Source: Euryarchaeota archaeon RBG_19FT_COMBO_69_17 (lineage in GTDB: Archaea > Thermoplasmatota > Thermoplasmata > RBG-16-68-12). From it: a stretch of 50,826 nucleotides of DNA. Shown one piece after another: positions 1 to 50,826 of the stretch. Within the stretch, counting starts at the first letter, position 1. Each line of letters starts with the position of its first letter. A program made the position numbers and the translations under genes. The notes below the pieces were generated by a model. It saw only the letters and a program-made list of their open reading frames with translations, was not told where the DNA came from and did no database searches. The stretch is taken from contig MGWD01000027.1 in the NCBI GenBank assembly GCA_001800825.1, positions 13,015 to 63,840 of the forward strand, written 5' to 3'.

Positions 1-1
1 G

Positions 2-1510
2 GACGCCCTCAAGGAGGACCAGCCCCGCGTCGCCGAGGTGCCGTTCGCCTCGGAGCGCAAGAAGATGTCGACCCTCCACGCGCGGGTGCCCGCGGGGGAC
101 CTCCCGGGGCTCCTCGCCCTTCCGGAAGACCGGCGGGCGAAGCGGCTCGCGGCGGCAGGGCCCAAGACCCTCTACGCGAAGGGGGCCCCCGAGCGGATCC
201 TCGCGGCGTGCACGAATCACGTCGTCGACGGGCAGGCGGTCCCCCTCACTGAGTACGACCGGAAGCAGTACGTCTTCCAGAACCAGGAGTTCGCGACGCG
301 GGCCCTGCGGGTCCTCGGGGTCGCGAAGCGCGAGTTCCCGGGTGAGCTGTCCGCCCTCACGGAGGAAGCCCTCGAGCGCGACCTGACGTTCCTCGGCCTC
401 GTCGGGATGATGGACGCCCCTCGGACGGACGCGGTCCGCGCGATCGAGGAGTGCGAGAAGGCGGGCATCCGGGTGGTCATGATCACGGGGGACCACAAGC
501 TCACCGCGATGGCCGTGGCGCGGGAGATGGGGATCCTCTCGGAGGGCGAGCGCGCCCTCACGGGGGAGGAGCTCGAGAAGATCCCCGATGAGGATCTCGT
601 CCGGGACGTCGAGCAGATTCGGGTGTACGCCCGCGTGGCCCCGGAGCACAAGGTGAGGATCGTCGCGGCCTGGAAGAAGCGGGGCCACGTCGTCGCGATG
701 ACCGGTGACGGGGTGAACGACGCGCCCGCCCTCAAGCGCTCGGATCTCGGGGTCGCGATGGGCATCACGGGGACCGACGTCGCGAAGGAGAGCGCGGACA
801 TGGTCCTCCTCGACGACAACTTCGCGTCGATCGTGAGCGCGGTCGAGGAGGGCCGCGGGATCTACGACAACATCCGGAAGTTCGTCCGGTACATGCTGAG
901 CACGAACTCGGGGGAGGTCCTCACGATCTTCATGGCGACCCTCCTCGCCCTCCCGCTCCCCCTCCTCCCCCTCCAGATCCTCTGGATTAACCTCATCACG
1001 GACGGCTTCCCGGCCCTCGCCCTTACCGTGGAGCCGAAGGAGAGCGGGATCATGGCCCGCCGGCCGCGGGACCCGAAGGCGGGAATCCTGAGCGGCGGGA
1101 TCGGCTTCCACATCGTCTGGGTCGGGGTCCTCATGACCGTCGGGGCCCTCGCGATGTTCGTGTGGGCCCTCTCGAACCGCCCGGACGCGGCGGAGCACAA
1201 CGAGGCCCGGACCCTCGTGTTCTACGTCCTCACGATGTTCCAGGTCTTCCACGTCCTCGCGATCCGCGTCGAACAGAAGTCCGTGTTCACGGAGGGCTTC
1301 TTCCGGAACCGCCATCTGATCGCGGCGGCCCTCGGGACGATCGGCCTCCAGCTCCTCGTGATCTACGCGGAGCCGTTCCAGTCCGCCTTCCGGACGTACG
1401 CGCTCCCGTGGGAAGAGATCCTCGTCGCGACCGTCGTCGCATCCTCCGTCTTCTTCGCGGTCGAACTGGAGAAGTGGATTCGGAGGCGCCGCGATCGTGC
1501 TCCTCGTTGA
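2..1510 (+). CDS. P-type (P2, SERCA-like) cation-transporting ATPase, C-terminal ~500 aa; the 5' end lies outside the window
   Basis: The frame is open from nt 2 (DALKEDQPRVAEVPFASERKKMS...), so the listed GTG at 38 is internal. P-type signatures are MITGDHKLTA (TGD) and VAMTGDGVNDAPALK (GDGxNDxP). These are followed by TM helices with the SERCA-like LQILWINLITDGFPALAL. Confidence 0.9.
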   Translation, partial: DALKEDQPRVAEVPFASERKKMSTLHARVPAGDLPGLLALPEDRRAKRLAAAGPKTLYAKGAPERILAACTNHVVDGQAVPLTEYDRKQYVFQNQEFATRALRVLGVAKREFPGELSALTEEALERDLTFLGLVGMMDAPRTDAVRAIEECEKAGIRVVMITGDHKLTAMAVAREMGILSEGERALTGEELEKIPDEDLVRDVEQIRVYARVAPEHKVRIVAAWKKRGHVVAMTGDGVNDAPALKRSDLGVAMGITGTDVAKESADMVLLDDNFASIVSAVEEGRGIYDNIRKFVRYMLSTNSGEVLTIFMATLLALPLPLLPLQILWINLITDGFPALALTVEPKESGIMARRPRDPKAGILSGGIGFHIVWVGVLMTVGALAMFVWALSNRPDAAEHNEARTLVFYVLTMFQVFHVLAIRVEQKSVFTEGFFRNRHLIAAALGTIGLQLLVIYAEPFQSAFRTYALPWEEILVATVVASSVFFAVELEKWIRRRRDRAPR

Positions 1511-2534
1511 CGGCTCGACGGGAGAGGGCGGCGGGCAGATCCTGCGGATGGCCGTGGCCTTGGCCGCGACGACCCTCACGGAGGTCCGGGTCGAGGGCAT
1601 CCGGGCGGGCCGGCCGTCCCCCGGCCTCGCGGCCCAGCACGTGACCGCGGTCAAAGCGGTCGCGGCCCTGTGCGCCGCGGAAGTCGAGGGCCTCGAGGTC
1701 GGGTCGAAGGCGATCACGTTCCGCCCCGGCCCGATCGAGGCCGGCCGGCACGCGTTCGACGTCGGCACGGCGGGCGCGGTGACCCTCGTCCTCCAGGCGT
1801 GCCTCCCCGTTGCCCTCGCGGCGCCGGGACCCGTCCGGATTCGTCTCGTCGGCGGAACGGACGTCCGCTGGTCTCCGCCCGTGGACTACGTGTCCCGGGT
1901 CCTCCTGCCCCTCCTACGGCGTCTCGGCGGGCCCGCCGACCTTCTCCTCCTGCGACGCGGGTACTACCCGCGAGGCGGGGGCGCGATCGAGCTCTCGACG
2001 CGTCCCGCGGACGGATGGGCCCCTCTCGCGGTCGACGCGCCGGGGGTCGTGCGCTCGGTCCGGGGGATCGCCCACGTCTCGAACCTCCCCGAGGACATCC
2101 CGAAGCGGGTCAAGCACGCTGCGATGCGACGGCTCCGATCCCTCGGGGACGTCCAGATCGAGGAGCGCGTGTACAAGGGGGACGAGGCCGTGGGCCAGGG
2201 CGGCGCCTTCGTCCTGTGGGCGGAGACGGAGGCCTCCGTCCTCGGATGCGCGTCCCTTGCGGAGCGCGGGAAGCCATCCGAGCGGGTGGGCCAGGAGGCG
2301 GCGGGGGCCCTCCTGTCGGAACTCGAGTCGGGCGCATCCCTCGATGTCCACGCGGCGGACCAGGTCCTCCCGTACCTCGCCCTGGCCCCGGGCCCCTCCT
2401 CGTTCACGGTCCGCGAGGCCACCGGGCACCTGAGGACGATGGCGTGGCTCGTCGAGAAGCTCCTCGGGCGCGAGGTGCGGATCGAGCCGCAGAACCGCCT
2501 GTGGCGGGTGGCCGTGCCGGGGCCGCGGTCCTAA
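1497..2534 (+). CDS. rtcA: RNA 3'-terminal phosphate cyclase
   Basis: 345-aa ORF with a GTG start that overlaps the ATPase stop by 14 nt. It has the N-terminal DGSTGEGGGQILR and C-terminal LDVHAADQVLPYLAL motifs characteristic of RtcA. Confidence 0.9.
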   Translation: MLLVDGSTGEGGGQILRMAVALAATTLTEVRVEGIRAGRPSPGLAAQHVTAVKAVAALCAAEVEGLEVGSKAITFRPGPIEAGRHAFDVGTAGAVTLVLQACLPVALAAPGPVRIRLVGGTDVRWSPPVDYVSRVLLPLLRRLGGPADLLLLRRGYYPRGGGAIELSTRPADGWAPLAVDAPGVVRSVRGIAHVSNLPEDIPKRVKHAAMRRLRSLGDVQIEERVYKGDEAVGQGGAFVLWAETEASVLGCASLAERGKPSERVGQEAAGALLSELESGASLDVHAADQVLPYLALAPGPSSFTVREATGHLRTMAWLVEKLLGREVRIEPQNRLWRVAVPGPRS

Positions 2535-3298
2535 CCGTACATGCTCGGCCGGACGGAGCCCGCGGGTTTCTTCGCGGCCTCCGTCTGCTGGTGGATCGAC
2601 TTGAGCTGCATCTCGATCCGCTCCGCCTCCTCGTAGAGGGGCTTCGCGTCGAGCTCCGTGTGGAGGAGGAGCTTGTCGATTGTCTCGATCACGCGCGCCG
2701 CCGCGCGGGCGTCCGGGTAGTCGGGATGGGCTTCGCTGAGGAGCGTGATCACGTCGAAGTCCCGCTTCCGGCCCTCGTTCAGGAGGACCCCCGCGACCCC
2801 CGTGATGACGCCCTCCTCGAAGATCGTGACCCGGTTCCCGCGGAGCATCTCCATCGCCTTGTCCGTGGAGCCGATCCCGTACACCTCGACCTGGCGGTCC
2901 TCCTCGTCGACCGCGCCCTCCCCGTCGATGATGAGGCCCTCGGGGCACACGAGGAGGTTGCACCGCGCGTCCTGGGCCCAGTCGAGGACTGTCGCCGCGA
3001 TCGCCTTGATGAGGTTCGGCGGCGGCTGGAACTCCGAGATGAAGACGACGACCTGGTCGTGCCCCTCGACCTTGGGCCCCGCGTAGATCCGGACGGGGTT
3101 CATGGGCTGCCCGTCCCGCACGAGGGCCACGGTCGGGAAGTAGATGGAGTCCATGATCCCGATCTGGGTGAGGCCGAGGGCGTTGATCAGGTAGTTCGCG
3201 ACGATGGAGGAAACGAGGCCCACGCTCGGGAAGCCGTCGATCACGGTGGCCCCCCGCAGATCCATCCGCTTGAGCTCGTAAATCTGGATGCCTTCCAT
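2531..3298 (-). CDS. PAC2-family proteasome assembly chaperone (PbaA/PbaB-like)
   Basis: 255-aa ORF. The N-terminus (GATVIDGFPSVGLVSSIVANYLI) is typical of the PAC2 family. The C-terminus ends in -M-Y-G, which fits the HbYX (hydrophobic-Tyr-X) proteasome-docking motif. Confidence 0.8.
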   Translation of the reverse strand: MEGIQIYELKRMDLRGATVIDGFPSVGLVSSIVANYLINALGLTQIGIMDSIYFPTVALVRDGQPMNPVRIYAGPKVEGHDQVVVFISEFQPPPNLIKAIAATVLDWAQDARCNLLVCPEGLIIDGEGAVDEEDRQVEVYGIGSTDKAMEMLRGNRVTIFEEGVITGVAGVLLNEGRKRDFDVITLLSEAHPDYPDARAAARVIETIDKLLLHTELDAKPLYEEAERIEMQLKSIHQQTEAAKKPAGSVRPSMYG

Positions 3299-3324
3299 GG
3301 GCGGCGGCCCATCGAGGCTGGGTT

Positions 3325-3332
3325 ACTTAAAG
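3325..3332 (-). promoter_or_regulatory. TATA-like box for the PAC2 gene
   Basis: The minus strand reads CTTTAAGT, centred about 30 nt upstream of the ATG at 3298, within otherwise GC-rich sequence. Confidence 0.35.
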
Positions 3333-3472
3333 CTGGCGAGACGGATACCGATTGTGGCATCTCTGCCGACCCGTGTGCGCCTTCGGGGTCGCGTACGACC
3401 GCGTCGGGAGAAGGTGATGATACGACCAGGCTCTCCGCAATCACGGCGGTCCTTGGGCTGGTCATCCTGGGC

Positions 3473-3646
3473 ATGGGCATTGGCTGGATCTTCGTGATCC
3501 CCAAGGCCGAAGTCTTGGGCAACGCCGTCCTGATCGGCATACCCAACTTGGATGGAATCTGGCTCGTGGCTGCCGGCGGAGTCAGCCTTGCCATCGGGCT
3601 TCTCTGGAGAAGGAAGCGCGAGGAGCCCGCCACCGGTCCCCCCTAG
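3473..3646 (+). CDS. possible small two-helix membrane protein (start unresolved)
   Basis: The tail of frame-2 ORF 1670..3646 encodes two hydrophobic helices (AITAVLGLVILGMGIGWIFVI and IWLVAAGGVSLAIGLLW) followed by RRKREE. The first ATG (3473) falls inside helix 1, and no ATG/GTG/TTG lies upstream in frame. Confidence 0.25.
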   Translation: MGIGWIFVIPKAEVLGNAVLIGIPNLDGIWLVAAGGVSLAIGLLWRRKREEPATGPP

Positions 3647-3723
3647 GGGCCGTCCCGCGCGCGTCCTTGTGTTGGTCCGGGTAGGGACACCGGTCCGAGG
3701 TCCCATTCTGGGTCGATCACGAC

Positions 3724-4143
3724 TCACTTCGTCGGGAGGACTTCGAACGTGTTGATCCATGCCACGCCCGCGCGGCGGAGCATGATCCCGACGGAGCAGT
3801 ACTTGTCCGTCGAGAGGTCGATGGCCCGCTTCACCGCGGCCTCCTTCACGCCATCGCCGTACACCTTGTAGTGCAGGTGGACCTTCGTGAGGACCTTCGG
3901 TTCCGTCGGGGCGCGCTCGGCCTCCGCCTCGATCTCGAGCCTCGCGAGGGGCTCCCTCTGCTTCCGCAGGATCCACACGATGTCGGACGCCGTGCAGCCC
4001 ATCGCGGCGAGGAGAACCGTCTGGAACGGGGACGGGCCTTCCGGCGTCTCGCCCTTCCCCCGTGCGTCGAGGACGATGGGCGGGCGCTCCTCCGCCTGGA
4101 CCTGGAACTTCATGTCGTCGAGCTGGGTGAGCCGGGCCTTCAT
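3724..4143 (-). CDS. OsmC/Ohr-family peroxiredoxin-like protein
   Basis: 139 aa from the ATG at 4143 (MKARLTQLDD...). The rest of listed ORF 3724..5862 is Arg/Pro-rich junk. Two conserved Cys contexts are present (AMGCTASD and DKYCSVG), typical of OsmC. Confidence 0.85.
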   Translation of the reverse strand: MKARLTQLDDMKFQVQAEERPPIVLDARGKGETPEGPSPFQTVLLAAMGCTASDIVWILRKQREPLARLEIEAEAERAPTEPKVLTKVHLHYKVYGDGVKEAAVKRAIDLSTDKYCSVGIMLRRAGVAWINTFEVLPTK

Positions 4144-4240
4144 CTCGTTCCCTTCGCGGCTCGACGAGGCCCGTTCTACAAGAAGCTGACGTACGCATGG
4201 CATGGGAAGATAGTTATCCGCCGGGCTCCTTCGCGCCGTC

Positions 4241-4876
4241 GTGCGGCCCCGCGTGATCATCAACGCCGCGATGTCCGTGGACGGGAAGATCGCCCTCGCG
4301 GACGGGCACGGGGTGCGGATCAGCAACGAGGAGGACCTCCGCCGCGTCCACGAGCTTCGGGCGGAGATCGACGCGATCCTCGTGGGGATCGGGACCGTCC
4401 TCAAGGACGATCCCAAGCTGACCGTGAAGGCGGAGTACGCGACGGGGAAGAACCCCCTGCGCGTCGTCCTCGACTCCGGCGGCCGCACCCCGCCCGACGC
4501 GAAGGTCCTCGACGCGTCCTCGCCCACCCTCATCGTGACGTCGGCCGACTGCGATCGGACGTTCAAGCACGCGGAGGTCCTCCGGTGCGGGAAGGACGAC
4601 GTCGACCTGAGGGCCCTCCTGGACCACCTCCAGGCCCGCGGCATCGGGTCCGTCCTCGTCGAGGGCGGGAGCACGGTCATCTGGGCCTTCCTGCGGGAGG
4701 GCCTCGCGGACGAGGTCCGCGTGTTCGTCGGCAGCGTGGTCCTCGGGGGCGCATCCGCCCCGACCCTGGCGGGCGGCGAGGGCGCAGGCTCAATCGACGA
4801 GGCGGCCCGCCTTCGCCTGGACCGCGTGGAACGCCTCGGGGACGGCGTCCTCCTCGTGTACACGGTGGTCCGGTGA
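4241..4876 (+). CDS. arfC: 2,5-diamino-6-(ribosylamino)-4(3H)-pyrimidinone 5'-phosphate reductase (RibD C-terminal domain, archaeal type)
   Basis: 211 aa. It has the N-terminal VIINAAMSVDGKIA and the GIGTVLKDDPKLTV / LVEGGSTV motifs of the RibD_C reductase fold. There is no deaminase domain. Confidence 0.85.
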   Translation: MRPRVIINAAMSVDGKIALADGHGVRISNEEDLRRVHELRAEIDAILVGIGTVLKDDPKLTVKAEYATGKNPLRVVLDSGGRTPPDAKVLDASSPTLIVTSADCDRTFKHAEVLRCGKDDVDLRALLDHLQARGIGSVLVEGGSTVIWAFLREGLADEVRVFVGSVVLGGASAPTLAGGEGAGSIDEAARLRLDRVERLGDGVLLVYTVVR

Positions 4877-5325
4877 AGCTCCTCTGCGACCACATGCTCG
4901 GGAGCCTCGCCCGCTGGCTCCGGTTCATGGGGTACGACACGGCCTATCCGGAGGCCGTCGGAGACCGGGAGCTCCTGATGATCGCCCGCGCGGAGGACCG
5001 CGTCCTCCTGACCCGGGACAAGGAGCTCGCCGCCCGCGCCCCGGGCGCGATCCGCATCCGAAGCGACGTGCTCGAGGAGCAGGTCCGCGAAGTCGCGGCG
5101 AGCCTGCCCCTCCGTCTCGTGGACCCCCTCTCCCGCTGCTCCCTGTGCAACACGCCGCTCGTCGCCGCCACCCCGGAGGAGGTCCAGGACCTCGTGCCCG
5201 AGGACGTGCGGGCGAAGCACGCGGAGTTCTGGCGGTGCCCCGGGTGCGGGAAGGCGTACTGGCGGGGCACCCACTGGGACAAGATGATCGAACGGCTGAA
5301 CCGGCTCGACCTCTCCAAGGCCTAG
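4873..5325 (+). CDS. Mut7-C RNase domain (DUF82) protein with C-terminal zinc ribbon
   Basis: The GTG at 4873 overlaps the arfC stop (GTGA). The N-terminus is VKLLCDHMLGSLARWLRFMGYD. CSLCN...CPGCG form a CxxC...CxxC ribbon. The upstream part of listed ORF 3871..5325 is junk. Confidence 0.8.
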   Translation: MKLLCDHMLGSLARWLRFMGYDTAYPEAVGDRELLMIARAEDRVLLTRDKELAARAPGAIRIRSDVLEEQVREVAASLPLRLVDPLSRCSLCNTPLVAATPEEVQDLVPEDVRAKHAEFWRCPGCGKAYWRGTHWDKMIERLNRLDLSKA

Positions 5326-5696
5326 TCGCGCGCGAGGAACCGGGCGAGCTCGGAGGTCCCCCCGCGGCCCAGCCACGCCGCGAGGACGGCCTCCTCGGCC
5401 TCCTCCCGGGAGTAGCAGGCCACTCCTGCGGCCTCGAGGGCCTCCGCCTCGTCCGGGGACGTCTCCTCGAGGAGCACGGCGGCCAGGGTCGCGCTCGATC
5501 CCTCCCGGGCCTCGAGGAACGCGGTCGCCTCCCCGCGACGCAGGAAGGCGAGGATGAGTTCCGCACCGTCCCTCGTGCCGAGGACGATGGCCCCCTCGGA
5601 CGTGACGGACCATCCCGACGCCGCGAGGATCCCCGCGACGGCCTGCTGGAGCACGCGCACCCCATCGCGGACCCGTGGAAAAGGCCGCCGACGCAA
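5322..5696 (-). CDS. hypothetical protein (start uncertain)
   Basis: 124-aa ORF with a TTG start and an alpha/beta-looking sequence (ILAASGWSVTSEGAIVLGTRDGAELILAFLRRGE...). I recognise no motif. Its start overlaps the carA promoter region. Confidence 0.35.
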   Translation of the reverse strand: MRRRPFPRVRDGVRVLQQAVAGILAASGWSVTSEGAIVLGTRDGAELILAFLRRGEATAFLEAREGSSATLAAVLLEETSPDEAEALEAAGVACYSREEAEEAVLAAWLGRGGTSELARFLARD

Positions 5697-5697
5697 A

Positions 5698-5707
5698 CCC
5701 TAATATG
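5698..5707 (+). promoter_or_regulatory. TATA-like box for carA
   Basis: CCCTAATATG, centred about 35 nt upstream of the carA ATG (5738). Confidence 0.35.
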
Positions 5708-5737
5708 CGGCCCGGAAATGGGGGCGGGGTCCATCGG

Positions 5738-6823
5738 ATGGAAGGCTCCCTCGTCCTGGAGGACGGCACGGTCGTGGGGGGCGCGTTTTTCGGGTCCCGG
5801 CGCCAGGCGGCCGGCGAGCTCGTGTTCAACACGAACATGACCGGGTACACGGAGGCCCTCACGGACCCCTCCTACCGTGGGCAGATCCTCCTCATGACCT
5901 ACCCGCTGATCGGCAACTACGGGGTCGACCCGCGGACGATGGAGTCCGACAGGATCCAGGTCACGGGTTTCGTCGTGAAGGAGGCCTGCGCCACCCCGAG
6001 CCATCCGAGGTCCGCGATGGCCCTCGCTGCCTTCCTCGAAGGCCACGACGTCCCCGGCCTCCAGGGCGCGGACACGCGCATGCTCACGACGCGGATTCGG
6101 AGCCGGGGGACGATGAAGGCCGCGATCGTGCCCGCCCACGCCGACGTCGACGCGGCCGTGCGGGAGGTCCGGCGGATGCCCCACCCGGACACGCGAAACC
6201 TCGTGGCCGAGGTCTCCTGCCGGGAGCCGGTCCGCTTCCCCGGCGCGGAGCGCCGCACGATCGTCGTCGTGGATTGCGGGGTCAAGCGGAACATCGTCCG
6301 GGAGGCCCAGCGGAGCGCGGACGTCGTGTGCGTGCCCTACGACACCCCGACGGACGAGGTCCTCGCCCTGCGCCCGGACGGCGTCATCCTATCGAACGGT
6401 CCCGGGGACCCGGCGCACCCTGCGATCCTCTCGACGACCGTGCGGACGGCGCGGGAGCTCGCGGACCGCCACCTCCCCCTGTTCGGGATCTGCCTCGGGC
6501 ACCAGATCCTCGCCCTCGCGTTCGGAGCGAGGACGTTCAAGCTGAAGTTCGGCCACCGCGGCGGGAACCAACCCGTGAAGGACGCCCGCACGGGCCGCGT
6601 GCGGATCACGTCCCAGAACCACGGGTTCGCCGTCGACGAGGCGTCTCTCAAGGGCTCCGAGTTCGACGTGTCCAGCGTGAACCTGAACGACGGGACCGTG
6701 GAGGGGCTCGTCCACCGGGACCTGCCCGTCTTCTCCGTGCAGTACCACCCGGAGGCCCGCCCCGGGCCCTGGGACAATGAGTACCTGTTCCGGGACTTCG
6801 TCGCGACCCTCGGGAGGTCCTGA
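5738..6823 (+). CDS. carA: carbamoyl-phosphate synthase small (glutaminase) subunit
   Basis: The start is placed at MEGSLVLEDGTVVGG. It has NTNMTGYTEALTDPSYRGQIL, the GATase triad context FGICLGHQ, and QYHPEA. Confidence 0.95.
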   Translation: MEGSLVLEDGTVVGGAFFGSRRQAAGELVFNTNMTGYTEALTDPSYRGQILLMTYPLIGNYGVDPRTMESDRIQVTGFVVKEACATPSHPRSAMALAAFLEGHDVPGLQGADTRMLTTRIRSRGTMKAAIVPAHADVDAAVREVRRMPHPDTRNLVAEVSCREPVRFPGAERRTIVVVDCGVKRNIVREAQRSADVVCVPYDTPTDEVLALRPDGVILSNGPGDPAHPAILSTTVRTARELADRHLPLFGICLGHQILALAFGARTFKLKFGHRGGNQPVKDARTGRVRITSQNHGFAVDEASLKGSEFDVSSVNLNDGTVEGLVHRDLPVFSVQYHPEARPGPWDNEYLFRDFVATLGRS

Positions 6824-6841
6824 GGGGCGGGAGGACAGGAG

Positions 6842-6934
6842 GTGAGAAGGGTTCCCCGGCGGACGGACATCCGCAAGGCCATGGTCATCGGATCGGGCCC
6901 GATAGTCATCGGTCAGGCAGCCGAATTCGGGTGA
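6842..6934 (+). other. carB: carB 5' segment (codons 1-29) in frame 2, ending at a TGA two codons after the conserved ...GQAAEF
   Basis: A GGGAGG sequence lies 7 nt upstream of the GTG at 6842. The segment translates to [30 protein letters not shown]-stop, which is the canonical CarB N-terminus (E. coli [26 protein letters not shown]|DYSG). Confidence 0.7.
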
Positions 6935-9900
6935 GGCCTCCCCTCCCTCGACGGCAGTTCGACTACTCGGGCACCCAGGCCGTCCGCTCCCTCCAGGAGG
7001 AGGGGGTGCGGGTCGTCCTCGTGAACAGCAACCCCGCGACGATCCAGACGGACCTCGGGACCGCGGACGTCACGTACGTGGAGCCCCTCACGGTCGAGTT
7101 CCTCGAGCGGGTCCTCGCGAAGGAGAGGCCCCAGGGCATCCTGAGCGGGATGGGCGGGCAGACCGCCCTCAACCTGTGCAGCGAGCTCGCGGAGCGCGGG
7201 GTCCTCGCGACGTACGGCGTCGAGCTGCTCGGCACGAAGCTCGAGGCGATCGCCGCGAGCGAGGACCGGGAGAAGTTCGCCTCCCTCATGCGGTCCATCG
7301 GGGAGCCCGTCCCGCGAAGCATGGCCGTGTCCGACGTCCCCGCGGCCCAGGCCTTCGCGGAGAAGGTCGGCTTCCCCGTCATCGTGCGGGCTGCGTACAC
7401 CCTGGGCGGCAGCGGGAGCGGGGTCGCCCGCGGGCACGAGGACCTCGAGCGGATCGCGGGTCTCGGCCTCGCGTACTCCCGGATCCACCAGGTCCTCGTC
7501 GAGGAGAGCGTCCTGGGGTGGAAGGAGTTCGAGTACGAGGTCATGCGGGACGGCGCGGACAACTGCATCACGATCTGCAACATGGAGAACATCGACCCCA
7601 TGGGCCTGCACACGGGGGAGTCGATCGTCGTGGCCCCCGCCCAGACCTTGAGCGACGGGGACCATCAGACCCTCCGGTCCGCGTCCCTCCGGATCATCCG
7701 CGCGCTCAAGATCGAGGGGGGATGCAACATCCAGTTCGCGGTCCACCCGACGACGGGGGAGTACCGCGTGATCGAGGTGAACCCTCGCGTCTCGCGGTCC
7801 TCCGCCCTCGCCTCGAAGGCCACGGGCTACCCGATCGCCCGGATCGCAGCGAAGATCGCGATCGGCCTCACCCTGAACGAGATCCCGAACGCGGTCACGG
7901 GGAAGACGAAGGCGTCCTTCGAGCCCACCCTCGACTACGTCGTCACGAAGATCCCTCGCTGGCCCTTCGACAAGTTCCCGACCGTGGACCCGCACCTCAG
8001 CACCTCGATGAAGAGCACGGGGGAGGTCATGGCGATCGGCCGGACGATCGAGGAGTCCCTCCTCAAGGCGGTCCGGTCCCTCGAGATCGGGAAGCTCGGC
8101 CTCGAGCCGGAGCCCTGGACGGACGACGCCCTGCGTGAGGAGCTCGGAGTCCCGACGGACAAGCGCCTCTTCGCGGTCGCGGAGGCCTTCCGCCGCGGAT
8201 GGCCCGTCGGGAAGGTCGCGGAGCTCAGCGCCTGGGACCCCTTCTTCCTCGAGAAGGTCCGGGCCATCGTGGCCATGGAGGCGCGCCTCCATGGGCGACG
8301 GTCCTCGCCCGCCCTCCTCGCGGAGGCGAAGCGGATGGGGTTCTCCGACGCGCGGATCGCGGCCCTCTCTGGAGGGACGGAGGCCTCCGTCCGCCGTCGC
8401 CGGCCGAGGGTCACGTACAAGATGGTCGACACGTGCGGGGGCGAGTTCGAGGCCCGGACGCCGTACTTCTACTCGACGTACGAGTCCGCGGGCGAGACCT
8501 CCCGGCTCCGAGGGCGCAAGGTCCTCATCGTCGGGGGCGGGCCCATCCGGATCGGCCAGGGCGTGGAGTTCGACAACTGCTGCGTCCACGGGATCCAGGC
8601 CCTCCGGGAGGCTGGCGTCACGGCGATCATCGCGAACAACAACCCGGAGACCGTGTCCACGGACTTCGACGTCTCGGACCGGCTCTACTTCGAGCCCCTC
8701 CAGCTGGAGGACATCCTCAACATCGTCGAGGAGGAGTCCCCGGACGGGATCATCCTCCAGTTCGGCGGGCAGACGTCCGTGAACCTCGCGGTCCCCCTCG
8801 CGAAGGCCCTGGCCCGCATGCGGGCCAGGACCCGGATCCTCGGCACCCCCCCGGCGTCCATCGACCTCGCGGAGGACCGTCGAAAGTTCGCGGCCCTCAT
8901 GCGCCGCCTCGGGATCCCCCAGCCCCGGGCCGCGTCGGGCTACGGCTTCTCGGAGGTGCGGGCCCTCGCGGGCCGGATCGGATATCCGGTCCTCGTCCGC
9001 CCGTCCTACGTCCTCGGAGGCCGCGGGATGGAGATCGTCCACTCCGAGGAGGAGCTCGAGCCGTTCATGGAGTCCGCGACCCGCGTCTCGCGGGACCATC
9101 CCGTCCTCGTGGACAAGTACCTCGACCACGCGACAGAGGTCGACGTGGACGTCGTCGCGGACGGCCGGGACATCTTCATCGGGGGGATCCAGGAACACGT
9201 CGAGGAGGCGGGGATCCACTCGGGGGACGCGACCCTCGTGATGCCGCCCACGACCCTCGGTCCCGACGTCCTCGGTCAGATCCGGACGATCACGCGCCGA
9301 GTCTGCAAGGCCCTGGGGATCGTCGGCCTCATGAATCTCCAGCTCGCCGTGAAGGACGGGAAGGTGTACGTCCTCGAGGCGAACCCGCGTGCGAGCCGGA
9401 CGGTCCCCTACGTGTCGAAGGCGATCGGCGTGCCCCTCGCGAAGGTCGCGACCCAGGTCATGCTCGGGTCGAGCCTGAGGCGCCTCGGGCTCGTTCGGGA
9501 GCCGCGCATCGACCACGTCGCCGTGAAGGCGTCCGTGTTCCCCTTCCAACGCCTCCCGGGTGTCGACGCGATCCTCGGGCCCGAGATGAAGAGCACGGGG
9601 GAGGTCATGGGGATCGACGGGACCCTCGGCCGGGCGTTCTACAAGGCGATGGTCGCCGCCGGGAACCCACTCCCCGTCGAGGGGGCCGTGTACATGACGG
9701 TCCGGGACGAGGACAAGCCCGCGGCGGCCGAGGTCGCCCGGCGGTTCGCCTCCTGCGGCCTCCGGATCTACGCGACCCGGGGCACGGCCCAGATCCTCCG
9801 GGAGCAGGGGGTCGACGCGAAGACGGTCTACCGGATCAGCGAGAACCAGTCCCCCGACGCGCTCGGGCTCATGCGCCGGGGCGAGATCCGGCTCGTCGTG

Positions 9901-10107
9901 AACACTCCGACGAGCTCCTCGGGCGCCCGACGGGACGGGTACATGATGCGGCGCCTCGCCGTGGACCTCGGGATCCCCTTCATCACGACGATCCAGGCGG
10001 CCCGCGCCGCGAGCCTCGCGATCGAGGAGGTCCGCCGAGGGGACCTCGGGGTGCGCTCCCTCCAGTCGTACGCCCGTTCGGCCCGGCGGTCGTCCGCAAG
10101 GCTTTAG
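6931..10107 (+). CDS. carB: carbamoyl-phosphate synthase large subunit (frame 1; the conserved sequence resumes at DYSGTQA, nt 6961)
   Basis: 1058-aa ORF containing both ATP-grasp halves and the MGS-like tail. The listed first 10 aa ([10 protein letters not shown]) are encoded by the 32-nt insert. Homology to CarB begins at [31 protein letters not shown]. Confidence 0.95.
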
Positions 10108-10130
10108 CCCGGCGGGGGGATGGTCGGCCC

Positions 10131-10553
10131 ATGCGCGCGGCGTGGCTGGTGGGCCCGGCCTTCTTCGTCGCAGGCCTTGCGCTCCTCGCCTTCGCCCTCG
10201 TCCGCGGGGAGGCGACCCTTTCCCTCGTCCTCGTGGTCCCCGTCGTCAGCGCGACGGGCGTCCTGGGCGGCGCGGGGATCCTTCTCATGGTCCTCGCCTT
10301 CCTCCTGACGTTCCTCCTCTGGCCCTTCAAGTCCGCGCGGCTCGAGTCGGCCTCGCCGGTCCCGCCCCCGGCGCCCCCGTCCTCGGAGGAGCTCCCGGCG
10401 GGCGGTCGTCGGTGGGGCGGCGTCGTCTTCCTCGGGCCGATCCCCGTCGTGTTCGGCTCCGACGTCCGCGTGACCCGTGCGATGCTCGTCGTCGCCGTCG
10501 TCTCGTTCCTGGCCCTCGTCGTCCTTACAGTCCTTTCTCTACTGGCCATCTGA
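10131..10553 (+). CDS. small integral membrane protein (DUF131/TIGR00304-like)
   Basis: 140 aa from the ATG at 10131 (the tail of junk ORF 8199..10553). It has three or four hydrophobic helices and a GGVVFLGPIPVVFGS motif that I recall from the archaeal DUF131 family. Confidence 0.6.
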   Translation: MRAAWLVGPAFFVAGLALLAFALVRGEATLSLVLVVPVVSATGVLGGAGILLMVLAFLLTFLLWPFKSARLESASPVPPPAPPSSEELPAGGRRWGGVVFLGPIPVVFGSDVRVTRAMLVVAVVSFLALVVLTVLSLLAI

Positions 10554-10562
10554 CTTTTTATG
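10554..10562 (+). promoter_or_regulatory. TATA-like box
   Basis: CTTTTTATG, centred about 33 nt upstream of the ATG at 10591. The T-run could also terminate the preceding gene. Confidence 0.4.
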
Positions 10563-10590
10563 TCCGGGCCGCCATCCGCGCCGGGATCCC

Positions 10591-11535
10591 ATGAAGGTCC
10601 TCATCACGGACGGCCTCGAGGCGGAGGCCGTCGCCGCCCTCCGGGCGGCCCACGTCGTCGACGTCGCGGACCTCGATGCGAAGCAGCTCCTCGAGGCGAT
10701 CTCCCGATACGAGGCCCTCATCGTCCGGAGCCGGACGAAGGTCACGAAGGAGGTCCTGGGCCGGGCCGGAGCCCTGAAGGTCGTCGGCCGGTCCGGCGTG
10801 GGCGTGGACAATATCGACGTGAAGGAGGCGACGGCCCGGAAGGTCCTCGTCGTGAACGCGCCGACCGCGAGCAGCGTGAGCGTCGCGGAGCTTGCGATCG
10901 GCCACATGCTGAACCTCTACCGGCATCTCGCGGAGGCGGACCGCTCGATGAAGGAGGGGAAGTGGGAGAAGAAGCGGTTCGAGGGCCGTGAGCTCGCCGG
11001 GAAGACTCTCGGGCTCGTCGGCTCGGGCCGGATTGGTGCGGAGGTCGCACGCCGAGCGATCGCGTTCGGCATGCGCGTGATTTCGTACGACCCCTACCTG
11101 CCTCCGGAGGCGGCCGCGAAGGCGGGGTTCGCCCTCGTCGAGAAGGAGCGGCTCCTCCAGGAGGCCGACGTCGTGAGCGTCCACGCGGCCCTGACCCCCG
11201 AGACGATAGGCCTCCTGGGCCCCCGGGAGCTCTCCCTCATGAAGCGGACCGCGGTCCTCGTGAACTGCGCGCGGGGGGAGATCGTCCAGGAGGGGGCCCT
11301 CGCGGAGGCCCTCCGGGCCGGGGCCATCGCGGGAGCCGCCCTCGACGTATACGAGAAGGAGCCCCCCGCGGGGAGTCCCATCCTTACGGCCCCGAACGCC
11401 GTCCTCACGCCGCACCTCGGGGCCTCGACCCACGAGGCCCAGGCCCGCGCGGGTGCGATCATCGCGGACCAGGTCCTGAAGGCCCTCGCCGGGGCGCGTC
11501 CCGAGTTCCTCGTGAACCCGGACGCCTACGGATGA
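10591..11535 (+). CDS. D-isomer-specific 2-hydroxyacid dehydrogenase, phosphoglycerate-dehydrogenase-like (no ACT domain)
   Basis: Starts at MKVLITDGL. It has the NAD-binding GLVGSGRIGAEVARRA motif and the catalytic region NCARGEIV...HLGAST. Confidence 0.85.
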   Translation: MKVLITDGLEAEAVAALRAAHVVDVADLDAKQLLEAISRYEALIVRSRTKVTKEVLGRAGALKVVGRSGVGVDNIDVKEATARKVLVVNAPTASSVSVAELAIGHMLNLYRHLAEADRSMKEGKWEKKRFEGRELAGKTLGLVGSGRIGAEVARRAIAFGMRVISYDPYLPPEAAAKAGFALVEKERLLQEADVVSVHAALTPETIGLLGPRELSLMKRTAVLVNCARGEIVQEGALAEALRAGAIAGAALDVYEKEPPAGSPILTAPNAVLTPHLGASTHEAQARAGAIIADQVLKALAGARPEFLVNPDAYG

Positions 11536-11738
11536 GCCGCGAGAATCCGGGCGGCCTCTCGGAGTCCTGTCTTCCGGGTCCGAGCGAGCTCCCGCACGAG
11601 CCCGATTAGGTCCACGTAGTCCTCGTAATCCCCGCCATGCCGGCGGACCGCGCGGCCTAGGGACCGCTCGAGACCCTCCTCGTGCCGGGAGGCGAGCGCG
11701 TCCTCGAGGACGCGGCTCCGGGGCGCGTCGAGGGCCAC
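11526..11738 (-). CDS. hypothetical small helical protein
   Basis: 70-aa ORF lying 48 nt downstream of guaAA on the same strand. I recognise no motif. Confidence 0.25.
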   Translation of the reverse strand: MALDAPRSRVLEDALASRHEEGLERSLGRAVRRHGGDYEDYVDLIGLVRELARTRKTGLREAARILAAHP

Positions 11739-11786
11739 GGCACCGGGGAACGGGCGCGATGGAATTAGCCCTTTCGCCGGGGCAGG

Positions 11787-12359
11787 TCAGCGGCCGTCCT
11801 CGCACACGCGGACGAAGTTCCGGAAGATCTCCTTCCCGAACTGGGTGTCCTCGACCTCGGGATGGAACTGGAGGCCGAAGAGGGGCCGCTCGAGGGACCG
11901 CATGGCCTGGACGTCGCAGTTCGGGGAGCTCGCGAGGGGGACGAACCCCGCGGGGACCGCGGCGACCTCGTCGTTGTGGGACTCCCACACCTCGAACGTC
12001 CGCGGGAGGCCGTCGAAGAGGACGTCGGGGTCCCGGACCGTGAGGACCGCCTTCCCGAACTCGGGCACCTTCGCGGGGGCTGCCCGGCCGCCGAAGTGGC
12101 TCGCCATGAACTGGTGGCCCGCGCAGATCCCCAGGATCGGGACGTCGAGGGCATCGAGGTACTCCCCGTTCCGCCCCATCTTGCCGGGGTCCACGCCGAC
12201 GCGCGGGGCGCCGCCCGAGAGGACGAGCCCGTCGAGGTCGCTCAGGGCCGCCGCGGGCGTGTCGTTCGGGACGATCTTCGTCTCCACGCCGAGGTACTTC
12301 AGGACCCTCCATTCCCGGTGGGTCCACTGCCCGCCGTTATCGACGACGTAGACTCGCAC
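11787..12359 (-). CDS. guaAA: GMP synthase (glutamine-hydrolysing) subunit A, GATase
   Basis: The start is placed at the GTG at 12359 (VRVYVVDNGGQWTHREW). It has the catalytic context LGICAGHQ and LQFHPEV. Confidence 0.9.
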   Translation of the reverse strand: MRVYVVDNGGQWTHREWRVLKYLGVETKIVPNDTPAAALSDLDGLVLSGGAPRVGVDPGKMGRNGEYLDALDVPILGICAGHQFMASHFGGRAAPAKVPEFGKAVLTVRDPDVLFDGLPRTFEVWESHNDEVAAVPAGFVPLASSPNCDVQAMRSLERPLFGLQFHPEVEDTQFGKEIFRNFVRVCEDGR

Positions 12360-12382
12360 GGTCAGACCAAATGAACGAATCG

Positions 12383-12390
12383 AATAAAGT
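12383..12390 (-). promoter_or_regulatory. TATA-like box for guaAA
   Basis: The minus strand reads ACTTTATT, centred about 28 nt upstream of the GTG at 12359, in an AT-rich divergent intergenic region. Confidence 0.4.
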
Positions 12391-12469
12391 CTTCGGTATC
12401 CGGGGGTGAGGACCCTTCCGCGGGTCCAAGTATGCTCACTTCCATCCATCGGAACCGGAGGGACGGTGG

Positions 12470-13246
12470 ATGCACCGGAACGAGGGCTCGACCCTCCTCG
12501 GACTCGGCTGGCTCGAGTGGGCCCTCGGGCTGGACGCCGCCCTCATGGGGATCGCGTTCGTCTCCTCCGTCGCGATCGTCCCCGCGTTCTTCCATGCCCT
12601 CGCCGCGGGCCACGACCCGGCCGCGATGGGGATCCCCATCGCAGGCCAGGCCGCCTTCCTCACGGCTTCCCTCCTGCTCGGCCTCGGGATCCTCGTCCTT
12701 GCGGCCGCCGGAGTCTTGTCCGTGCGCTCAGGCGCCGCCGACGACGGGCCGCGGCACGCCCGTTTCGCCCCGTTCGCCGTGCCCTTCTTCCTCCTCGCCC
12801 TCGGGGCCTTCGCCTCGCACCTGATCCTGCCGCGGGAGGCGACGATGATCATGGGAGCGCCTGACGAGATGCTCCCCGTGCCCGCCTGGGCCGTCCTTCT
12901 CCGGATCGCGCTCTGCGGCCTCGTGGCCCTCTTCAGCGGCCTGACGATCTACGCGAGTGCGGCGGGCCTCGCAACGGGCCGCGTCCTCACGCGGCTGCGG
13001 ATCGGCACGGGCCTCGGCGTCCTGTCCGCCGTCGCGGGCGCCGTATTCGGCGTGGCCGCGTTCGGGGAGACGAGCGTGGACGCCTACGTGACCGTGCTCA
13101 AGGCCCACTCCATCGCGGGCGAAGGGATCGCCATCCTCTCCCTTGCGGTGTTCATCCTCGCGATTCGGGAGCTCCGGGAGGACCTGGCCTCCCGCGTCCC
13201 TGCGGACACGCCCGCGGGGACGTCGGCCGCCGCGGCCGTCCCGTGA
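12470..13246 (+). CDS. hypothetical multi-pass membrane protein
   Basis: 258-aa ORF with about 7 hydrophobic helices and GC3-rich codon usage. No family recognised. Confidence 0.5.
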   Translation: MHRNEGSTLLGLGWLEWALGLDAALMGIAFVSSVAIVPAFFHALAAGHDPAAMGIPIAGQAAFLTASLLLGLGILVLAAAGVLSVRSGAADDGPRHARFAPFAVPFFLLALGAFASHLILPREATMIMGAPDEMLPVPAWAVLLRIALCGLVALFSGLTIYASAAGLATGRVLTRLRIGTGLGVLSAVAGAVFGVAAFGETSVDAYVTVLKAHSIAGEGIAILSLAVFILAIRELREDLASRVPADTPAGTSAAAAVP

Positions 13247-14194
13247 CTACTCCCACTCGATCGTCGCGGGCGGCTTGTTCGAGACGTCGTACACGACGCG
13301 GTTCACGCCTCGGACCTCGTTCGTGATCCGCACGGAGATCCGGTCGAGGACCTCGTGGGGGATCCTCGAGTACGTCCCCGACATCCCGTCGACGGACTCG
13401 ATCGAGCGCACGGCGACCGTGTGCCCGTACACGCGGACGTCCCCGTGGACCCCCACGCTTTGGACGGGCAGGAGGACGGCGAAGTACTGCCACGGGAGCT
13501 TCATGCTCCCCGCCCGTGCGGCTGCCTCGATTTCCTCCTCCACGATCGCGCATGCGTCCCGCACGACGGCCACTCGCTCGGGCATGACCTCCCCGAGGAC
13601 CCGGACCGCGAGGGCCGGCCCCGGGAACGGTTGCCGCTCCGCGACCCGCACCCCGAGGGCCCGCGCGACTTGGCGGACCTCGTCCTTATAGAGGTCCCGG
13701 AGGGGCTCCACGAGCTTCAGCTTCATGACCGCAGGGAGGCCCGCGACGTTGTGGTGGCTCTTGATCCGATCCCGGAGCTGGCCTCCGCTCTCGATCCAGT
13801 CGGGGGCGATCGTCCCCTGGACGAGGGTGTCCGCGCCGAAAGACGCGGCCTCCCGCTCGAACAGCTCGATGAACTTGTTCCCGATGATGTGCCGCTTCTT
13901 CTCGGGGTCCGTGACCCCCGAGAGGGCGCGGAAGTACTCCTCCGCGGCGTCGACGATCCGGTGGTTCACGCCCAAGCCGCGGAGGGTCTCCTCGACGTCC
14001 CCCGTCTCCCCCTTGCGCATGAGGCCCGTGTCGACGTACACGGCGAGGAGCCGGTCGCCGAGGGCGCGGCTCGCGAGGACCGTGGCCGTCGTGCTGTCGA
14101 CCCCGCCCGAGCAGGCGATGATCGCCCTGCCCTGCACGGCCGCGCGGAGGGCCTCGACCTGCTCCTCCACGAAGGCCCTCGCGTCGAACATCAC
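13247..14194 (-). CDS. guaAB: GMP synthase subunit B (ATP pyrophosphatase)
   Basis: It has the PP-loop ACSGGVDS and the C-terminal KPPATIEWE. The start is either GTG 14194 or ATG 14191, overlapping the purE stop. Confidence 0.95.
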
Positions 14195-14673
14195 TCACCC
14201 AAGGTCCGGGAGTCCTCGAGGACCCACTTCTTCATCGCCTCCCGGTGCTCCTTGAGCTTCTCCTGGAGGCGCTCCTCCTTGAGCGCGAGCATCTCCACGG
14301 CGAGGATCGCCGCGTTCTCCCCGCGGTCCAGCCCGACCGCGGCGACGGGAACCCCGGGGGGCATCTGGGACACGCTCAGGATCGCGTCGAGGTTCACCTT
14401 GCCGCTGACGGGGACGCCGATCACGGGCTTCGTCGTGTGGGCCGCGATCGTCCCCGGGAGGGCCGCGGACAGCCCGGCGATCGCGATGAACACCTTCGCG
14501 GTCGTGTTCCGGATGAGGTCCCGGAGGAGGTCCGGCGTCCGGTGCGCGGACGCCACGACGATCTCGTGCTCCACGCCGAACTCCTGGAGGATGGAGGCCG
14601 CCTTCTTCCCCACCTCCGCGTCGCTCTTGCTCCCCAGGACGATGAGCACTTCAGGCGGCATCGAATGGGACAA
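14191..14673 (-). CDS. purE: N5-carboxyaminoimidazole ribonucleotide mutase / AIR carboxylase
   Basis: It has LGSKSD, SAHRTP and the GVPV motifs. The TATA position favours the alternative start MPPEV (14661). Confidence 0.9.
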
Positions 14674-14684
14674 GGGGGGGCGGG

Positions 14685-14692
14685 AGATAAAG
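14685..14692 (-). promoter_or_regulatory. TATA-like box for purE
   Basis: The minus strand reads CTTTATCT. It lies about 27 nt upstream of ATG 14661 and about 15 nt upstream of ATG 14673. Confidence 0.35.
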
Positions 14693-14740
14693 GCTTCCCG
14701 CCGGCCGAGGGCCCACCGCGCGGATTCGAGTGGCGAGGGC

Positions 14741-15058
14741 TCAGCTCTTCATGATCGCGAGGAGGAAGAGCCCGATGGCCACGGCCGCCCCGATCGCTGC
14801 CGCGAGGATCACGCCGATCGACTCGATGATCACTTGCGACAGGTCCACGCTGTTACTGATGAACGTGTATGGGCCGACGCCGAGGGCCCACACGATCCCC
14901 ACCGCGAGTCCGCCCACAAGCAGGCCGGCCCCAATCTTCCGGCTCTTTCCGCTCCCGAAGTACGCCGTGAAGGCGCCCGTGATTACGAGGAACAGGCTGA
15001 AGGTCAACAGGAGGATCGTGACGAACGTCCAGAGCTCGAAGGCACCCATCCACGCCAT
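14741..15058 (-). CDS. small membrane protein (3 TM), hypothetical
   Basis: 105 aa with three clear hydrophobic helices. It sits between the RAM-domain gene and purE on the same strand. Confidence 0.5.
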
Positions 15059-15069
15059 GACATATCTCC

Positions 15070-15303
15070 TCAGAACTTGATACCCGTGAGGGTCTTCGTG
15101 TCGATCACGCCGGGGATGGACCGGATCTTGTCCACGACGACCTGGCCGAGGATGTTGAAGTCCTCCGCCTCGATCTTCGCGATTAGGTCGTACTCACCGA
15201 AGAGCGGGTGAAGCTCCACGATCTCCTTCACCTTGAGGAGCTCGTTGTACACCTCGTGCTCCTTCGCCGGGGCGGTGCTGATGAGCACGAACCCGATAGC
15301 CAT
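15070..15303 (-). CDS. stand-alone Lrp/AsnC ligand-binding (RAM) domain protein
   Basis: 77 aa (MAIGFVLISTAPAKEHEVYNELLKVKEIVELHPLFGEYDLIAKIEAEDFNILGQ), which matches the AsnC_trans_reg fold pattern. There is no HTH. Confidence 0.8.
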   Translation of the reverse strand: MAIGFVLISTAPAKEHEVYNELLKVKEIVELHPLFGEYDLIAKIEAEDFNILGQVVVDKIRSIPGVIDTKTLTGIKF

Positions 15304-15335
15304 CCCTGGTCACCGCGCCGAGAACCTACTGTCAT

Positions 15336-15343
15336 GATATAAC
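15336..15343 (-). promoter_or_regulatory. TATA-like box
   Basis: The minus strand reads AAAGGGTTATATCA. The TATA centre is about 36 nt upstream of the ATG at 15303. Confidence 0.4.
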
Positions 15344-15378
15344 CCTTTCGTACCGTCCCTCCCCTGGAGAGGGCTGCA

Positions 15379-16296
15379 TCAGAAGGTGGCGTGTCGGCGC
15401 GCTCGCGCAACGACCCGATCCCACGTCGGCAGGTTCGTCTGGGTCCCCTTCGTCTCGACGACGAAGCTCGCGACCGCAGAGCCGAGGATCCCGCAGCGAC
15501 GGAGGTCGAGGCCGCGGGCGAGCCCCGCGTAGAACCCCGCTCGGTACGCGTCCCCCGCGCCCGTGACGTCGACGACGCGCCCCGGCCGGACTCGAGGGAC
15601 GCGGACCTTGCCCTCGCGGGTGAAGATCACGCTCCCCCGCGACCCGAGCGTCGCGACGACCACCTCCGCATGCCGCAGGAGGCCCGCCGTTGACGTCGTC
15701 CCCGCGAACCGCTTCGCCCGTGCGATCTCCGCCTCGTTTCCGAAGAAGTACGTCGACCGGCGGAGGAGGCTGAGAAACAGGCTCCTCCGGTAGACGTAGT
15801 GGATCTCCTGGGAGGGGTCGAAGGCGATGGACCGGCCGAGATCCTCCGCGAGGTCCGCGACCCTCACATAGTACTCGGGCCGGCCCGTCCCGAGGTGGAC
15901 GAGCTCCACGTCCCGGACGCTGTGCCGAAGGACGGGCCGACGGGCCGTATCCTTCATGGGCCCTTGGTCCACGATCGCCATCTGGTTCCCCCGGCGGTCC
16001 GAGAACACCCAGGCCGTGGGGGTCGAGCGTCCTCGGACGACCCGGAGGTCCCGGAGGTCTACGCCGTCCTCGCGGAACGCGTCGCGGTAATCTTCGGGGA
16101 AGTCCGGGCCGACGAAGGACGCGAGGGAGGTGCGGACGCCGAGGCGCGCCGCCGCGCGGGCGAGGTTACCCGCCGTCCCCCCGAAGTACCGCCGCCGGTC
16201 GAGGATCTGGATCGACGTGTTCGGGTCGGGGAGCCGGGGGACCGTGACGATGTAGTCGAGGACGACATGCCCGAAGGCGCCGAGGAAGTTCTTCAC
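15379..16296 (-). CDS. PfkB-family carbohydrate/nucleoside kinase
   Basis: The start is placed at the GTG at 16296 (VKNFLGAFGHVVLDY), overlapping the upstream stop as GTGA. It has the PfkB signature DVTGAGDAYRAGF. The N-terminal 100 aa of the listed ORF are junk. Confidence 0.85.
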   Translation of the reverse strand: MKNFLGAFGHVVLDYIVTVPRLPDPNTSIQILDRRRYFGGTAGNLARAAARLGVRTSLASFVGPDFPEDYRDAFREDGVDLRDLRVVRGRSTPTAWVFSDRRGNQMAIVDQGPMKDTARRPVLRHSVRDVELVHLGTGRPEYYVRVADLAEDLGRSIAFDPSQEIHYVYRRSLFLSLLRRSTYFFGNEAEIARAKRFAGTTSTAGLLRHAEVVVATLGSRGSVIFTREGKVRVPRVRPGRVVDVTGAGDAYRAGFYAGLARGLDLRRCGILGSAVASFVVETKGTQTNLPTWDRVVARARRHATF

Positions 16297-16931
16297 TGCC
16301 ACGCCGCGAGCCTCCGCTGGACGTCCGAGAACCTCTCGAACGGGATGAACTCGATGGCCTCCTCCCGGCACAGGTCCGCGAGCTCCGCCTTCGCGAAGAC
16401 GAGGTCTGCCTCGATCGCGGGGCAGAGGTCCGAGTGGCCGTCTCCCACATAGGCAATCCGGTATCCCTGGGCCCGGAGCTGGAACAGCCGCAGGAGCTTG
16501 CACGTGCCGCAGAGGTTGCACGTCGGGTCCGACCAAGGGTACGAGATCGTCACGCGGCCGCCGTCGAATGCGGTCTGGTTCGTCCGGACGGGGAGGTCGA
16601 CCCCCCACTTCCTCAGGAGGAACCGGAGGTAGAAGTCGAGCCCCTCACTCACGATCTCCAGGAGGATGCCCTCCCGCGCGCAGAAGTCCCGGAACTCGAG
16701 GAAGGTCCCGTCCATCTCCGCGTGCGCGTCGACGAACGCGAGGAGGTCCTCTTCCCGCGCCCGGAGGAGCGCGAACTGCCGGGCCATCGCCTCCCGCGTC
16801 CCGATCGTCCGCGCGCGGTGCAACTCCTCGATCTCGAGCCACTCGCGTGGAGCGAACTCTTCAAGCAGAATCTCCGCGACGTCCCGTCGAGTGATCGTCC
16901 CGTCAAAGTCCGACAGGACCGCACGCTTCAT
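16293..16931 (-). CDS. HAD-IB phosphatase, MtnX-like
   Basis: HAD motif I is LSDFDGTIT and motif IV is YVGDGHSD. The cap carries CNLCGTCK, as in MtnX-type enzymes. Confidence 0.8.
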   Translation of the reverse strand: MKRAVLSDFDGTITRRDVAEILLEEFAPREWLEIEELHRARTIGTREAMARQFALLRAREEDLLAFVDAHAEMDGTFLEFRDFCAREGILLEIVSEGLDFYLRFLLRKWGVDLPVRTNQTAFDGGRVTISYPWSDPTCNLCGTCKLLRLFQLRAQGYRIAYVGDGHSDLCPAIEADLVFAKAELADLCREEAIEFIPFERFSDVQRRLAAWQ

Positions 16932-16952
16932 GGGACGTCCCCGGGCCGACGG

Positions 16953-18203
16953 CTACGTGCCCTCGCTCCACGACTCGAGATACGCCCTCTGGGTCGGCGT
17001 GAGACGATCCACTTGGATTCGCAGGGCTTTGAGTTTCAGCCGGGCGACCCGGTCGTCGATCGTCTCGGGAACCGGATAGACCCCGGGCGTGAGCCCCTTC
17101 GCCGTCCGGGCGAGGTGGCCTGCGCAGGCGGCCTGGATTGAGAAGCTCATGTCCATGATCTCGACGGGATGGCCCTGGCCCGCGGCGAGGTTCACAAGAC
17201 GCCCCTCCGCGAGCAGGTGGGCCCGCTTCCCTCCGGGGAGGACGTACTCGTCGACGAACTCCCGGACCCGTCGGCGCGCCTTCGCGACCTGGTCGAGGTC
17301 CGCCTTCGAGATCTCGTTGTCGAAGTGGCCCGCGTTCGCGAGGACGACGCCATCCTTGAGGAGGGGGAAGTGCTTCGCCGTGACGACGTCCTTGCACCCT
17401 GTCGCGGAGACGATGAAATCCGCGAGTCTCGCGGCCTTTGCCATGGGGAGGACCTCGAACCCGTCCATCGTGGCCTCCAGGGCCCTTACGGGGTCGATCT
17501 CCGTGATGATGACCCGCGCTCCGAGCCCCTTCGCGCGGGCTGCGATCCCACGGCCGCACCACCCGTACCCCGCGACGACGAACGCCTTCCCTGCGACGAG
17601 CAGGTTCGTCGCCGTCATGATCCCGTCGAACGTGCTCTGCCCTGTCCCGTAGCGGTTGTCGAACAGGTGCTTCATCTCCGCGTCGTTCACGTCGATCACG
17701 GGGACCCGGAGCTTGCCCTCCTTCGCCATGGCCCGGAGCCGGATCACGCCCGTCGTCGTCTCCTCGTTCCCGCCCTGGACGCCGTCGAGGAGTTCCGCCC
17801 GCTTCGTGTGGAGGAGGAGCATGAGGTCGGCCCCGTCGTCGATCACGAGGTCCGGCTCCAGGTCGAGGACTTTGTGGAGGCTCTCGTAGTACTCTTTCGT
17901 CGTCTGCCACTTCCGGGCGTAGACGTCGAGCCCGTGGACCTCCTGGAGGGCCGCCGCGACACTGTCGTCCGTGGAGAGGGGGTTGCACGACGCGAGGCGC
18001 ACCCGCGCGCCGGCCTCCCGGAGGCTCAGGGCGAGGACCCCCGTCTTCGCCTCCGTGTGGAGGGCCATCCCGATCCGCACGCCCTTCAGGATCCCCGACC
18101 GCTTGAGGTCCTCCCGGATCGCCGCGAGGACGGGCATGTGCTCCCGGGCCCATTCGAGGCGGCGCGCCCCCCGCTCCGCGAGTTCGGACATCGAGGCGCC
18201 CAT
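16953..18203 (-). CDS. ahcY: adenosylhomocysteinase (or S-inosylhomocysteine hydrolase)
   Basis: 416 aa. It has LASCNPLSTDD, HFDNEI and the NAD-binding GYGWCGRG. Confidence 0.95.
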   Translation of the reverse strand: MGASMSELAERGARRLEWAREHMPVLAAIREDLKRSGILKGVRIGMALHTEAKTGVLALSLREAGARVRLASCNPLSTDDSVAAALQEVHGLDVYARKWQTTKEYYESLHKVLDLEPDLVIDDGADLMLLLHTKRAELLDGVQGGNEETTTGVIRLRAMAKEGKLRVPVIDVNDAEMKHLFDNRYGTGQSTFDGIMTATNLLVAGKAFVVAGYGWCGRGIAARAKGLGARVIITEIDPVRALEATMDGFEVLPMAKAARLADFIVSATGCKDVVTAKHFPLLKDGVVLANAGHFDNEISKADLDQVAKARRRVREFVDEYVLPGGKRAHLLAEGRLVNLAAGQGHPVEIMDMSFSIQAACAGHLARTAKGLTPGVYPVPETIDDRVARLKLKALRIQVDRLTPTQRAYLESWSEGT

Positions 18204-18276
18204 CCCCCGGATTCGATTTCAGCCTTCCGGTCGGCGGGTCAGGGGCCGCCGCACTCGGGGCCCGAGAGGGAGGCGC

Positions 18277-18561
18277 TCACTTGAGGGAGGCGATGAACTC
18301 GTTGAGGCCGACGGCCGGGAGCGTGACCGCGCGGAAGTTCCCGTCCTGCGCGTTGAGGGCCGCCGCCTTCATGACGGTCGCGTCGTCGGGCCCCTCGATC
18401 ACCGCGACGAGGTCGTAGGGCCCGAGGGTCGACCACGCCTGGACGATGCGGCAGCCATGGGCCTCCCACACCTTCCGGGCCTGGGCGAGCATGTCTCCGA
18501 GCTTCCGGACGTTCCGCACGGCGGAGTCCGTCAAGGTCACGAGGCGGATGTACTGGGGCAT
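18277..18561 (-). CDS. GYD-domain protein
   Basis: 94 aa (MPQYIRLVTLTD...STLGPYDLVAVIEGPDD), which is the typical GYD family pattern. Confidence 0.75.
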   Translation of the reverse strand: MPQYIRLVTLTDSAVRNVRKLGDMLAQARKVWEAHGCRIVQAWSTLGPYDLVAVIEGPDDATVMKAAALNAQDGNFRAVTLPAVGLNEFIASLK

Positions 18562-18592
18562 GGATCTCGGCGTCGGGTATTGCGCTGCGGCG

Positions 18593-19891
18593 TCAAGGCC
18601 TTTGCCTCCCTTCCGACGAGGCCATCGCCTTGGGGGCGGGCACGGATGCCTCGAGATGCTCCGTCGACGGAAGGACGTCCTCGACCTTGAAGCGCCGGAG
18701 AAGCCGTTTCATGAGGGGCGGAGCGGTCAAGGTCGTGACGAGGGTCATCACGATGAGGGCCGAGTAGATGTCGGGACCGATGATCCCCGTCGCGAGCCCG
18801 ACCTGGGCGAGGAGGAGCTCCATCATCCCGCGGGCATTGAGGCCCACGCCGAGGGCGAGGAGGGGCGCGCCCCGGAAGCCCGCCGCGGCGCCGCCGATGA
18901 GCCCTCCAAGGAACTTCCCCGCGAACGCGACCCCCGTCACGAGGAGGATGAGGGGCCAGGACTCGAAGTTCAGGGCGACATTGAGCCCGACGAATGCGAA
19001 GAAGATCGGGGCGAGGAGGCCGAGGGTCACGGCGGACACCGAGTTGCGGATCCGGTTGAACTCCTCCCGCCCCACCATCTTGGGCGTTATCAGGATGCCG
19101 CCGTAGAAGACGCCGACCGCGAAGTGAATCCCTGCGGCCTCCGCGGCGGCCCCGAGCAGGAGGGCGATCGCGATCCCGAACGCGAAGGCGGACTCTTGCC
19201 CCTTCATCGATCGGATGAACCGCCGGATCCGCGAATCGCCGTTCCCGTCCGCCTGCATCGTCCTCCGCAGGACCATCTCGACGCTGAAGACGAGGCCGAC
19301 GAACAGGAGGGTCTTCCCGAGGATCCATCCGAGGACCCCGGGGTCGGGAGACGCGGACCCGGCCTGGCCGAGGGCGATGACGAGGCCGAGCATCGCGAAC
19401 GCCACGAGGTCGTTCACGAGGGCCACGGAGACGATGGCCCGGCCGAGCCGGCTGTGGAGGAGGTTGAGGTCCATGAGGATGCGAACGCTCACGGGGAGCG
19501 CGGTGACGGCCATCGCGGTGCCGAGGAAGACCGACTGGACGAAGGACAAGCCCATGGCTTGGGCGAGGAGGAGCCCGAGGGCGAAGGGGAACACGAACTC
19601 GACGACGGCCACGACGAAGCTCCGCTCGTGGAACGCGCGGCTCAGGCCCTCCCGTCCCAGCTCCATCCCCGCGAGGAGCACGAGGACGAGGACGCCGAGG
19701 TCCGCGACGATTCGGAGGGACGCGCCGAGATCCGTCGCCGGGTCCGGGTTCACGAGGACGAGGAGCGCGGGGCCCAGGACGATCCCCGCGAGGACCTCTC
19801 CGATCATGGGAGACTGGCGCATCCGCTCGAACGCCTCGCCCGCGAGCTTTGCGGACACGAAGATGAGGAGGAGGGCGACGATGAGGTCCAC
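18593..19891 (-). CDS. CPA2-family cation:proton antiporter (Kef/NapA-like)
   Basis: 432 aa with about 12 TM helices. The N-terminus (LIFVSAKLAGEAFERMRQSPMIGEVLAGIVLGP) is typical of the Na_H_Exchanger family. Confidence 0.85.
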   Translation of the reverse strand: MDLIVALLLIFVSAKLAGEAFERMRQSPMIGEVLAGIVLGPALLVLVNPDPATDLGASLRIVADLGVLVLVLLAGMELGREGLSRAFHERSFVVAVVEFVFPFALGLLLAQAMGLSFVQSVFLGTAMAVTALPVSVRILMDLNLLHSRLGRAIVSVALVNDLVAFAMLGLVIALGQAGSASPDPGVLGWILGKTLLFVGLVFSVEMVLRRTMQADGNGDSRIRRFIRSMKGQESAFAFGIAIALLLGAAAEAAGIHFAVGVFYGGILITPKMVGREEFNRIRNSVSAVTLGLLAPIFFAFVGLNVALNFESWPLILLVTGVAFAGKFLGGLIGGAAAGFRGAPLLALGVGLNARGMMELLLAQVGLATGIIGPDIYSALIVMTLVTTLTAPPLMKRLLRRFKVEDVLPSTEHLEASVPAPKAMASSEGRQRP

Positions 19892-20034
19892 GGTCGCTCC
19901 CGGTCTCCCCCTCGACGCGGGTCCCTCGCTATATCCCTTGTTTCCTGATTATCTCCGGAAGCGTCTGTCCGCCGAGGACGCTCGTCCGATGGCCAAGGTC
20001 TTTACCCGCCCGCGTCCTTCCAAGGCCGCGACTC

Positions 20035-20856
20035 ATGGTCGGCCTCGGGGACAAGCTCCGGATTGGGTGCAGCGGGTGGGGATACGACGACTGGCTCGGC
20101 GGCTTCTACCCGCCTGGTACGCCGAAGTCGGACTACCTTCGCCTCTACTCGGCCGTCTTCGACGTTGTTGAGGTCGACTCCTCGTTCTACCGGAACCCCG
20201 GGCCCGCGATCACGAAGGGGTGGTACCGGTCCACCCCTGCGGGCTTCGCGTTCACGATGAAGGTCCCCAAGCGGATCACCCACGAGAAGAAACTCAAGGG
20301 CGTCTCGGAGTCCCTCGGCTGGTTCTACGCGTCCGCAAAGGAACTCAAGGAAAAGTGCGGCCCCCTCGTCGTGCAGCTGCCGCCGTCGATCAAGTACGAC
20401 GCCCACTGGGCCGTCATGCAGGACTTCGTCGGGTCCCTCGACATGACGTATCCCCACGCGATTGAGTTCCGTCACAAGTCCTGGTTCCGCGAGGACGTGT
20501 ACTCTCTGCTGAGGGACCGGAACATCGCGATGGTCTGGACGGAGAACCAGTACCTCCGGAGCCCGTCCGCGGTGACCGCGGATTACGTCTACCTGAGGAT
20601 GGTCGGGGACCGGGAGATCACGAAGTTCAACGAGGTCCAGAAGGACCGGTCCACGGAGATGCGCGCGTGGTACAAGGATCTCGAGGGGTCGGCGGATTCG
20701 GTGAAGGGAGCCATGGTCTTCTTCAACAACCACTACGCGGGGTTCGGGCCCGGGAGCGTGAACGAGTTCCGCCGCCTCGCGGGGCTCATGGAGTACGCTT
20801 TCCCCGCGGGGGCCGGCGCCCCGACGGGACAGAAGAGCCTCGGCGACTTCGGGTGA
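20035..20856 (+). CDS. DUF72 (UPF0759) protein
   Basis: It has IGCSGWGYDDWLGGFYP and VEVDSSFY, both typical of DUF72. Confidence 0.85.
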   Translation: MVGLGDKLRIGCSGWGYDDWLGGFYPPGTPKSDYLRLYSAVFDVVEVDSSFYRNPGPAITKGWYRSTPAGFAFTMKVPKRITHEKKLKGVSESLGWFYASAKELKEKCGPLVVQLPPSIKYDAHWAVMQDFVGSLDMTYPHAIEFRHKSWFREDVYSLLRDRNIAMVWTENQYLRSPSAVTADYVYLRMVGDREITKFNEVQKDRSTEMRAWYKDLEGSADSVKGAMVFFNNHYAGFGPGSVNEFRRLAGLMEYAFPAGAGAPTGQKSLGDFG

Positions 20857-20881
20857 GCCCCCGGCCGGACGGAGGCCCTGA

Positions 20882-21982
20882 GTGGCGCGCGTGATCTTCC
20901 ACGTCGACATGGACGCGTTCTACGTGAGCGTGGAGCGTCGGGAGGACCCTGGCCTCGTCGGCCGGCCCGTCGTCGTCGGGGCGGACCCGAAGGGCGGCCG
21001 CGGGCGGGGGGTCGCCATGGCGTGCAGCTACGAAGCGCGCGCCCTCGGGATCCGGAGCGGGATGCCGATCTCGATGGCCTGGAAGCAGGCCCCTGAGGCC
21101 GTGTACCTGCCTCCGAACTACGACCTGTACGGCTCCGTGTCGGAGAGCGTAATGAACGTCCTCCGGGACTTCGCGGACGTCCTCGAGCATGTGAGCATCG
21201 ACGAGGCGTTCCTCGACGTCACCTCGAAGGTCCACGGGTTCGACGACGCGGAGGCCCACGCCCGTCGGGTGAAGGCCGCCGTCCGGGAGCGGGAGGGCCT
21301 CGCGTGCACGATCGGGGTCGCGCCGAACAAGTCGGGCGCGAAGATCGCCTCCGACCTCGCGAAGCCGGACGGCCTCCTCGTCGTCCGGCCCGAGGCGCTC
21401 GTCGCTTTCCTCGATCTCCTGCCCGTCACCAAGATCAGCGGGGTCGGGCCGAAGACGGCGGCCGTCCTCGAGCACGCGGGGGTTCGGACGATCGGGGACC
21501 TCGCCCGGTTCCCCGGGTCGGATCTCAAGAAGCTCCTCGGGAAGAACGCGGTCTGGCTGTGGGGGATCGCCCGCGGCCTCGAGGAGCTCCCCGTCGAGGA
21601 GCGACCCGACCCGAAGTCGATCAGCGTGGAGCGGACGTTCGAGCGGGACGTCTCGGACTGGAACGTGGTCCGGTCCACGCTCGCGGACATCGCCCGCAAT
21701 GTCTCCCTGAGGGCGAGAGCCCAGGGAGCGGCGTACCGGACGATCGGGATCAAGGTGCGCTTCTCGGGTTTCCAGACGCATCTCCGGGAGCGGACCCTGT
21801 CCTCGGCCGTCCTCGACGAGGCCGTCCTGGCGGGCGTCGCGGGAGAGCTGCTCCGGGAGTTCGAGGCCATGGGGCGTCCCGTCCGTCTCCTGGGCGTTCG
21901 GGTCGCGAACCTGGACCGCCCGAAGACCCGTCAGCCGACCCTCGGCGCCTTCGAGGGCCCCGGAGGCCCGGGGTCGGCCTAG
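20882..21982 (+). CDS. dinB: Y-family DNA polymerase IV
   Basis: It has HVDMDAFYVSVE, SIDEAFLDVT, and an HhH / little-finger region. Confidence 0.9.
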   Translation: MARVIFHVDMDAFYVSVERREDPGLVGRPVVVGADPKGGRGRGVAMACSYEARALGIRSGMPISMAWKQAPEAVYLPPNYDLYGSVSESVMNVLRDFADVLEHVSIDEAFLDVTSKVHGFDDAEAHARRVKAAVREREGLACTIGVAPNKSGAKIASDLAKPDGLLVVRPEALVAFLDLLPVTKISGVGPKTAAVLEHAGVRTIGDLARFPGSDLKKLLGKNAVWLWGIARGLEELPVEERPDPKSISVERTFERDVSDWNVVRSTLADIARNVSLRARAQGAAYRTIGIKVRFSGFQTHLRERTLSSAVLDEAVLAGVAGELLREFEAMGRPVRLLGVRVANLDRPKTRQPTLGAFEGPGGPGSA

Positions 21983-23220
21983 CCCCTCGCAACGGCGAGG
22001 GGACCCTTGCGGGGCCGGCCCTCGTCGGCAAGGACGGACCCGAGGATCCTGATCCCGCGCCGGATCTCCCCCTCGCCCGGGAACGAGAAGTTCAGGCGCA
22101 TGTGGTTCACCTTCGGCGTCCCGGGGAAGAAGCCGTGGCCGGGCACGTAGATGACCCCCCGCTCGGCGGCTTTCGGCAGGAGGTCCCTCGTATCGAGTCC
22201 CGGGCGGACGCTCACCCAGAGGAACATGCCCCCCTGGGGCCTCGTCCACTCCACCCCGTCCGGGAATTGCTCCTCCATGGCCGCCATCATGACGTCTCGC
22301 TTCCTCCCATAGAGGGCGCGGATCCTCGGGAGGTGCTCGTCGAGCATGCCGAGCGTCAGGTAGCGCTCCGCGACCCGTTGCCCGAACGCGTTCGTGAAGA
22401 CGTCGACGCCCTGCTTCGCGAGGGACATCTTGTTCACGAGGTCCGGCGCCCCGTGGGCCCAGCCGATCCGGAAGCCGGGGGCCAGGACCTTGCTGAAGGA
22501 TCCGAGGTACACGACCCACCCCTCCTCGTCGTACGAGGCGAGCGGGGCCTCCGCCTCCCCTTCGAACCGTAGGTCGTAGTACGGGTCGTCCTCGACGATC
22601 GGGACCCCGTACGCCGCGGCGAGGTCCACGAGGGCCCGCCGGCGGCGCTGGGACATCGTCGTCCCCGCAGGGTTCTGGAACGTCGGCACGACGTAGATGA
22701 ACTTGGGCCGGATCCCCTGGTCCGACATCTCCTGGAGGTCCTCCTCGAGGACGTCCGTCAGGAGGCCCTCCGAGTCGATGGGCACGCCGTGGTACGTGGG
22801 GCGGTACGTCGCGAGGGCCGTGAAGATCCCCAGGTACGTCGGCTCCTCCGTGATCACGACGTCCCCCGGCTCCACGAGGACGCGCCCCATGAGCTCGATC
22901 GCCTGCTGGGACCCGTGGGTGACGATCGTCCGGTCCGCCGAGGCCTCGATCCCGCGCGCTCCCATCCGGGCCGCCAGGGCCGTTCTGAGCTTCGGGTCGC
23001 CCTGGGTGAGCCCGTACTGGAACGCCGCGGCCGTCTCCTCGTGGAGGAGCTCGTCGAAGATGACCTTCAGGTCTTTGAGGGGGAACGAGTCGGGGCTCGG
23101 CAGGCCGCCGCCGAAGCTGATGATCTTCGGGTCCGTCGCGTATTTGAGGAGTTCCCGGACGTCGGACGCCTTCATCCATTTCGTGCGCTCGGCGAAGAGG
23201 GCCTCCATGGTGGGCGGCAT
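21979..23220 (-). CDS. PLP-dependent aminotransferase, class I/II (ARO8/LysN/2-aminoadipate type)
   Basis: 413 aa. It has FGGGLPSP, and the PLP-lysine context is GSFSKVLAPGFRIGW. Confidence 0.85.
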   Translation of the reverse strand: MPPTMEALFAERTKWMKASDVRELLKYATDPKIISFGGGLPSPDSFPLKDLKVIFDELLHEETAAAFQYGLTQGDPKLRTALAARMGARGIEASADRTIVTHGSQQAIELMGRVLVEPGDVVITEEPTYLGIFTALATYRPTYHGVPIDSEGLLTDVLEEDLQEMSDQGIRPKFIYVVPTFQNPAGTTMSQRRRRALVDLAAAYGVPIVEDDPYYDLRFEGEAEAPLASYDEEGWVVYLGSFSKVLAPGFRIGWAHGAPDLVNKMSLAKQGVDVFTNAFGQRVAERYLTLGMLDEHLPRIRALYGRKRDVMMAAMEEQFPDGVEWTRPQGGMFLWVSVRPGLDTRDLLPKAAERGVIYVPGHGFFPGTPKVNHMRLNFSFPGEGEIRRGIRILGSVLADEGRPRKGPLAVARG

Positions 23221-23276
23221 GGGGATCGCCCGACGTATGCGCGTCCCCTCGTCTCAAGGAACCGCATATGCTGTAA

Positions 23277-23295
23277 CGTTGACACGCGTTGACAC
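23277..23295 (-). promoter_or_regulatory. tandem direct repeat CGTTGACAC-G-CGTTGACAC upstream of the aminotransferase gene
   Basis: Two exact 9-nt copies lie one nt apart, 57-75 nt upstream of the ATG at 23220 and just distal to GCATATGC (23264-23271). Confidence 0.35.
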
Positions 23296-23317
23296 ACGTC
23301 CGCCTTCGTGCTGACGG

Positions 23318-24442
23318 TCAGTTGAGGGGCGTCGCCTCCCGCCGTTCCCGAGTCACGGGGAGGTCGTAGCCGGCGAGGAGCCGCAGGCTTTCCGCGGGGT
23401 CGAGGCACTCCGCGGCGATGACGCCCGCGCGGTCCACACGGCCCCGGGCGAAATGCATCGCGAAGACGGCGGCCCCCGTGCCGACGAGGTATCCGGTGGC
23501 CGTGGCCCCGTGCCGCTTCGCGGCCTCCGCGTGGCTCATCCCCGTCCAAAGGCGGAGGGAGGCCGGCCGGCCGTCCCGCGTGCCGTCGACCTCGACGACG
23601 ATCATCGCGGCCCCCCTGACCTTCCCGATGAGGTCCGTGGGGCGCGGGAGGAGCTTCATGAGGACCTTCTTGGGAACGACGGGCTGGCCGTCCACGATCA
23701 CGGGCTCGTCCGACAGTACCCCGAGCCGCTGGAGCATGTTCAGGGTCGCGTACGTCGTGTCGTCGACCGCGAGCTTGAGGTCCGCGTACCGCAGGCCCTT
23801 CCCCAGGAACTTCCCCAAGGTCTCCGGCTCCTCGTGGTCCATGAGGTACACGGGCTGGGGCCCGACGGGCTCGGGGAAGAGGTAGATCTCCTTCCCGCTC
23901 CACGGGGGCACGTGGACGATCTTCCCGTCCTCGAAGTAGAGGCCCGGGGTGAAGACCTCCGCGAGGAACGTCTCGGGAGACCAGACGACGGGGAGCGGGG
24001 TGTCCGCGGACCACGCGGTATCCCCGTCCCGAATCCGCACCCGGTCGACCGTGTCCAGCGTGTCCGCAGCGGCCCGCGCGAGGACGTTCGCGATCCCGGG
24101 ATCCTCCCCGCCCCCGAGGAGGGCCGTGAGGCCCGCCTTCCGGAAGCGGGCGTCGAAGGGGAACTGCTGGGACGGGAGGGAGGAGAGGTCCATGTAGTGG
24201 GCGCCCGCGTCGAGGCACGCCTCCATGAGCGCGAGGTCGAGGGAGACGTGGGCCGCGTTGATCGCGAGGTGGGAGCCCTCGACGAGCTTCGCAAGGTCCC
24301 CCGCGGACGTCCCCGGGAATGGAGCGGCCCGCGCCTTCCGACTCCCGAGCTTCGTCTCGAGGGTCTTCGCCCGCTCGGGGACCATGTCTGCGAGGACGAT
24401 CCCGTCGATCTCCTTCTCGCGCACGAGGTGGGTCGCGGCCAC
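23318..24442 (-). CDS. saccharopine dehydrogenase-family oxidoreductase (probably extends to ~24481)
   Basis: It has the GGGEDPGIANVLA motif of the family. The Rossmann loop IRVVLIGAGATGS is encoded in frame directly upstream of the first canonical start (GTG 24442). Confidence 0.8.
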   Translation of the reverse strand: MAATHLVREKEIDGIVLADMVPERAKTLETKLGSRKARAAPFPGTSAGDLAKLVEGSHLAINAAHVSLDLALMEACLDAGAHYMDLSSLPSQQFPFDARFRKAGLTALLGGGEDPGIANVLARAAADTLDTVDRVRIRDGDTAWSADTPLPVVWSPETFLAEVFTPGLYFEDGKIVHVPPWSGKEIYLFPEPVGPQPVYLMDHEEPETLGKFLGKGLRYADLKLAVDDTTYATLNMLQRLGVLSDEPVIVDGQPVVPKKVLMKLLPRPTDLIGKVRGAAMIVVEVDGTRDGRPASLRLWTGMSHAEAAKRHGATATGYLVGTGAAVFAMHFARGRVDRAGVIAAECLDPAESLRLLAGYDLPVTRERREATPLN

Positions 24443-24533
24443 GGAGCCCGTGGCCCCTGCTCCGATCAGGACGACTCGAATGCTTCCACGTCCAGGGGAC
24501 CGCGACGTCGACGTCCCACGTAAAGGCTTCGTC

Positions 24534-25748
24534 CTACCCGGGCGTCGGGTCTTTATACCCGTGGAAGAAGGCCCAGAACGTGAGGACGCCGACCGCGTAC
24601 AGGGCCGTCGTCACGAAGAAGGGCAGGTCCACGTTCACGGTCAGGAGGTAGCCCCCCGCGGTCGTCGAGATCGCGAAGGGCAGACGGAACGCGGCGCCCG
24701 TGACCGCGGAGGCCGCGGCCCGCTCCGACTCGTCGACCGCGGACATGAGGAACGCGGAGGCGACGGGCCACGTCATGTTCATCAGGAGGTTCCGGGCGAT
24801 GTACAGGGCGCCGACGACGTGGATGTTCAGGACGAGGGGGATGAAGAAGAGGGTCGCCGTCGCGAGGGCCTGGACCTCGACGATGGACCGGACCATCCCC
24901 CGCCGGCGGGAGAGGACGGGCGCCAGGAGGTATGAGAAGGCCATGAACACGCTCGCGAGGGCGAGGAGGGGCCCCGTCGTCGACTCCGCGAGCCCGAACT
25001 TGAGGTAGAACCAGAGGGTGAAGAGGGGGATGATGAGGCCCGCCCCCAGGCCGATGATGAAGTTCGATGCGAAGAACCGCGTGAGGATGCGCGCGGACTT
25101 CCGAGGCAGGAGGCTTCGTCCCTCGGGCGCCCGCGTCCGGCCCACGCGGACGAGGAGGAGGGCGAGGGGGGAGGCGAGGGAGAGTCCCGCCGCGATCGCG
25201 AACGCGGGGCGGTACGCGCCCGTGGGGTCCGCGGGGTTCGCCGCGTAGAGGACGTCCGGGAGGATCCCGAGCAGGTTCCCCGCGGCGAAGCCCATCGAGT
25301 TGAAGAAGAAGCTCATCCCGAACACGGAGGTCCGGACGGCCGGGTCCGTCGCCTCCGCGAGGAGCGCGTTGAACGTCGAGAAGCCGAGGGCCTCCGCGAC
25401 CCCGAGGAGCCCGCCCGCGAGGAGGAACATCCCGTAGGAGTCCGCGAGGACGAGCATCCCGAGGGCGGCCGCCATGAGGGCGGTCCCGAGGATCGTCATC
25501 CTCCGGCGCCCGTAGCGGTCCGCGAGGATCCCGAAGGGGATCACGAGGCTCACGGACGTCAGGCCCGTCGTCGTGAAGAAGGTCCCCGCGTGGACGGCCG
25601 TGAGACCGAGACGCTGCATGTACACGGACAGGGAGACGTTCAGGAGGCCGATTGACAGCCCCGTGAGGCTGAAGGAGACGAGGAGGAGCTTCGCGTCGCG
25701 GGTGAGGCCTCGCCGCGCCGCATGGAGGAACCCGGTCCCCGATCCCAT
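24534..25748 (-). CDS. MFS transporter
   Basis: The start is placed at the ATG at 25748 (MGSGTGFLHAARRG...). It has about 12 TM helices and the MFS motif A, GILADRYGRRRM. Confidence 0.8.
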   Translation of the reverse strand: MGSGTGFLHAARRGLTRDAKLLLVSFSLTGLSIGLLNVSLSVYMQRLGLTAVHAGTFFTTTGLTSVSLVIPFGILADRYGRRRMTILGTALMAAALGMLVLADSYGMFLLAGGLLGVAEALGFSTFNALLAEATDPAVRTSVFGMSFFFNSMGFAAGNLLGILPDVLYAANPADPTGAYRPAFAIAAGLSLASPLALLLVRVGRTRAPEGRSLLPRKSARILTRFFASNFIIGLGAGLIIPLFTLWFYLKFGLAESTTGPLLALASVFMAFSYLLAPVLSRRRGMVRSIVEVQALATATLFFIPLVLNIHVVGALYIARNLLMNMTWPVASAFLMSAVDESERAAASAVTGAAFRLPFAISTTAGGYLLTVNVDLPFFVTTALYAVGVLTFWAFFHGYKDPTPG

Positions 25749-25774
25749 GCCCCGCGGGCACCCGCACGGGCGCC

Positions 25775-26308
25775 TTAACGCTTTCTCCGGGGTCGGCGGG
25801 GCCGGGCGGGCGGCGCCCGAACGCCGACGTGTCGCGCGAGCCGGCGAACCTCCTTGTCGGACATCCAGAAGACCTTGAGGTACTCGAACAGCTCGCGGTC
25901 GTTCATCCCGAGCCGCTGGCCCTCCGCGATGCACGTCCGGTACGCCTCGATCTCCGTGGGGAGGTCCGGATACTCGTATCCGTCCTCGAAGAGTTCCTTC
26001 CCCTCCCGGAACTGCCGGACGTGGACGAGCTCATGGACGATGTCGAGGTAGATGTCCCTCGGGTTCCCGGTCCTCAAGTAGTGGGTGGAGACCATGAGAT
26101 GGCCGTCCTCGTCGCTCACGCCCATGAACCCCCACTTCGAGGAGTAGAACTCGACCCGGAGGGATCGCAGGGCCTTCGCCGTCGCGGGCCCGAAGATCGC
26201 CCGCACCGCGGGGACCTTCTCGAACCCGCGGAAGTGGTCCGTGAAGCGGTCGTACGTCAGGCGGATGTTCCTCGGCATGCGGACGTCGGGCAGCTTCGGC
26301 TTCGTCAT
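25775..26308 (-). CDS. putative zinc metallopeptidase (HExxH), family unassigned
   Basis: 177 aa. It has IVHELVHV (HExxH) with a downstream TEIEAY glutamate. Its ATG overlaps the bcp stop (ATGA). The C-terminal tail is basic. Confidence 0.6.
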   Translation of the reverse strand: MTKPKLPDVRMPRNIRLTYDRFTDHFRGFEKVPAVRAIFGPATAKALRSLRVEFYSSKWGFMGVSDEDGHLMVSTHYLRTGNPRDIYLDIVHELVHVRQFREGKELFEDGYEYPDLPTEIEAYRTCIAEGQRLGMNDRELFEYLKVFWMSDKEVRRLARHVGVRAPPARPRRPRRKR

Positions 26309-26769
26309 GGGGTCCCTCCCTGGATCGCGGCGACCGCGCGGAGCGCCTCCCTCTCGTGGGCTTTCGGGTCGACCTTCTGGAACGCCGCGCGGATCGTCCC
26401 CTCCGGCCCGATCACGTACGTGACCCGCTTCGCGACCCCGAGCAGGCCAAGGGCGTTGTACCTTCGGCTAAGCTCCTTCGTCGGATCCGCGAGGAGGGGG
26501 AAGTTGAGGGCGTATTTGTCCCGGAACTCGCGGTGGGACGCCTCGTCCTGCGTGCTCACGCCGAACACGAGGGCCCCCGCGGACCGGAACGCCTCGATCC
26601 GGTCCCGGAACGCGCACGCCTCGCGGGTGCAACCCGGGGTGTCGTCCGCGGGATAGAAGTACAGGACCACGGGGCGGCCCCGGAGGTCCTCGAGCCGGAC
26701 CGGGTTCCCGTCCTGGTCCCTCGCCGTGAAGTCGGGCGCCACGGTCCCCGGCGCAAGGAGGCTCGCCAT
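26305..26769 (-). CDS. bcp: peroxiredoxin Bcp/PrxQ
   Basis: It has FYPADDTPGCTREAC, with peroxidatic and resolving Cys residues 5 positions apart. Confidence 0.9.
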   Translation of the reverse strand: MASLLAPGTVAPDFTARDQDGNPVRLEDLRGRPVVLYFYPADDTPGCTREACAFRDRIEAFRSAGALVFGVSTQDEASHREFRDKYALNFPLLADPTKELSRRYNALGLLGVAKRVTYVIGPEGTIRAAFQKVDPKAHEREALRAVAAIQGGTP

Positions 26770-26770
26770 T

Positions 26771-26788
26771 GTTTCGGCCCCCCGAAAC
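26771..26788. promoter_or_regulatory. perfect palindrome GTTTCGG-CCCC-CCGAAAC abutting the bcp start codon
   Basis: 7-bp arms with a 4-nt spacer. It lies 2 nt upstream of the bcp ATG and downstream of the TATA-like box. The same core recurs at 46979-46994. Confidence 0.45.
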
Positions 26789-26796
26789 GAGCGTCC

Positions 26797-26805
26797 GATT
26801 TGAAC
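26797..26805 (-). promoter_or_regulatory. TATA-like box for bcp
   Basis: The minus strand reads GTTCAAATC, centred about 32 nt upstream of the ATG at 26769. Confidence 0.3.
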
Positions 26806-26891
26806 GTTCCACCCTTGCGGGCTGTCATCGTTTAGCTTACATAGCAGTCTGACTTGACTCGTTTTTCATCTGTTTACATAACTTCGAGAGC

Positions 26892-26905
26892 AATAAGTTA
26901 AGATA
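26892..26905 (+). promoter_or_regulatory. TATA-like box for the AsnRS-like gene
   Basis: AATAAGTTAAGATA, centred about 31 nt upstream of the ATG at 26930. Confidence 0.4.
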
Positions 26906-26929
26906 CTCCCAGGCGAATGGGTTGGCCCC

Positions 26930-27922
26930 ATGGCCGGCCCGGTTCGTATCCCGCCCGCGGAGGCGCTCCAGCGCTCGTACCTCACGGTCCGGGACCCGCG
27001 GATGCAGCGCGTCCTGCGCGTTCAGGCGGCCCTCGGCATGACGATCCGGGAGTACCTGAACGGCCACGGATTCGTCGAGCTCCTGCCGCCGATCATCGGG
27101 CCCGTCGCGGACCCCGGGCTCCGCGGGGCGAAGCAGGCGACGATCAACTTCTACGGCCGCGAGTACAAGGTCATGTCGAGCGCGATCCTGTACAAGCAGA
27201 TGATGGCCGCCTCCCTCGGGAAGATCTACTTCTTCTCCCCGAACGTGCGACTGGAGCCCCTCGAGACCGCGACGACGGGGCGGCATCTCGCGGAGTTCGT
27301 CCAGGTCGACATCGAGGAGGCCGGGGCGACATACGAGGACGCGATGGCCCGCGCGGAGGACCTCGTGAGGACCGTGATCGCCCATGCGAGGGGGGCTCTC
27401 GGGGACGACCTCGTGGCGTTCGCCCGCCGCCTGAACGGCGGGTCCCGCCCCTTCCGTCGCCTCCTCTACTCGGAGGCCGTCGGCCTCCTGAAGGAGCACG
27501 GCCGCGAGGTCCCCTACGGGGTCGAGATCCCCTGGGAGCACGAGGAGTTCCTCTCGACCCTGTTCGAGGAGCCCTTCTTCATCCACGACTACCCGCGGGG
27601 CTCCCGCGGCTTCTACGACCGGGAGGACCCCGCGAAGCCGGGGATCCTGCGGGACTTCGACCTCCTCTATCCCGAAGGATACGGGGAGGCGATCAGCGGC
27701 GCGGAGCGGGAGCACGAGTACGCGAAGGTCATCGCCCGCCTCCGGGAGACGGGGGAGAACCCCTCGAAGTACGGCTGGTACATCGACATGCTCCGGGAGG
27801 GGATCCCGCCGTCCTCGGGCTTCGGGATCGGGATCGAGCGCCTCACGCGGTACGTGTGCGGCCTCCGGTCGATCTGGGAGGCCCGGCCGTACCCGAAGGT
27901 CCCGGGCGTCTTCAGCCCGTAG
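26930..27922 (+). CDS. class-II aaRS catalytic-core paralog without anticodon-binding domain (archaeal AsnRS-like asparagine synthetase A type)
   Basis: 330 aa. Class II motif 3 is GFGIGIERL, and there is an Asp/AsnRS-like core (FFSPNVRLE, HLAEFVQVDIE). There is no OB-fold N-domain. Confidence 0.8.
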   Translation: MAGPVRIPPAEALQRSYLTVRDPRMQRVLRVQAALGMTIREYLNGHGFVELLPPIIGPVADPGLRGAKQATINFYGREYKVMSSAILYKQMMAASLGKIYFFSPNVRLEPLETATTGRHLAEFVQVDIEEAGATYEDAMARAEDLVRTVIAHARGALGDDLVAFARRLNGGSRPFRRLLYSEAVGLLKEHGREVPYGVEIPWEHEEFLSTLFEEPFFIHDYPRGSRGFYDREDPAKPGILRDFDLLYPEGYGEAISGAEREHEYAKVIARLRETGENPSKYGWYIDMLREGIPPSSGFGIGIERLTRYVCGLRSIWEARPYPKVPGVFSP

Positions 27923-27934
27923 GCGGTCCGAGCG

Positions 27935-29305
27935 ATGAGCGAGCCCCTCACGAAGCTCTTCATGAAGGTCGCGTCCGTCCGGTCCGCGGCGGCCGCGGGG
28001 CGGAGCTTCCTCGAGTCGTACCCCGTGGACGAGATCATCCAGAAGGCGAAGCACGGGCGGGACGCCCTCTACCCCTTCTCCGACCTCGACGAGTACGGGC
28101 GCGCCCTCCTCGGGGCGGACATCGGTCTCAAGCAGCTCACGCGGTTCGCGACCCTCGACCAGCTCGTCCTCCTCCCGCCCATCTTCACCCCGAAGCGCCT
28201 CGAAAAGCTCACGGAGCTGGGCCGGGAGCCGTACTTCAGCGACGTCGACCTCGAGACGACGATCGGCGGCTTCCGCTCGCGGATGCCCGTCACGATGGCG
28301 TCCATGGGCTCGACGGAGGTCGCCCACGGGGCGAGCGCCCAGCTCGGCCGAGGGGCCGCGGAGGCGGGGATCCCGATCGGCCTCGGGGAGAACATCGCGA
28401 CCGTGTGGGGATACGAGCGGCGGTCGAAGGCCTCCATGCCCTCCTTCAAGCAGCGCCTCTTCGCGTACCTCGAGCACCTCGACGGGACCCACGGCGGCGC
28501 GGTGATCCAGCAGAGCGTGGAGGACGCCTCCGACGAGCTCTGGAACAAGGTGTACACGGACCCCGACGTGGAGCCGTACTTCAAGAAGGGTCTCGTCGCG
28601 TTCGAGGTCAAGCTCGGGCAGGGCGCGAAGCCCGGGCTCGGGGGCGAGACGAAGGTGCCCCGGGACGTCGCGCGATCCCTCAAGGGGACGTACTACTTCC
28701 CCGACGACCCCGAGCGTGTGGATCGGGAGATGTACGAGCGGCACAGCGCCCCCGGGACTTTCACGGAGGACATCCTGCGGGGCCAGTTGCGCTCCCTCCG
28801 GAACAACTTCCCGCGCGCGAGGATCTGGATCAAGGCGGGTCCGTTCCGAGACCTCCTCCCCGTCTTCCGCGTCGCGTGGCAGGAGCGGATCGACGCCGTC
28901 CTCGCGGACGGCAAGGAGGGCGGCACGGGGATGAGCCCCGTGATCGCGCTCAAGGACCTCGGCCTGCCGACCCTCGCGTGCCTCACGCGGATCAGCGACG
29001 CGCGGACGGAGGGGCTGCCCCTCTCCTTCGTCCTCTCGGGCCGCCTCTACGACGGCGGGCACGTCGTGAAGGCCCTTGCCCTCGGGGCGAGCGCGTGCGC
29101 CTTCGGACGTCCGTTCGTCGTCGCGGCGGGGGTCGCGGGCGCGAAGGGCGTGCGGAACTTCCTCGAGGCCACGGAGGTCGAGATGCGGATGCTCGTCTCC
29201 GCCCTGGGGAAGTACCGCTTGGCCGACGTCTCCCGGGAGGACGTCGGGTCCCTGGACCGGCACCTCGCGGACGCCCTCAACATCCCGTATGTGTACGCGG
29301 GCTGA
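27935..29305 (+). CDS. FMN-binding glutamate-synthase-family protein (GltB central domain only)
   Basis: It has KLGQGAKPGLGGE and ADGKEGGTG, characteristic of the Glu_synthase FMN domain. There is no amidotransferase domain and no GXGXG domain. Confidence 0.8.
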   Translation: MSEPLTKLFMKVASVRSAAAAGRSFLESYPVDEIIQKAKHGRDALYPFSDLDEYGRALLGADIGLKQLTRFATLDQLVLLPPIFTPKRLEKLTELGREPYFSDVDLETTIGGFRSRMPVTMASMGSTEVAHGASAQLGRGAAEAGIPIGLGENIATVWGYERRSKASMPSFKQRLFAYLEHLDGTHGGAVIQQSVEDASDELWNKVYTDPDVEPYFKKGLVAFEVKLGQGAKPGLGGETKVPRDVARSLKGTYYFPDDPERVDREMYERHSAPGTFTEDILRGQLRSLRNNFPRARIWIKAGPFRDLLPVFRVAWQERIDAVLADGKEGGTGMSPVIALKDLGLPTLACLTRISDARTEGLPLSFVLSGRLYDGGHVVKALALGASACAFGRPFVVAAGVAGAKGVRNFLEATEVEMRMLVSALGKYRLADVSREDVGSLDRHLADALNIPYVYAG

Positions 29306-29310
29306 AGCCC

Positions 29311-30438
29311 TCACGCGCCCCCGACGATGCCCGCCTCGACGCTCTGGATCTGGGGGAGGAACTCCGCGAGGAGTTGCCACGAGTCGCCTTCGTCCCGGCT
29401 GTGATACAGCTGCCCCGTCGTCGTGCCCACGTACACCCCGGCGGGGTCGCCCCCGTCCGTCCGCATCCCGTCCCGGAGGACCGTGAACCACGCGTCTTTC
29501 TGGGGGAGGCCCTTCGTGAGCTTCTGCCACCGCTTCCCGCCGTCCGTCGTCCGGTAGACGGCCATCTTCCCGTCCGCGGTCACCCGGTTGTAGTCCCCGA
29601 CGAGGGGGACCGCGTAGACCGTGCCCGCGTCGTGGGGGTGGGCCGCGAGGGGGAACCCGAACGTCCCGCCCGTGCTCTTGGACCGCGGGAGGCCTGCCTC
29701 GATAATCTGCCACTGGGGGTCCCCGCGCCTCCTCCTGTGCATCCCCGCGTGATTCTGCTGGTACACGATCGCGGGGTCCCTCGGGTCCCGGACCATCTTG
29801 TGGACGCACGAGCTGAGGTCCTCGCGCTCGAAGACCTCCTGCTTCCCGTACGCGCGGATGCCGGCGTCGTACATCCGCCAGGACTTCCCGCGGTCGTTCG
29901 TTGCGAACACGCCCGCGGCGGAGATCCCGACGAGCATGCGCTTGGGGTCCTTCGGGTACGGGAGGATCGTATGGAGGCAGAGCCCGCCGTTCCCCGGGTC
30001 CCACTTGTCCCGCCCGGGGAACGCGTTGAGCCCTTCGAGGGACGTCCACGTCTCCCCCTCGTCCTCGCTCCGGAAGATGCCCGCGGGCTCGACCCCGGCG
30101 TACAGGCCGCGGTCGACCCCGGGCTGGAGCTGCCAGATCCGCGTGACGCTGAGCCCGGATTCCTTCGAGAACCGCGGGCCCTCCTTGCCCTCCTTCCACG
30201 TCCCCCCGAAGTCCTTCGTCCGCGCGACGGTCGCGCCCCAGTGCTCGCTCGTGATCCCCGCGTAGACCGTGCGGCCGTCCGTCGGGTCCAGGAGGGCGTG
30301 CCGGATCGTCGTCCCTTCGAAGTACGGTCCTTTCGAGGACCACGTCTTCCGGTCCCGCGACGAGAACAGGAACAGTCCCTTTCGAGTCCCCACGGTCACG
30401 ACCGTGTCGCCCTTCTTCACCGCTACCATGTCAACCAC
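29311..30438 (-). CDS. cytoplasmic BNR/Asp-box repeat beta-propeller protein
   Basis: It has five Asp-boxes (TKDFGGTW, SEDEGETW, TNDRGKSW, TTDGGKRW, SRDEGDSW) and no signal peptide. The start is GTG 30438 or ATG 30429. Confidence 0.75.
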   Translation of the reverse strand: MVDMVAVKKGDTVVTVGTRKGLFLFSSRDRKTWSSKGPYFEGTTIRHALLDPTDGRTVYAGITSEHWGATVARTKDFGGTWKEGKEGPRFSKESGLSVTRIWQLQPGVDRGLYAGVEPAGIFRSEDEGETWTSLEGLNAFPGRDKWDPGNGGLCLHTILPYPKDPKRMLVGISAAGVFATNDRGKSWRMYDAGIRAYGKQEVFEREDLSSCVHKMVRDPRDPAIVYQQNHAGMHRRRRGDPQWQIIEAGLPRSKSTGGTFGFPLAAHPHDAGTVYAVPLVGDYNRVTADGKMAVYRTTDGGKRWQKLTKGLPQKDAWFTVLRDGMRTDGGDPAGVYVGTTTGQLYHSRDEGDSWQLLAEFLPQIQSVEAGIVGGA

Positions 30439-30721
30439 CCGCGACGGAGGGGAGGATCGTGACCGTGTCCCCGCGCCGCAGACGCACGTCGTGCGGGTCC
30501 ATGTGGCTCACGGGATCGTCGTTCACGTACGCGTTCACGTACCTCCGGAGGCGCCCCTGGTCGTCGAGGATCCGGTATCCCAGGCCCGGGTAGCGCGAGG
30601 CGAGCCCCGCGATCGCCTGGGCCAGGGTCTCCGCCTCGACGTCCACGAGGTCCTCCCCGCGCGTGAACTCCCGGAGCGCGTACGGGACGGAAACGTGGAT
30701 TCGAGCGACCCCCTCCGTCAT
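30431..30721 (-). CDS. MoaD/ThiS-family ubiquitin-like beta-grasp protein with C-terminal Gly-Gly
   Basis: 96 aa from the ATG at 30721. It ends ...GDTVTILPSVAGG-stop. The stop is within 1 nt of, or overlaps, the BNR gene start. Confidence 0.75.
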   Translation of the reverse strand: MTEGVARIHVSVPYALREFTRGEDLVDVEAETLAQAIAGLASRYPGLGYRILDDQGRLRRYVNAYVNDDPVSHMDPHDVRLRRGDTVTILPSVAGG

Positions 30722-30782
30722 GGACCCCGCCGATGTCGGAGCTCGCATTTCAACTTTCACCCGGCGTGGGCGGACGCGCGGT

Positions 30783-32348
30783 TCAGGACCGTAGGATCTC
30801 CCGGGCTGCATTGTAGCCCGGCGCGCCCGTGACCCCGCCGCCGGGGTGGGCCCCCGAGCCGCACAGCCAGAGGCCGTCGATCGGGGTCCTGTACCGCCCC
30901 CATCCCGGGACGGGGCGGAGGAGGAACTGCTGGTCGAGGCTCATCTCCCCATGGTACACGTGCCCGCCCGTGAGGCCGAAGCGGGCCTCGAGGTCCGGCG
31001 GCGTGAGGATCTCCCGCCCGACGATCGAAGGCCGCAGGCCGGGGAACGCCTCCTCGAGGCGGTCGAGGACCTTCTCCCCGAGCTTCTCCCGGGCCTTGTC
31101 CCAGTCCCCCCGCCGCAGGCCGTACGGCGTGTACTGGACGAGGACGCCCATCACGTGCTTCCCGGGCGGCGCGAGTCCCGAATCCTCGAGGGTCGGCAGG
31201 ATGACGTCGAGGACGGGCTCGTCGGACGCCCTGCCGTACTTCGCGTCGTCGTACGCCCGCTCGACGTAGTCGAGGGAGGGCGCGAGGCGCGTGTGGACGG
31301 GCGGCCGCCCGTCCGCCGCGGGCGCGAACCGAGGGAGGGCGTCGAGGGCGAGGTTCATCTTCGTGAGGACGCCCGTCGCGCGGTACGCGCGGATTGCGGA
31401 GACGAAGGAGGGCTCGAGCTCCGCGGGGTCCACGAGCCGGAGGAACGTCCGCTGGGGGTCCGCGTTGCTCGCGACGGCCCGTGCGGGGACCCGCTCCCCG
31501 GAGGCGAGCTCGACGCCCACGGCCCGCCCGTCCTCCACGAGGATCCGCCGGACCTCTGCGTCCGTCCGGATCGTCGCGCCGGAGGCCCGGGCCGCGTCCG
31601 CGAGGGCGGCCGCGAGCTGTCCCATCCCCCCGCGCACGAGGGCCCATGAGCCGCCGTTGACGTACGCGAGGGCGCCGTGGAGGAGCCCGAACGCGGTCCC
31701 CGGGGACCGCGGCCCGCGGAACGATCCCAGGAGGGCGCCGAACGCGAGGGTCGCCCGGAGGAGGTCCGTCTCGAACCACTCCCTCAGAAGCTGGTGCAGG
31801 CTCATGGGCGGGAGCCGGAGCGCCTGCCCCATCGCGTCCTTCCCGAGCTTCCGGAGGCGTAGGGCGCGCCGGAGGAAGAAGGCCTGCTCGCCGAGGCCCA
31901 CCCCCGAGAGATCCGGGGGCGTCCGCAGGAGGAGAGGGTCCATGACGGCCGCGAGCTGGACGAGCATCTTGAGGAAGCGCGGGTACGCGGCCGCGTCGGC
32001 CGCGGAATGGGTCCGGAGTCCCTCCGCGGTCCGGGGGAGGTCCCGGAAGAGCGTGAGGGTGTCCCCGTCGTCCCCGAGGGCCACGAGCTCCGGGTCCACG
32101 GGGATCAGCCCGAGGCCGCGGGCCGCGAGCCCGAGGTCCCGGACGATCTCGGGCCGCAGGAGGCCGCAGAAGTCGGCGGCCGTCGAGGCCCGGAAGCCCG
32201 GCGCGATCTCCTCCGTCGCGGCGGCCCCGCCGACCTGGGACCGGCGTTCGAGGACCACGACCCGGCGGCCCGCCCTCGCGAGGTACGCGGCGGCCACGAG
32301 GCCGTTGTGCCCGCCCCCGACGATGGCCACGTCCCAGGCGTCCGCCAT
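30783..32348 (-). CDS. phytoene-desaturase-related (COG1233, PYROXD2-like) FAD/NAD(P) oxidoreductase, paralog 1
   Basis: It has WDVAIVGGGHNGLVAAAYLARAG...LERR...GGAA.TEE..PGF and the C-terminal LRPVPGW..YRTPI.GLWLCGSGAHPGGGV. Confidence 0.85.
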   Translation of the reverse strand: MADAWDVAIVGGGHNGLVAAAYLARAGRRVVVLERRSQVGGAAATEEIAPGFRASTAADFCGLLRPEIVRDLGLAARGLGLIPVDPELVALGDDGDTLTLFRDLPRTAEGLRTHSAADAAAYPRFLKMLVQLAAVMDPLLLRTPPDLSGVGLGEQAFFLRRALRLRKLGKDAMGQALRLPPMSLHQLLREWFETDLLRATLAFGALLGSFRGPRSPGTAFGLLHGALAYVNGGSWALVRGGMGQLAAALADAARASGATIRTDAEVRRILVEDGRAVGVELASGERVPARAVASNADPQRTFLRLVDPAELEPSFVSAIRAYRATGVLTKMNLALDALPRFAPAADGRPPVHTRLAPSLDYVERAYDDAKYGRASDEPVLDVILPTLEDSGLAPPGKHVMGVLVQYTPYGLRRGDWDKAREKLGEKVLDRLEEAFPGLRPSIVGREILTPPDLEARFGLTGGHVYHGEMSLDQQFLLRPVPGWGRYRTPIDGLWLCGSGAHPGGGVTGAPGYNAAREILRS

Positions 32349-32351
32349 GGA

Positions 32352-33950
32352 TCACGGCCTCCCGAGGCCCCAGTCCCGCAGGATCTCCCGGGCCGCGTTG
32401 TACCCGGGCGCCCCCATGACCCCCCCGCCCGGATGGGCACCCGAGCCGCATAGGTACAGCCCCTTGACGGGCGTGCGGTACTGGGACCACCCGGGCACGG
32501 GCCGCAGGAAGAAGAGCTGGTTCGGCCACAGCTCCCCCTGGAAGATGTTGCCGCCCGTGAGGCCGAACTCCTGCTCGAGGTCCCAGGGGGTGAGGACCTG
32601 CCGGTGGAGGATCGCCTTGGGCAGGTTCGGGGCGTACTCCGCGAGGGTCTCGACGACCGCGTCGCCGAACTCCTCCCGCCGCTCCTCCCACGTCCCCTTC
32701 CTCAACGTGTACGGCGCGTATTGGACGAAGATCGACATGACGTGCTTCCCGGGCGGGGCCATCCCGGGGTCCAGGGTCGACGGGAGGAGGCAGTCGAGGT
32801 ACGGGCGCTTCGAGAAATCCCCGTACTTCGCGTCGTCGTACGCCTTCTCGATGTAGTCCACGCTCGGGCTGATCGAGAGGGAGCCGCGGAGGTGCTCCCC
32901 CCTCCCCGGGAGGGACGTGAACTCCGGGAGCTCCTTCAGGGCGAGGTTTACCTTCCCGGAGGAACCCTCCGTGACGTAGGCCTCGATTCCCCGCACGAAG
33001 TCCGCGGGCAGTTCGCTCCTGTCGAGGAACGCCAGGAAGGTCCGTTTGGGGTCCACGCTCGACGCGACGGCCCTCGCCTCGATCCGCGTGCCGTCCGCGA
33101 GTTCGACCCCGACGGCCCGCCCGTCCCGGGTGGCGATGCGCCGCACGTCGGCGTCCGTCCGGATGTCCACCCCATGGGCGCGGGCCGCGGACGCGATGGA
33201 CTCGCTCACCATCCCCATCCCGCCCTTCACGAACCCCCAGGCCCGGAACGCGCCGTCGACCTCGCCCATGTAGTGGTGGATCAGCACGTACGCGGTCCCC
33301 GGCGACCGCGGGCCGAGGAACGTCCCGATGATCCCGCTCGCGGACATCGTCCCTTTGAGGACGTCCGTCTCGAACCACTCGTCGAGGTAGTCTGCAGCGC
33401 TCATCGTCAGGAGGCGTGCGAAGGTCGTGAGGACCTCCTCGTCGGCCCCCTTGAAGTAGCCCAGGAGCTCGAGGAGCTTCGCGACGTTTCCCGGGCTCAG
33501 GGAGCCGATGTCCGGGGGCGTCATCCCGAGCTGGGGCTTCACGAGCCGCGCGATGCGGACCATGAGCTGGCCGAACTTCGGGTACGCCTCCGCGTCCCGC
33601 TTCGAGAACTTGGCGATCGCCCGGCGGTTCTCCTCGGAGTCCCCGCCCCGGTACAGGTACCGGCCGTCGGGCATGGGGGAGAACGTCGACTCCACGGGGA
33701 CGATCTGGTACCCGTGGACCGGGAGGTCGAGGTCCCGGATGATCTCGGGCCTCAGGAGGCTACAGACGTACGAGCACTCCGTGTACTTGAACCCGGGATA
33801 GATCTCTTCCGTGACCGCGGCGCCCCCGAGGACTTTCCGTCGCTCGAGGACGAGGACCTTCTTGCCCGCCCGGCCCAGGTACGCGGCCGTCACGAGGCCG
33901 TTGTGCCCGCCCCCGATGACGATGACGTCGTACCCGTTCCCCGGCCCCAT
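32352..33950 (-). CDS. PYROXD2-like FAD/NAD(P) oxidoreductase, paralog 2
   Basis: The start is placed at the ATG at 33950 (MGPGNGYDVIVIGGGHNGL). Its stop lies 3 nt before the paralog 1 start. It shares the same N- and C-terminal motifs. Confidence 0.85.
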   Translation of the reverse strand: MGPGNGYDVIVIGGGHNGLVTAAYLGRAGKKVLVLERRKVLGGAAVTEEIYPGFKYTECSYVCSLLRPEIIRDLDLPVHGYQIVPVESTFSPMPDGRYLYRGGDSEENRRAIAKFSKRDAEAYPKFGQLMVRIARLVKPQLGMTPPDIGSLSPGNVAKLLELLGYFKGADEEVLTTFARLLTMSAADYLDEWFETDVLKGTMSASGIIGTFLGPRSPGTAYVLIHHYMGEVDGAFRAWGFVKGGMGMVSESIASAARAHGVDIRTDADVRRIATRDGRAVGVELADGTRIEARAVASSVDPKRTFLAFLDRSELPADFVRGIEAYVTEGSSGKVNLALKELPEFTSLPGRGEHLRGSLSISPSVDYIEKAYDDAKYGDFSKRPYLDCLLPSTLDPGMAPPGKHVMSIFVQYAPYTLRKGTWEERREEFGDAVVETLAEYAPNLPKAILHRQVLTPWDLEQEFGLTGGNIFQGELWPNQLFFLRPVPGWSQYRTPVKGLYLCGSGAHPGGGVMGAPGYNAAREILRDWGLGRP

Positions 33951-34005
33951 GGACTCCTCCCCTCCTGGTCTCGCGTCTCCTCCGCCCCGCCCACCGCCAC
34001 GGAAT

Positions 34006-34022
34006 CGTTTCCGGGGGAAACG
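34006..34022. promoter_or_regulatory. palindrome CGTTTCC-GGG-GGAAACG in a divergent intergenic region
   Basis: 7-bp arms. A second palindrome, ACGCT-TT-AGCGT, lies at 34037-34048. Both fall between the divergently transcribed paralog-2 and GcvT-like genes. Confidence 0.3.
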
Positions 34023-34165
34023 AGCGGTCCCACTTAACGCTTTAGCGTCTGGGCCCCTGTACGGAGACGTCACAACGTCGAGCGCGCAAAGGTTTTATCG
34101 AACCCGCGGCATCCCGCCGCATTCGGCGCGCGCCGCGCGCCGGAGGGGAAGTCGGGAGCGAGACG

Positions 34166-35353
34166 ATGCCGCGGGGGACGCCCTTCCACTCGAGGACAGC
34201 CGCCCTGTGCGAGTCCCACGCCTGGAGGAACTGGTCCGGCTACCTCGCCGCGAGCTCCTACACCCTCGTCCCCGAGATGGAGTACCACGCAATCCGCATG
34301 GGCGCCGCCCTCATCGACGTCTCGCCCCTGTTCAAGTACCACGTCACGGGGAAGGACGCGACCCGGCTCGTGAACAAGGTCATCACCCGGGACGCGGCGT
34401 CGTGCAAGCCGAACCAGGTCCTCTACACCCCGTGGTGCGACGAGCGCGGGAAGACCGTGGACGACGGGACCGCGTGGAACCTCGGGGACGGCTCCTGGCG
34501 CATGACGTCGGCCGAGCCGAACTTCAAGTGGCTCCAGGACAGCGGGGTCGGGATGGACGCCGAGGTCGAGGACGTCTCCGAGGACATCGCGGCGGCGGCC
34601 CTCCAGGGGCCGACCTCGCGGGCGATCCTCCACGACCTCGTGGACGGGGCCGTCGACAAGCTCCGTTTCTACCGCTTCACCCGCGCGAAGCTCGACGGGA
34701 TCGACGCGACGATCTCCCGTACCGGGTACACGGGGGACCTCGGGTACGAGGTCTGGGTCCCGCGGGAGAAAGCGGAGCGCGCGTGGGACGCCCTCATGGA
34801 CGCGGGCCGGGGCCACGGGATCGAGGCTGCGGGGATGCTCGCGCTGGACATCGCCCGCATCGAGGCGGGCTTCATCCTCGCGGAGGTCGACTACATGCCC
34901 TCGCGGAAGGCCCTCATCGACGCCCAGCGCTACTCGCCGTTCGAGCTGAGCCTCGATTGGACCGTCGCCCTCGACAAGGGCGGTTTCGTCGGGCGGCGGG
35001 CCCTCCGGGAGGAAGCCCGTCGGGGTCCGCCCCGCCGGATCGTCGGGCTCGAGGTCGACTGGGCCCGGGCGGAGCGGTTCTTCCACGAGAAGGGCCTCCC
35101 CGCGGAGCCCCCTCGCCTCGCCTGGCGATCCAACGTCCCCGTGTACGCGGGGATGTGGCAGGTCGGGCGGGCGACGAGCGGCACGTGGTCTCCCCTCCTC
35201 AAGCGGTACCTCGTCCTCGCGACGGTCGACGCCGGGTACGCGGCGGAGGGCACGGAGCTCGAGATGGAGATCACGGTCGAGGGGGAACGGAAGCGCGCGC
35301 CGGCCCGCGTCGTGAAGCGGCCGTTCTTCGATCCCCCGCGGAAGAAGGCGTGA
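34166..35353 (+). CDS. GcvT-family aminomethyltransferase-like (folate-binding) protein
   Basis: 395 aa. It has ISRTGYTGDLGYEVW and an overall GcvT / sarcosine-oxidase-C-terminal pattern. Confidence 0.85.
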   Translation: MPRGTPFHSRTAALCESHAWRNWSGYLAASSYTLVPEMEYHAIRMGAALIDVSPLFKYHVTGKDATRLVNKVITRDAASCKPNQVLYTPWCDERGKTVDDGTAWNLGDGSWRMTSAEPNFKWLQDSGVGMDAEVEDVSEDIAAAALQGPTSRAILHDLVDGAVDKLRFYRFTRAKLDGIDATISRTGYTGDLGYEVWVPREKAERAWDALMDAGRGHGIEAAGMLALDIARIEAGFILAEVDYMPSRKALIDAQRYSPFELSLDWTVALDKGGFVGRRALREEARRGPPRRIVGLEVDWARAERFFHEKGLPAEPPRLAWRSNVPVYAGMWQVGRATSGTWSPLLKRYLVLATVDAGYAAEGTELEMEITVEGERKRAPARVVKRPFFDPPRKKA

Positions 35354-35408
35354 ACTCTCGGGTCCCCGGCAATCCATTTATCGGAGTTCCGGGTTGCGGC
35401 CCGTGGCG

Positions 35409-36971
35409 ATGCCGTCCTTCGACGCGATCATCATCGGCGGGGGCCACAACGGGCTCATCGCCGCCGCGTACCTCGCGAGGGCGGGCCTGAGGGCCCTCGT
35501 CCTCGAGCGCCGCCCGATCCTAGGGGGCGCGAGCATCACGGAGGAGATCCACCCCGGGTTCCGCGTGAGCACGCTCGCGTACGCATGCGGCCTCCTGCGG
35601 TCGGAGATCAAGGAGGAGCTCGAGCTCGAGCGATTCGGCCTCGACGAACGTCCGTACGACCCGTCCCAGTTTCTGCCGTTCCCCGACGGGAGGCACCTCC
35701 TGTTCCGTCACGACGCGGCGTGGAACGCGGAGCAGGTCGCGAAGTTCTCCAGGGCGGACGCGCAGGCCCTCCCCCGGTACGAACGGTTCTGGAGGGAGTT
35801 CGCGGAGCTCGTGGAGCCCACGCTCCTCGCCCCGCCCGTCTCCCTCGCGGACCTCGTGTCCCTCGTGCGGACCCCCGAGGCGGAGGACTTCCTCCGCCAG
35901 CTCATGCTCCGCTCCGTCGCGGACCTCCTCGACGACTTCTTCGAGTCCGACGAGGTCAAGGCGTCCTTCGCGACGAGCGCGGTCGCAGGCACCCTCGCAG
36001 GGCCCCGGACCCCCGGCACGGCGTTCGTCCTCGGCCACCACACCCTCGGGACGATCCGGGGCCAGAAGGGGGTGTGGGGCTGGGTACGGGGTGGGATGGG
36101 GGCGATCCCCGATGCGATCGCCCGGGCGGCCCGCGCACACGGGGCGGAGATCCGCACGTCCGCACCCGTCTCCCGGATCCTCGTGCGGGACGGCCGCGTC
36201 GCGGGCGTGGAGATTCTGGACGGGGCGCGGATCGAGTCCCGGGTCGTCGTGAGCGGCGTAGACCCCCGGCGCACGTTCCTTGGCCTCGTCGGCGCGGACC
36301 ACCTGCCCGAGGACTTCGTGCGGGCCGTCGCGCGGATCCGCATGGAGTCGTCCTCGTTCAAGTTGAACCTCGCCCTCCGGGAGCTGCCCGACATCACCGC
36401 GGTCCCCGGGACCCACCTCCAGGACCACCACCGGGCGATCCTCGACATCGCGCCGTCCATGGACTACCTCGAGAGGGCCTTCGACGACGCGAAGTACGGC
36501 CGGCCGTCCCGGGAGCCGTTCCTCGAGTTCGTGATCCAGAGCGCGAACGACCCGACCGTCGCGCCGCCGGGGATGCACACCCTCACCGTGTCCGCGAAGT
36601 TCGCCCCTTTCGATCTCGCGAAGGGCACCTGGGACGACGAGGGGGAGGCGTTCGCGGACCGCATCCTCGAGACCCTCGAGGCGTACGCCCCGAACCTCCG
36701 GCGGGCCGTCGTCGCGAAGCACATCTACACGCCGCTCGACATGGAACGGGAGCACGGGATGACCCGGGGGGACGTGTTCCACGGGGCGATCCTGCCGTAC
36801 CAGATGTTCTCGTTCCGCCCCGTCCCGGGCTGGTCCCAGTACCGGACCCCCGTCGAGGGGCTCTACCTGGGCGGGGCCGGCGCCCACCCGGGCGGCGGCG
36901 TCCTCGGCGCCCCGGGTCGGAACGCGGCCACGGCGGTCCTCGAGGACTGGCCCCGTCTCAAGGGCGCCTGA
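35409..36971 (+). CDS. PYROXD2-like FAD/NAD(P) oxidoreductase, paralog 3
   Basis: ATG at 35409 (MPSFDAIIIGGGHNGLIAAAYLARAG). The listed TTG at 35394 is possible. It ends with the same C-terminal motif, RPVPGWSQYRTPVEGLYLGGAGAHPGGGV. Confidence 0.85.
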   Translation: MPSFDAIIIGGGHNGLIAAAYLARAGLRALVLERRPILGGASITEEIHPGFRVSTLAYACGLLRSEIKEELELERFGLDERPYDPSQFLPFPDGRHLLFRHDAAWNAEQVAKFSRADAQALPRYERFWREFAELVEPTLLAPPVSLADLVSLVRTPEAEDFLRQLMLRSVADLLDDFFESDEVKASFATSAVAGTLAGPRTPGTAFVLGHHTLGTIRGQKGVWGWVRGGMGAIPDAIARAARAHGAEIRTSAPVSRILVRDGRVAGVEILDGARIESRVVVSGVDPRRTFLGLVGADHLPEDFVRAVARIRMESSSFKLNLALRELPDITAVPGTHLQDHHRAILDIAPSMDYLERAFDDAKYGRPSREPFLEFVIQSANDPTVAPPGMHTLTVSAKFAPFDLAKGTWDDEGEAFADRILETLEAYAPNLRRAVVAKHIYTPLDMEREHGMTRGDVFHGAILPYQMFSFRPVPGWSQYRTPVEGLYLGGAGAHPGGGVLGAPGRNAATAVLEDWPRLKGA

Positions 36972-36973
36972 CC

Positions 36974-37864
36974 CTAGGTCCCGCGGGCCTGGGTTTCGTA
37001 CGGATCGAGGAAACCCGCCTCCCCGCTCTCCACGTAGTTCCGCAAGTTCACGAGCCGCTCCGACCATGCTCCGCGATCGCGGAGGACGTCCCCCGGTCGG
37101 TCCTGCGGATAGCCGACGGCCCGGAGGTACACGGCGGTCCCGCTCGCCTTCGCCTCGAGCTCGAAGGAGACGCGCATCCCTTCCGGGCCGGTGCCGCCCG
37201 CCAGGACGAGTCGCCGGTTCGTCTCGATCTCCCGAACCCGGTCGGGCCCGCCGCCCCGCCCCAGGGCGAACGCCCCACCCGGCCGTGGCTCGACGACGGC
37301 GCGACCTCGGGGGGTCCCGCCCGTGGACCAGTGGTCCACGGCGTCTGCGGCGGCGAGGGCCGCGAACACGCGGTCCGCGGGGGCCTCGATGATCGTCGTG
37401 AGGCGGACCTCGGGCTCCTCCACGGGAGCATGGTCCGGCCGGACCCCGTCGCTCCTCCCCTCCGCGATCGCCTTGAGGTTCCCGAGGCAGATCCGCCAGG
37501 CGTCGTGGACGGTCCCGCAGGTGCTCTCCGCCACGGGCACCCCCGCGTGCCGGGCGCGCAGGACCGTCGCGGCGTCGCCCTCGTCCTCGAGCTCGTACGC
37601 GACCCGCGTCGGGACGCCCGCGATGGGCCACGTGAACGCGAACCGGCGGAGGGTCTCCCCCTCGTCGATCGTCGTCTCCCAGCCCCGGCCCTCCGGGAGG
37701 ACGATGCACGTCTCCCCGCCGAACTTGAACGACCCGCCGACCCGCGGCTCGATCCGCGCCCAGCCGCAGAACCAGCGGGCGAGGTGTTCGATCCGCAGGA
37801 GGCGCTCGAAGACGACGCCGCGGGGCGCGCGGATGCGCATCCGGATGTCGTAGTCCGTGCCCAT
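36974..37864 (-). CDS. tandem SRPBCC (AHSA1/START-like) domain protein
   Basis: It has two repeats of the pattern I.AP...VF..L......WF/W...., each about 140 aa. The start is ATG 37864, and 37906 is also possible. Confidence 0.7.
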   Translation of the reverse strand: MGTDYDIRMRIRAPRGVVFERLLRIEHLARWFCGWARIEPRVGGSFKFGGETCIVLPEGRGWETTIDEGETLRRFAFTWPIAGVPTRVAYELEDEGDAATVLRARHAGVPVAESTCGTVHDAWRICLGNLKAIAEGRSDGVRPDHAPVEEPEVRLTTIIEAPADRVFAALAAADAVDHWSTGGTPRGRAVVEPRPGGAFALGRGGGPDRVREIETNRRLVLAGGTGPEGMRVSFELEAKASGTAVYLRAVGYPQDRPGDVLRDRGAWSERLVNLRNYVESGEAGFLDPYETQARGT

Positions 37865-37976
37865 GGGGTGCCGCCGGACAAGCGGCGCGGCCTCTTGAAG
37901 GTACACCTAGGAACCGAACCTATTTCCGTCCCACCGTGGTCCCGAGGCGCGGTCGGCAGGACGGAGGCCTACGGAG

Positions 37977-39146
37977 ATGGGACGCGCATACGCGGTCGTC
38001 GGCGCGGGGCGGCAGGGGACGGCGGCGGCCTACGACATGGCGAGGTTCGGCGACGCGGACGAGGTCGTCCTCGCGGACGTGGACCTGGCGCGGGCGCGGA
38101 AGGCCGCGGCGCGGGTGAACCGCCTGGTGTCCCACCGGGTCGCGCGGGGCGTCACGGCCGACGTGCGCCGGGAGGCGTCCGTTCGACGCGTCCTCCGGGA
38201 CGCGGACGTCGCCCTGAGCGCGGTCCCGTACTTCTTCAACCTGGGGCTCGCGAAGCTCGCCCTCGAGACGAAGACCTCCTTCGTCGACCTCGGAGGCAAC
38301 ACGGACATCGTCCGGAAGGAACAGGCCCTCGACCGGCAGGCGAGGAAGGCGGGGGTCGCAATCGTCCCGGACTGCGGGATGGGCCCGGGCCTCAACGTGA
38401 CCTTGTCCGTCCGCTCGATGGAGCTGCTCGACGTCCCCGAGCGCGTCGTCGTGTACGACGGGGGCCTGCCCCAGGACCCGAAGCCCCCGTGGAACTACGA
38501 GCTCACGTTCAATATCGAGGGCCTGACGAACGAGTACCACGGCACGGCGCCCGCGATCCGGGACGGGCGGGTCGTCCGGCTGCCCGGCTTCTCGGAGTAC
38601 GAAGTCGTGGACGTCCCGGGCGTGGGGCGCCTCGAGGCGTTCGTCGTCGCGAGCAGCCTGTCCACGGCCCCGTGGTCCTTCCTGGGGATCCTGAAGTCCT
38701 ACGAGGGCAAGATCCTCCGGTACCCCGGCCACTTCGCCCAGATGACCGCGTTCCGGGACCTGGGCCTCTTCGAACTCGAGCCCGTCGTCGTCGACGGGAG
38801 GCCCGTCGTCCCGCGCCACGTGTTCCACGCCCTCTACGAGTCCCAGGTCACGCCGAAACAGATCCGGGACGTGTGCATCGAACGGGCCGTGGCCCGCGGG
38901 ACGAAGGACGGCCGCCCCGCGGAGGCCGTCGTCGAGCTCGTCGACCGGGCCGACGAGGCCACCGGCTTCACGTCGATGGAGCGGCTCACGGGCTGGCACG
39001 CGGCGATCGTGGCGGAGATGATCGCGCACGGCCGAATCCCTCCGGGCGCCCATCCCGTCGAGCTCGGCGTGCCCGCGGGCCCCTTCGTCGAGGAAGGGCG
39101 CCGCCGCGGCCTTCGGATCACGGAAGAGGTGCGGCCGACGGCTTGA
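37977..39146 (+). CDS. saccharopine dehydrogenase-family protein (lysine-6-dehydrogenase-like)
   Basis: It has the N-terminal Rossmann motif YAVVGAGRQG and the family motif PDCGMGPGLNV. Confidence 0.75.
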   Translation: MGRAYAVVGAGRQGTAAAYDMARFGDADEVVLADVDLARARKAAARVNRLVSHRVARGVTADVRREASVRRVLRDADVALSAVPYFFNLGLAKLALETKTSFVDLGGNTDIVRKEQALDRQARKAGVAIVPDCGMGPGLNVTLSVRSMELLDVPERVVVYDGGLPQDPKPPWNYELTFNIEGLTNEYHGTAPAIRDGRVVRLPGFSEYEVVDVPGVGRLEAFVVASSLSTAPWSFLGILKSYEGKILRYPGHFAQMTAFRDLGLFELEPVVVDGRPVVPRHVFHALYESQVTPKQIRDVCIERAVARGTKDGRPAEAVVELVDRADEATGFTSMERLTGWHAAIVAEMIAHGRIPPGAHPVELGVPAGPFVEEGRRRGLRITEEVRPTA

Positions 39147-39148
39147 CC

Positions 39149-42100
39149 CTACGTCCGGCCGTTCGCGGGACCCGGACCCGGGCCCTTCGGCGCCTCGAGA
39201 GGGCTCAGCCCGCGCATGAATCCGCCCGTCTCCTTCGCCCCGTAGAGGCGTTCGAGGAGCAGCTTGACGTCCGAGATCCGGTCCATGTCCCCGTTCCAGT
39301 CCACGAGGACGCCCTTGAACCGCTTCTCGACCTCGCGCACGACCTCCTGGGCTCGGCGGTCGATCCGGCCCGAGGCGCGCCCGCGGTACAGGACGAGGAG
39401 GGTCACGTACTGCCCCTTCGCGAGGGCGACCCGGTGGTCCGCGAGCTCGATGCTCTTGAGTTCCCCGACTCCCAGGGAATGGAAGGACTCGTTCATGAAG
39501 GCCTGGATCGCCGTGAACATGGAGGCGACGAGGTCGGGGTCCTTGTCCGCCGTGAGTGTGCGGGACAGGTGGACGAGGGGGATCCCTCCTCCGTAGATCA
39601 GGAACACGTGCTCGGTCGTGGAGCGAAGGGCGCGCGTCATGACGATCACGACGCCCGCCCCGGCGAGGGCGAGGAGCCAGGGGAGCAGGGTCGAGAACAG
39701 GTCCGGGCCGACGATCTGGACGCTCAGGGTGAGGTACGTCGCGAGCTCGAAGTCCAGGATGCTCACGTTGACGAGGTCTTCCCGCACGCTGTCGGGGTAG
39801 TCGAAGATTACGAGGAGGCCCTGGGTCTGGACGTAGGGGTGGGTCGTCCAGGCCCGGAGCGCGTCCCCCTCGACGTCCCATACGTAGTCGAAGAGGTTGA
39901 AGAAGAACGAATGGTCCCGCGACACGATGACGGGGATCTCGGTGAAGCGCGGCGCATCGTTCACGGGCCTTACGGTGACCTTGATCGTGTCCTCCGAATA
40001 GGCCCCCCGCTCGTCCCGCGCGCGGAACGTGACCTGTTCGATTCCGTACCAGTCCGGGACCTGGCTCTGGAAGTCGACGGAGTGGTCCGTCCGGATCGTG
40101 ACCTCGAGGTTCACCTGGCCCGAGGTGTAGAAGATCGTTGAGCCTGGGTCCACGTCGATGAAGTACGTGTCGAGGTTGAAGGCTCCGACGCGGGGGACGT
40201 CCTCGAGGAAGCTCTGGTCCGGGATCGGGATCACGAGCACGGGCGGGTGGTCGTCTGTCACGGAGACGCTCGTGATGAGCCGTCCCTCGTCGACCGTGTC
40301 GTTCGCCACGATCACGAGCGGCAGGACATACGGCGTCGTCAGGAAGGGCGGGATGGAGAAAGGGAACAGCATCTCGAGGACGGTCCCGTTCACGGTCACG
40401 TACGCGGGTTTGTCCGTCGAGATGCGGATCTCGGAGAGGGCGTTGTCGGGGTCCGTGATGTGCGGCGCGAGGTCGAAGCGGTACGTCTCGTTGTAGTGGA
40501 CGACGAACGGCGGGAGGTAGGCGATCGACGGCGGGTCGTTCACGGGCTGGACCGTCACGAGGATCGTATCCTCCGCGATGGCCCCCTGGGGGTCCTCCGC
40601 CCGGAACGTGAGGGACTCCGCCCCGAACCAGTTCCCGAGGGCCCGGATGTCCACGGAGTGGTTCGCCTGGATGATCGCCTCGACATGGCTCGCGCCGTAC
40701 GAGTAGAAGAGGGCGTCGTTGTCGGGGTCCTGGAAGTAGTCGTCGAGGTCGAAGACCCCCGTCCGCAGCTCCCCCTCCCACAGGGTCACGTCCTCGAGGG
40801 ACCGTATGAGGACGGGCGGGGTGTCGTCCGAGACGCCGATTGCCGCGGAGTGCCTCGCCTGGAGCTGGCCGTCGTCGACCGTGAAGATCACGAAGTCCCA
40901 GGGCTCCGCGTAGTTGGCGGGGTAGTTGAAGCGGACCGTGAGGTTCCCCGTGAACCCCGTCACGTGGGGACTGTTCGTCACGAGGCGGAGCTCGCTGTCC
41001 AGGTTGTCGATGTCGAAGATGTGGGGGCCGAAGTCGAAGTAATAGGGAGCGCCGCGGCGGACGTGCATCGTGGTTGGCGCGAAGGGACCGAAGACGGGGG
41101 CGTCGTTGACCGGAGTGATGTTGACCCAGAGGGGCTGGGCATCATACCGGTTCCCCTCGTCGAAGATGATGAGGGTCACCACGTTCGACCCGTAGGCGTT
41201 CGGCTGGGGGTAGAAGGTGAGGGTGTGGTTCCCCGTGATGTTCCCGCCCTGGTACTCGAAGAGGCTTCGGTTGACCCCCGCGAGGTCCCAGCGTCGGAGC
41301 TGGATCGGGGTGTCAGGGTCTTGGGAGTAGCTCGTGAGATCGAGGGACCAGCTGTACGTGTCCTCCGGGTAGATCTGGTTCGGGACCGTACCGCGGATCG
41401 AAGGTTCCAGGTTCTCGTTGTACAGGACGTCGAGGACCGGGACGAACGTCGCGTTCCCTTCGCGGGATGCGAGGGTCGTGATCCCGGGCACGCTTTCGTC
41501 GGACGCCTTGATCACGAGGCCGACGTTGGGCTGGGCCAGGCTCGTCCAGGACTGCACGAGGCTCGTGACGTTCCAAGAGGCCCAAGCGCCCGTGGCGGGG
41601 GAAAGGGCGAGCGCGGCCCGCGTCGCGTCGTAGTCCGAGCCGGGGGCCGCCCACAAGGTCGTCCCGTCCGTCGTGCGCCACGTCACGCCGGTCCCCGAGA
41701 GGCTCTCGTGGGCCGGCAACGTCGGCAGGAGGAGGGGGGCCCCGTCGGGCGAGTTCCCGTCGAGGAACCGCCCCGTCATGTTGTAGTTGTACCCCGTCAT
41801 CCGGAAGTCGTGCCCGAGGCTCGCGGTCGAGTACGCGTACGTCCGGTCGCGGGAACTGAAGACGATCTCCATTGTCCCGTCCCCGTCGAGGTCCGCGACG
41901 GCGGGGGTCGCCGTGACACCCGTCGTGGTCGGGAAGGACCGGATGAGGCCGCCCGAGGTCGTCGGGTCGAAGACGTACAGGTTCCCCGCCCAGCTCCCGA
42001 TCAGGACGTCCTCCACGCCGTCGAGGGTCACGTCCGCGGCCGCGGGCACCGCGTACACGGCGCCGCTCACGCCGGACGTCCAGAGGGTGTTCGGGTTCGG

Positions 42101-43696
42101 CGAGGTCGAGTCGATCGCCCGGACCGAATTCCGCCGGGTCAAGGCGAAGAGGGTCTCCGTCAGCCCGTCGTCCTCGAAGTCGACGAGGATCTGGCCGCCG
42201 AACTGGTTCGAGAGGGACTGATGGTTCCAGACGACGATGCCATCCGTCCCGCGGAACGCGAATTGGTTCCCGTTGTTCCCCTGATCTCCCGCGACGATGT
42301 CCAGGTATCCGTCCCCGGTGAAATCTGCGAGACTCGGGGTCACGACCGTCGTCTGCGTGGTCGGGCTGTAGATTGCGGCCGTGGTCCCGTTCGGGTTGAC
42401 GATGTAGAAATTCCCGCCCGTTGTCGTGTACGTGATCTCGGGGCCGGGGCCCCCTCGCACGTTCCCGACTGCGGCGCCGTACCCCCAGTCGGATCCGGCC
42501 GCGATGCCGATGGACCATCGGAATGTCCCGTTGTTCGCGAAGAACGAGTAGAGCTCCTTGTCCTGGGACCCGACATAGATTTCCTTGATTCCGTCCCTGT
42601 CCGTGTCGGACAGGGCGATGGGGGAGAGGATCGCGTTCGCGGGGTACAGGCCGGAGTCCCAGAGGTACTGGCCGTCCCAGGTGAGGGCGTACAGGCGCAC
42701 GTCGGAGGGCCCGTTCACCGCGTAAAGCACCTCGGGGTGCGCATCCCCGACGACGTCCGCGACCGTGAGCACGTAATCGACGGGGGCCGTGGCCAGGTAC
42801 TTCCACAGCTCCGACCCGTCCGCCCGCAGGGCGTAGATCCAGCCCGTCGTGGACCCGAAGACGATCTCCATCCGGCCGTCGAGGTCGAGGTCCGCGGCCG
42901 TAGGGGATGCGTAGTTGGATCCGTTCGGGTAGGACCACAGCTGGTTCCAGGGGGTGACCGTCCGGTACGGGGGGACGACGGCCAGGGAGTTGCCGAACTG
43001 GAGGGAGTACGTCGCAGTCTGCATCGCGGGAACCGTGGCCCCGAAGACGACGTGGAGTTCCGTGATCGCGGAGCCCCAGTACGTGTCCCCGTAGATCTGG
43101 CTCGGGACCTCCCGGCCCGCGTCGTCGTAGACTCGGAAGTCCGCGAGGGTCGTCGTCGTGAGGTTCACGGGGAGGACATACCGGATGTCGACGGGTTCCC
43201 GGAGCCGCGAGACGCCTGCGGTCTCCCGGAGGACGATGGGCTGGCGGTACGCGAACTGGCTCCCCGTGCCCTCCGTCCAGGGCGTCCGGACGCGGTGCAC
43301 GTCGAGGACCTGGCCCGCGGGTCCGTCGAGGACATAGCCGCGGAGGGTCGCGTCGAGGATCGTCGCCTGGCGGGGGATCGCGGACAGGTTGAACCGGAGG
43401 GCTCCTCGGTAGATGACGCCCGTCCCCACCCCGACCCCGATCTGGTCGCTCCCTCCGTAGTTGCGGTCAGGGTTCCTCGATTCGATGAAGGCGTCGGCGA
43501 CGGCGGGGAAGGTCCCTTGGGTCGCTCGGGGGGTCGGGGAGGGAGCGTCGGCTGTGCTCGGATCCGCCGCGGGGACGCGGGCCGCCTCGGCCGCCGCGAA
43601 GGCCGGATCCGGAGGGCTTGGCCACGAGGAGAGGAGGATGGCGAAGAGGAGCAGTAGGAGGATGACGCGCGCTGTGCGTCGCTCTCGTGACGGCAT
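39149..43696 (-). CDS. giant (1515 aa) type-I membrane surface protein: signal peptide, two DNRLRE-like modules, FG-GAP/VCBS propeller, six cadherin-like Ig modules, one TM, cytoplasmic globular tail
   Basis: Uninterrupted ORF with GC3-rich codons. The signal peptide is RRTARVILLLLLFAILLSS...AFA|AAE. There are at least six DxDxDG Ca-loop repeats. The V.PVNDAP / DD.PPVL module ends repeat. The TM helix is LLPWLLALAGAGVVIVM, at about nt 39635-39700. Confidence 0.85.
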   Translation of the reverse strand: MPSRERRTARVILLLLLFAILLSSWPSPPDPAFAAAEAARVPAADPSTADAPSPTPRATQGTFPAVADAFIESRNPDRNYGGSDQIGVGVGTGVIYRGALRFNLSAIPRQATILDATLRGYVLDGPAGQVLDVHRVRTPWTEGTGSQFAYRQPIVLRETAGVSRLREPVDIRYVLPVNLTTTTLADFRVYDDAGREVPSQIYGDTYWGSAITELHVVFGATVPAMQTATYSLQFGNSLAVVPPYRTVTPWNQLWSYPNGSNYASPTAADLDLDGRMEIVFGSTTGWIYALRADGSELWKYLATAPVDYVLTVADVVGDAHPEVLYAVNGPSDVRLYALTWDGQYLWDSGLYPANAILSPIALSDTDRDGIKEIYVGSQDKELYSFFANNGTFRWSIGIAAGSDWGYGAAVGNVRGGPGPEITYTTTGGNFYIVNPNGTTAAIYSPTTQTTVVTPSLADFTGDGYLDIVAGDQGNNGNQFAFRGTDGIVVWNHQSLSNQFGGQILVDFEDDGLTETLFALTRRNSVRAIDSTSPNPNTLWTSGVSGAVYAVPAAADVTLDGVEDVLIGSWAGNLYVFDPTTSGGLIRSFPTTTGVTATPAVADLDGDGTMEIVFSSRDRTYAYSTASLGHDFRMTGYNYNMTGRFLDGNSPDGAPLLLPTLPAHESLSGTGVTWRTTDGTTLWAAPGSDYDATRAALALSPATGAWASWNVTSLVQSWTSLAQPNVGLVIKASDESVPGITTLASREGNATFVPVLDVLYNENLEPSIRGTVPNQIYPEDTYSWSLDLTSYSQDPDTPIQLRRWDLAGVNRSLFEYQGGNITGNHTLTFYPQPNAYGSNVVTLIIFDEGNRYDAQPLWVNITPVNDAPVFGPFAPTTMHVRRGAPYYFDFGPHIFDIDNLDSELRLVTNSPHVTGFTGNLTVRFNYPANYAEPWDFVIFTVDDGQLQARHSAAIGVSDDTPPVLIRSLEDVTLWEGELRTGVFDLDDYFQDPDNDALFYSYGASHVEAIIQANHSVDIRALGNWFGAESLTFRAEDPQGAIAEDTILVTVQPVNDPPSIAYLPPFVVHYNETYRFDLAPHITDPDNALSEIRISTDKPAYVTVNGTVLEMLFPFSIPPFLTTPYVLPLVIVANDTVDEGRLITSVSVTDDHPPVLVIPIPDQSFLEDVPRVGAFNLDTYFIDVDPGSTIFYTSGQVNLEVTIRTDHSVDFQSQVPDWYGIEQVTFRARDERGAYSEDTIKVTVRPVNDAPRFTEIPVIVSRDHSFFFNLFDYVWDVEGDALRAWTTHPYVQTQGLLVIFDYPDSVREDLVNVSILDFELATYLTLSVQIVGPDLFSTLLPWLLALAGAGVVIVMTRALRSTTEHVFLIYGGGIPLVHLSRTLTADKDPDLVASMFTAIQAFMNESFHSLGVGELKSIELADHRVALAKGQYVTLLVLYRGRASGRIDRRAQEVVREVEKRFKGVLVDWNGDMDRISDVKLLLERLYGAKETGGFMRGLSPLEAPKGPGPGPANGRT
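39701..41407 (-). repeat. coding tandem repeat: three A/B double modules (~190 aa each) of cadherin-like domains
   Basis: A modules end ITPVNDAPVF / VQPVNDPPSI / VRPVNDAPRF (nt ~41110, ~40545, ~39960). B modules end VSDDTPPVL / VTDDHPPVL. A2 and A3 align along their whole length. Confidence 0.6.
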
Positions 43697-43727
43697 GGAG
43701 CTCCCTAACGATCTCCCCCTGATGGGA

Positions 43728-43749
43728 GGGCGACACAGTCGGGTCGCCC
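43728..43749 (-). promoter_or_regulatory. 7-bp GC hairpin in the putative 5' leader of the giant gene
   Basis: GGGCGAC-N8-GTCGCCC lies between a TATA-like CATTTAGA (43756-43763) and the ATG at 43696. Confidence 0.3.
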
Positions 43750-43931
43750 TGGGGGTCTAAATGCCTTGGTAGCTCGTTATCGGCCCTGATACATCTGAAG
43801 TGCCGACGTATCGCTCGGCGTCGAGCCCGCCCGGGATGGGAATCCGGCCGCGTCCGTGATAATCACGCGTGTTAATGATAATCCCCGGCGACCCTTCATC
43901 TAGCTCGACCCCACATATCTCCCGTTTTGCC

Positions 43932-44075
43932 ATGAAGACCGCACTCCGCAGTGTGGGCACGTGGATCCTCACGCACCCGCGCCTGGTGGCCGCTCTGGCG
44001 TTCACCGCGCTGGTCGTCGCGGCGTTCGTCGTTATGCCCGCCATGGGCATCGCGAAGCCGCGCTGGAAGCCATAG
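43932..44075 (+). CDS. possible 47-aa single-TM protein
   Basis: The sequence is MKTALRSVGTWILTHPRLVAALAFTALVVAAFVVMPAMGIAKPRWKP. It has GC3-rich codon usage like the rest of the genome and one clear TM helix. Confidence 0.35.
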   Translation: MKTALRSVGTWILTHPRLVAALAFTALVVAAFVVMPAMGIAKPRWKP

Positions 44076-44222
44076 GATCAAACGCCCAGCGCCCCACCCG
44101 AGCCGCCATTCGTGGCGGGTCAGTGAAGAACCCGAAGGGGGAGCCGAGAGGCAAGAGCCGGAGCGCGAGAGGGAAGGCGCCCCGGGTAGCGAGCGGCTCT
44201 CCCCCTTACCCTCTTTCGCATT

Positions 44223-45233
44223 TCATTCCTCGTCCCGTGTCGTCACGTCCGCCTCGGTCGCGACTTCGGTCCCTTCTGGGCCTGGCGGCCTCTTTCTCCG
44301 AAACGGCCAGAGCTCCCGCCCGATCTCGCGGAGTCTCCGACGGGCGCCGGGGTGGCGGCTCAGGTAGACCTCGAGGAGCGTGAAGGCCAACGGGGTCCCG
44401 ACGAGCAGGCCCAGGGAGACATTCAGGCCGAACCAGCTGTTCGCGGGTGCCCCCCGGTCCGGGTGCGTGGATCCCCACCACTCGCAGCATCCCGTGCCCT
44501 CGCGGAACAGGGTCAGCTTGATGAGCCCGAACCACGGGAGCTCCCCCCGCGCCCGGCCGACGACGAAGTCGACGGGGATCACCCATCGGTCGAACTTCGT
44601 GATCGTCGTGTAGGCGTTGTGGTCCCCCATCGTGAGGAACCCGTCCCGCTGCCCTCCGACGGCGATGGACCGATCGCCCTCCGTGAGGTTGAAGAACACG
44701 GTCAGGTCCCGGGCCCATCCCGCCCGGTATAGGATGAACCGAGCGATCCCCGCCGTATCCTGCGTCGGCGCGCCGCCCGGCAGGAAGGCATCCCAGTCCT
44801 CCTCCGGCAAACGGCCGAGGTCCGGGACGTCGTAGGCGCCAGCTGTGGCGTTCCAGAGGACGTAGGCGATCGCCCGGTGGATGAACACGGTCCCGCCGAG
44901 GTTCGCGGGATTCCGGAACACGATCACGTCTCCGAAGTCCCCGTAGGTCCCGTGCCCGCCCGCCCGGCCCTCGAGGTACGTGACGACGTCCGCGCGGGAG
45001 TACACGGCCTGCACGAGGACGATGTCGCCCGTGTCGATCGCCCCGATCATGCTCTCCGTGTCGGAGTGCTGCATGCTCCCGCTCTCCACGGAGACCATCG
45101 GCGGCCACGTGCGGGCGTACGTGAAGATCCCCCCGAGGATCGCTGCGAACACGATCCCAGCGAGAAGGAGGGACCGGAGCGTGCGGCGCCATGCTTCCCG
45201 GACGTCGACCTCGGCGTCCTCCGCAGGGTCCAC
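44223..45233 (-). CDS. Sec11/archaeal-type signal peptidase I (S26B) with insertion and C-terminal extension
   Basis: Box B is VESGSM (Ser), box C is GDIVLV, box D is FIHRAI (His) and box E is MGDHN...D. There are N- and C-terminal TM helices and an acidic tail. Confidence 0.8.
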   Translation of the reverse strand: MDPAEDAEVDVREAWRRTLRSLLLAGIVFAAILGGIFTYARTWPPMVSVESGSMQHSDTESMIGAIDTGDIVLVQAVYSRADVVTYLEGRAGGHGTYGDFGDVIVFRNPANLGGTVFIHRAIAYVLWNATAGAYDVPDLGRLPEEDWDAFLPGGAPTQDTAGIARFILYRAGWARDLTVFFNLTEGDRSIAVGGQRDGFLTMGDHNAYTTITKFDRWVIPVDFVVGRARGELPWFGLIKLTLFREGTGCCEWWGSTHPDRGAPANSWFGLNVSLGLLVGTPLAFTLLEVYLSRHPGARRRLREIGRELWPFRRKRPPGPEGTEVATEADVTTRDEE

Positions 45234-45320
45234 GTCCCCCCAAGAGGGCCGGCCTATTCATAGGTCACGCCCGCGAACGATTAAGTAGGGCAGTCCCTTC
45301 GTCGAGGCGCCGAGGGTTCC

Positions 45321-45743
45321 ATGAAGGCGATAGAGGGGAGCCGCGTGATCGTCCACTACCGGGGGACCCTTGAGGACGGATCCGAGTTCGACTCGAGCGA
45401 GGCCCGCGAACCCCTCGAATTCGTCGTCGGCTCGGGCGACTTGATCCCGGGGTTCGAATCCGCGGTCGTCGGGATGGACGCGGGGGAGGAGACGACCTTC
45501 ACTCTCGACCCCGAGCAGGCCTACGGCGCCCACGACGCGGACCTCCTGATCGAAGGCCCGCGGGCCGCGTTCCCCCTCGGGGAGCTCGTCGTCGGCCAGT
45601 CCTACACGTTCCAGCTCGGGCCGGGGAAGGAAGCGGAGGGTCGGATCTCGAGGCTCGACGGGGACACAGTCCTCGTCGACTTCAACCACCCTCTCGCGGG
45701 GAGGCGCCTGACGTTCCGCGTGAAGGTCCTCGCTGTCGACTAG
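45321..45743 (+). CDS. FKBP-type peptidyl-prolyl isomerase, SlyD-like (with IF insert)
   Basis: It has VIVHYRGTLEDGSEFDSS, GDLIPGFESAVVGMDAGEE and DFNHPLAG. Confidence 0.9.
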   Translation: MKAIEGSRVIVHYRGTLEDGSEFDSSEAREPLEFVVGSGDLIPGFESAVVGMDAGEETTFTLDPEQAYGAHDADLLIEGPRAAFPLGELVVGQSYTFQLGPGKEAEGRISRLDGDTVLVDFNHPLAGRRLTFRVKVLAVD

Positions 45744-46942
45744 CGGCCTTTCCGGCGCGTCCTCGTCACGAGAGCGGACCGCGCTCGCGAGGGGGCCCGC
45801 GGGGCGGACATCTCCACGTAGTATTTGTCGAAGTCGTGGACCAGGGGCTCCTGCTGGCTGAACCGCCCGCCCGTCCAGGCGCGGGATCGCACGCCACGCA
45901 TCGTCTGCTCGCAGATCGCCCAGTCCTGCCGGTTGATCTCGTCCCACATGTCGACCGCGTCGCTCGGATCGAACCCCGGCTCCGCCATGACGTCGGGATC
46001 GAAGTACCATTCGCACTCGACGACGGAGTGGCCCGGGGACGTCGGCCAGTCGCGATGGATCATCAGGAAGTCCGGGTGGACGCTGAAGAAGAGGTTGGGG
46101 AATACGAGGTAGTAGTAGATCCGCCGGCGTTCGTCCTCGCGGAGACCCTTGAGGGGCGGGCGTTTCGTGTACCCCGACACGGTCATCGAGTTGTAGTCGC
46201 CCGCGAAGTCCATCCAGCCGCCGTTCCACGGCTGCCGGCGCCGCCCCCTGGCGAGCCAGCCGACGTTCTCCCCGCGGTAATAGGGCGTCACGCGGTTGAG
46301 CCCGGGGTGGATTGGGGCGCAGTGGTAGCACTCGGAGAAGTTCTCCGCGAGGATCTTCCAGTTCGCATCGACCTCGTAGACGCGCCCGTCCACGAGCCGG
46401 AGGTCCTCGAACCGCACGTGCCCCACGCGGTCGAGGAAGTCCCCCAGGGAGGCGCGGAGGCTCGCGCCCTTCGGGTCGAGGGTCGCCCAGATGAAGCCGC
46501 CCCAGGCCTCCGTGCGGACGGGATGGAGCCCATAGTCCGCGCGGTCGAAGTCCCTCACGTCGTCCATGTGGGGCGTCCCGACGAGGGCACCCTCCGTGGA
46601 GTAGGTCCAAGCGTGGTAGGGGCAGACGATGGACCGGAGCTTCTCCCCGCGCTCCGCCTCGACGAGGCGGGTGCCGCGGTGGCGGCACACGTTGTAGAAG
46701 CCGCGGACGGCCCCGTCCTGGCCTCGGATGAAGATCACGCTCTCCCGCCCGATCGTGCGGGTGAAGAAGTCCCCGGGGTTCGGGATTCGCTCCTGGCGGC
46801 CGACGTTCAGCCAATAGCGATAGTAGAACCGCTCGAGGTCCTCCCGGAACACCCGCTCGTCGTGGTACACGACGCCCGGCGGGGTCCGTGCGTCGAGGTG
46901 CTCGTCCCCTCGTTTCCACCGTCGGATCTCGGCCGTCGCCAT
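45740..46942 (-). CDS. Rieske [2Fe-2S] non-haem-iron oxygenase alpha subunit
   Basis: The Rieske site is CRHRG...CPYHAW. The catalytic-domain motif is ENFSECYHCAPIHP. Confidence 0.9.
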   Translation of the reverse strand: MATAEIRRWKRGDEHLDARTPPGVVYHDERVFREDLERFYYRYWLNVGRQERIPNPGDFFTRTIGRESVIFIRGQDGAVRGFYNVCRHRGTRLVEAERGEKLRSIVCPYHAWTYSTEGALVGTPHMDDVRDFDRADYGLHPVRTEAWGGFIWATLDPKGASLRASLGDFLDRVGHVRFEDLRLVDGRVYEVDANWKILAENFSECYHCAPIHPGLNRVTPYYRGENVGWLARGRRRQPWNGGWMDFAGDYNSMTVSGYTKRPPLKGLREDERRRIYYYLVFPNLFFSVHPDFLMIHRDWPTSPGHSVVECEWYFDPDVMAEPGFDPSDAVDMWDEINRQDWAICEQTMRGVRSRAWTGGRFSQQEPLVHDFDKYYVEMSAPRAPSRARSALVTRTRRKGR

Positions 46943-46965
46943 CGTCCTCGGGAGGGAGGCCGCGC

Positions 46966-46975
46966 AAAGATTAAG
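46966..46975 (-). promoter_or_regulatory. TATA-like box for the Rieske oxygenase gene
   Basis: The minus strand reads CTTAATCTTT, centred about 28 nt upstream of the ATG at 46942. Confidence 0.4.
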
Positions 46976-46978
46976 CCC

Positions 46979-46994
46979 TTTCGGTGGCCCGAAA
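46979..46994. promoter_or_regulatory. palindrome TTTCGG-TGGC-CCGAAA immediately upstream of the TATA-like box
   Basis: It has the same half-sites and the same 4-nt spacer as the palindrome at 26771-26788. Confidence 0.45.
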
Positions 46995-47162
46995 CCGTCG
47001 ACGGCCCCGCGGCCTCATCCCCTCGCGGTCCGGCGTCGGCGGCCCTTCCGGCCTCCGTGGCGGAACCGCTTCTCCTTCGGCCGGTCGTCCTTCGCGGGGC
47101 GCTCCTTCCGCTTCACAGGCCCCCGAACGCGCCGGGGGCACAAGGACTTCGCGCCCCTTCGG

Positions 47163-48023
47163 TCAGACGATGGAGATCAAGGCGATCCCCGCCCCGAAGC
47201 ACACGAGGGCCCCGGCGATCCTCGCGCTGAACGCCTCCTTCAGCAGGGCCGCGGCCCCCAGCGTCGAGACGATCGGGTAGGCTCCCGTGACGGGGGTGAC
47301 GAGCGAGGCGGGGCCGTTCGCGTACGCAAGGGTGAGGCTGAACACGCCCGCGGCGCCGCAGGCCAGGGTAACGAGGGCGAGCCGGAGGGCCTTCCCGGAC
47401 CCGGGCCCCGTCGACCGTCCGCCTCTCCGGACGGCGAAGTAGGCGGTCCCGACCGCCGCGTTCGCGGCCGCGTAGAGGAGGAACAGGTTCGCCTCCCCCA
47501 TCCCGTCGACGGCCGTCTTCGCGAGGTACCCCCACACCCCCCAGGCGAGGAAGCCCAGGACGCTGAGGGCGAGGACGGCCCGTGAGGGGCGACCTGCGGC
47601 CCTCGGCTCGATCGCGAGCAGGAGGATGCAGGCGATGACGAGGGCGACGCCGGCCGCCTGGGCGAAGGTCAGGGACTCCTGGAGGAGGAGGACGCCCAGG
47701 AGGACCGTGACGACGGGATAGGCCGCGGTCACGGTCCCGACGACGCCGACCTCCCCGAGCCTCAGTCCCTCGTAGAACATCGCGTATCCGAGCATCCCCG
47801 CGGCGCCCGCGGCGAAGCCGACCGCGATGAGGCCCCCATCCTGCGGGAACTCGTTCCTCGGGAGGAGGAGCCCGAGGACGCCGAAGGCGACGGCCTCCGT
47901 CGCCGCGGCCCCGAGGAGCATGAACCGCGCGCCCTTGCCGTCCGTCGCGGGCTTCGAGGTGAGGGTCCCGATCCCCCAGACGGCCGTCGTGACGAGGGCC
48001 CATCCCAGCCAGACGAGGTCCAC
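47163..48023 (-). CDS. EamA/DMT-family transporter
   Basis: 286 aa from the GTG at 48023 (VDLVWLGWALV...). It has about 10 TM helices in two halves. The upstream 370 aa of the listed ORF are junk. Confidence 0.8.
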   Translation of the reverse strand: MDLVWLGWALVTTAVWGIGTLTSKPATDGKGARFMLLGAAATEAVAFGVLGLLLPRNEFPQDGGLIAVGFAAGAAGMLGYAMFYEGLRLGEVGVVGTVTAAYPVVTVLLGVLLLQESLTFAQAAGVALVIACILLLAIEPRAAGRPSRAVLALSVLGFLAWGVWGYLAKTAVDGMGEANLFLLYAAANAAVGTAYFAVRRGGRSTGPGSGKALRLALVTLACGAAGVFSLTLAYANGPASLVTPVTGAYPIVSTLGAAALLKEAFSARIAGALVCFGAGIALISIV

Positions 48024-48070
48024 GTCCCGGGGAAGGGTCTGGGGTTGATGAGCCTTCGCGGCGCGGCGGC

Positions 48071-48925
48071 TCAGCGGCCCCCCTCGGCCCTCCCGTCCCG
48101 AGGGGGCACCTCCCGGCGCCCCCGCTCCCCGGAGGATGCCAGGGCGGCGCGCACCTCCGCGGGGTCGACGCCCGCCGCGGTCTCCCGGAACCACTCGAGG
48201 GCCTCGCTCGCCTTCTGCGCGACGGCCCCCGGATCCCCGACGAAGGCGAGGGTCTCGAGCCTCCGGACCACGTCGGGCGGGAGCTCCGGGTAGAGGTACC
48301 GGTCCCGGAAGTCGTAGTGGGCGGGTCCGTGCTTCATCCGGAGGACCTCGACGAGGGAGTCGAAGATGAGCCAGCGGTACGTCGCGAGGGCGTCGAGGGC
48401 GTGCCCCCGGCGGATCTCCTTCTCCAGGAACGGGAAGAACATCTCCATCCGCGCGAAGAGCCTTGCGAGGCGTACCTCGAGCTGCTTGACGAACCCCTCG
48501 GCGTCGAAGGGCGGGGGCTGCGTGACGCCCGTCTTGTCGAAGGCCACGACGGCGGGGCCGTGGATCCGCGGCTCGAGGTACTTGTCCGGGGCGGTTCGCT
48601 TGAGCACGGCGAGGTCCACGAGGAGGAACGGCCCCGCGTCCTCGAGCCGGTAGAACGCCTGGGCGATCCCCGATTCCGGCGGGTGCGGGACGACGTACCT
48701 CTGCTGGATTGGGGAGAGACGGGACAGGGTCTCCTCGATCGCCTTCAGAGCGTCCGGGACCCTCGCGTCGTCCGCGACGACGTACAGGTCGATGTCGGAC
48801 CACGGGTCGAGCCGGCCGAACGAGACGGCGCCTCCCTCCCACATCGCGTCCACGAAGTCGAGGGGTCGGAGCCGGTCCTCGAGGGCCTCGAGGATCCGGC
48901 CGCGGTCGGTCCGGAGGGAGCCCAT
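48071..48925 (-). CDS. Pol-beta-superfamily nucleotidyltransferase with helical C-terminal domain
   Basis: It has GGAVSFGRLDPWSDIDLYVV, which matches G[GS]-x(9-13)-D-h-D. Confidence 0.7.
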   Translation of the reverse strand: MGSLRTDRGRILEALEDRLRPLDFVDAMWEGGAVSFGRLDPWSDIDLYVVADDARVPDALKAIEETLSRLSPIQQRYVVPHPPESGIAQAFYRLEDAGPFLLVDLAVLKRTAPDKYLEPRIHGPAVVAFDKTGVTQPPPFDAEGFVKQLEVRLARLFARMEMFFPFLEKEIRRGHALDALATYRWLIFDSLVEVLRMKHGPAHYDFRDRYLYPELPPDVVRRLETLAFVGDPGAVAQKASEALEWFRETAAGVDPAEVRAALASSGERGRREVPPRDGRAEGGR

Positions 48926-49005
48926 GGCGACGCCCGGGATGGCCGCCGGGGATAAAAGGGATGGAGCCCTCGGCCGCGCCGTAGGCCTTATCCGGAGCGC
49001 GGGCC

Positions 49006-49950
49006 ATGGCTCCGAGCGGGTCCATGGCCGTCGAGGTCGATGCGATCGCGGGGTCCGTGCCCGACCCTGCCGCGGGCGGGAAGGTCCGGGTCACTTGGTA
49101 CACGGATCCCCACAACGTCTGGTGTTGGGGCTGCGAGCCCATGATGCGCCGCCTCGAGATCGTCTATCCGGACCGCGTCGAGGTCCACCTGCGGATGGGC
49201 GGGCTGTTCGAGGACTTCTCCCCGGTCCGCGAGCAGTGGGCGCGGATGTCCGGGGGCCGGTGGACCGCCTCCGTCGAGGCGTTCTTCGATGCCGTCGCGA
49301 ACCAGCATCGCATGCCCATGGACGCGCCCCGCATGCTCGGCTCCGTGGACGACTTCGACTCGACGTGGCCCGCATGCATCGCGGCGAAGGCCGCGGAAGC
49401 CCGGGGACGCGACCCCGGCCGACAGTACCTCCGGGCCCTTCGGGAGGCGTGGTGTCTCGACGGGCGCGGGATCCATCGGCGGTCCGTCCAGATTGAGGTC
49501 GCGCGGGAGGTCGGCCTCGACACTCAGGCGTTCTCGGAGGCCCTCGGCGACGGGAGCGCGGAGCGCGCGTTCCGCGAGGACCGGGAGGTGTGCGAGCGGG
49601 AGAAGGTCACAGGCTTCCCGACGTTCGAGATCCGCCTCGGGGACGTGAAGGCCCGGATCGACGGCTGGCAGCCGTGGGAGGTCTTCGAGGACGTCCTCCG
49701 CCAGGTCGACCCCGGGATCGCGCCGAAGCCCGTCCCCGTCACGGAGGCTTCCGTCGCAGAGATCCTGCGGCGGTACGGAAGGTGCGCGACGCGAGAGGTC
49801 TCCGCGATCCTCGGGACGCCGGACGACGACGCGGAGATCCTCCTCGAGGAGCTCGAGGGGGGCGGGAAGGTCCTGCGTCACGTGGTCGGCGGGGGCATCG
49901 TCTGGGAGTCCGCCGGAGGGAGTCGCGACAGGATCGCGTCGCCGCCGTGA
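49006..49950 (+). CDS. DsbA/FrnE-like thioredoxin-fold protein (CWGC) with C-terminal winged-helix-like extension
   Basis: It has WYTDPHNVWCWGCEP (CxxC) and TGFPTF (cis-Pro loop). The C-terminal ~70 aa (SVAEILRRYGRCATREVSAILG...LEELEGGGKV) look like a wHTH. Confidence 0.7.
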   Translation: MAPSGSMAVEVDAIAGSVPDPAAGGKVRVTWYTDPHNVWCWGCEPMMRRLEIVYPDRVEVHLRMGGLFEDFSPVREQWARMSGGRWTASVEAFFDAVANQHRMPMDAPRMLGSVDDFDSTWPACIAAKAAEARGRDPGRQYLRALREAWCLDGRGIHRRSVQIEVAREVGLDTQAFSEALGDGSAERAFREDREVCEREKVTGFPTFEIRLGDVKARIDGWQPWEVFEDVLRQVDPGIAPKPVPVTEASVAEILRRYGRCATREVSAILGTPDDDAEILLEELEGGGKVLRHVVGGGIVWESAGGSRDRIASPP

Positions 49951-49957
49951 CCTGCGC

Positions 49958-50431
49958 CTAGGCGGGCCGGAGGGGCGCCTCCTGGGCTGGGACGTCCCAG
50001 GTCATTGCGAGGAAGTCCCGGAGGCCTCGAACGCGGTCCATGTCGCCGTCCCACGTCTCGAGGACGTCCGCGAAACGTTGCTCGATCTCGCGGACGAGGT
50101 CCTCCACGCGCCGCTCGAGACGGTTCGACTCGCGCCCGCTGTACAGGACGTACAAGAGGACCCACCGCCCCCTCCCGAACGTGACGTGGTGCCGCCCCCC
50201 CATTTCGATGCTCCGCACGCCCCCGACGCCGAGGTCGTGGAAGGAGTCGTCCATGAAGGTCTGGATTGCGGTGAACATGGACGCGATGAGGTCGGGGTCC
50301 TTCTCCGACGGCAGACGCCGGGAGAGGTGGACGAGGGGCGTCCCACCCGCGTACGTGAGGTAGACGTGCTCGATCTCACGGCGGAAGAGGCGCGATGGAC
50401 CGAGGTGGGCGGGACGGGAGAGGGTCGGCAT
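49958..50431 (-). CDS. soluble paralog of the cytoplasmic tail domain of the giant surface protein
   Basis: 157 aa with no TM helix. Residues 21-140 align by hand at roughly 55-60% identity with residues ~1362-1480 of ORF 39149..43696 (EHV[FY]L.Y.GG.PLVHLSR.L...KDPDL.ASMFTAIQ.FM..SFH.LGVG...SIE). Confidence 0.7.
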   Translation of the reverse strand: MPTLSRPAHLGPSRLFRREIEHVYLTYAGGTPLVHLSRRLPSEKDPDLIASMFTAIQTFMDDSFHDLGVGGVRSIEMGGRHHVTFGRGRWVLLYVLYSGRESNRLERRVEDLVREIEQRFADVLETWDGDMDRVRGLRDFLAMTWDVPAQEAPLRPA

Positions 50432-50494
50432 GGGTCTGATCCGATTCTGTCGGGGACCGGTGGCTTCGCGAGGGCCCCTCGCGGCCCTTAATCG

Positions 50495-50746
50495 TTGGCG
50501 GTTCGGTTATCCGGCGTGATAGACTCCCCGCGCCGGCGCAATCGGCGTCTTCGGGCCGAAGCCTTCTCCTCTTCCGCCTGGGAGGACGAGCGGGCCCTCA
50601 TGGCCTTCGTCCGCGCGGGGGCCCACGGCGGGTCCATGGCGGGGATGCGGGATCGTAGGGGTCCCACGAAGTCCGCCCGGTGGCGCGTCCGCGGGTCCGG
50701 GCTCCCTCTTTCCTGGGAGGACGGGCTGCGGCGGCTGCGCGAGTGA
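50495..50746 (+). CDS. possible N-terminally truncated Dabb/ABM-like (DUF3291-like) remnant
   Basis: 83-aa TTG-started ORF. SAWEDERALMAFVRAGAHGGSM resembles the C-terminal half of that fold. There is no room for the N-terminal half upstream. Confidence 0.25.
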   Translation: MAVRLSGVIDSPRRRNRRLRAEAFSSSAWEDERALMAFVRAGAHGGSMAGMRDRRGPTKSARWRVRGSGLPLSWEDGLRRLRE

Positions 50747-50826
50747 GGCGCGGGGTGAGCCACCCGCGAATTGTGCGGCCATCCGCGCTACGCGACGGAG
50801 GCGAGAGCGGCGCAGGCGCGCCGGCT

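Follow-up and report, generated by a model that had tools for sequence, protein, structure and literature searches.

Introns of the archaeal endonuclease type are defined by a bulge-helix-bulge (BHB) cleavage geometry, in which a 4-bp helix lies between 3-nt bulges and the scissile phosphate falls between bulge nucleotides 2 and 3 (PMC7714728, PMC12397907). The cbf5 intron of Crenarchaeota (Watanabe et al. 2002; Yokobori et al. 2009; PMC2738675) has been the only coding-region BHB intron reported in Archaea since 2002. A 2020 paper concurs with this view (PMC7714728), and work from 2025 cites cbf5 alone as the coding-region case (PMC12397907). The cbf5 motif has been described as bulge-helix-loop (PMC3241643). 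The alpha'2 endonucleases of Thermoplasmatales and Archaeoglobus act on strict motifs only (PMC3488258, PMC5829648).

Here we describe a 32-nt interruption of the carB gene of Euryarchaeota archaeon RBG_19FT_COMBO_69_17, found in a stretch of 50,826 nucleotides that is referred to below as the window. Positions 6926-6957 of the window very probably constitute a BHB intron, removed by an archaeal endonuclease, within the carB coding region.

The carA-carB Locus

The small subunit of CPSase is encoded by carA (5675-6823, + strand), an intact ORF with the Pfam domains CPSase_sm_chain and GATase, which ends 18 nt before the start of carB in a carA-carB operon context. The synteny is identical in relatives with and without the insert. 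The carB frame opens at GTG 6842 and is read for 30 residues before it meets a TGA at 6932-6934. A long ORF on the same strand (6931-10107) carries FDYSGTQA and runs on, stop-free, for 1049 codons. When 32 nt are taken out the motif GQAAEFDYSG is regained, such that the insert splits it as GQAAE|FDYSG and harbors the in-frame TGA. An earlier note on this DNA had reported the interruption, together with an intact remainder of carB (1049 codons) and an intact carA; the ORFs and the restoration of the motif upon deletion confirm that the interruption is real, and the ORF list agrees on both genes. The TTCG direct repeat that was said to flank the insert is also present, at 6926-6929 and 6958-6961, and as a result the window alone leaves the placement of the 32 nt ambiguous within 5 positions.

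With the ends set by relatives, exon 1 occupies 6842-6925 on the + strand and encompasses 28 codons, the last of which is the Glu codon GAA. The predicted intron follows at 6926-6957 (+ strand, 32 nt, UUCGGGUGAGGCCUCCCCUCCCUCGACGGCAG), and its TGA in the exon-1 frame would end unspliced translation after 30 aa. Exon 2 (6958-10107, + strand) begins with FDYSGTQA, consists of 1049 codons and a stop, and has a GC3 of 0.94. The predicted spliced CarB is 1077 aa long and aligns over its full length to the intact CarB of relatives with 78-80% identity. A search of the window at the Rfam gathering threshold gave zero family matches, and a tRNA scan of the window found zero tRNA genes.

Both exons are under purifying selection. 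Among 23 sequences, the last 15 codons of exon 1 have 5, 1, and 13 variable sites at codon positions 1, 2, and 3, respectively, and the corresponding figures for exon 2 are 6, 4, and 14. The third-position bias in exon 1 indicates that it is translated and constrained in its own frame. A rare ATA codon is retained in the intron-bearing genes.

The Insert in Related Archaea

The earlier note had proposed a comparison with the carB genes of relatives, and 26 metagenome loci, along with four further contigs, indeed carry inserts of 29, 31, 32, 33, or 39 nt at this very codon junction, a recurrence not due to chance. By CarB similarity the hosts are Thermoplasmata-like, Hydrothermarchaeota-like, and Micrarchaeota-like, and the insert-bearing CarB lineages range from 46 to 99% identity to the window CarB. 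Named loci from a CarB search of genome_contigs served as taxonomic yardsticks; the matches listed in that search were all at or below 65% identity, and none of them was intron-bearing. An independent ENA assembly (L110, 99% amino-acid identity) contains the same 32 nt as the window. In the window's cluster of at least 90% identity, drawn from ENA and JGI assemblies, 22 of the 23 members are called from one shared internal start. Counts of structure and codons given below refer to 22 distinct intron-bearing sequences, all of which contain a stop in the exon-1 frame within the intron, including those with introns of 33 and 39 nt.

The relatives also fix the boundaries. The upstream codon is TTC only in the window and in L103, and is ATC, ATT, ATG, or TCC in the other 20 of the 22 sequences. 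On account of this variation, the only universal boundaries lie after the Glu codon (GAR) and before the Phe codon (TTY), and the limits of 6929-6960 proposed previously must therefore be moved to 6926-6957. Excision at the level of DNA through the TTCG direct repeat was also considered, and was rejected because the repeat is not conserved in relatives. The 46-nt "insert" in L101 is no intron but a stretch of coding sequence partly duplicated in tandem. Assemblers have some difficulty with this region: L087 contains an NN join along with duplication of the intron end, and the contig of P0367 (1064 aa, a member of the 90% cluster to which the window belongs) is chimeric.

RNA Structure of the Insert

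The structure consists of a central helix, H, which joins exon to intron, and an intron hairpin, h'. The 5' strand of H is the GCCG of exon 1 (6920-6923, + strand) and the 3' strand is the CGGC of the intron (6952-6955, + strand), with pair probabilities of 0.99-1.0. Between H and the hairpin lies a 5' bulge of three nucleotides, AA|U (6924-6926, + strand), which the single-sequence fold and the RNAalifold consensus both leave unpaired, with the predicted cut at 6925/6926. The hairpin (6927-6951, + strand) has arms at 6927-6936/6942-6951 and a loop at 6937-6941, and its 10 pairs include a U.C mismatch at 6932/6946. The hairpin drawn earlier at 6929-6948 is the inner part of this longer element. 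At the 3' splice site the trinucleotide AG|U (6956-6958, + strand) is unpaired in the RNAalifold consensus, with the predicted cut at 6957/6958. The bulge-helix-bulge that the earlier note had been unable to draw convincingly can be drawn, in a relaxed form, once the boundaries are placed 3 nt upstream, with GCCG/CGGC as H and AA|U and AG|U as the bulges.

Pairing across the relatives was scored with partners anchored solely on the splice sites given by the protein motif. Each of the 22 distinct sequences can form both H and the hairpin, and at least five unrelated stem sequences are represented among them. Within the 4-bp helix H, 98.9% of cells are paired, with three changes from G-C to G-U or G.A at one end; the G.A mismatch is found in L095. 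Every intron-bearing gene retains the GCCG exon strand of H, and two intron-less relatives have GCGG in its place. The 5' bulge is AAU, AGA, or AAA and is unpaired in all sequences. The hairpin begins at intron nucleotide 2 and ranges from 9 to 15 bp, with 93.6% of its cells paired and two-sided (compensatory) changes at 9 of its 10 pairs, and its loop is free to vary in sequence and in length. Over the whole structure 95.1% of cells are paired, as against 39.7-53.9% when the partners are slid and 78.4% upon shuffling (none of 500 shuffles reaches 95.1%), and the two-sided changes amount to 9 pairs and 49 cells. RNAalifold, run independently, gave the same H, 3-nt bulge, and hairpin, with exactly three unpaired nucleotides past H at the 3' site. 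Taken by itself, the window sequence has a modest folding z-score (-1.83), and in the window's minimum-energy fold 6957-6959 are weakly paired with 6916-6918.

A covariance model (R1) built from the carB introns, with the window sequence among its training sequences, scored 53.6 bits at the carB intron and no higher than 11.8 bits elsewhere in the window. Each intron-bearing locus gave one R1 site, and the intron-less loci that were searched gave zero. A scan of the window for BHB motifs coupled to ORF fusion proved overly permissive, with about 100 chance matches, and its GC3 filter excluded the true site because exon 1 is so short.

Pairing on the exon side of the 3' junction is weak. The exon-1 stretch at 6909-6919 (+ strand) can pair with 6957-6964 in two competing registers. 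In the RNAalifold register, UCGG at 6909-6912 pairs with UCGA at 6959-6962, an invariant pairing that leaves 7 nt unpaired opposite, and in the minimum-energy register of the window 6911-6914 pairs with 6961-6964 and 6916-6918 with 6957-6959 (p = 0.90-1.0). A strict exon-side helix, h, was sought in the carB intron sequences and was not found: introns of the 31/32-nt class offer 1 bp in strict register and have exon-side internal loops of 7 x 3 or 3 x 3, whereas those of 29 and 33 nt have a 4-nt bulge followed by 2 bp. Coding constraint keeps the exon-side sequence constant, which precludes covariation and leaves the helix tentative. Its weakness makes the motif a relaxed one (HBh'/BHL-like) rather than a strict hBHBh'. 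A long-range exon-exon helix (GCCCGAUAGUC / GACUACUCGGGC) that appears in several minimum-energy folds was discarded, since intron-less genes have similar complementarity, which arises because the GSGP and YSG codons are partly self-complementary.

A Proposed Splicing Route

In the carAB transcript, the exon GCCG at 6920-6923 would pair with the intron CGGC at 6952-6955 to form the 4-bp central helix, onto which the 10-bp intron hairpin would stack. In this fold AA|U would bulge out at the 5' junction and AG|U would lie open at the 3' one, and the tRNA-splicing endonuclease (EndA) would cut between nucleotides 2 and 3 at both sites. An RtcB-type ligase would then join ...GCC GAA to UUC GAC..., thereby generating GQAAEFDYSG and the 1077-aa CarB. 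The predicted spliced junction is ...GCAGCCGAA|TTCGACTACTC..., also written ATCGGTCAGGCAGCCGAA|TTCGACTACTCGGGCACC. The intron would be released, probably as a circle, for which the predicted junction is ...GACGGCAG|TTCGGGTGAGG..., also written ...CCCTCGACGGCAG|TTCGGGTGAGGCC.... Unspliced mRNA would yield just the 30-aa peptide owing to the intron TGA. For the carB intron we infer the enzymes, the excision itself, and the circular product.

When the rule of cleavage between bulge nucleotides 2 and 3 (PMC12397907) is applied to the carB structure, the junction becomes GAA|UUC and GQAAEFDYSG is obtained in frame in all 22 sequences, whatever the length of the intron. The structure, its covariation and conservation, this register, and the selection on both exons favor a small intron removed at the level of RNA, one of four possibilities between which the earlier note made no choice. 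Counted against the splicing reading are the relaxed carB motif, given the restriction of alpha'2 endonucleases to strict motifs (PMC3488258, PMC5829648), the weak pairing of the 3' site in the window's minimum-energy fold, and the modest z-score. In addition, Pfam scans of 40 ORFs detected neither endA nor rtcB in the 50-kb window. No junction-spanning protein at least 90% identical to an intron-bearing lineage was found in a collection of 5.8 billion sequences, and in a search with the N-terminal 149 aa the best junction-spanning fragments were 82-85% identical and grouped with intron-less lineages.

Alternative Explanations

The readings as hopping, frameshifting, split gene, and pseudogene are each contradicted by a test. 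A translational bypass of the T4 gene 60 type, also envisaged in the earlier note, would have the peptidyl-tRNA leave the mRNA at the TTC that precedes the stop, pass the hairpin, and re-engage at the second TTC. The window looks suited to such an event, with TTC at 6926-6928 and again at 6958-6960, a stop one codon past the first, and a hairpin between them. However, matched take-off and landing codons are found in only 2 of the 22 distinct sequences (the window and L103). Nor can GAR, the last conserved codon of exon 1, take the place of TTC, since the triplets that precede Phe (CAG, CCA, CAC, CAA, AAA, TAA, and CAT) never match it. A hop from ATC would give ...AAEI-DYSG, lacking the Phe that is present in every CarB examined, and the covarying helix H between exon and insert would be left without explanation; bypass is thus exceedingly unlikely. 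We regard as just as improbable a programmed ribosomal frameshift or stop read-through, by which the insert would be translated as a loop of 10-13 residues. The exon-2 frame is open through the insert in the 32-nt class, and the resulting peptide appears semi-conserved in P0002, P0003, and P0015. Yet lengths of 29, 31, 32, 33, and 39 nt demand offsets of 2, 1, 2, 0, and 0, so that the inserts span all residues modulo 3 and no single frameshift works. Moreover, inserts of 33 and 39 nt keep the frame but are interrupted by TAG, TGA, or TAA, and in L097 and L099 a TAA in the exon-2 frame stands directly before the Phe codon. The variation in the insert tracks base-pairing and not codon position, and a translated insert would break GQAAEFDYSG, which is unbroken in every intact CarB examined.

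A split gene, in which a 30-aa peptide and a 1058-aa CarB are made through coupled termination and reinitiation at G-GTG-A and associate non-covalently, is very unlikely. The GTG at 6931 does overlap the TGA at 6932-6934, and gene callers start there in some relatives, but only 6 of the 22 sequences have an ATG, GTG, or TTG in the exon-2 frame upstream of FDYSG and past the stop that precedes it, and the other 16 have none. Nor would a split gene account for the covariation in the RNA structure or for the bulges falling exactly in register with the codon junction. It is likewise very unlikely that carB in this clade is a pseudogene, or encodes an enzyme truncated at its N-terminus, with the insert as a tolerated lesion. 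Annotation does begin the protein at an internal Met or Val and so makes it shorter, as in NCBI MGQ0798346.1 (1033 aa). Under this reading exon 1 would be non-coding, and yet it has 13 variable third positions against a single variable second position, and exon 2 is intact over 1049 codons with its high GC3. The insert, with its compensatory changes, persists across lineages down to 46% CarB identity. On the same breadth (46-99%) and the purifying selection on exon 1, the recent inactivating insertion suggested previously is rejected. The glycine-rich N-terminal stretch of the first ATP-grasp half is needed for CPSase activity, and a downstream start would remove it. There is next to no chance of an assembly or sequencing artefact, a possibility raised in the same note, for which there is prior suspicion only, albeit that assemblers do stumble here (L087, P0367). 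The insert in L110 is identical, the 22 cluster members come from ENA and JGI assemblies and are called from the same internal start, and diverged homologous inserts are found in many samples and conserved in dozens of contigs.

Implications

A second coding-region case would show that endonuclease-type splicing of pre-mRNA is more than a crenarchaeal curiosity. The carB case concerns a core metabolic gene outside the TACK group, in three phyla as judged by CarB similarity. It is conceivable, though we consider it unlikely, that the carB intron is a mobile or very ancient BHB mini-intron maintained at one codon junction across three archaeal phyla. In Thermoplasmata-like hosts, the enzyme that cuts the relaxed motif may belong to an endonuclease class hitherto credited with strict motifs only. 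Removal of the intron may also be a regulated step that gates the production of carbamoyl-phosphate synthetase, with the in-intron stop conserved and a 30-aa product. Were either of these last two readings true, endonuclease-type mRNA splicing would be more widespread in archaeal gene expression, and put to functional use there, than the lone cbf5 case had suggested. The intron raises the questions of which endonuclease type cuts a relaxed motif in the Thermoplasmata relatives, how splicing competes with coupled translation only 28 codons into the ORF, and whether the same-site distribution reflects an ancient origin with losses or transfer of the intron.

There is also a practical consequence, in that an intron of 32 nt leads annotation pipelines to call the essential carB truncated. 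Public pipelines call the gene from an internal start, as in MGQ0798346.1, or as fragments, and a miscalled carB could skew the inference of arginine and pyrimidine biosynthesis in the metagenome-assembled genomes concerned.

Comparison with Known Systems

The resemblance to T4 gene 60 and the yeast-mitochondrial byp elements is confined to the window sequence, with its repeated codon, nearby stop, and hairpin; the carB homologues lack matched codons in 20 of 22 cases, have inserts of 29-39 nt, and show covarying pairing between exon and insert. With the BHB introns of archaeal pre-tRNA and pre-rRNA processing stems (hBHBh'; Marck & Grosjean 2003), the carB intron shares the 4-bp central helix, the 3-nt 5' bulge, and h', and their cleavage register, after bulge nucleotide 2, fits the carB junction at both sites. 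It differs from them in that the substrate is an mRNA ORF and the exon-side helix h is weak or interrupted.

The cbf5 pre-mRNA intron of Crenarchaeota, such as Aeropyrum and Sulfolobus (PMC2738675), is like the carB intron in being short and located in an archaeal protein-coding region. Both are defined by a BHB-like RNA structure and not by sequence, both have a motif that is relaxed at the 3' exon junction, and both are patchy among relatives, which implies gain or loss. However, cbf5 is an RNA-modification enzyme whereas carB is a central metabolic enzyme, and the lineages are crenarchaeal for the former but Thermoplasmata-, Hydrothermarchaeota-, and Micrarchaeota-like for the latter. Splicing of cbf5 has been demonstrated experimentally and is tied to a heterotetrameric endonuclease, whereas splicing of the carB intron is predicted here from sequence. 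Finally, the BHB intron in the 5'-UTR of HVO_1309 in Haloferax volcanii (PMC7714728) resembles that of carB as a splicing-endonuclease substrate located in mRNA, in a lineage of euryarchaeon grade. The HVO_1309 intron lies in an untranslated leader and leaves the reading frame uninterrupted, whereas CarB could be produced only after removal of its intron.

The interruption of carB

The element that interrupts carB is very probably a mini-intron of the bulge-helix-bulge (BHB) type. In the window, which has a G+C content of 70%, carA (5675-6823) ends 18 nt before the GTG at 6842, whose frame encodes 30 residues before a TGA stop at 6932-6934. The CarB ORF (6931-10107, 1058 codons), in a different frame, holds FDYSGTQA and the remainder of the protein. 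Deletion of 32 nt does restore GQAAEFDYSG, as the earlier note had it, and the TTCG direct repeat that it described is present, so that the exact place of the 32 nt is ambiguous from the window alone. Its boundaries of 6929-6960 have to be moved, since the upstream codon in relatives is ATC and not TTC; the sole boundaries that fit all sequences lie after a Glu codon (GAR) and before a Phe codon (TTY), which places the intron at 6926-6957. No further split genes were seen in the ORF and domain survey of the window.

Several other features of the window deserve mention. A ~340-aa ORF at 26897-27922 (+) has a class-II aaRS catalytic domain (tRNA-synt_2) without an anticodon-binding domain and resembles archaeal AsnRS-like asparagine synthetase paralogues; a missing upstream exon was not seen. 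Three paralogous FAD amine-oxidase-like genes surround a glycine-cleavage T-protein-like gene (30783-36971 and 39149-43756), and the minus strand of this region encodes a 1535-aa FG-GAP/beta-propeller/Big_9 protein, probably a surface protein.

Homologous inserts and their distribution

When the restored 1077-aa CarB was searched against the protein collection, every match at 81-99% identity was N-terminally short (1011-1059 aa), and matches at 78-80% were full length and came from 'Thermoplasmata archaeon' MAGs. The N-termini of three short CarBs are translated homologous insert, and the DNA of three related loci (L001-L003) has a 32-nt insert at the equivalent site, preceded by ATC. Within the 90% cluster, the gene calls share one internal start in 22 of 23 members. 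An assembly artefact, as once considered, is contradicted by L110, a locus at 99% identity from a separate ENA assembly, in which the 32 nt are identical, and homologous inserts at one junction in relatives argue against a recent inactivating insertion. The gene order OsmC, RibD_C, Mut7-C, carA, carB, DUF131, 2-hydroxyacid dehydrogenase is common to intron-bearing and intron-less genes, which indicates that both are single orthologous genes.

Metagenome contigs were scanned with exon codons only as the pattern (ATCGGNCARGCNGCNGAR and TTYGAYTAYTCNGG separated by 20-50 nt), which gave 26 loci, 24 of them with inserts of 29, 31, 32, 33 or 39 nt at the exact carB junction. Spliced CarBs are 79-99% identical to that of the window for 31/32-nt inserts, 67-72% for 29-nt inserts, 63% for the 39-nt insert of L099 and 47-51% for the 33-nt inserts of L095 and L097. 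For the L099 protein, identity reaches 80% with CarB of Candidatus Pyrohabitans jungbluthii, a member of the phylum Hydrothermarchaeota whose genome has a carB without insert. Among named taxa, L097 comes closest to Candidatus Micrarchaeota (55-66%), and a relative at 88% has an intact carB. The insert thus appears patchily in three phylum-level groups, as assigned by CarB similarity alone. Micrarchaeota are also the source of the epsilon2 splicing enzyme.

Assemblies and annotations stumble at this site. In L087, a 29-nt case, scaffolds are joined by NN and the intron 3' end is duplicated (1181-1255), and the CarB protein P0367 derives from a chimeric contig, its first ~380 aa coming from an intron-less lineage and the remainder being identical to the window species. 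L101 was rejected as an insert case: at 5008-5085 (OLPE01001343.1) the coding stretch for GSGPIIIGQA.EFDY is partly repeated in tandem, reading GQAAEFDYW and then FRPDHYRSGVREFDYSG in the other frame; this is no intron, and either a true duplication or a chimeric assembly may account for it. Public calls of the MGQ0798346.1 (P0381, NCBI) and P0001-cluster type take an internal Met or Val as the start, giving 1011-1034 aa, and are named as an ordinary carbamoyl-phosphate synthase large subunit, silently lacking the 17-residue N-terminal region. A contig of the 29-nt class, L092, also carries an 85-nt tRNA-Trp (1235-1319; ARAGORN), which is above standard tRNA length and may contain a short intron.

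RNA structure and predicted cleavage register

With the pairing anchored solely on splice sites set by the protein motif, each of the 22 distinct sequences pairs GCCG at -6 to -3 of exon 1 (6920-6923) with CGGC or CGGU at -6 to -3 of the intron (CGGC at 6952-6955 in the window), apart from a single G.A. This central helix, H, is accompanied by a hairpin of 9-15 bp, formed from intron nucleotide 2 onward with the stretch immediately 5' of the intron strand of H. The hairpin stems have no sequence relation (UCGGGUGAGG, UCGCGUGAGG, UGGGGUAAGG, UCCUCUCAG, CCAGGCAAAAC, UCGAG...), and gaps in the MAFFT alignment are confined to the loop. Standard pairs fill 95.1% of cells, against 39.7-53.9% after a shift of the partners by 1-3 columns and 78.4% after shuffling, with 0/500 shuffles matching the observed value; both sides have changed in 9 of 10 hairpin pairs (49 cells). 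RNAalifold, given longer flanks, independently yields H, the 3-nt 5' bulge and the hairpin, with exactly three nucleotides unpaired after H at the 3' site. Pair probabilities for H and the hairpin in the window sequence are 0.74-1.0; its folding z-score is only -1.83, and the structural evidence is comparative, not thermodynamic. Among the alternatives of the earlier note, the small RNA-level intron is accordingly the one that gains support.

The splicing endonuclease recognizes a 4-bp helix between two 3-nt bulges (PMC7714728). In a co-crystal, A13 is the first bulged nucleotide, U14 supplies the attacking 2'-OH and A15 carries the scissile phosphate, a geometry that places the cut between bulge nucleotides 2 and 3 (PMC12397907). 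The predicted cuts in the window are A6924 A6925 / U6926 and A6956 G6957 / U6958, and the predicted join, GCC GAA/UUC GAC, is the only one that restores the protein motif and works in every length class. As the structure was drawn without using the cleavage rule, this agreement is a genuine test.

The exon-side helix, h, is poor, with one A-U pair in strict register in the 31/32-nt class. The consensus fold pairs invariant UCGG (6909-6912) with UCGA (6959-6962), leaving 7 nt opposite unpaired; in the best fold of the window, by contrast, the pairs are 6916-6918 with 6957-6959 and 6911-6914 with 6961-6964, and in classes with exon GCG GCC a bulge of 4 nt is followed by only 2 bp that close it. 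A long-range exon-exon helix (6897-6907 with 6961-6972, ATA pairing with UA of the exon-2 Tyr codon) was not established, intron-less genes being comparably complementary. The ATA itself (6902-6904, in CCG ATA GTC) is a rare Ile codon at a genomic G+C of 70%; 14 of the 23 intron-bearing sequences have retained it, and two intron-less relatives have ATC in its place.

Alternative explanations

Translational explanations were tested on the 22 distinct sequences. Read-through of the insert is excluded by an exon-1-frame stop in every intron, those of 33 and 39 nt included, and a single frameshift by insert lengths that span all residues modulo 3. Reinitiation on a split gene would call for an exon-2-frame start codon ahead of FDYSG, which only 6/22 possess, and two sequences have TAA immediately before the Phe codon; it too is excluded. 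The same holds for ribosome hopping: the TTC-to-TTC hop proposed from the window fails because only 2/22 have such a pair, and a landing codon matching GAR, the last exon-1 codon, is found in none. A pseudogene or downstream start is argued against by the last 15 exon-1 codons, where variable sites number 5, 1 and 13 at codon positions 1, 2 and 3, a pattern showing that exon 1 is translated within a protein under constraint.

The in-intron stops lie in different hairpin arms by class (6932-6934 in the window), and UGAGG recurs among the introns, on the 5' side of the hairpin in the 31/32-nt class and on the 3' side in the 29-nt class. Selection to end translation of unspliced mRNA quickly may lie behind these stops; any regulatory role of the intron would likewise be conjectural.

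Splicing enzymes and comparison with known introns

Neither endA nor rtcB was found among the 40 ORFs scanned in the 50-kb window. RtcA (RNA 3'-terminal phosphate cyclase; Pfam RTC, RTC_insert), an RNA-end-processing enzyme often discussed alongside the RtcB ligase, lies at 1362-2534 (+), 4 kb upstream of carAB. The poor helix h makes the motif one of the relaxed, HBh' or bulge-helix-loop kind. Published work assigns the cutting of relaxed motifs to (alpha-beta)2 and epsilon2 enzymes and describes the alpha'2 type, found in Thermoplasmatales and Archaeoglobus, as limited to strict ones (PMC3488258, PMC5829648). For the carB element, the data show the structure, its register, its conservation and selection on the exons, and from there excision and the enzymes behind it are inferred.

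A covariance model of H, bulge and hairpin, searched with filters off, scored 53.6 bits at 6920-6958, the window being a training sequence, and at most 11.8 bits elsewhere in the 50 kb. When it was run over 300 kb of related loci, every intron-bearing locus gave a single site, and the intron-less loci among them gave none.

The literature describes one coding-region BHB intron, in cbf5 of Crenarchaeota, and one 5'-UTR BHB intron, in HVO_1309 (PMC2738675, PMC7714728); no paper found in the literature search joins carbamoyl-phosphate synthetase to the BHB motif. The mechanism is therefore old, but the gene and lineages are new, and the distribution at the same site across phyla is without earlier description in the literature searched. 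The carB motif is like that of cbf5 in being relaxed, the cbf5 motif having been described as bulge-helix-loop (PMC3241643).

Follow-up and report, generated by a model that had tools for sequence, protein, structure and literature searches.

The most likely product of a gene cluster in Euryarchaeota archaeon RBG_19FT_COMBO_69_17 is a split oxidative N-demethylase coupled to folate, in which flavoproteins related to mammalian PYROXD2 would act together with a stand-alone protein of the GcvT family. The analysis shows which genes are present, to which families they belong, how far the module is conserved and which neighbours recur, whereas its chemistry, complex, substrate and electron acceptor are what we infer; on the basis of gene context, it is rather probable that the cluster serves the folate-coupled oxidative N-demethylation of betaine-derived methylamines. 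It lies in a stretch of 50,826 nucleotides (GCA_001800825.1 MGWD01000027.1:13015-63840), here called the window, and positions are counted from the first letter of that stretch.

Organization of the gene cluster

Gene coordinates were derived from GC3-based gene calling and ORF lists. The relevant features are the following:

26305-26769, minus strand: Bcp-type peroxiredoxin (AhpC-TSA)
30783-32348, minus strand: FAD_A, 521 aa, Pfam Amino_oxidase (PF01593)
32352-33950, minus strand: FAD_B, 532 aa, Pfam Amino_oxidase (PF01593)
33951-34165, no strand: intergenic control region separating the divergent FAD_B and GcvT-like genes
34166-35353, plus strand: GcvT-like stand-alone protein, 395 aa, GCV_T (PF01571) and GCV_T_C (PF08669)
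35409-36971, plus strand: FAD_C, 520 aa, Pfam Amino_oxidase (PF01593)
36974-37906, minus strand: tandem AHSA1/SRPBCC-domain protein, 310 aa, Pfam AHSA1 in two stretches
37977-39146, plus strand: saccharopine-dehydrogenase-family protein, 389 aa, Pfam Sacchrp_dh_NADP and Sacchrp_dh_C
45740-46942, minus strand: GbcA-like Rieske non-haem iron oxygenase alpha subunit, Rieske and Ring_hydroxyl_A

FAD_A and FAD_B are transcribed divergently from the GcvT-like gene and FAD_C. A sequence-only reading of this DNA had described three paralogs surrounding a GcvT-family gene, and gene calling, ORF lists and Pfam matches bear this arrangement out. FAD_A is located downstream of FAD_B, with the claimed 3 nt between the stop codon (TGA) of the latter and the start codon (ATG) of the former, and FAD_C does follow closely upon the GcvT-like gene, 55 nt after its stop. 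The motifs cited for the paralogs and for the GcvT-like protein are all present in the sequences. Domain matches also confirm the neighbours that had been named: the Rieske gene, two saccharopine-dehydrogenase-family genes, an aminotransferase gene and an MFS gene. The open frame of FAD_B extends to a GTG at 34073; the start taken here, at 33950, is that of its homologues and of the database gene call. Between FAD_B and the GcvT-like gene, a TATA-like element, TTTTATCG, is found at about 34093-34100.

Relationships of the flavoproteins

Full-length comparison of the three flavoproteins with one another gives identities of 45-51% (E <= 1e-133), with 51% for FAD_A and FAD_B. PF01593 matches the whole proteins with 85, 73 and 64 bits and a GGGHNGL motif is present in the N-terminal dinucleotide-binding region, which places them in the flavin amine oxidase superfamily. 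The DAO model covers only the Rossmann N-terminus of FAD_A and FAD_B and about 280 N-terminal residues of FAD_C; since the full-length match is to Amino_oxidase, these proteins do not have the DAO-family flavin domain of DMGDH, SARDH, DMGO and TSOX. There is no curated model of the PYROXD2 family in the libraries searched, and membership was judged by full-length similarity, which is well above that to any characterized family: all three proteins are 41-43% identical to mammalian PYROXD2 (mouse, gibbon, cow and marsupial) over about 545 columns, with 366-430 bits, and FAD_B reaches 42.5% identity and 430 bits with the mouse protein, while the comparison with CrtI gives 58 bits and about 20% identity. 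The earlier assignment to a PYROXD2/COG1233 type rather than to the DAO family is therefore upheld.

In a quick tree with CrtI as the single outgroup sequence, PYROXD2 belongs to a clade (98% SH-aLRT) with FAD_B, FAD_C and two further paralogs of the same genome, paralogs 4 and 5, to the exclusion of FAD_A. The A-type sequences form a sister grade to this clade, with CrtI far off on a very long outgroup branch, so that the PYROXD2 grouping excludes carotenoid enzymes. FAD_C groups with paralogs 4 and 5, near PYROXD2. The B clade has a support of 97% (SH-aLRT), and the branching of the A-type subtree mirrors that of the B-type one. With more than 8000 homologues, of which the bacterial ones are 62-66% identical, FAD_B is the slowly evolving and most conserved paralog, and FAD_A the faster-evolving one. 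In the paralog alignment, the second histidine of an HH motif is kept in FAD_B and FAD_C but absent from FAD_A; presumably it is also kept in PYROXD2.

An AF2 model of FAD_B (pLDDT 82.8) has 4rep and 4dgk as best PDB folds, followed by NicA2 and MAO, and the predicted fold is common to C-N-oxidizing flavoenzymes such as NicA2, 6-hydroxynicotine oxidase, MAO and putrescine oxidase. In HMM and structure comparisons alike, the nearest characterized enzymes are CrtO and CrtI/CrtD (NF045689, TIGR02734; PDB 4dgk, 4rep), which have the same fold and superfamily; that the nearest characterized relatives are carotenoid enzymes in both sequence and fold counts against reading the cluster as a demethylase. 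A reading of the paralogs as CrtI/CrtO-like enzymes that desaturate or ketolate carotenoids or isoprenoids, with the GcvT-like gene as an unrelated neighbour, is nevertheless very improbable. CrtO is indeed the best NCBIfam model, yet its scores (284, 318 and 313 bits) are far from the equivalog cut-off of 1000, and mouse PYROXD2, with 276 bits, has the same below-threshold pattern. The crtI_fam scores (148.8, 115.4 and 152.6 bits for FAD_A, FAD_B and FAD_C, about 110-152 for all five genome paralogs) likewise remain under the cut-off of 238.1. Furthermore, the 94%-complete genome has no phytoene/squalene synthase (SQS_PSY, PF00494) and hence no sign of a carotenoid pathway, none of about 100 related loci examined contains crt genes, the surroundings are those of one-carbon and amine metabolism, and the linkage to the GcvT-like gene extends across domains. 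Together with the position of FAD_B and FAD_C beside PYROXD2 in the tree, these scores set the paralogs outside the carotenoid clades; judged by sequence, the flavoproteins are not carotenoid enzymes.

The GcvT-like protein

Both domains of the GcvT-like protein score over the gathering threshold (GCV_T 196.3 bits, GCV_T_C 56 bits), which assigns it to the GcvT/aminomethyltransferase superfamily, and it keeps a GG/DD-type motif (…GKTVDDG…) and the GYTGDLGYE motif. The presence of these domains might suggest a genuine glycine-cleavage T protein, an identity that is refuted for practical purposes and to which we give next to no probability. The protein scores 154.9 and 153 bits against a gcvT cut-off of 235.85 and 218.3 against one of 300 (TIGR00528/NF001567). 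A canonical gcvT (321 bits) is present on contig C18 of the same genome, gcvH occurs on three contigs (C45, C28 and C42) and gcvP on two (C32 and C24); all of these are other contigs, with none of the three genes in or near the window. The GcvT-like gene is therefore distinct from that of the T protein.

In NCBIfam as in the PDB, the protein matches the C-terminal half of TMAO demethylase best (274 and 191 bits), then T proteins, DMGDH/DMGO and SoxA; DmdA (129 bits) and LigM/DesA are matched weakly. The folate domain of TMAO demethylase Tdm (PDB 9q59, 9q5a; NF053776), which is of the GcvT type and captures the one-carbon unit that comes from a methyl group of a methylamine, is thus its closest relative. 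Tdm differs in that it carries a catalytic domain of its own at the N-terminus and does without a flavoprotein as partner; the window protein lacks this N-terminal half and lies far under the cut-off of 1100 bits set for the Tdm family. We propose that the GcvT-like protein is a stand-alone folate-binding protein, as predicted from its domains.

Conservation of the module

Conservation was assessed in 80 metagenome loci anchored on FAD_B, 63 of which were testable downstream and 60 upstream. A second paralog follows FAD_B immediately in 61 of the 63 (median estimated gap about 8 nt), and a GcvT-like gene is found within 8 kb upstream in 45 of the 60, divergent from FAD_B in 39 of these 45 and mostly less than 400 bp away. 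Folate domain and flavoenzyme are thus encoded by separate genes that are tightly linked in three quarters of the loci; the formation of a complex is beyond what gene context can show. For the 15 upstream-testable loci in which no GcvT-like gene was found, the available flank was 8 kb in five and 1.7-3.7 kb in the other ten, so the folate partner may not be obligatory.

The combination of GcvT-like gene, FAD_B and second paralog occurs in Thermoplasmatota relatives, in Acidimicrobiia and on two bacterial contigs of 6.3 and 3.6 Mb, and the module is very frequent in metagenomes from soil, where at least 589 matches were confirmed. All 24 genomes of the source genus of Thermoplasmata contain the GcvT-like gene; among archaea, it was not found outside this genus in the order and phylum samples. 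The pairing of COG1233-type flavoprotein and GcvT-like protein is therefore conserved beyond the source genome, in archaea, Acidimicrobiia and many soil-metagenome lineages. The three-paralog system that had been put forward holds in part: the conserved unit consists of the GcvT-like gene and two paralogs, FAD_B and FAD_A, and FAD_C is specific to the source genus, where the order GcvT-like, FAD_C, AHSA1 is kept in at least 12 loci.

These data also bear on a different division of labour, in which the GcvT-like protein would be a self-sufficient tetrahydrofolate methyltransferase of the DmdA/LigM type, forming 5-methyl-tetrahydrofolate, and the PYROXD2-like enzymes would oxidize not the methyl group but the demethylated skeleton, either through C-C desaturation or through a C-N oxidation that ends in deamination. 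We regard this as unlikely. The GcvT superfamily does contain flavin-independent demethylases: DmdA and LigM act without any flavoprotein, which also counts against the demethylase reading. The weak matches to DmdA and LigM/DesA, the quarter of loci without a GcvT-like gene in the available flank and the recurrence of Class-III aminotransferase and aldehyde dehydrogenase genes near the module would all agree with it. Nevertheless, the best matches are to folate domains that capture formaldehyde or iminium (Tdm, T protein, SoxA and DMGDH) and not to DmdA or LigM, and the very tight linkage of the GcvT-like gene with FAD_B and FAD_A is typical of the hand-over of an unstable intermediate. PurU and FTHFS genes beside the module are compatible with both models.

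Neighbouring genes

The recurrent neighbours of the module are PurU, GbcA-like Rieske oxygenases and amino-acid permeases. Twelve loci have a bona fide PurU beside the module, one genome has FTHFS there, and GbcA-like Rieske oxygenases accompany it in 8 of 86 clustered loci. GbcA is the best NCBIfam match of the window Rieske protein, at 201 bits and so below the cut-off of 670. Homologues of this protein adjoin the module in loci L005 and L010 and in seven metagenome loci, and in five relatives (L123, L125-L128) the gene is only one to three genes away from FAD_C; it is part of the cluster. MttB-family genes of the non-pyrrolysine type directly flank the module in two relatives, and the genome itself contains eight MttB-family genes as well as corrinoid proteins. 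Paralog 4 of the same genome directly adjoins a homologue of BHMT (259 bits to rat BHMT1), a pairing that recurs, in both orientations, in 13 of 25 genus loci. In the alignment, this BHMT-like protein differs from BHMT at W44F and Y160T, two positions that we take to contact betaine; glycine betaine itself is for that reason not established as the substrate.

Other neighbours are restricted in their distribution. The AHSA1/SRPBCC gene keeps its place next to FAD_C in L001 and L002 as well as in 12 or more loci of the genus, and a saccharopine-dehydrogenase-family gene, present in L122, L123, L126 and L129, is located between the AHSA1 and Rieske genes in several relatives. In the 80 bacterial loci, the latter family gave a single weak match (29% identity, L049) and no repeated cluster in de novo neighbour clustering. 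The neighbours had been read as fitting the metabolism of lysine derivatives, but this finds no support beyond synteny within the genus, as that of the saccharopine-dehydrogenase family is confined to the genus and the neighbours across phyla are one-carbon and demethylation genes. The same facts weigh on the idea that a non-methyl secondary amine, with a C-N bond of the opine, saccharopine or polyamine type, is oxidized and that the GcvT-like protein handles a glycine- or aminomethyl-type fragment. In favour of such a substrate, the window contains two genes of the Sacchrp_dh family, one for an aminotransferase and one for an MFS protein, the same contig has a gene for a flavin amine oxidase just outside the window, and the fold is shared with polyamine and monoamine oxidases; set against the genus-only synteny and the cross-phylum neighbours, we consider it improbable. 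The informative context is that of betaine and one-carbon metabolism, represented by BHMT-like, MttB-family, GbcA-like Rieske, PurU and FTHFS genes.

The genes linked to the module include none for an ETF, a reductase or a ferredoxin, which counts against the demethylase reading. A bcp peroxiredoxin gene directly adjoins FAD_A in at least six relatives, hinting that the flavoproteins may release H2O2.

Proposed mechanism and comparison with known systems

The expectation of a trans-acting flavoprotein oxidase with a stand-alone folate protein for one-carbon capture finds support at the level of sequence in the conserved linkage, the non-carotenoid nature of the paralogs and the distinction from gcvT. 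To our knowledge, no activity has been demonstrated for any member of the PYROXD2-like flavoprotein family. In the folate-coupled demethylase that we favour, the GbcA-like Rieske oxygenase would begin the demethylation by turning a quaternary into a tertiary amine. FAD_B, the conserved core, would be a PYROXD2-type FAD enzyme and the main catalyst, an N-methyl amine oxidase or dehydrogenase that oxidizes the N-CH3 bond in a secondary or tertiary methylamine and so yields an iminium; FAD_A could either be the subunit that partners FAD_B or act on the methyl group that comes next. The GcvT-like protein would bind tetrahydrofolate and trap the leaving carbon as 5,10-methylene-tetrahydrofolate instead of free formaldehyde. 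Likely substrates are products of betaine demethylation, that is, dimethylglycine- or sarcosine-like N-methyl amino acids, possibly supplied by the Rieske oxygenase, BHMT-like methyltransferases and MttB-type corrinoid methyltransferases. Given the linked peroxiredoxin, the electrons would probably pass to O2, or else to another acceptor.

In certain aspects, this scheme is reminiscent of DMGDH, SARDH and DMGO (PDB 4pab, 5l46, 1pj5), which combine flavin-dependent N-methyl oxidation with GcvT-type folate capture as methylene-tetrahydrofolate, as proposed here by analogy. Their C-terminal domains align to the window GcvT-like protein at 83-85 bits, and a pair of paralogous enzymes, each taking one of two successive methyl groups, would be a parallel to FAD_B and FAD_A. 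In these enzymes, however, a DAO-family (PF01266) flavin domain is fused to the folate domain, whereas the window has a PYROXD2/CrtI-related Amino_oxidase protein and a separate folate gene. Heterotetrameric sarcosine oxidase SoxBDAG (PDB 1vrq, 2gag) resembles the module in having folate and flavin sites on different polypeptides and in its neighbourhood, since purU, a classic operon neighbour of this oxidase, recurs next to the module. Nevertheless, SoxB is of the DAO family, the folate domain of SoxA is inside a large subunit, and there are no equivalents of SoxD and SoxG in the module. Mammalian PYROXD2 is encoded by a single mitochondrial gene, unlike the paired prokaryotic paralogs, and we know of no description of a paired paralog or a GcvT-like partner for it.

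Implications for PYROXD2 and for methylamine turnover

In humans, PYROXD2 is a disease gene coding for an orphan enzyme, for which the literature searched describes no enzymatic function. A severe mitochondrial disorder of infancy results from biallelic variants (PMC8777681). The locus is also a metabolite QTL for N-methylpipecolate as well as for trimethylamine and dimethylamine (PMC3169529, PMC5780481), and it ranks among the strongest of its kind in human genetics. The prokaryotic context, with its GcvT-like, PurU, FTHFS, Rieske and BHMT/MttB genes and the pairing of paralogs, leads to a testable reaction for PYROXD2, namely oxidative N-demethylation with hand-over of the one-carbon unit to folate, and to a short list of candidate substrates. 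It is tempting, though still somewhat speculative, to see in the PYROXD2 family the catalytic core of a third kind of N-methyl amine demethylase that is coupled to folate and evolved independently: among prokaryotes a heteromer of FAD_B, FAD_A and the GcvT-like protein downstream of betaine demethylases, and in humans a mitochondrial demethylase for N-methylpipecolate, N-methyl-lysine, dimethylamine or a similar compound. If true, such a role would explain both the metabolite QTLs and the infantile mitochondrial disease that results from its loss.

In soil, the module may be a major unrecognized route for the turnover of methylated amines and osmolytes. It occurs in a non-methanogenic soil genus of Thermoplasmata that is rich in MttB methyltransferases, where it would link corrinoid-dependent demethylation of betaine to the aerobic oxidation of the remaining methyl groups.

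The gene cluster and its flavoproteins

Because the G+C content of the window is 70%, genes were called by third-position GC. Together with the Pfam assignments, this confirmed the arrangement proposed in the sequence-only reading, namely three flavoprotein paralogs (FAD_A, FAD_B and FAD_C; hereafter A, B and C) around a gene of the GcvT family.

Genes of the cluster (coordinates in the window, strand, description)
30783-32348, minus: FAD_A, Pfam Amino_oxidase over the whole length
32352-33950, minus: FAD_B, Pfam Amino_oxidase over the whole length
34166-35353, plus: GcvT-family gene (T), GCV_T and GCV_T_C
35409-36971, plus: FAD_C, Pfam Amino_oxidase over the whole length

The paralogs are 45-51% identical in pairwise comparison. 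The gap between B and A is 3 nt, and C starts 55 nt past the stop codon of the GcvT-like gene. The neighbours named in that reading are also real: a Rieske oxygenase gene, two saccharopine-dehydrogenase-family genes, an aminotransferase gene and an MFS gene. TTTATCG TATA-like elements lie ahead of the GcvT-like gene (34091-34104) and of C (35374-35384), and their likeness suggests that each of these two genes has its own promoter, of a common archaeal type. A sigma-70 promoter and terminator scan of the cluster, a type of scan unsuited to an archaeon, returned nothing.

The flavoproteins had been labelled PYROXD2-like, and database comparison bears this out. A human PYROXD2 sequence served as a search probe only and retrieved more than 100 proteins bearing the name PYROXD2 in NCBI or UniRef; all comparisons were made with named database sequences thus retrieved. 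Over about 545 columns, A, B and C share 41-43% identity with PYROXD2 of mouse, gibbon, cow and a marsupial (366-430 bits), nearly as much as with one another. When the PDB was searched for a solved structure within the family, none was found, the sole match being CrtI (4dgk) with just 58 bits. A quick maximum-likelihood tree with CrtI as root puts PYROXD2 in one clade (98% SH-aLRT) with B, C and two further paralogs of the same genome, 4 and 5; the A-type second paralogs form a sister grade to it. The A and B subtrees mirror one another. B evolves slowly; A evolves faster and lacks conserved residues, for example the second His of an HH motif.

Carotenoid chemistry would be the obvious alternative for such proteins. 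Indeed, the best fold matches of an AlphaFold2 model of B (pLDDT 82.8) are carotenoid desaturases (4rep, 4dgk), followed by the C-N-oxidizing flavoenzymes NicA2, 6-hydroxynicotine oxidase, MAO and putrescine oxidase. As C-C desaturases and C-N oxidases both rank among the top matches, the fold permits either chemistry and the search cannot separate them. However, A, B and C score 284-318 bits against the NCBIfam CrtO ketolase model (cut-off 1000) and 115-152 bits against crtI_fam (cut-off 238), a sub-threshold pattern shared by mouse PYROXD2. The genome (2.21 Mb, 94% complete) encodes five PYROXD2-like paralogs in total, none of which exceeds the CrtI cut-off, and a search of it for a phytoene or squalene synthase found none. 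Together with the grouping in the tree, this places the paralogs outside the carotenoid desaturase clades and makes a role in carotenoid chemistry very improbable. Among the C-N oxidations that the fold would permit, that of non-methyl secondary amines is considered improbable.

The GcvT-like protein

The nearest match of the GcvT-like protein is the folate domain of TMAO demethylase (274 bits in NCBIfam, 191 bits in PDB), after which come T proteins, SoxA and DMGDH/DMGO. That it could be the true T protein of glycine cleavage is very improbable, since its score falls under the gcvT cut-off and the genome carries a canonical gcvT (321 bits) on a different contig, with gcvH and gcvP also located elsewhere. 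A third member of the GcvT family, a DmdA-like gene, follows gcvH at the end of another contig (C28:4214-5439) and is truncated by the contig end.

Conservation of the pairing

All 24 genomes of the genus have an orthologue of the GcvT-like gene; 16 genomes representing the order's other families gave none. In a phylum-wide sample of 201 genomes it occurs in this genome alone (0 of the 200 others), so that its distribution is genus-restricted rather than phylum-wide. Comparison of 20 loci of the genus gave the common order Bcp-A-B<>T-C-AHSA1(-SacDH)-Rieske, where <> denotes a divergent pair; the Rieske gene is thus part of the cluster. In the window, a giant surface-protein gene and its neighbours (39149-45743) lie between the SacDH-like and Rieske genes, in comparison with related loci L123 and L125-L128. 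They displace the Rieske gene and split an otherwise compact cluster. At 26930-29305, the window also holds an AsnA-like gene (aaRS-type asparagine synthetase) and a lone FMN/GltS-like gene, which are syntenic between bcp and A in L121, L124, L129 and L139; in others they are missing and bcp abuts A. C is followed by the gene of a tandem SRPBCC (AHSA1) protein, and a small CoxG/SRPBCC-like gene lies ahead of paralog 5 (C29:30462-32535). Paralogs of types C and 5 may therefore have SRPBCC proteins as recurrent partners.

The pairing of such flavoproteins (COG1233) with a GcvT-like protein is also conserved outside this genome. The nearest relatives of the GcvT-like protein are found in Thermoplasmatota MAGs with the arrangement A-B<>T, as in the window. 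In two Acidimicrobiia, T is directly followed by one flavoprotein paralog. The order on two large bacterial contigs is T<>B-A, and one of these has a Rieske oxygenase, a formate-THF ligase and a DAO gene alongside. Eighty soil and sediment metagenome loci were sampled with B orthologues (61-72% identical) as anchor. A second paralog directly follows B in 61 of the 63 loci with enough downstream sequence, at a median estimated gap of about 8 nt. Of the 60 loci whose upstream sequence reaches at least 1.6 kb, 45 have the GcvT-like gene (52-68% identity), mostly divergent and less than 400 bp away. Neighbour families were obtained by de novo clustering and then checked with Pfam and NCBIfam.

Recurrent neighbour families
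AA_permease_2: 17 loci
PurU, bona fide: 12 loci
Rieske oxygenases, GbcA-like: 8 loci
Class-III aminotransferases: 7 loci, and a second cluster in 4
Aldehyde dehydrogenase: 4 loci

The lysine-derivative context that the sequence-only reading had seen in the neighbourhood did not hold up: the genes for the saccharopine-dehydrogenase-family proteins, the aminotransferase and the MFS transporter keep their synteny within the genus only, and the bacterial loci gave one weak saccharopine-dehydrogenase match. These genes were therefore not used to name the substrate.

The GcvT-like protein might instead be an independent methyltransferase of the DmdA/LigM type, and the flavoproteins might act at a later step. 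Its best match to the folate domain of TMAO demethylase and the tight linkage of the genes speak against this possibility, which we regard as unlikely. Folate-coupled oxidative N-demethylation of betaine-derived methylamines by A/B and the GcvT-like protein is the reading that we hold to be probable.

Links to betaine demethylation

Some relatives possess a second A-B<>T copy with non-pyrrolysine MttB-family methyltransferase genes on both flanks; a corrinoid protein and a CoA-transferase are encoded close by. The 2.2 Mb genome studied here contains eight such MttB-family genes (contigs C27, C63, C44 and C32), two of them on the contig of the window, 3-6 kb past its end (C27:66727-69803), and corrinoid-protein genes at C63:12688-13620 and C44:8463-9179. 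The organism looks specialized for quaternary-amine demethylation. Divergent from the two MttB genes outside the window lies a classical flavin amine oxidase gene of the polyamine/monoamine oxidase-like type (C27:65227-66648). Non-pyrrolysine MttB proteins are described as quaternary-amine (betaine) methyltransferases (PMC13080624, PMC8604678), and a preprint notes that they occur in this archaeal order, with no role assigned (bioRxiv 10.1101/2020.03.09.984617).

Paralog 4 directly follows a BHMT-like homocysteine S-methyltransferase gene (C3:53854-56598), an adjacency found in 13 of 25 loci of the genus, in both orientations. The encoded protein scores 259 bits to rat BHMT1 versus 115 bits for MetH. 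It keeps the zinc cysteines and carries the substitutions W44F and Y160T, at positions that we take to be betaine-contacting in BHMT. Pyrrolysine was considered for the BHMT-like genes of three relatives and rejected, as the flagged in-frame TAG is a natural stop read through by the aligner.

A possible pathway

In the proposed pathway, a Rieske, BHMT-like or MttB enzyme would take the first methyl group off betaines, and PYROXD2-type flavoproteins would then oxidize the N-methyl carbon of the resulting tertiary and secondary methylamines. The GcvT-like protein would convert the iminium or formaldehyde equivalent to methylene-THF, with folate recycling by PurU and FTHFS. Given its faster evolution and the conserved residues missing from it (for example the second His), A may be a partner subunit or the next-step enzyme. 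The peroxiredoxin linked to the cluster is a hint that H2O2 is formed. This betaine to methylamine to methylene-THF scheme, the whole chemistry of which we infer, is the most economical reading. The human genetics of PYROXD2 is consistent with N-demethylation: the gene is a metabolite QTL, the traits being urinary TMA, plasma DMA and N-methylpipecolate (PMC3169529, PMC5780481).

A search of the literature on phytoene dehydrogenase or PYROXD2 with demethylation or aminomethyltransferase found no paper proposing an N-demethylase function. Folate-coupled flavoprotein N-demethylases are already known as a kind, but the module of the window differs from them in the family of its flavoproteins and in its split architecture. 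What the window adds is the archaeal occurrence of the module and its links to BHMT and MttB.

Follow-up and report, generated by a model that had tools for sequence, protein, structure and literature searches.

A conserved putative surface glycoprotein of an uncultured Thermoplasmata archaeon with a cytoplasmic tail of predicted longin/roadblock fold

The largest gene in the 50,826-nt stretch of DNA analyzed here (the window, from Euryarchaeota archaeon RBG_19FT_COMBO_69_17, contig MGWD01000027.1) encodes a real, conserved surface protein, a putative glycoprotein, of an uncultured Thermoplasmata archaeon. The most informative feature of this 1515-aa type-I protein is its tail, which follows a single transmembrane (TM) helix and belongs to a large family with no match in Pfam or NCBIfam. 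The tail is predicted to adopt a longin/roadblock fold with the element order of longin domains, although sequence and profile methods show no tie to such families. Most probably, we are dealing with an adhesin or receptor that is glycosylated and whose tail serves as a cytoplasmic docking module.

The gene and its exported part

The gene occupies positions 39149..43696 of the minus strand (the strand of all coordinates given below) as one uninterrupted 4.5-kb reading frame, as an earlier note on this DNA had claimed, and its 1515 aa are counted from an ATG, the earliest start codon available. The same note had ranked it as the largest gene of the window, and the runner-up is indeed shorter, a carbamoyl-phosphate synthase large chain of 1108 aa. 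At 70% GC, the window is rich in long spurious ORFs, one of them 1136 aa long and located opposite this gene, which speaks for the reading that the ORF is an artefact of assembly or annotation, i.e. the product of chimeric or collapsed repeats or a spurious long high-GC frame. Against such an origin, GC content by codon position is 0.62/0.47/0.92, in agreement with the real genes of the window and with a third-position signature of true coding sequence, while the protein scores above the curated cutoffs of six families in Pfam and of one domain model in NCBIfam. Moreover, the DNA repeats inside the gene are only 63 to 77% identical and 19 orthologues from other, independent assemblies share its length and module order, so that repeat collapse or chimerism is unlikely, and an artefact is effectively refuted.

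Approximately 20 full-length orthologues were found, exclusively in Thermoplasmata metagenome-assembled genomes, with 37 to 61% identity and zero to two cysteines each; NCBI names them "DNRLRE domain-containing protein". The 1515-aa protein itself has no cysteine, exactly as the earlier note had read it, whereas approximately 10 would be expected from the 0.69% cysteine content of 30 other genes in the window. Its N-x-S/T sequons number 19 (more than 15 had been claimed), with 18 before the TM helix and one after it, and it is acidic overall (D+E 177 vs. K+R 96). The exported part, an ectodomain of ~1300 residues, is likewise acidic, cysteine-free, and sequon-rich. It begins after an N terminus (MPSRERRTAR-VILLLLLFAILLSSW-PSPPDPAFA|AAE) in which a positively charged n-region and a hydrophobic core are combined with an AxA site, and from these features we assign, by rule rather than by predictor, a signal peptide at aa 1-34 (43595..43696; RERRTAR / LLLLLFAILLSS / AFA|AAE) with its hydrophobic window at aa 8-30, in support of the signal peptide proposed previously.

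From the N terminus onward, the ectodomain opens with a DNRLRE/CBM96 module and continues with a conserved domain at aa ~150-245, an eight-repeat propeller, another module of the DNRLRE/CBM96 kind, and finally a stalk of six Ig/cadherin-like modules. The two DNRLRE/CBM96 modules (aa 62-144, 43265..43513, and aa ~668-765, 41402..41695) had been suspected from their sequence pattern and are both borne out by NCBIfam model NF033679 (93.4 bits, cutoff 34) and by Pfam CBM96 (PF24517; E 8e-13, 49 bits, cutoff 26), each of which matches in two stretches; the second module also has a Disaggr_repeat match at aa 703-756. When aligned directly with each other, the modules never exceed z = 4, even though each matches the family models. 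The domain at aa ~150-245 (42962..43249) has no family match in our Pfam and NCBIfam scans, and it is nonetheless conserved, with a mean pairwise identity of 56% among the orthologues and many invariant columns, including the motifs R-x-R-E-P and E-V-P-S-Q. The subsequent segment at aa 246-629 (41810..42961) appears to be an FG-GAP/VCBS-type beta-propeller, with eight repeats in a strict 48-aa register, seven of which contain a D-x-D-x-DG-type (Dx[DN]xDG-like) candidate calcium loop. At least six such repeats had been reported, a correct but low count. FG-GAP_3 matches this segment in six stretches (E 1.9e-22, 80.1 bits, cutoff 26.9) and FG-GAP does so with 34.8 bits (cutoff 22.1); Beta-prop_CGLA and PQQ_2 match as well. 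In the stalk (aa 766-1325, 39722..41401), the three A/B double modules of cadherin-like type described in the earlier note hold up, as alignments within the A1-A2-A3 and B1-B2-B3 series yield z = 5.5 to 40 against shuffled sequences. The stalk is matched by Big_9 (E 1.7e-9, 38.9 bits, cutoff 23.6), by Cadherin_4 (26 bits, cutoff 25.1), and by the tandem-95 model NF012211 with E 1.5e-19 and 69.7 bits, which is under its cutoff of 90.

These domain matches raise the possibility that the protein is a cell-bound feeding unit for polysaccharide capture or degradation, in which the propeller and the CBM96-like modules bind or cleave a glycan while nothing in particular is assigned to the tail. Both the CBM96 match and a match to the lambda-carrageenase beta-propeller family (E 6.9e-11) fit with such a role, as does the binding of alginate by the module on which CBM96 was founded (PMC9971899). 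On the other hand, the protein matches no family of catalytic domains, the propeller matches reflect generic FG-GAP/VCBS/PQQ-type similarity, and the neighboring genes encode neither carbohydrate-active enzymes nor sugar transporters. A feeding unit would also leave unexplained why the tail is conserved about as well as the ectodomain modules in the alignment of orthologues, and overall we regard it as highly improbable.

The protein had also been called integrin-like, a description that is only partly apt. Like an integrin alpha subunit or a bacterial propeller protein of integrin type, it combines an FG-GAP head with calcium loops, an Ig-like leg, and a single TM helix in type-I topology. 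However, the integrin alpha propeller has seven blades, whereas we count eight repeats of 48 aa; its stalk is built of thigh and calf domains rather than Big_9/tandem-95 modules; and it lacks counterparts of the two additional DNRLRE/CBM96 modules. Furthermore, the integrin tail is a short GFFKR-type peptide, while the tail found here is a folded 130-aa domain, and the GFFKR motif is absent from the 1515-aa translation. Among the window genes scanned, none encodes a partner resembling an integrin beta subunit (vWA, beta-I-like). The propeller, Ig-like stalk, lone TM helix, and folded tail of the original description therefore stand, but as an analogy and not as membership in the integrin family, given the eight repeats, the different stalk, the globular tail, and the missing beta partner. 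The large prokaryotic adhesins (FG-GAP/VCBS, cadherin-like, tandem-95) share the same ectodomain building blocks, except that they end in a C-terminal sorting peptide, are autotransported, or are secreted, whereas the 1515-aa protein ends in a TM helix and a conserved globular cytoplasmic domain.

The tail domain and its family

The TM helix spans aa 1333-1356 (39629..39700), as judged by Kyte-Doolittle hydropathy >2.0, is also helical in the AlphaFold2 (AF2) model, and is followed by two arginines, consistent with the positive-inside rule. One TM helix and a tail of ~150 aa had been proposed, and both are confirmed, with a tail of 159 aa. Its globular domain (aa 1359-1487, 39236..39622) starts two residues past the helix as set by hydropathy, and the remaining C-terminal extension (aa 1488-1515, 39152..39235) is poorly conserved (mean identity 25%) and modeled at low confidence (pLDDT <50).

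A HMMER search with the tail domain retrieved 2337 cluster representatives (E<=1e-3), all seen so far only in Thermoplasmatota. Among the best 150 of these, which are mostly large surface proteins with unrelated ectodomains, 114 have a TM helix that ends a median of five residues before the domain, and in 104 of the 114 the domain is C-terminal. The 114 members carry on average 2.55 K+R after the TM helix vs. 0.58 before it, and in the 81 of them with >=300 residues ahead of the helix, sequons occur at 2.32 per 100 aa before vs. 0.11 after. The domain is also present in proteins with no hydrophobic segment ahead of it. From these asymmetries across the membrane, together with the occurrence of the domain in proteins of the latter kind, we conclude that the tail lies on the cytoplasmic side. 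Other contexts of the domain include soluble single-domain proteins, tandem pairs (P0056, P0088, P0100, and P0158), and fusions with a STAND AAA_16-TPR protein and with DUF835.

One of the soluble members is encoded in the window itself, 6 kb from the surface glycoprotein gene. This ORF (49958..50431) specifies a stand-alone paralogue of 157 aa that has no TM helix and is 55% identical to the tail across 129 aa (E 3e-52) and is also matched by HMM; >90 orthologous clusters of the paralogue were found, with proteins of 150 to 160 aa each.

The earlier note had called the tail folded. Its AF2 model agrees with this, with a core pLDDT of 80 to 96 for the tail and the soluble paralogue alike. In two independent models, both proteins are predicted to have the order b-b-a-b-b-b-a-a, i.e. 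a five-stranded antiparallel sheet with flanking helices in longin order. The models were built from shallow alignments of 16 to 19 sequences. Searched against the PDB with Foldseek, both returned longin or roadblock proteins for nearly all of the top 50 matches, including LAMTOR, MglB, Ykt6, Sec22b, AP sigma, COPI zeta, TRAPP, Mon1-Ccz1, and Asgard Roadblock. The statistics are modest, with best E-values of 3e-4 and 3e-3 for the two models and TM-scores of 0.45 to 0.70. For the paralogue, the longin domain of Ykt6 ranks first (E 2.7e-3, 139 columns), and the best full-length matches are Ykt6 and Sec22b, the latter with a TM-score of 0.61 to 0.64. By sequence, no such relationship surfaces. 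Neither Pfam nor NCBIfam has a family over the domain in the tail and several relatives (for Pfam, none at E<=0.1), and Robl_LC7 (PF03259) matches neither the tail nor the paralogue. When the tail profile was run with hmmsearch over the whole set of PDB sequences, only matches at chance level came back, with Asgard Roadblock at E 0.53. Using hhalign, the family profile was not significantly similar to a Ykt6 sequence, nor to a LAMTOR2 sequence, for which the alignment (E 0.15) is topologically sensible over 93 columns. The family and fold of the tail had gone unrecognized in the earlier note, and our survey of the literature on archaeal longin/roadblock proteins, integrin-like proteins, and Thermoplasmatota surface proteins, incomplete in its coverage, found no description of the family.

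The predicted order is that of longin domains (Ykt6, Sec22b, AP sigma, COPI zeta, TRAPPC1/2/4, Mon1-Ccz1, SRX), to which the tail has no detectable sequence or profile similarity. The arrangement also differs, since a longin SNARE starts with the domain and has its TM helix at the opposite end, whereas here the domain is C-terminal, directly behind the TM helix of an exported protein. The host differs as well, being a Thermoplasmata archaeon; according to a review of 2013, prokaryotes have no longin domains (PMC3747258), and the prokaryotic reports after that review concern Asgard archaea. With the roadblock/LC7 proteins (MglB, LAMTOR2/3, Asgard Roadblock), the models share the five-stranded core sheet and flanking helices, and many of the Foldseek matches superimpose ~105 residues at an rmsd of ~3 A. 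Roadblock proteins are small, soluble, and dimer-forming, and the 157-aa paralogue is likewise small and soluble. However, their order is a-b-b-a-b-b-b, whereas the soluble paralogue is predicted to lack the N-terminal helix and to have two C-terminal helices; in the model of the tail, the TM helix appears to take the position of roadblock helix 1. A canonical Robl_LC7 gene also exists separately in a genome that holds members of the tail family (locus L028). We know of no membrane-tethered roadblock domain on a surface receptor, and none was found in the literature on archaeal roadblock and longin proteins.

Gene neighborhoods of the tail family

Longin and roadblock domains are standard platforms for the regulation of small GTPases, which they serve in the membrane traffic of eukaryotes and in the polarity of bacterial cells. 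Genes of the MglB type adjoin small GTPase genes, and the same is true of one subfamily of the tail, but not of the 1515-aa gene or its paralogue. In that subfamily, the gene for a GTPase of the Ras family (Pfam Ras, E 1.4e-33) lies ~100 nt downstream of a divergent gene encoding a TM helix and tail at eight of eight loci, all of a single genus-level lineage (86 to 99% nucleotide identity). Ras-like GTPase genes were also found 2 to 9 kb from other members (L001/L031, L021/L105/L110, and L030). In the 1.09 Mb of relatives' loci, which were collected with a narrower alignment and are thus biased toward close relatives, the Ras-like genes total 13 as a raw count, and the majority belong to one syntenic arrangement that recurs among related genomes. 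The window contains no small GTPase gene, and on three long contigs (L025-L027) no such gene lies closer than 10 kb to the soluble paralogue, indicating that a GTPase link is not general for the paralogue. Coupling of the tail to a GTPase is a plausible hypothesis.

The family data also bear upon a less active role for the protein, namely that of a structural, S-layer-like or glycocalyx-type envelope glycoprotein that forms the main abundant coat, with a tail that only fastens it, along with the numerous other surface proteins bearing such a tail, to a scaffold beneath the membrane and takes no part in signaling. Archaeal envelope glycoproteins are similarly acidic, cysteine-free, and sequon-rich with a C-terminal TM anchor, and the single full-length copy per contig examined, together with its constant length across the lineage, would suit a coat protein. 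Generic anchoring would likewise explain why the tail occurs on >100 ectodomain architectures, and giant coiled-coil proteins, which could provide the scaffold, carry two to three copies of the same domain with no evident TM helix before it. Conversely, 50 to 60% identity across genera with invariant calcium-loop and DNRLRE motifs is better suited to a ligand binder than to a fast-evolving lattice protein, the longin/roadblock fold is best known for the regulation of GTPases and SNAREs, and the Ras-adjacent and STAND-fused members are indicative of signaling. We therefore view a purely structural role as possible but unlikely.

A further candidate role for the tail is that of a sorting or biogenesis tag, through which a cytoplasmic machine would recognize surface proteins and target, cluster, retain, or load them, e.g. 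at one site of the cell or into extracellular vesicles, so that the tail would resemble a C-terminal sorting domain more than a signal transducer. In favor of this, the tail is strictly placed, immediately behind the TM helix and at the very C terminus of highly diverse exported proteins, genes with the tail form tandem clusters (locus L029 has three in succession), and the longin fold of the eukaryotic SRP receptor, adaptor small subunits, and SNAREs serves in sorting (PMC3747258). Yet no conserved processing or partner gene adjoins the tail-family members at the loci examined, and the sorting tags known from prokaryotes are short peptides and not 130-aa domains.

A gene 527 nt upstream of the surface glycoprotein gene (44223..45233) encodes a candidate signal peptidase I of divergent Sec11 type with a large insertion. 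Its placement 0.5 kb upstream agrees with the earlier note, and its sequence has S53-M54, H119-R120, and G203-D204-x-N206, all invariant in four homologues, in which we take the S, H, and D to be the catalytic residues of signal peptidases. Its match to the archaeal signal peptidase I model TIGR02228 covers only aa 23-87 (E 2.6e-5) and, at 24.1 bits, is below the cutoff of 51.85; Pfam has no match for the product. Judged from these motifs, a Sec11 identity is plausible. We treat a functional link between this gene and the surface protein as hypothetical: the gene keeps its position in close relatives (loci L001, L022, and L023), but so does the whole neighborhood, and at the locus of a distant orthologue (L002) it is replaced. 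A Sec11-like peptidase acts at the outer face of the membrane and so could not read a cytoplasmic tag. We accordingly rate a sorting or biogenesis tag as improbable.

Proposed role and significance

With slightly more belief than doubt, we favor the view that the 1515-aa protein is a lineage-specific surface glycoprotein of soil and sediment Thermoplasmata, with a ligand-binding head and a tail that forms a cytoplasmic docking platform, for which a Ras-family GTPase is the best candidate partner. The Sec signal peptide directs export of the ~1300-residue ectodomain and the single TM helix anchors it. According to our model, the head would depend on calcium for binding its ligand outside the cell, which is probably a glycan. 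Inside the cell, the tail may form a side-by-side pair, with the tail of another molecule or with the soluble paralogue, as dimer and platform behavior is a general rule for the longin/roadblock fold (PMC3747258). Indirect evidence comes from the tandem pairs, the soluble paralogue, and the Ras-gene adjacency of one subfamily. The paired copies would then present a platform for docking a cytoplasmic partner, in keeping with the usual behavior of longin and roadblock domains, with a small Ras-family GTPase as the best candidate, and events at the cell surface could thereby be coupled to organization beneath the membrane. A more far-reaching version, which we put forward only tentatively and consider unlikely as it stands, is a Thermoplasmatota-wide system of transmembrane coupling, in which hundreds of different surface proteins, among them adhesins, Ig-repeat proteins, and the propeller protein described here, would share a membrane-tethered longin-type domain that pairs with soluble paralogues and docks Ras-family GTPases or STAND ATPases. 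This hitherto unrecognized system would constitute a longin-order GTPase platform outside of eukaryotes and Asgard archaea, located at the cytoplasmic end of surface receptors.

To our knowledge, longin-order domains are hardly known in prokaryotes outside of the Asgard archaea, and a domain with a predicted longin/roadblock fold is now found to be shared, as their cytoplasmic end, by a great many surface proteins of archaea. If the tail does pair with its paralogue or dock a GTPase, this would explain how the outside is connected to the inside in the wall-less or thinly walled Thermoplasmatota, and it would supply a non-Asgard data point on the age of membrane-tethered longin platforms. In either case, the tail family merits a domain definition of its own, which would better annotate thousands of archaeal surface proteins that are presently called "hypothetical".

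The surface-protein gene, its ectodomain and its neighbours

The surface protein, 1515 aa when counted from the first possible start codon, is encoded by a minus-strand ORF spanning 43696 to 39149. In this 70% GC window, its codon-position GC content (0.62/0.47/0.92) matches that of the other genuine genes, a pattern lacking from the many long ORFs in other frames. Two such ORFs overlap the gene, one of 1136 aa in antisense (40247-43657, plus strand) and one of 953 aa in another frame of the same strand (37920-40781, minus strand); neither has the coding GC3 pattern, and both are artefacts of the 70% GC content by which automatic gene callers could be misled at this locus. Because the DNA repeats inside the gene are only 63-77% identical and 19 orthologues of the same length (1445-1523 aa) from unrelated assemblies align with it from end to end, collapse or chimerism by assembly is very unlikely. 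The ORF is both real and complete. The compositional claims of the earlier note, which reported no Cys codon and more than 15 N-x-S/T sequons, are borne out: the protein has no Cys, as against ~10 expected from the 0.69% Cys of 30 other genes in the window, and 19 sequons, 18 of which lie N-terminal to the membrane helix. Cys scarcity is also retained among 20 orthologues (0-2 Cys per ~1500 residues). Two stretches are strongly hydrophobic, one at aa 8-30, which is a signal peptide with an n-region of RERRTAR and a cleavage site of AFA|AAE, and the other at aa ~1333-1356.

The ectodomain begins with the first of two DNRLRE/CBM96 modules (aa 62-144 and ~668-765), both of which had been recognized from sequence and are now matched by the NF033679 (93.4 bits against a cutoff of 34) and CBM96 (E 8e-13) models. 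FG-GAP_3 matches occupy six stretches within aa 246-629 (E 1.9e-22), where at least six Ca-loop propeller repeats had been counted; the region in fact divides into 48-residue blocks forming eight repeats in perfect register, seven of them with a D-x-D-x-DG-type loop. The head is therefore an 8-repeat propeller rather than the 7-bladed type of integrin alpha, and side matches to the 8-bladed BamB/PQQ_2 propeller family agree with this count. Thus, the term "integrin-like" used previously describes the layout of the protein, but not its family. A strongly conserved domain (aa ~150-245; 42962-43249, minus strand) with 56% mean identity and invariant R-x-R-E-P and E-V-P-S-Q motifs separates the first DNRLRE module from the propeller; no family model gave a match to it. 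Big_9 and Cadherin_4 models match the stalk (aa 766-1325), as does a tandem-95 model below its cutoff, and its proposed three A/B double modules of cadherin-like domains are upheld by the alignment of A with A and B with B (z = 5.5-40). Overall, the ectodomain adds a new member to the known types of adhesin.

The named relatives are all metagenome-assembled Thermoplasmata, among them "Euryarchaeota archaeon RBG_16_68_13", "Thermoplasmata archaeon", and "Methanobacteriota archaeon" from soils and sediments, and NCBI lists the orthologues as "DNRLRE domain-containing protein" or as hypothetical. Located 527 nt upstream of the gene is a candidate for a divergent Sec11-type signal peptidase I (44223-45233, minus strand, 336 aa). 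Its Ser, His, and Asp motifs are invariant around an ~80-residue insertion; its score against the archaeal signal peptidase I model of NCBIfam falls below the cutoff, and Pfam yielded no match. The product also has an invariant Cys-Cys pair and a hydrophobic C-terminal segment. This gene is directly upstream of the surface-protein gene in three close relatives (loci L001, L022, and L023), where the whole neighbourhood is syntenic, and is absent from that position in the distant orthologue locus L002; a functional tie between the two is possible. Also syntenic with these three loci is a gene group at 23318-39146, which comprises three paralogous FAD amine-oxidase/phytoene-desaturase-like genes (30783-32351, 32352-34094, and 35394-36971), a GCV_T-type aminomethyltransferase, two saccharopine-dehydrogenase-like genes, and a tandem AHSA1/SRPBCC protein, and which may encode a conserved amine or polyamine pathway. 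Elsewhere, the window has the gene content of an ordinary archaeal chromosome (carbamoyl-phosphate synthase, PAC2, AdoHcy hydrolase, Y-family polymerase, and others).

The C-terminal tail and its family

The tail (aa 1359-1487) shares 54% mean identity among orthologues, about level with the ectodomain modules, and neither Pfam and NCBIfam nor the PDB gave a match to its sequence. When 1.84 billion cluster representatives were searched exhaustively with HMMER, 2337 matched at E<=1e-3, 454 of them at E<=1e-10, and all of the members with organism names are Thermoplasmatota. Among the best 150 of the 2337, a hydrophobic helix precedes the domain in 114, ending a median of 5 residues ahead of it (range 2-26); the domain forms the very C-terminus in 104 of these 114, and 80 have >300 residues ahead of the helix. 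These front parts are mutually unrelated and include DUF11/CLIPPER, CARDB, PKD, FG-GAP, He_PIG, and Big_9 domains. The 114 helix-bearing members average 2.55 K+R in the 12 residues after the helix versus 0.58 in those before it, while the 81 members with >=300 residues before the helix have 2.32 sequons per 100 aa ahead of it versus 0.11 behind, with 0.2% Cys in their front parts. Given this asymmetry in K+R and sequons, and the existence of family members that lack a hydrophobic segment ahead of the domain, the tail is cytoplasmic and the surface protein type I, as the earlier note had proposed.

The domain is otherwise found on its own in soluble proteins of 150-160 aa, in tandem pairs that follow a membrane anchor (P0056, P0088, P0100, and P0158), inserted into the STAND AAA_16-TPR protein P0173, fused to DUF835 in P0124, and in giant coiled-coil proteins containing 2-3 copies with no hydrophobic helix ahead of any copy (P0044 and nine others). 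The giants (P0044, encoded at 8001-14516 of locus L024, P0051, P0055, P0057, P0063, P0074-P0076, P0147, and P0159; 1100-2300 aa) consist of repeated blocks of long helical repeats, a CARDB-like Ig domain, and a tail-family domain, with DUF5915 at the end. They could make up a scaffold under the membrane and pair there with surface-protein tails. Locus L028 has two genes <=2 kb from a tail-bearing FG-GAP/PKD surface protein, one for DUF835 as a stand-alone protein and one for a canonical Robl_LC7 protein (15363-15848 and 7890-8279). Locus L029 (4112-13675) has three adjoining tail-bearing genes. A tandem pair encodes large DUF11/CLIPPER surface proteins, and the remaining gene, on the opposite strand, encodes 367 aa with a weaker match to the family.

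A second copy of the domain was detected in the window itself by an HMM scan of the six-frame translation (49958-50431, minus strand). This soluble, close paralogue of 157 aa has no hydrophobic segment and no match among family models, and it shares 55% identity with the tail across 129 residues (E 3e-52), as compared to ~30-38% for the tails of other surface proteins. With >90 clusters of 150-160 aa in related metagenomes and MAGs, it forms a separate orthologous group that is widespread among soil Thermoplasmata, and it is often adjoined by a DsbA-like gene on the opposite strand, as is the case in the window.

Predicted fold of the tail and nearby GTPase genes

Two independent AlphaFold2 models were built, one of the tail with its TM helix (16 sequences; mean pLDDT 71, core 79-95) and one of the soluble paralogue (19 sequences; mean pLDDT 77, pTM 0.71, core 80-96). 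The former places a globular domain behind the single TM helix, consistent with the folded tail anticipated earlier, and both share the order beta-beta-alpha-beta-beta-beta-alpha-alpha, which in these models is the longin order. In Foldseek searches of the PDB, longin or roadblock proteins accounted for all of the top 50 matches of the tail model (LAMTOR, MglB, AP sigma, COPI zeta, TRAPP, Fuzzy/Inturned, Mon1-Ccz1, and Asgard Roadblock; best E 3.4e-4) and almost all of those of the paralogue model, for which the Ykt6 longin ranked first (139 aligned columns), Sec22b gave a TM-score of 0.61-0.64, and roadblock matches covered only ~105 columns. Roadblock domains are a circular permutation with an N-terminal helix (PMC3747258); the paralogue model has no such helix, whereas in the tail model its position is taken by the TM helix. 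The predicted longin/roadblock fold is thus well supported, but homology to these families is unproven, since the Foldseek statistics are modest and sequence methods gave no support for a link between them and the tail family. The tail thus defines a very large new family in an already known fold class, and our search of the literature on roadblock/longin proteins in archaea and on Thermoplasmatota surface proteins found no description of such a domain tethered immediately after the TM helix of type-I surface proteins in a non-Asgard archaeal phylum.

As a rule, longin/roadblock domains dimerise side by side, and the dimer provides a platform for a small GTPase (PMC3747258), with MglA/MglB as a prokaryotic example (PMC4316618). 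One divergent subfamily combines a DNRLRE-type ectodomain, a TM helix, and the tail, and in each of the eight loci where it occurs (L013, L019, L046, L047, L072, L076, L078, and L082) a gene ~100 nt downstream in the same orientation encodes a Ras-family GTPase (Pfam Ras E 1.4e-33). These loci differ by 1-14% in nucleotide sequence and therefore represent one genus-level lineage. In L013 (299-2963), as in the other seven, the CBM96-type surface gene and the Ras gene precede an MFS-like transporter, with a soluble tail paralogue 3-5 kb further; the L013 ectodomain and TM+tail are in different frames, which suggests a frameshift or assembly error. A second kind of Ras-like gene (VGKTSLI[RK]RYV motif) occurs 2-9 kb from family members in L001/L031, L021/L105/L110, and L030, and in L001/L031 the member is an orthologue of the surface protein described here. 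We regard a GTPase link of the tail as a reasoned hypothesis and not as a result, because no small GTPase gene was found in the window or within 10 kb of the soluble paralogue on three long contigs.

Possible role of the surface protein

The best-supported reading is that of an adhesin or receptor with a cytoplasmic docking tail. Its main rival is a purely structural envelope glycoprotein, which the same tail module would fasten to a sub-membrane scaffold, and both readings rest upon dimerisation of the tail, a predicted property. As an adhesin or receptor with a docking tail, the N-glycosylated protein would expose a Ca-dependent, probably glycan-binding head, carried on its long Ig-like stalk, while its cytoplasmic end would be a generic docking module of longin/roadblock fold. 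This module is expected to form a pair with a second copy, for which the soluble paralogue is the simplest choice, and would recruit a cytoplasmic partner.

Follow-up and report, generated by a model that had tools for sequence, protein, structure and literature searches.

The window, by which we mean the whole 50.8-kb stretch of DNA analysed here, is chromosomal DNA of 70% G+C from a soil archaeon. Its housekeeping genes include those for carbamoyl-phosphate synthase, AdoHcy hydrolase and a P-type ATPase, among others, and Rfam and tRNA scans of the window returned no RNA genes.

Two genes in the window share a protein module (Table 1). One encodes a giant surface protein that carries the module in its C-terminal tail; the other encodes a stand-alone soluble module protein, referred to below as solo.

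Table 1. Genes, domains and segments discussed in the text, with positions counted from the first nucleotide of the window.
Feature	Coordinates	Strand	Basis
Giant surface protein gene, 1515 aa	39149..43696	(-)	Sequence, Pfam/NCBIfam matches, orthologs
N-terminal signal-like segment, aa 1-35, hydrophobic core VILLLLLFAILL	43592..43696	(-)	Sequence, hydropathy
DNRLRE / CBM96 domain, aa ~62-144	43265..43513	(-)	NF033679 93 bits, PF24517 49 bits
FG-GAP repeat beta-propeller region, aa ~250-623 (limits approximate)	41828..42949	(-)	PF13517 and PF01839 matches (see text)
Ig-like / cadherin-like repeats, aa ~780-1310 (limits approximate)	39767..41359	(-)	Big_9, Cadherin_4 and tandem-95 repeat matches
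Single C-terminal TM helix, aa 1333-1353, then basic T-R-A-L-R	39638..39700	(-)	Sequence and model helix
Predicted cytoplasmic module, aa ~1360-1485, ~6 residues past the TM helix	39242..39619	(-)	AlphaFold, Foldseek, identity to solo
Pro/Gly-rich C-terminal extension, aa 1486-1515, without predicted secondary structure	39152..39241	(-)	Sequence, model
Signal-peptidase-I-like membrane protein, 336 aa, upstream of the giant gene	44223..45233	(-)	TIGR02228 sub-threshold, E 2.6e-5
Solo, stand-alone soluble module protein, 157 aa	49958..50431	(-)	ATG at 50431
Folded module of solo, aa 19-145	49997..50377	(-)	AlphaFold and Foldseek

Two conserved genes with a common module

The initial annotation had proposed, from a hand count of 68 identities in 120 positions (~57%), that the giant tail and solo are copies of one module. 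BLASTP of the last 163 residues of the giant protein against solo gave nearly the same figure, 71 of 129 identities (55%) with 74% positives and one gap (E 2e-52), and six-frame searches of the window with tblastn and two profile HMMs detected exactly these two copies, the next-best matches having E > 0.6. The DNA is also very similar, as had been noted: the module-coding sequences are 71% identical across 125 aligned codons, with a peak of 87% in the block singled out at that time. The same codon is used at 48 of the 70 identical residues of giant tail and solo, and because protein conservation and codon bias (GC3 ~0.9) together account for this level of DNA identity, recent gene conversion is not needed to explain the likeness. 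Both are real genes, with frame-specific GC3 of 0.91-0.93.

The giant protein has the layout of a single-pass surface protein. Its propeller region matches PF13517 (FG-GAP_3, 80 bits, six stretches) and PF01839 as well as propeller families in Pfam; such FG-GAP propellers are widespread among the surface proteins of prokaryotes. The tail is predicted to be cytoplasmic because basic residues come directly after the TM helix, and the module does lie where it had been placed, behind the only TM helix of the C-terminal part. NCBIfam provided no match to a PGF-CTERM/archaeosortase sorting signal on the giant protein, and about 160 residues, including the folded domain, extend past the TM helix. A scan of GTDB species genomes (32 loci) identified four full-length giant orthologs (L014, L021, L024 and L025) of 1511-1543 aa, with 50-56% identity from end to end, plus two truncated ones. 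The gene sits in a conserved block formed by the signal-peptidase-like gene, a short conserved stretch, the giant gene itself and AHSA1-like or saccharopine dehydrogenase genes; synteny with the signal-peptidase-I-like gene is kept in three of the four full-length loci (L014, L021 and L024).

Solo has no TM or hydrophobic segment and no in-frame start upstream of its ATG. Its stand-alone relatives, 140-200 aa long and 58-78% identical, form more than 100 clusters at 90% identity in Thermoplasmata-type metagenome-assembled genomes (MAGs), alongside one near-identical copy (99% identity), and solo-type genes occur at about 24-26 of the 32 loci in the GTDB scan. Estimates of dN/dS are ~0.25-0.33 for solo and ~0.26-0.55 for the giant tail; judged from these comparisons, both genes are conserved and under purifying selection. 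In a neighbor-joining tree of module sequences, the solo clade, with a second solo type of ~165 aa included, sits inside the giant-tail clade; solo is on average 47% and up to 68% identical to giant tails, versus ~30% to other members of the family. Given this nesting, the 3' end of a giant-type gene is the probable source of solo, which has been retained ever since.

The same nesting, together with the location of the two genes 6 kb apart on one strand and the local DNA identity of 87%, could be taken to mean that solo is a functionless remnant, either a decaying partial duplicate of the giant 3' end or the product of recent gene conversion. Against this, the solo reading frame is intact, with its own ATG and a coding-type GC3 of 0.91, a stand-alone protein of 150-190 aa is retained in ~25 species, the dN/dS values above apply, and the DNA identity is what codon bias predicts. 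We consider a decaying duplicate effectively excluded by the conservation, the dN/dS and the intact frame.

The proximity of the two genes, noted in the initial annotation, turned out to be a feature of the window's own species: the 6-kb linkage recurs only in a 99%-identical contig of that species (L003) and is absent from the other species examined. The GTDB scan found no genome with both solo and the giant gene; it used two short exact peptide patterns on incomplete MAGs, so absence of co-occurrence is not established. Among the genomes compared, solo has no conserved operon partner. Its neighbors vary (DsbA-like, a 284-aa protein of no assigned function, DUF998 and ATP-cone proteins), with loose synteny to the DsbA-like gene.

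A predicted roadblock/longin fold

AlphaFold2 models of the two copies agree in the order of their secondary structure elements. The solo model, built on a 39-sequence alignment (pLDDT 76.6, pTM 0.71), reads beta-beta-alpha-beta-beta-beta-alpha-alpha(-alpha), with strands at residues 19-27, 32-37, 72-77, 81-87 and 91-98, the beta2-beta3 helix at 46-63, and C-terminal helices at 103-119, 121-125 and 131-145. The model of the last 193 residues of the giant protein, built on a diverse alignment of 73 sequences (pLDDT 85.7), shows a long TM helix (residues 11-34 of the fragment) leading almost straight into a beta-beta-alpha-beta-beta-beta-alpha-alpha domain. This is the order that the initial annotation had read from hydrophobic periodicity alone.

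Foldseek searches with the solo model matched LAMTOR2, TRAPP longin subunits, MglB, Sec22b (TMq 0.57, TMt 0.67), Ykt6, AP sigma and Asgard Roadblock. The tail model had 57 PDB matches at E<=1e-3, and those listed are all roadblock or longin structures, headed by dynein LC7, MglB, Asgard Roadblock3, LAMTOR2 (TMt 0.71), p14/MP1 and Mon1-Ccz1; Asgard Roadblock2/3 and TRAPP Bet5/Trs23 are also among the structures matched by the module models. The E-values are modest (1e-4 to 1e-3), with TM-scores of 0.5-0.71. For LC7, MglB, LAMTOR2, p14/MP1 and Asgard Roadblock the match probability is 1.00 and TMt 0.57-0.71; for Sec22b, Ykt6, TRAPP, AP sigma and Mon1-Ccz1 the TM-scores are 0.5-0.67.

Roadblock and longin domains are viewed as a single GTPase-binding fold in two circularly permuted forms (PMC3521125), and the module can be placed within this pair. 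Both predicted models have the roadblock feature of a five-stranded antiparallel sheet with the single beta2-beta3 helix on one face. The N-terminal opposite-face helix of Roadblock/LC7 (alpha-beta-beta-alpha-beta-beta-beta) is absent from the solo model, in which residues 1-18 have low pLDDT, and in the giant protein the helix preceding the module is the TM segment; both opposite-face helices are C-terminal, on one face, which is the longin order. The two models and their Foldseek matches therefore vindicate the earlier assignment to a longin/roadblock-type topology, and within it the module has the longin order.

At the sequence level the module lies outside any named family, in keeping with the initial annotation, which had assigned it to none. 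Searches of Pfam, NCBIfam, PADLOC and the PDB, by phmmer and by profile, gave nothing significant; matches to haemagglutinin HA2, OMP decarboxylase and MotA (E 0.05-1) were dismissed as coiled-helix noise. The Pfam family matched by most members is Robl_LC7 (PF03259), with 12 of 62 members at E<=1, all sub-threshold; the best match (P0140) reaches 21.4 bits (E 2.2e-4), with the gathering score at 23 bits. Neither window sequence matches Robl_LC7 even at E<=1. No longin-type Pfam family was matched at E<=1 by the window sequences, and none is among the top 25 families for the 62 members. Judging from the models, the most apt description of the module is that of a new family, and a distant one, within the roadblock/longin superfamily.

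A large archaeal family and its Ras-family GTPase neighbors

With E<=1e-3 as the limit, a profile search of 1.84 billion representative proteins recovered at least 3285 clusters (50% identity), of which 938 also pass E<=1e-10. The named members are all Thermoplasmata, Thermoplasmatota or unclassified 'Euryarchaeota' MAGs, a statement that covers named matches only. Among the 150 best representatives, 98 have a TM helix directly before the module; in 88 of these 98 the module forms the extreme C-terminus, and 74 of those 88 proteins are 300-2400 aa long. The domains ahead of it include DUF11, NosD/beta-helix with fn3, CARDB, PKD, Big_9, cadherin-like and He_PIG types. A survey of related genomes for co-occurrence of the module with giant TM proteins had been suggested, and among these representatives it mostly ends large and varied surface proteins. 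The same breadth tells against seeing giant and solo as a special two-gene arrangement: the module is the standard cytoplasmic tail of many Thermoplasmatota membrane proteins, and in most of the family it lies no more than ~10 residues from a single C-terminal TM helix, on the predicted cytoplasmic side.

Smaller architectures also exist, namely a TM helix with the module alone and a zinc ribbon followed by a TM helix and the module, as do fusions to STAND NTPase, TIR, HTH and DUF835 domains. Several modules can share one chain, as in a conserved four-TM protein with two tandem modules and in soluble proteins of 1500-2400 aa with two or three, a pattern typical of domains that work in pairs. 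The four-TM family was considered as a hub of GTPase neighbors and discarded, its conserved neighbor being a DUF4350/GIFT-like protein.

The family consensus is IEEVFLIy.dG.LIaH.SRrL.pd.DeDILSGMLTAVQdFVkDSF...leFGd.kILIERG..vYLAVVysG...IE..YG.vLe.WdGD. Its best-conserved block, D.D..SGMLTAVQ.FV.DSF, corresponds to the beta2-beta3 helix, and H26, D36, D38, Q48, D53, E76, W117 and G119 are near-invariant polar residues at an overall family identity of ~30-35%.

A motif scan found small GTPase genes near solo orthologs at 4 of ~30 loci. Two of these have the GTPase in opposite orientation at a distance of 1.1-4.4 kb; in L009 and L026, the remaining two, it belongs to the cassette of another module gene, starting ~50 nt past the stop of a separate gene with signal, ectodomain, TM helix and module. 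These GTPases are of the Ras family (PF00071, 116 bits versus a cut-off of 21.6). Their G3 motif, WDI[MI]G[NSH], has no counterpart of Ras Gln61, which makes a dependence on a GAP plausible. Searching 80 metagenomic loci of this Ras-family GTPase, 642 kb in total, with the module HMM, we detected 14 module-bearing ORFs in 13 loci. Each adjoins the GTPase gene and has the same orientation, and the remaining sequence contained no other. In L042-L045 the module gene comes first and its end is 50-90 nt from the GTPase; in L068, L085, L095, L104 and L106 it comes second, starting 40-130 nt downstream of the GTPase; a few lie 0.6-1.6 kb away. Of the 30 GTPase loci that extend at least 4 kb downstream, 7 show the downstream type. 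Under a crude null of random placement P is ~1e-7, a value calculated post hoc over loci that are not phylogenetically independent.

All GTPase-linked module proteins have the signal-ectodomain-TM-module architecture, and the one in L045 has a CBM96/DNRLRE and disaggregatase-repeat ectodomain, like the N-terminus of the giant protein. The occurrence of two gene orders and of several ectodomain types argues for functional coupling over inherited synteny alone. Through this domain, surface proteins are probably linked to an internal molecular switch. In the window itself, a P-loop/NKxD motif scan and tblastn detected no small GTPase gene, and none lies within ~4-8 kb of the four giant orthologs.

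A proposed platform for GTPase docking at the membrane

Characterised roadblock proteins are homo- or heterodimers, formed by beta3-beta3 sheet extension and packing of the beta2-beta3 helix (PMC7949163, PMC10933270), and small GTPases use them as platforms, examples being MglB-MglA, the conservon and Ragulator-Rag (PMC4316618, PMC3521125). The conserved helix block of the module and the family's gene link to a Ras-like GTPase are our grounds for proposing both dimerisation and GTPase docking here. With moderate confidence, we suggest that the module is a membrane-proximal roadblock-type dimerisation and Ras-GTPase-docking platform, and that solo is a free paralogue that joins or competes with it. 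The module would pair through its beta3 edge strand and beta2-beta3 helix, so that two tails form a homodimer or a tail and solo a heterodimer. With its ten strands, such a dimer would act at the membrane as a platform that docks or regulates a Ras-family small GTPase, and the ectodomain would in this way be connected with a cytoplasmic switch. Solo might form a mixed dimer with the giant tail, bind a tail dimer as MglC does MglB (PMC7949163), or compete with the tail for a shared partner. Heterodimerisation of tail and solo is plausible. The analyses above show the homology, the fold class, the architecture, the family size and the gene linkage of the family to Ras-like GTPases, whereas we infer that modules dimerise, that either window protein binds a GTPase and that signals pass in any particular direction. 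More tentatively, it is possible that Thermoplasmatota possess a widespread class of single-pass, receptor-like surface proteins whose roadblock/longin tails and soluble paralogues recruit or regulate Ras GTPases, with giant and solo as one receptor-adaptor pair.

Dimerisation may also be all that the module does. The tail would then be a cytoplasmic homodimerisation or anchoring element only, one that renders single-pass surface proteins dimeric or clusters them, and solo an independent protein with neither a tail-solo complex nor a GTPase role. Several observations are compatible with this: the module ends dozens of unrelated ectodomain types, the linkage of solo to giant is not conserved, most solo and giant loci have no GTPase gene nearby, and roadblock proteins are constitutive dimers (PMC10933270, PMC7949163). 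However, solo and the giant tail form a specific subclade, at 47-68% identity versus ~30% to other members, in which the helix and W.GDMD motifs are kept in both proteins, suggesting a common partner; soluble STAND, TIR and HTH proteins, for which clustering at the membrane would make no sense, carry the module too, and the GTPase cassettes imply a role beyond dimerisation for some members at least. On balance, we regard a purely dimerising tail as rather unlikely.

The predicted fold bears on a different reading, in which the module is a PAS/profilin-like sensor of a cytoplasmic small molecule. Tails, solo and the HTH, TIR and STAND fusions would then all respond to one intracellular signal, and control would run from inside to outside, as with PilZ or LapD. 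The top Foldseek matches are all protein-protein platforms, none of them a ligand-binding PAS or GAF domain, and the best-conserved element coincides with the canonical dimer and partner-binding helix of roadblock proteins. The gene adjoining module genes encodes a GTPase rather than a nucleotide cyclase or other messenger-making enzyme. A sensor would account for polar residues (H, D.D, Q, W.GD) that stay near-invariant at such low family identity and for fusions to DNA-binding HTH, TIR and STAND output or switch domains, and PAS-like ligand-binding folds are relatives of the roadblock/longin fold (PMC3521125). We nevertheless find a ligand-sensing role improbable, and the GTPase-docking platform is the reading that we carry forward below.

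Both the fold and the partnership of roadblock domains with GTPases are of already known kinds. Roadblock/longin domains are ancestral platforms of small-GTPase regulation, as in MglB, Ragulator, TRAPP, DENN and SRX, and discussion of their archaeal history has focused on Asgard archaea. What appears to be new is the existence, in archaea other than Asgard, of a large unannotated family that has the longin strand order, the use of the module as the built-in cytoplasmic tail of single-pass surface proteins, and its adjacency to GTPase genes of the Ras family rather than canonical, MglA-annotated ones. The initial annotation knew of no description of an integrin-like outside-in arrangement for archaeal surface proteins, and we found no description of the module or tail in the searchable literature on roadblock/longin domains in archaea or Thermoplasmata. 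If the proposal is correct, it would define a prokaryotic system for transmembrane signalling or positioning from receptor to small GTPase, a simple and abundant means by which archaea link their surface to a GTPase switch. The conserved tails found in hundreds of 'hypothetical' giant proteins would acquire a function, annotation would gain a new domain model, and tail, solo and GTPase would form a tractable case for receptor-GTPase coupling arising outside eukaryotes.

Integrin alpha subunits resemble the giant protein in having an FG-GAP propeller, Ig/cadherin-like repeats, one TM helix and a cytoplasmic tail. Their tails, however, are short unfolded peptides bound by talin and kindlin, whereas that of the giant protein is a predicted folded domain of 126 aa. 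No integrin beta subunit, I-domain or NPxY-type motif was found, and no integrin-beta-type Pfam match was present among the window genes scanned. The resemblance is architectural only, and the outside-in arrangement suggested initially is an analogy; the Ras-family GTPase genes beside members of the family do lend the signalling idea independent, though indirect, support at family level.

Longin domains (Sec22b, Ykt6, TRAPP Bet5/Trs23, AP sigma and Mon1-Ccz1) have a beta-beta-alpha-beta-beta-beta-alpha-alpha order identical to that of the module, and the matches, that to Sec22b among them, span the full solo model including its C-terminal helices. SRX-SRbeta is a further example of a longin domain. 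These domains are usually N-terminal to a C-terminal TM anchor, as in R-SNAREs, while in the module proteins the TM helix is N-terminal to the domain. Like roadblock domains, they also bind small GTPases (PMC3521125).

Ragulator/LAMTOR, which acts with Rag GTPases, supplies the best TM-score match of the tail model (LAMTOR2, 0.71). As a membrane-anchored stack of roadblock heterodimers that forms a GTPase docking platform, it resembles what we propose for the module. It differs in its anchor, which is lipidated LAMTOR1 and not a TM helix, in lacking an ectodomain, and in being eukaryotic, with Asgard homologues.

MglB, which works with MglA in Myxococcus and Thermus, shares the predicted fold class of the module and is among its best Foldseek matches; like part of the module family, it has a small Ras-superfamily GTPase encoded next door. 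Its beta2-beta3 helix is conserved and functionally important (PMC7949163), and the same element is the best conserved in the module. MglB is soluble, whereas the module follows a TM helix in proteins with large extracellular regions; while MglB has one N-terminal and one C-terminal extra helix, both are C-terminal in the module, in longin order. The module-adjacent GTPase scores as Pfam Ras/Roc and is at most a candidate for the MglA type. The similarity of the module to Robl_LC7 is below the Pfam threshold, and a GAP or GEF role is putative. MglC, a free roadblock paralogue that binds MglB, is a precedent for the pairing of solo and tail; it does so dimer to dimer by a side surface, not as a mixed beta3 heterodimer (PMC7949163), and a solo-tail contact of either kind is hypothetical.

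The Streptomyces conservon comprises a membrane kinase (CvnA), a roadblock protein (CvnB), CvnC and a GTPase (CvnD), and has been interpreted as a receptor-coupled GTPase switch (PMC4316618). Neither a kinase nor a CvnC homologue was seen with the module genes. Like the module cassettes, the conservon is a single genetic unit that encodes a membrane sensor, a roadblock protein and a Ras-superfamily GTPase. There, the sensor, a histidine kinase, and the roadblock are separate polypeptides, whereas here the roadblock-like domain is the receptor's own tail.

Ras-like GTPases and the module genes beside them

Soil Thermoplasmata carry Ras-like small GTPases (PF00071) of one family, whose G3 motif reads WDI[MI]G[NSH], without the equivalent of Ras Gln61. 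Its genes lie at L009, L026, L022 and L030 and at the metagenomic loci L042-L121. Our scan confirmed at least 350 relatives, and the family is therefore abundant. In about a quarter of the well-flanked GTPase loci, the gene of a module-tailed membrane protein adjoins the GTPase gene. At L009, a locus with an ortholog of the free module protein, this linked module gene is broken into two overlapping frames, either by an assembly frameshift or by a genuine disruption; its counterparts at L026, a locus of the same kind, and at the metagenomic GTPase locus L042 are interrupted by contig ends.

Coordinates of the features described
Feature	Locus or proteins	Coordinates	Strand	Remark
Ras-like GTPase gene	L009	4361..4963		PF00071
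Ras-like GTPase gene	L026	418..1020		PF00071
Ras-like GTPase gene	L022	6205..6747	-	PF00071
Ras-like GTPase gene	L030	2996..3544	-	PF00071
Broken module gene	L009	2299..3327; 2982..4313
P0142-family gene	L038-L041	7001..8716
Soluble multi-module proteins	P0124, P0136-P0139, P0141, P0197, P0208, P0211, P0216, P0241			1500-2400 aa
Module-fusion proteins	P0220, P0237, P0378, P0238, P0255, P0265, P0254
Flavin amine-oxidase-like gene	window	30783..32348	-	PF01593
Flavin amine-oxidase-like gene	window	32352..34073	-	PF01593
525-aa gene	window	35394..36971		tandem paralogues in other species
97-aa ORF	window	43757..44050		GC3 0.74
336-aa membrane protein gene	window	44223..45233	-	signal-peptidase-I-like
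Stretch without strong-GC3 ORF	window	3299..4240		0.9 kb
Stretch without strong-GC3 ORF	window	15059..16292		1.2 kb

Tandem modules and fusions

Modules also occur more than once in a single chain. In the P0142 family (~540-578 aa), conserved in Thermoplasmatota, a tandem pair of modules comes after four TM helices, and the conserved helix motif has been lost from the second of the pair. At all four loci listed, its gene is divergent from that of a 250-aa DUF4350/GIFT-like protein and lies a few kilobases from FG-GAP/PKD surface-protein genes. The large soluble proteins contain two or three internal modules spaced ~500 aa apart and a C-terminal region of ~350 aa, which in P0124 matches DUF5915 and bears traces of CARDB and TPR. 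Elsewhere the module is fused to TIR_2, STAND NTPases (AAA_16 with TPR), Crp/TrmB-type HTH domains, DUF835 or a TFIIB-type zinc ribbon. These fusions point to a broader role for the module as an adaptor or sensor, either in signalling within the cytoplasm or, possibly, in conflict systems.

Surroundings of the giant surface-protein gene

Regions downstream of the giant orthologs (L014, L021, L024, L025) hold two or three additional tandem paralogues of the 525-aa gene (38-47% identity). The two PF01593 genes of the window are paralogous neighbours on one strand. Two stretches lack any ORF with the strong GC3 signature typical of window genes, and Rfam and tRNA scans found no match in either.

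The giant gene lies directly downstream of the 336-aa gene on the same strand, separated from it by 43697..44222. Within this interval, the 97-aa ORF has a low GC3, yet a stretch of ~45 codons is partly conserved; the ORF may have a regulatory function instead of a coding one. The order of the 336-aa gene and the giant is kept in L014, L021 and L024, and L025 also shows a short conserved stretch. The 336-aa protein has no Pfam match; it matches the archaeal signal peptidase I model TIGR02228 below threshold (E 2.6e-5) and has the serine motif VESGSM. By analogy with SipW and TasA, this protein may be a signal peptidase devoted to the giant.
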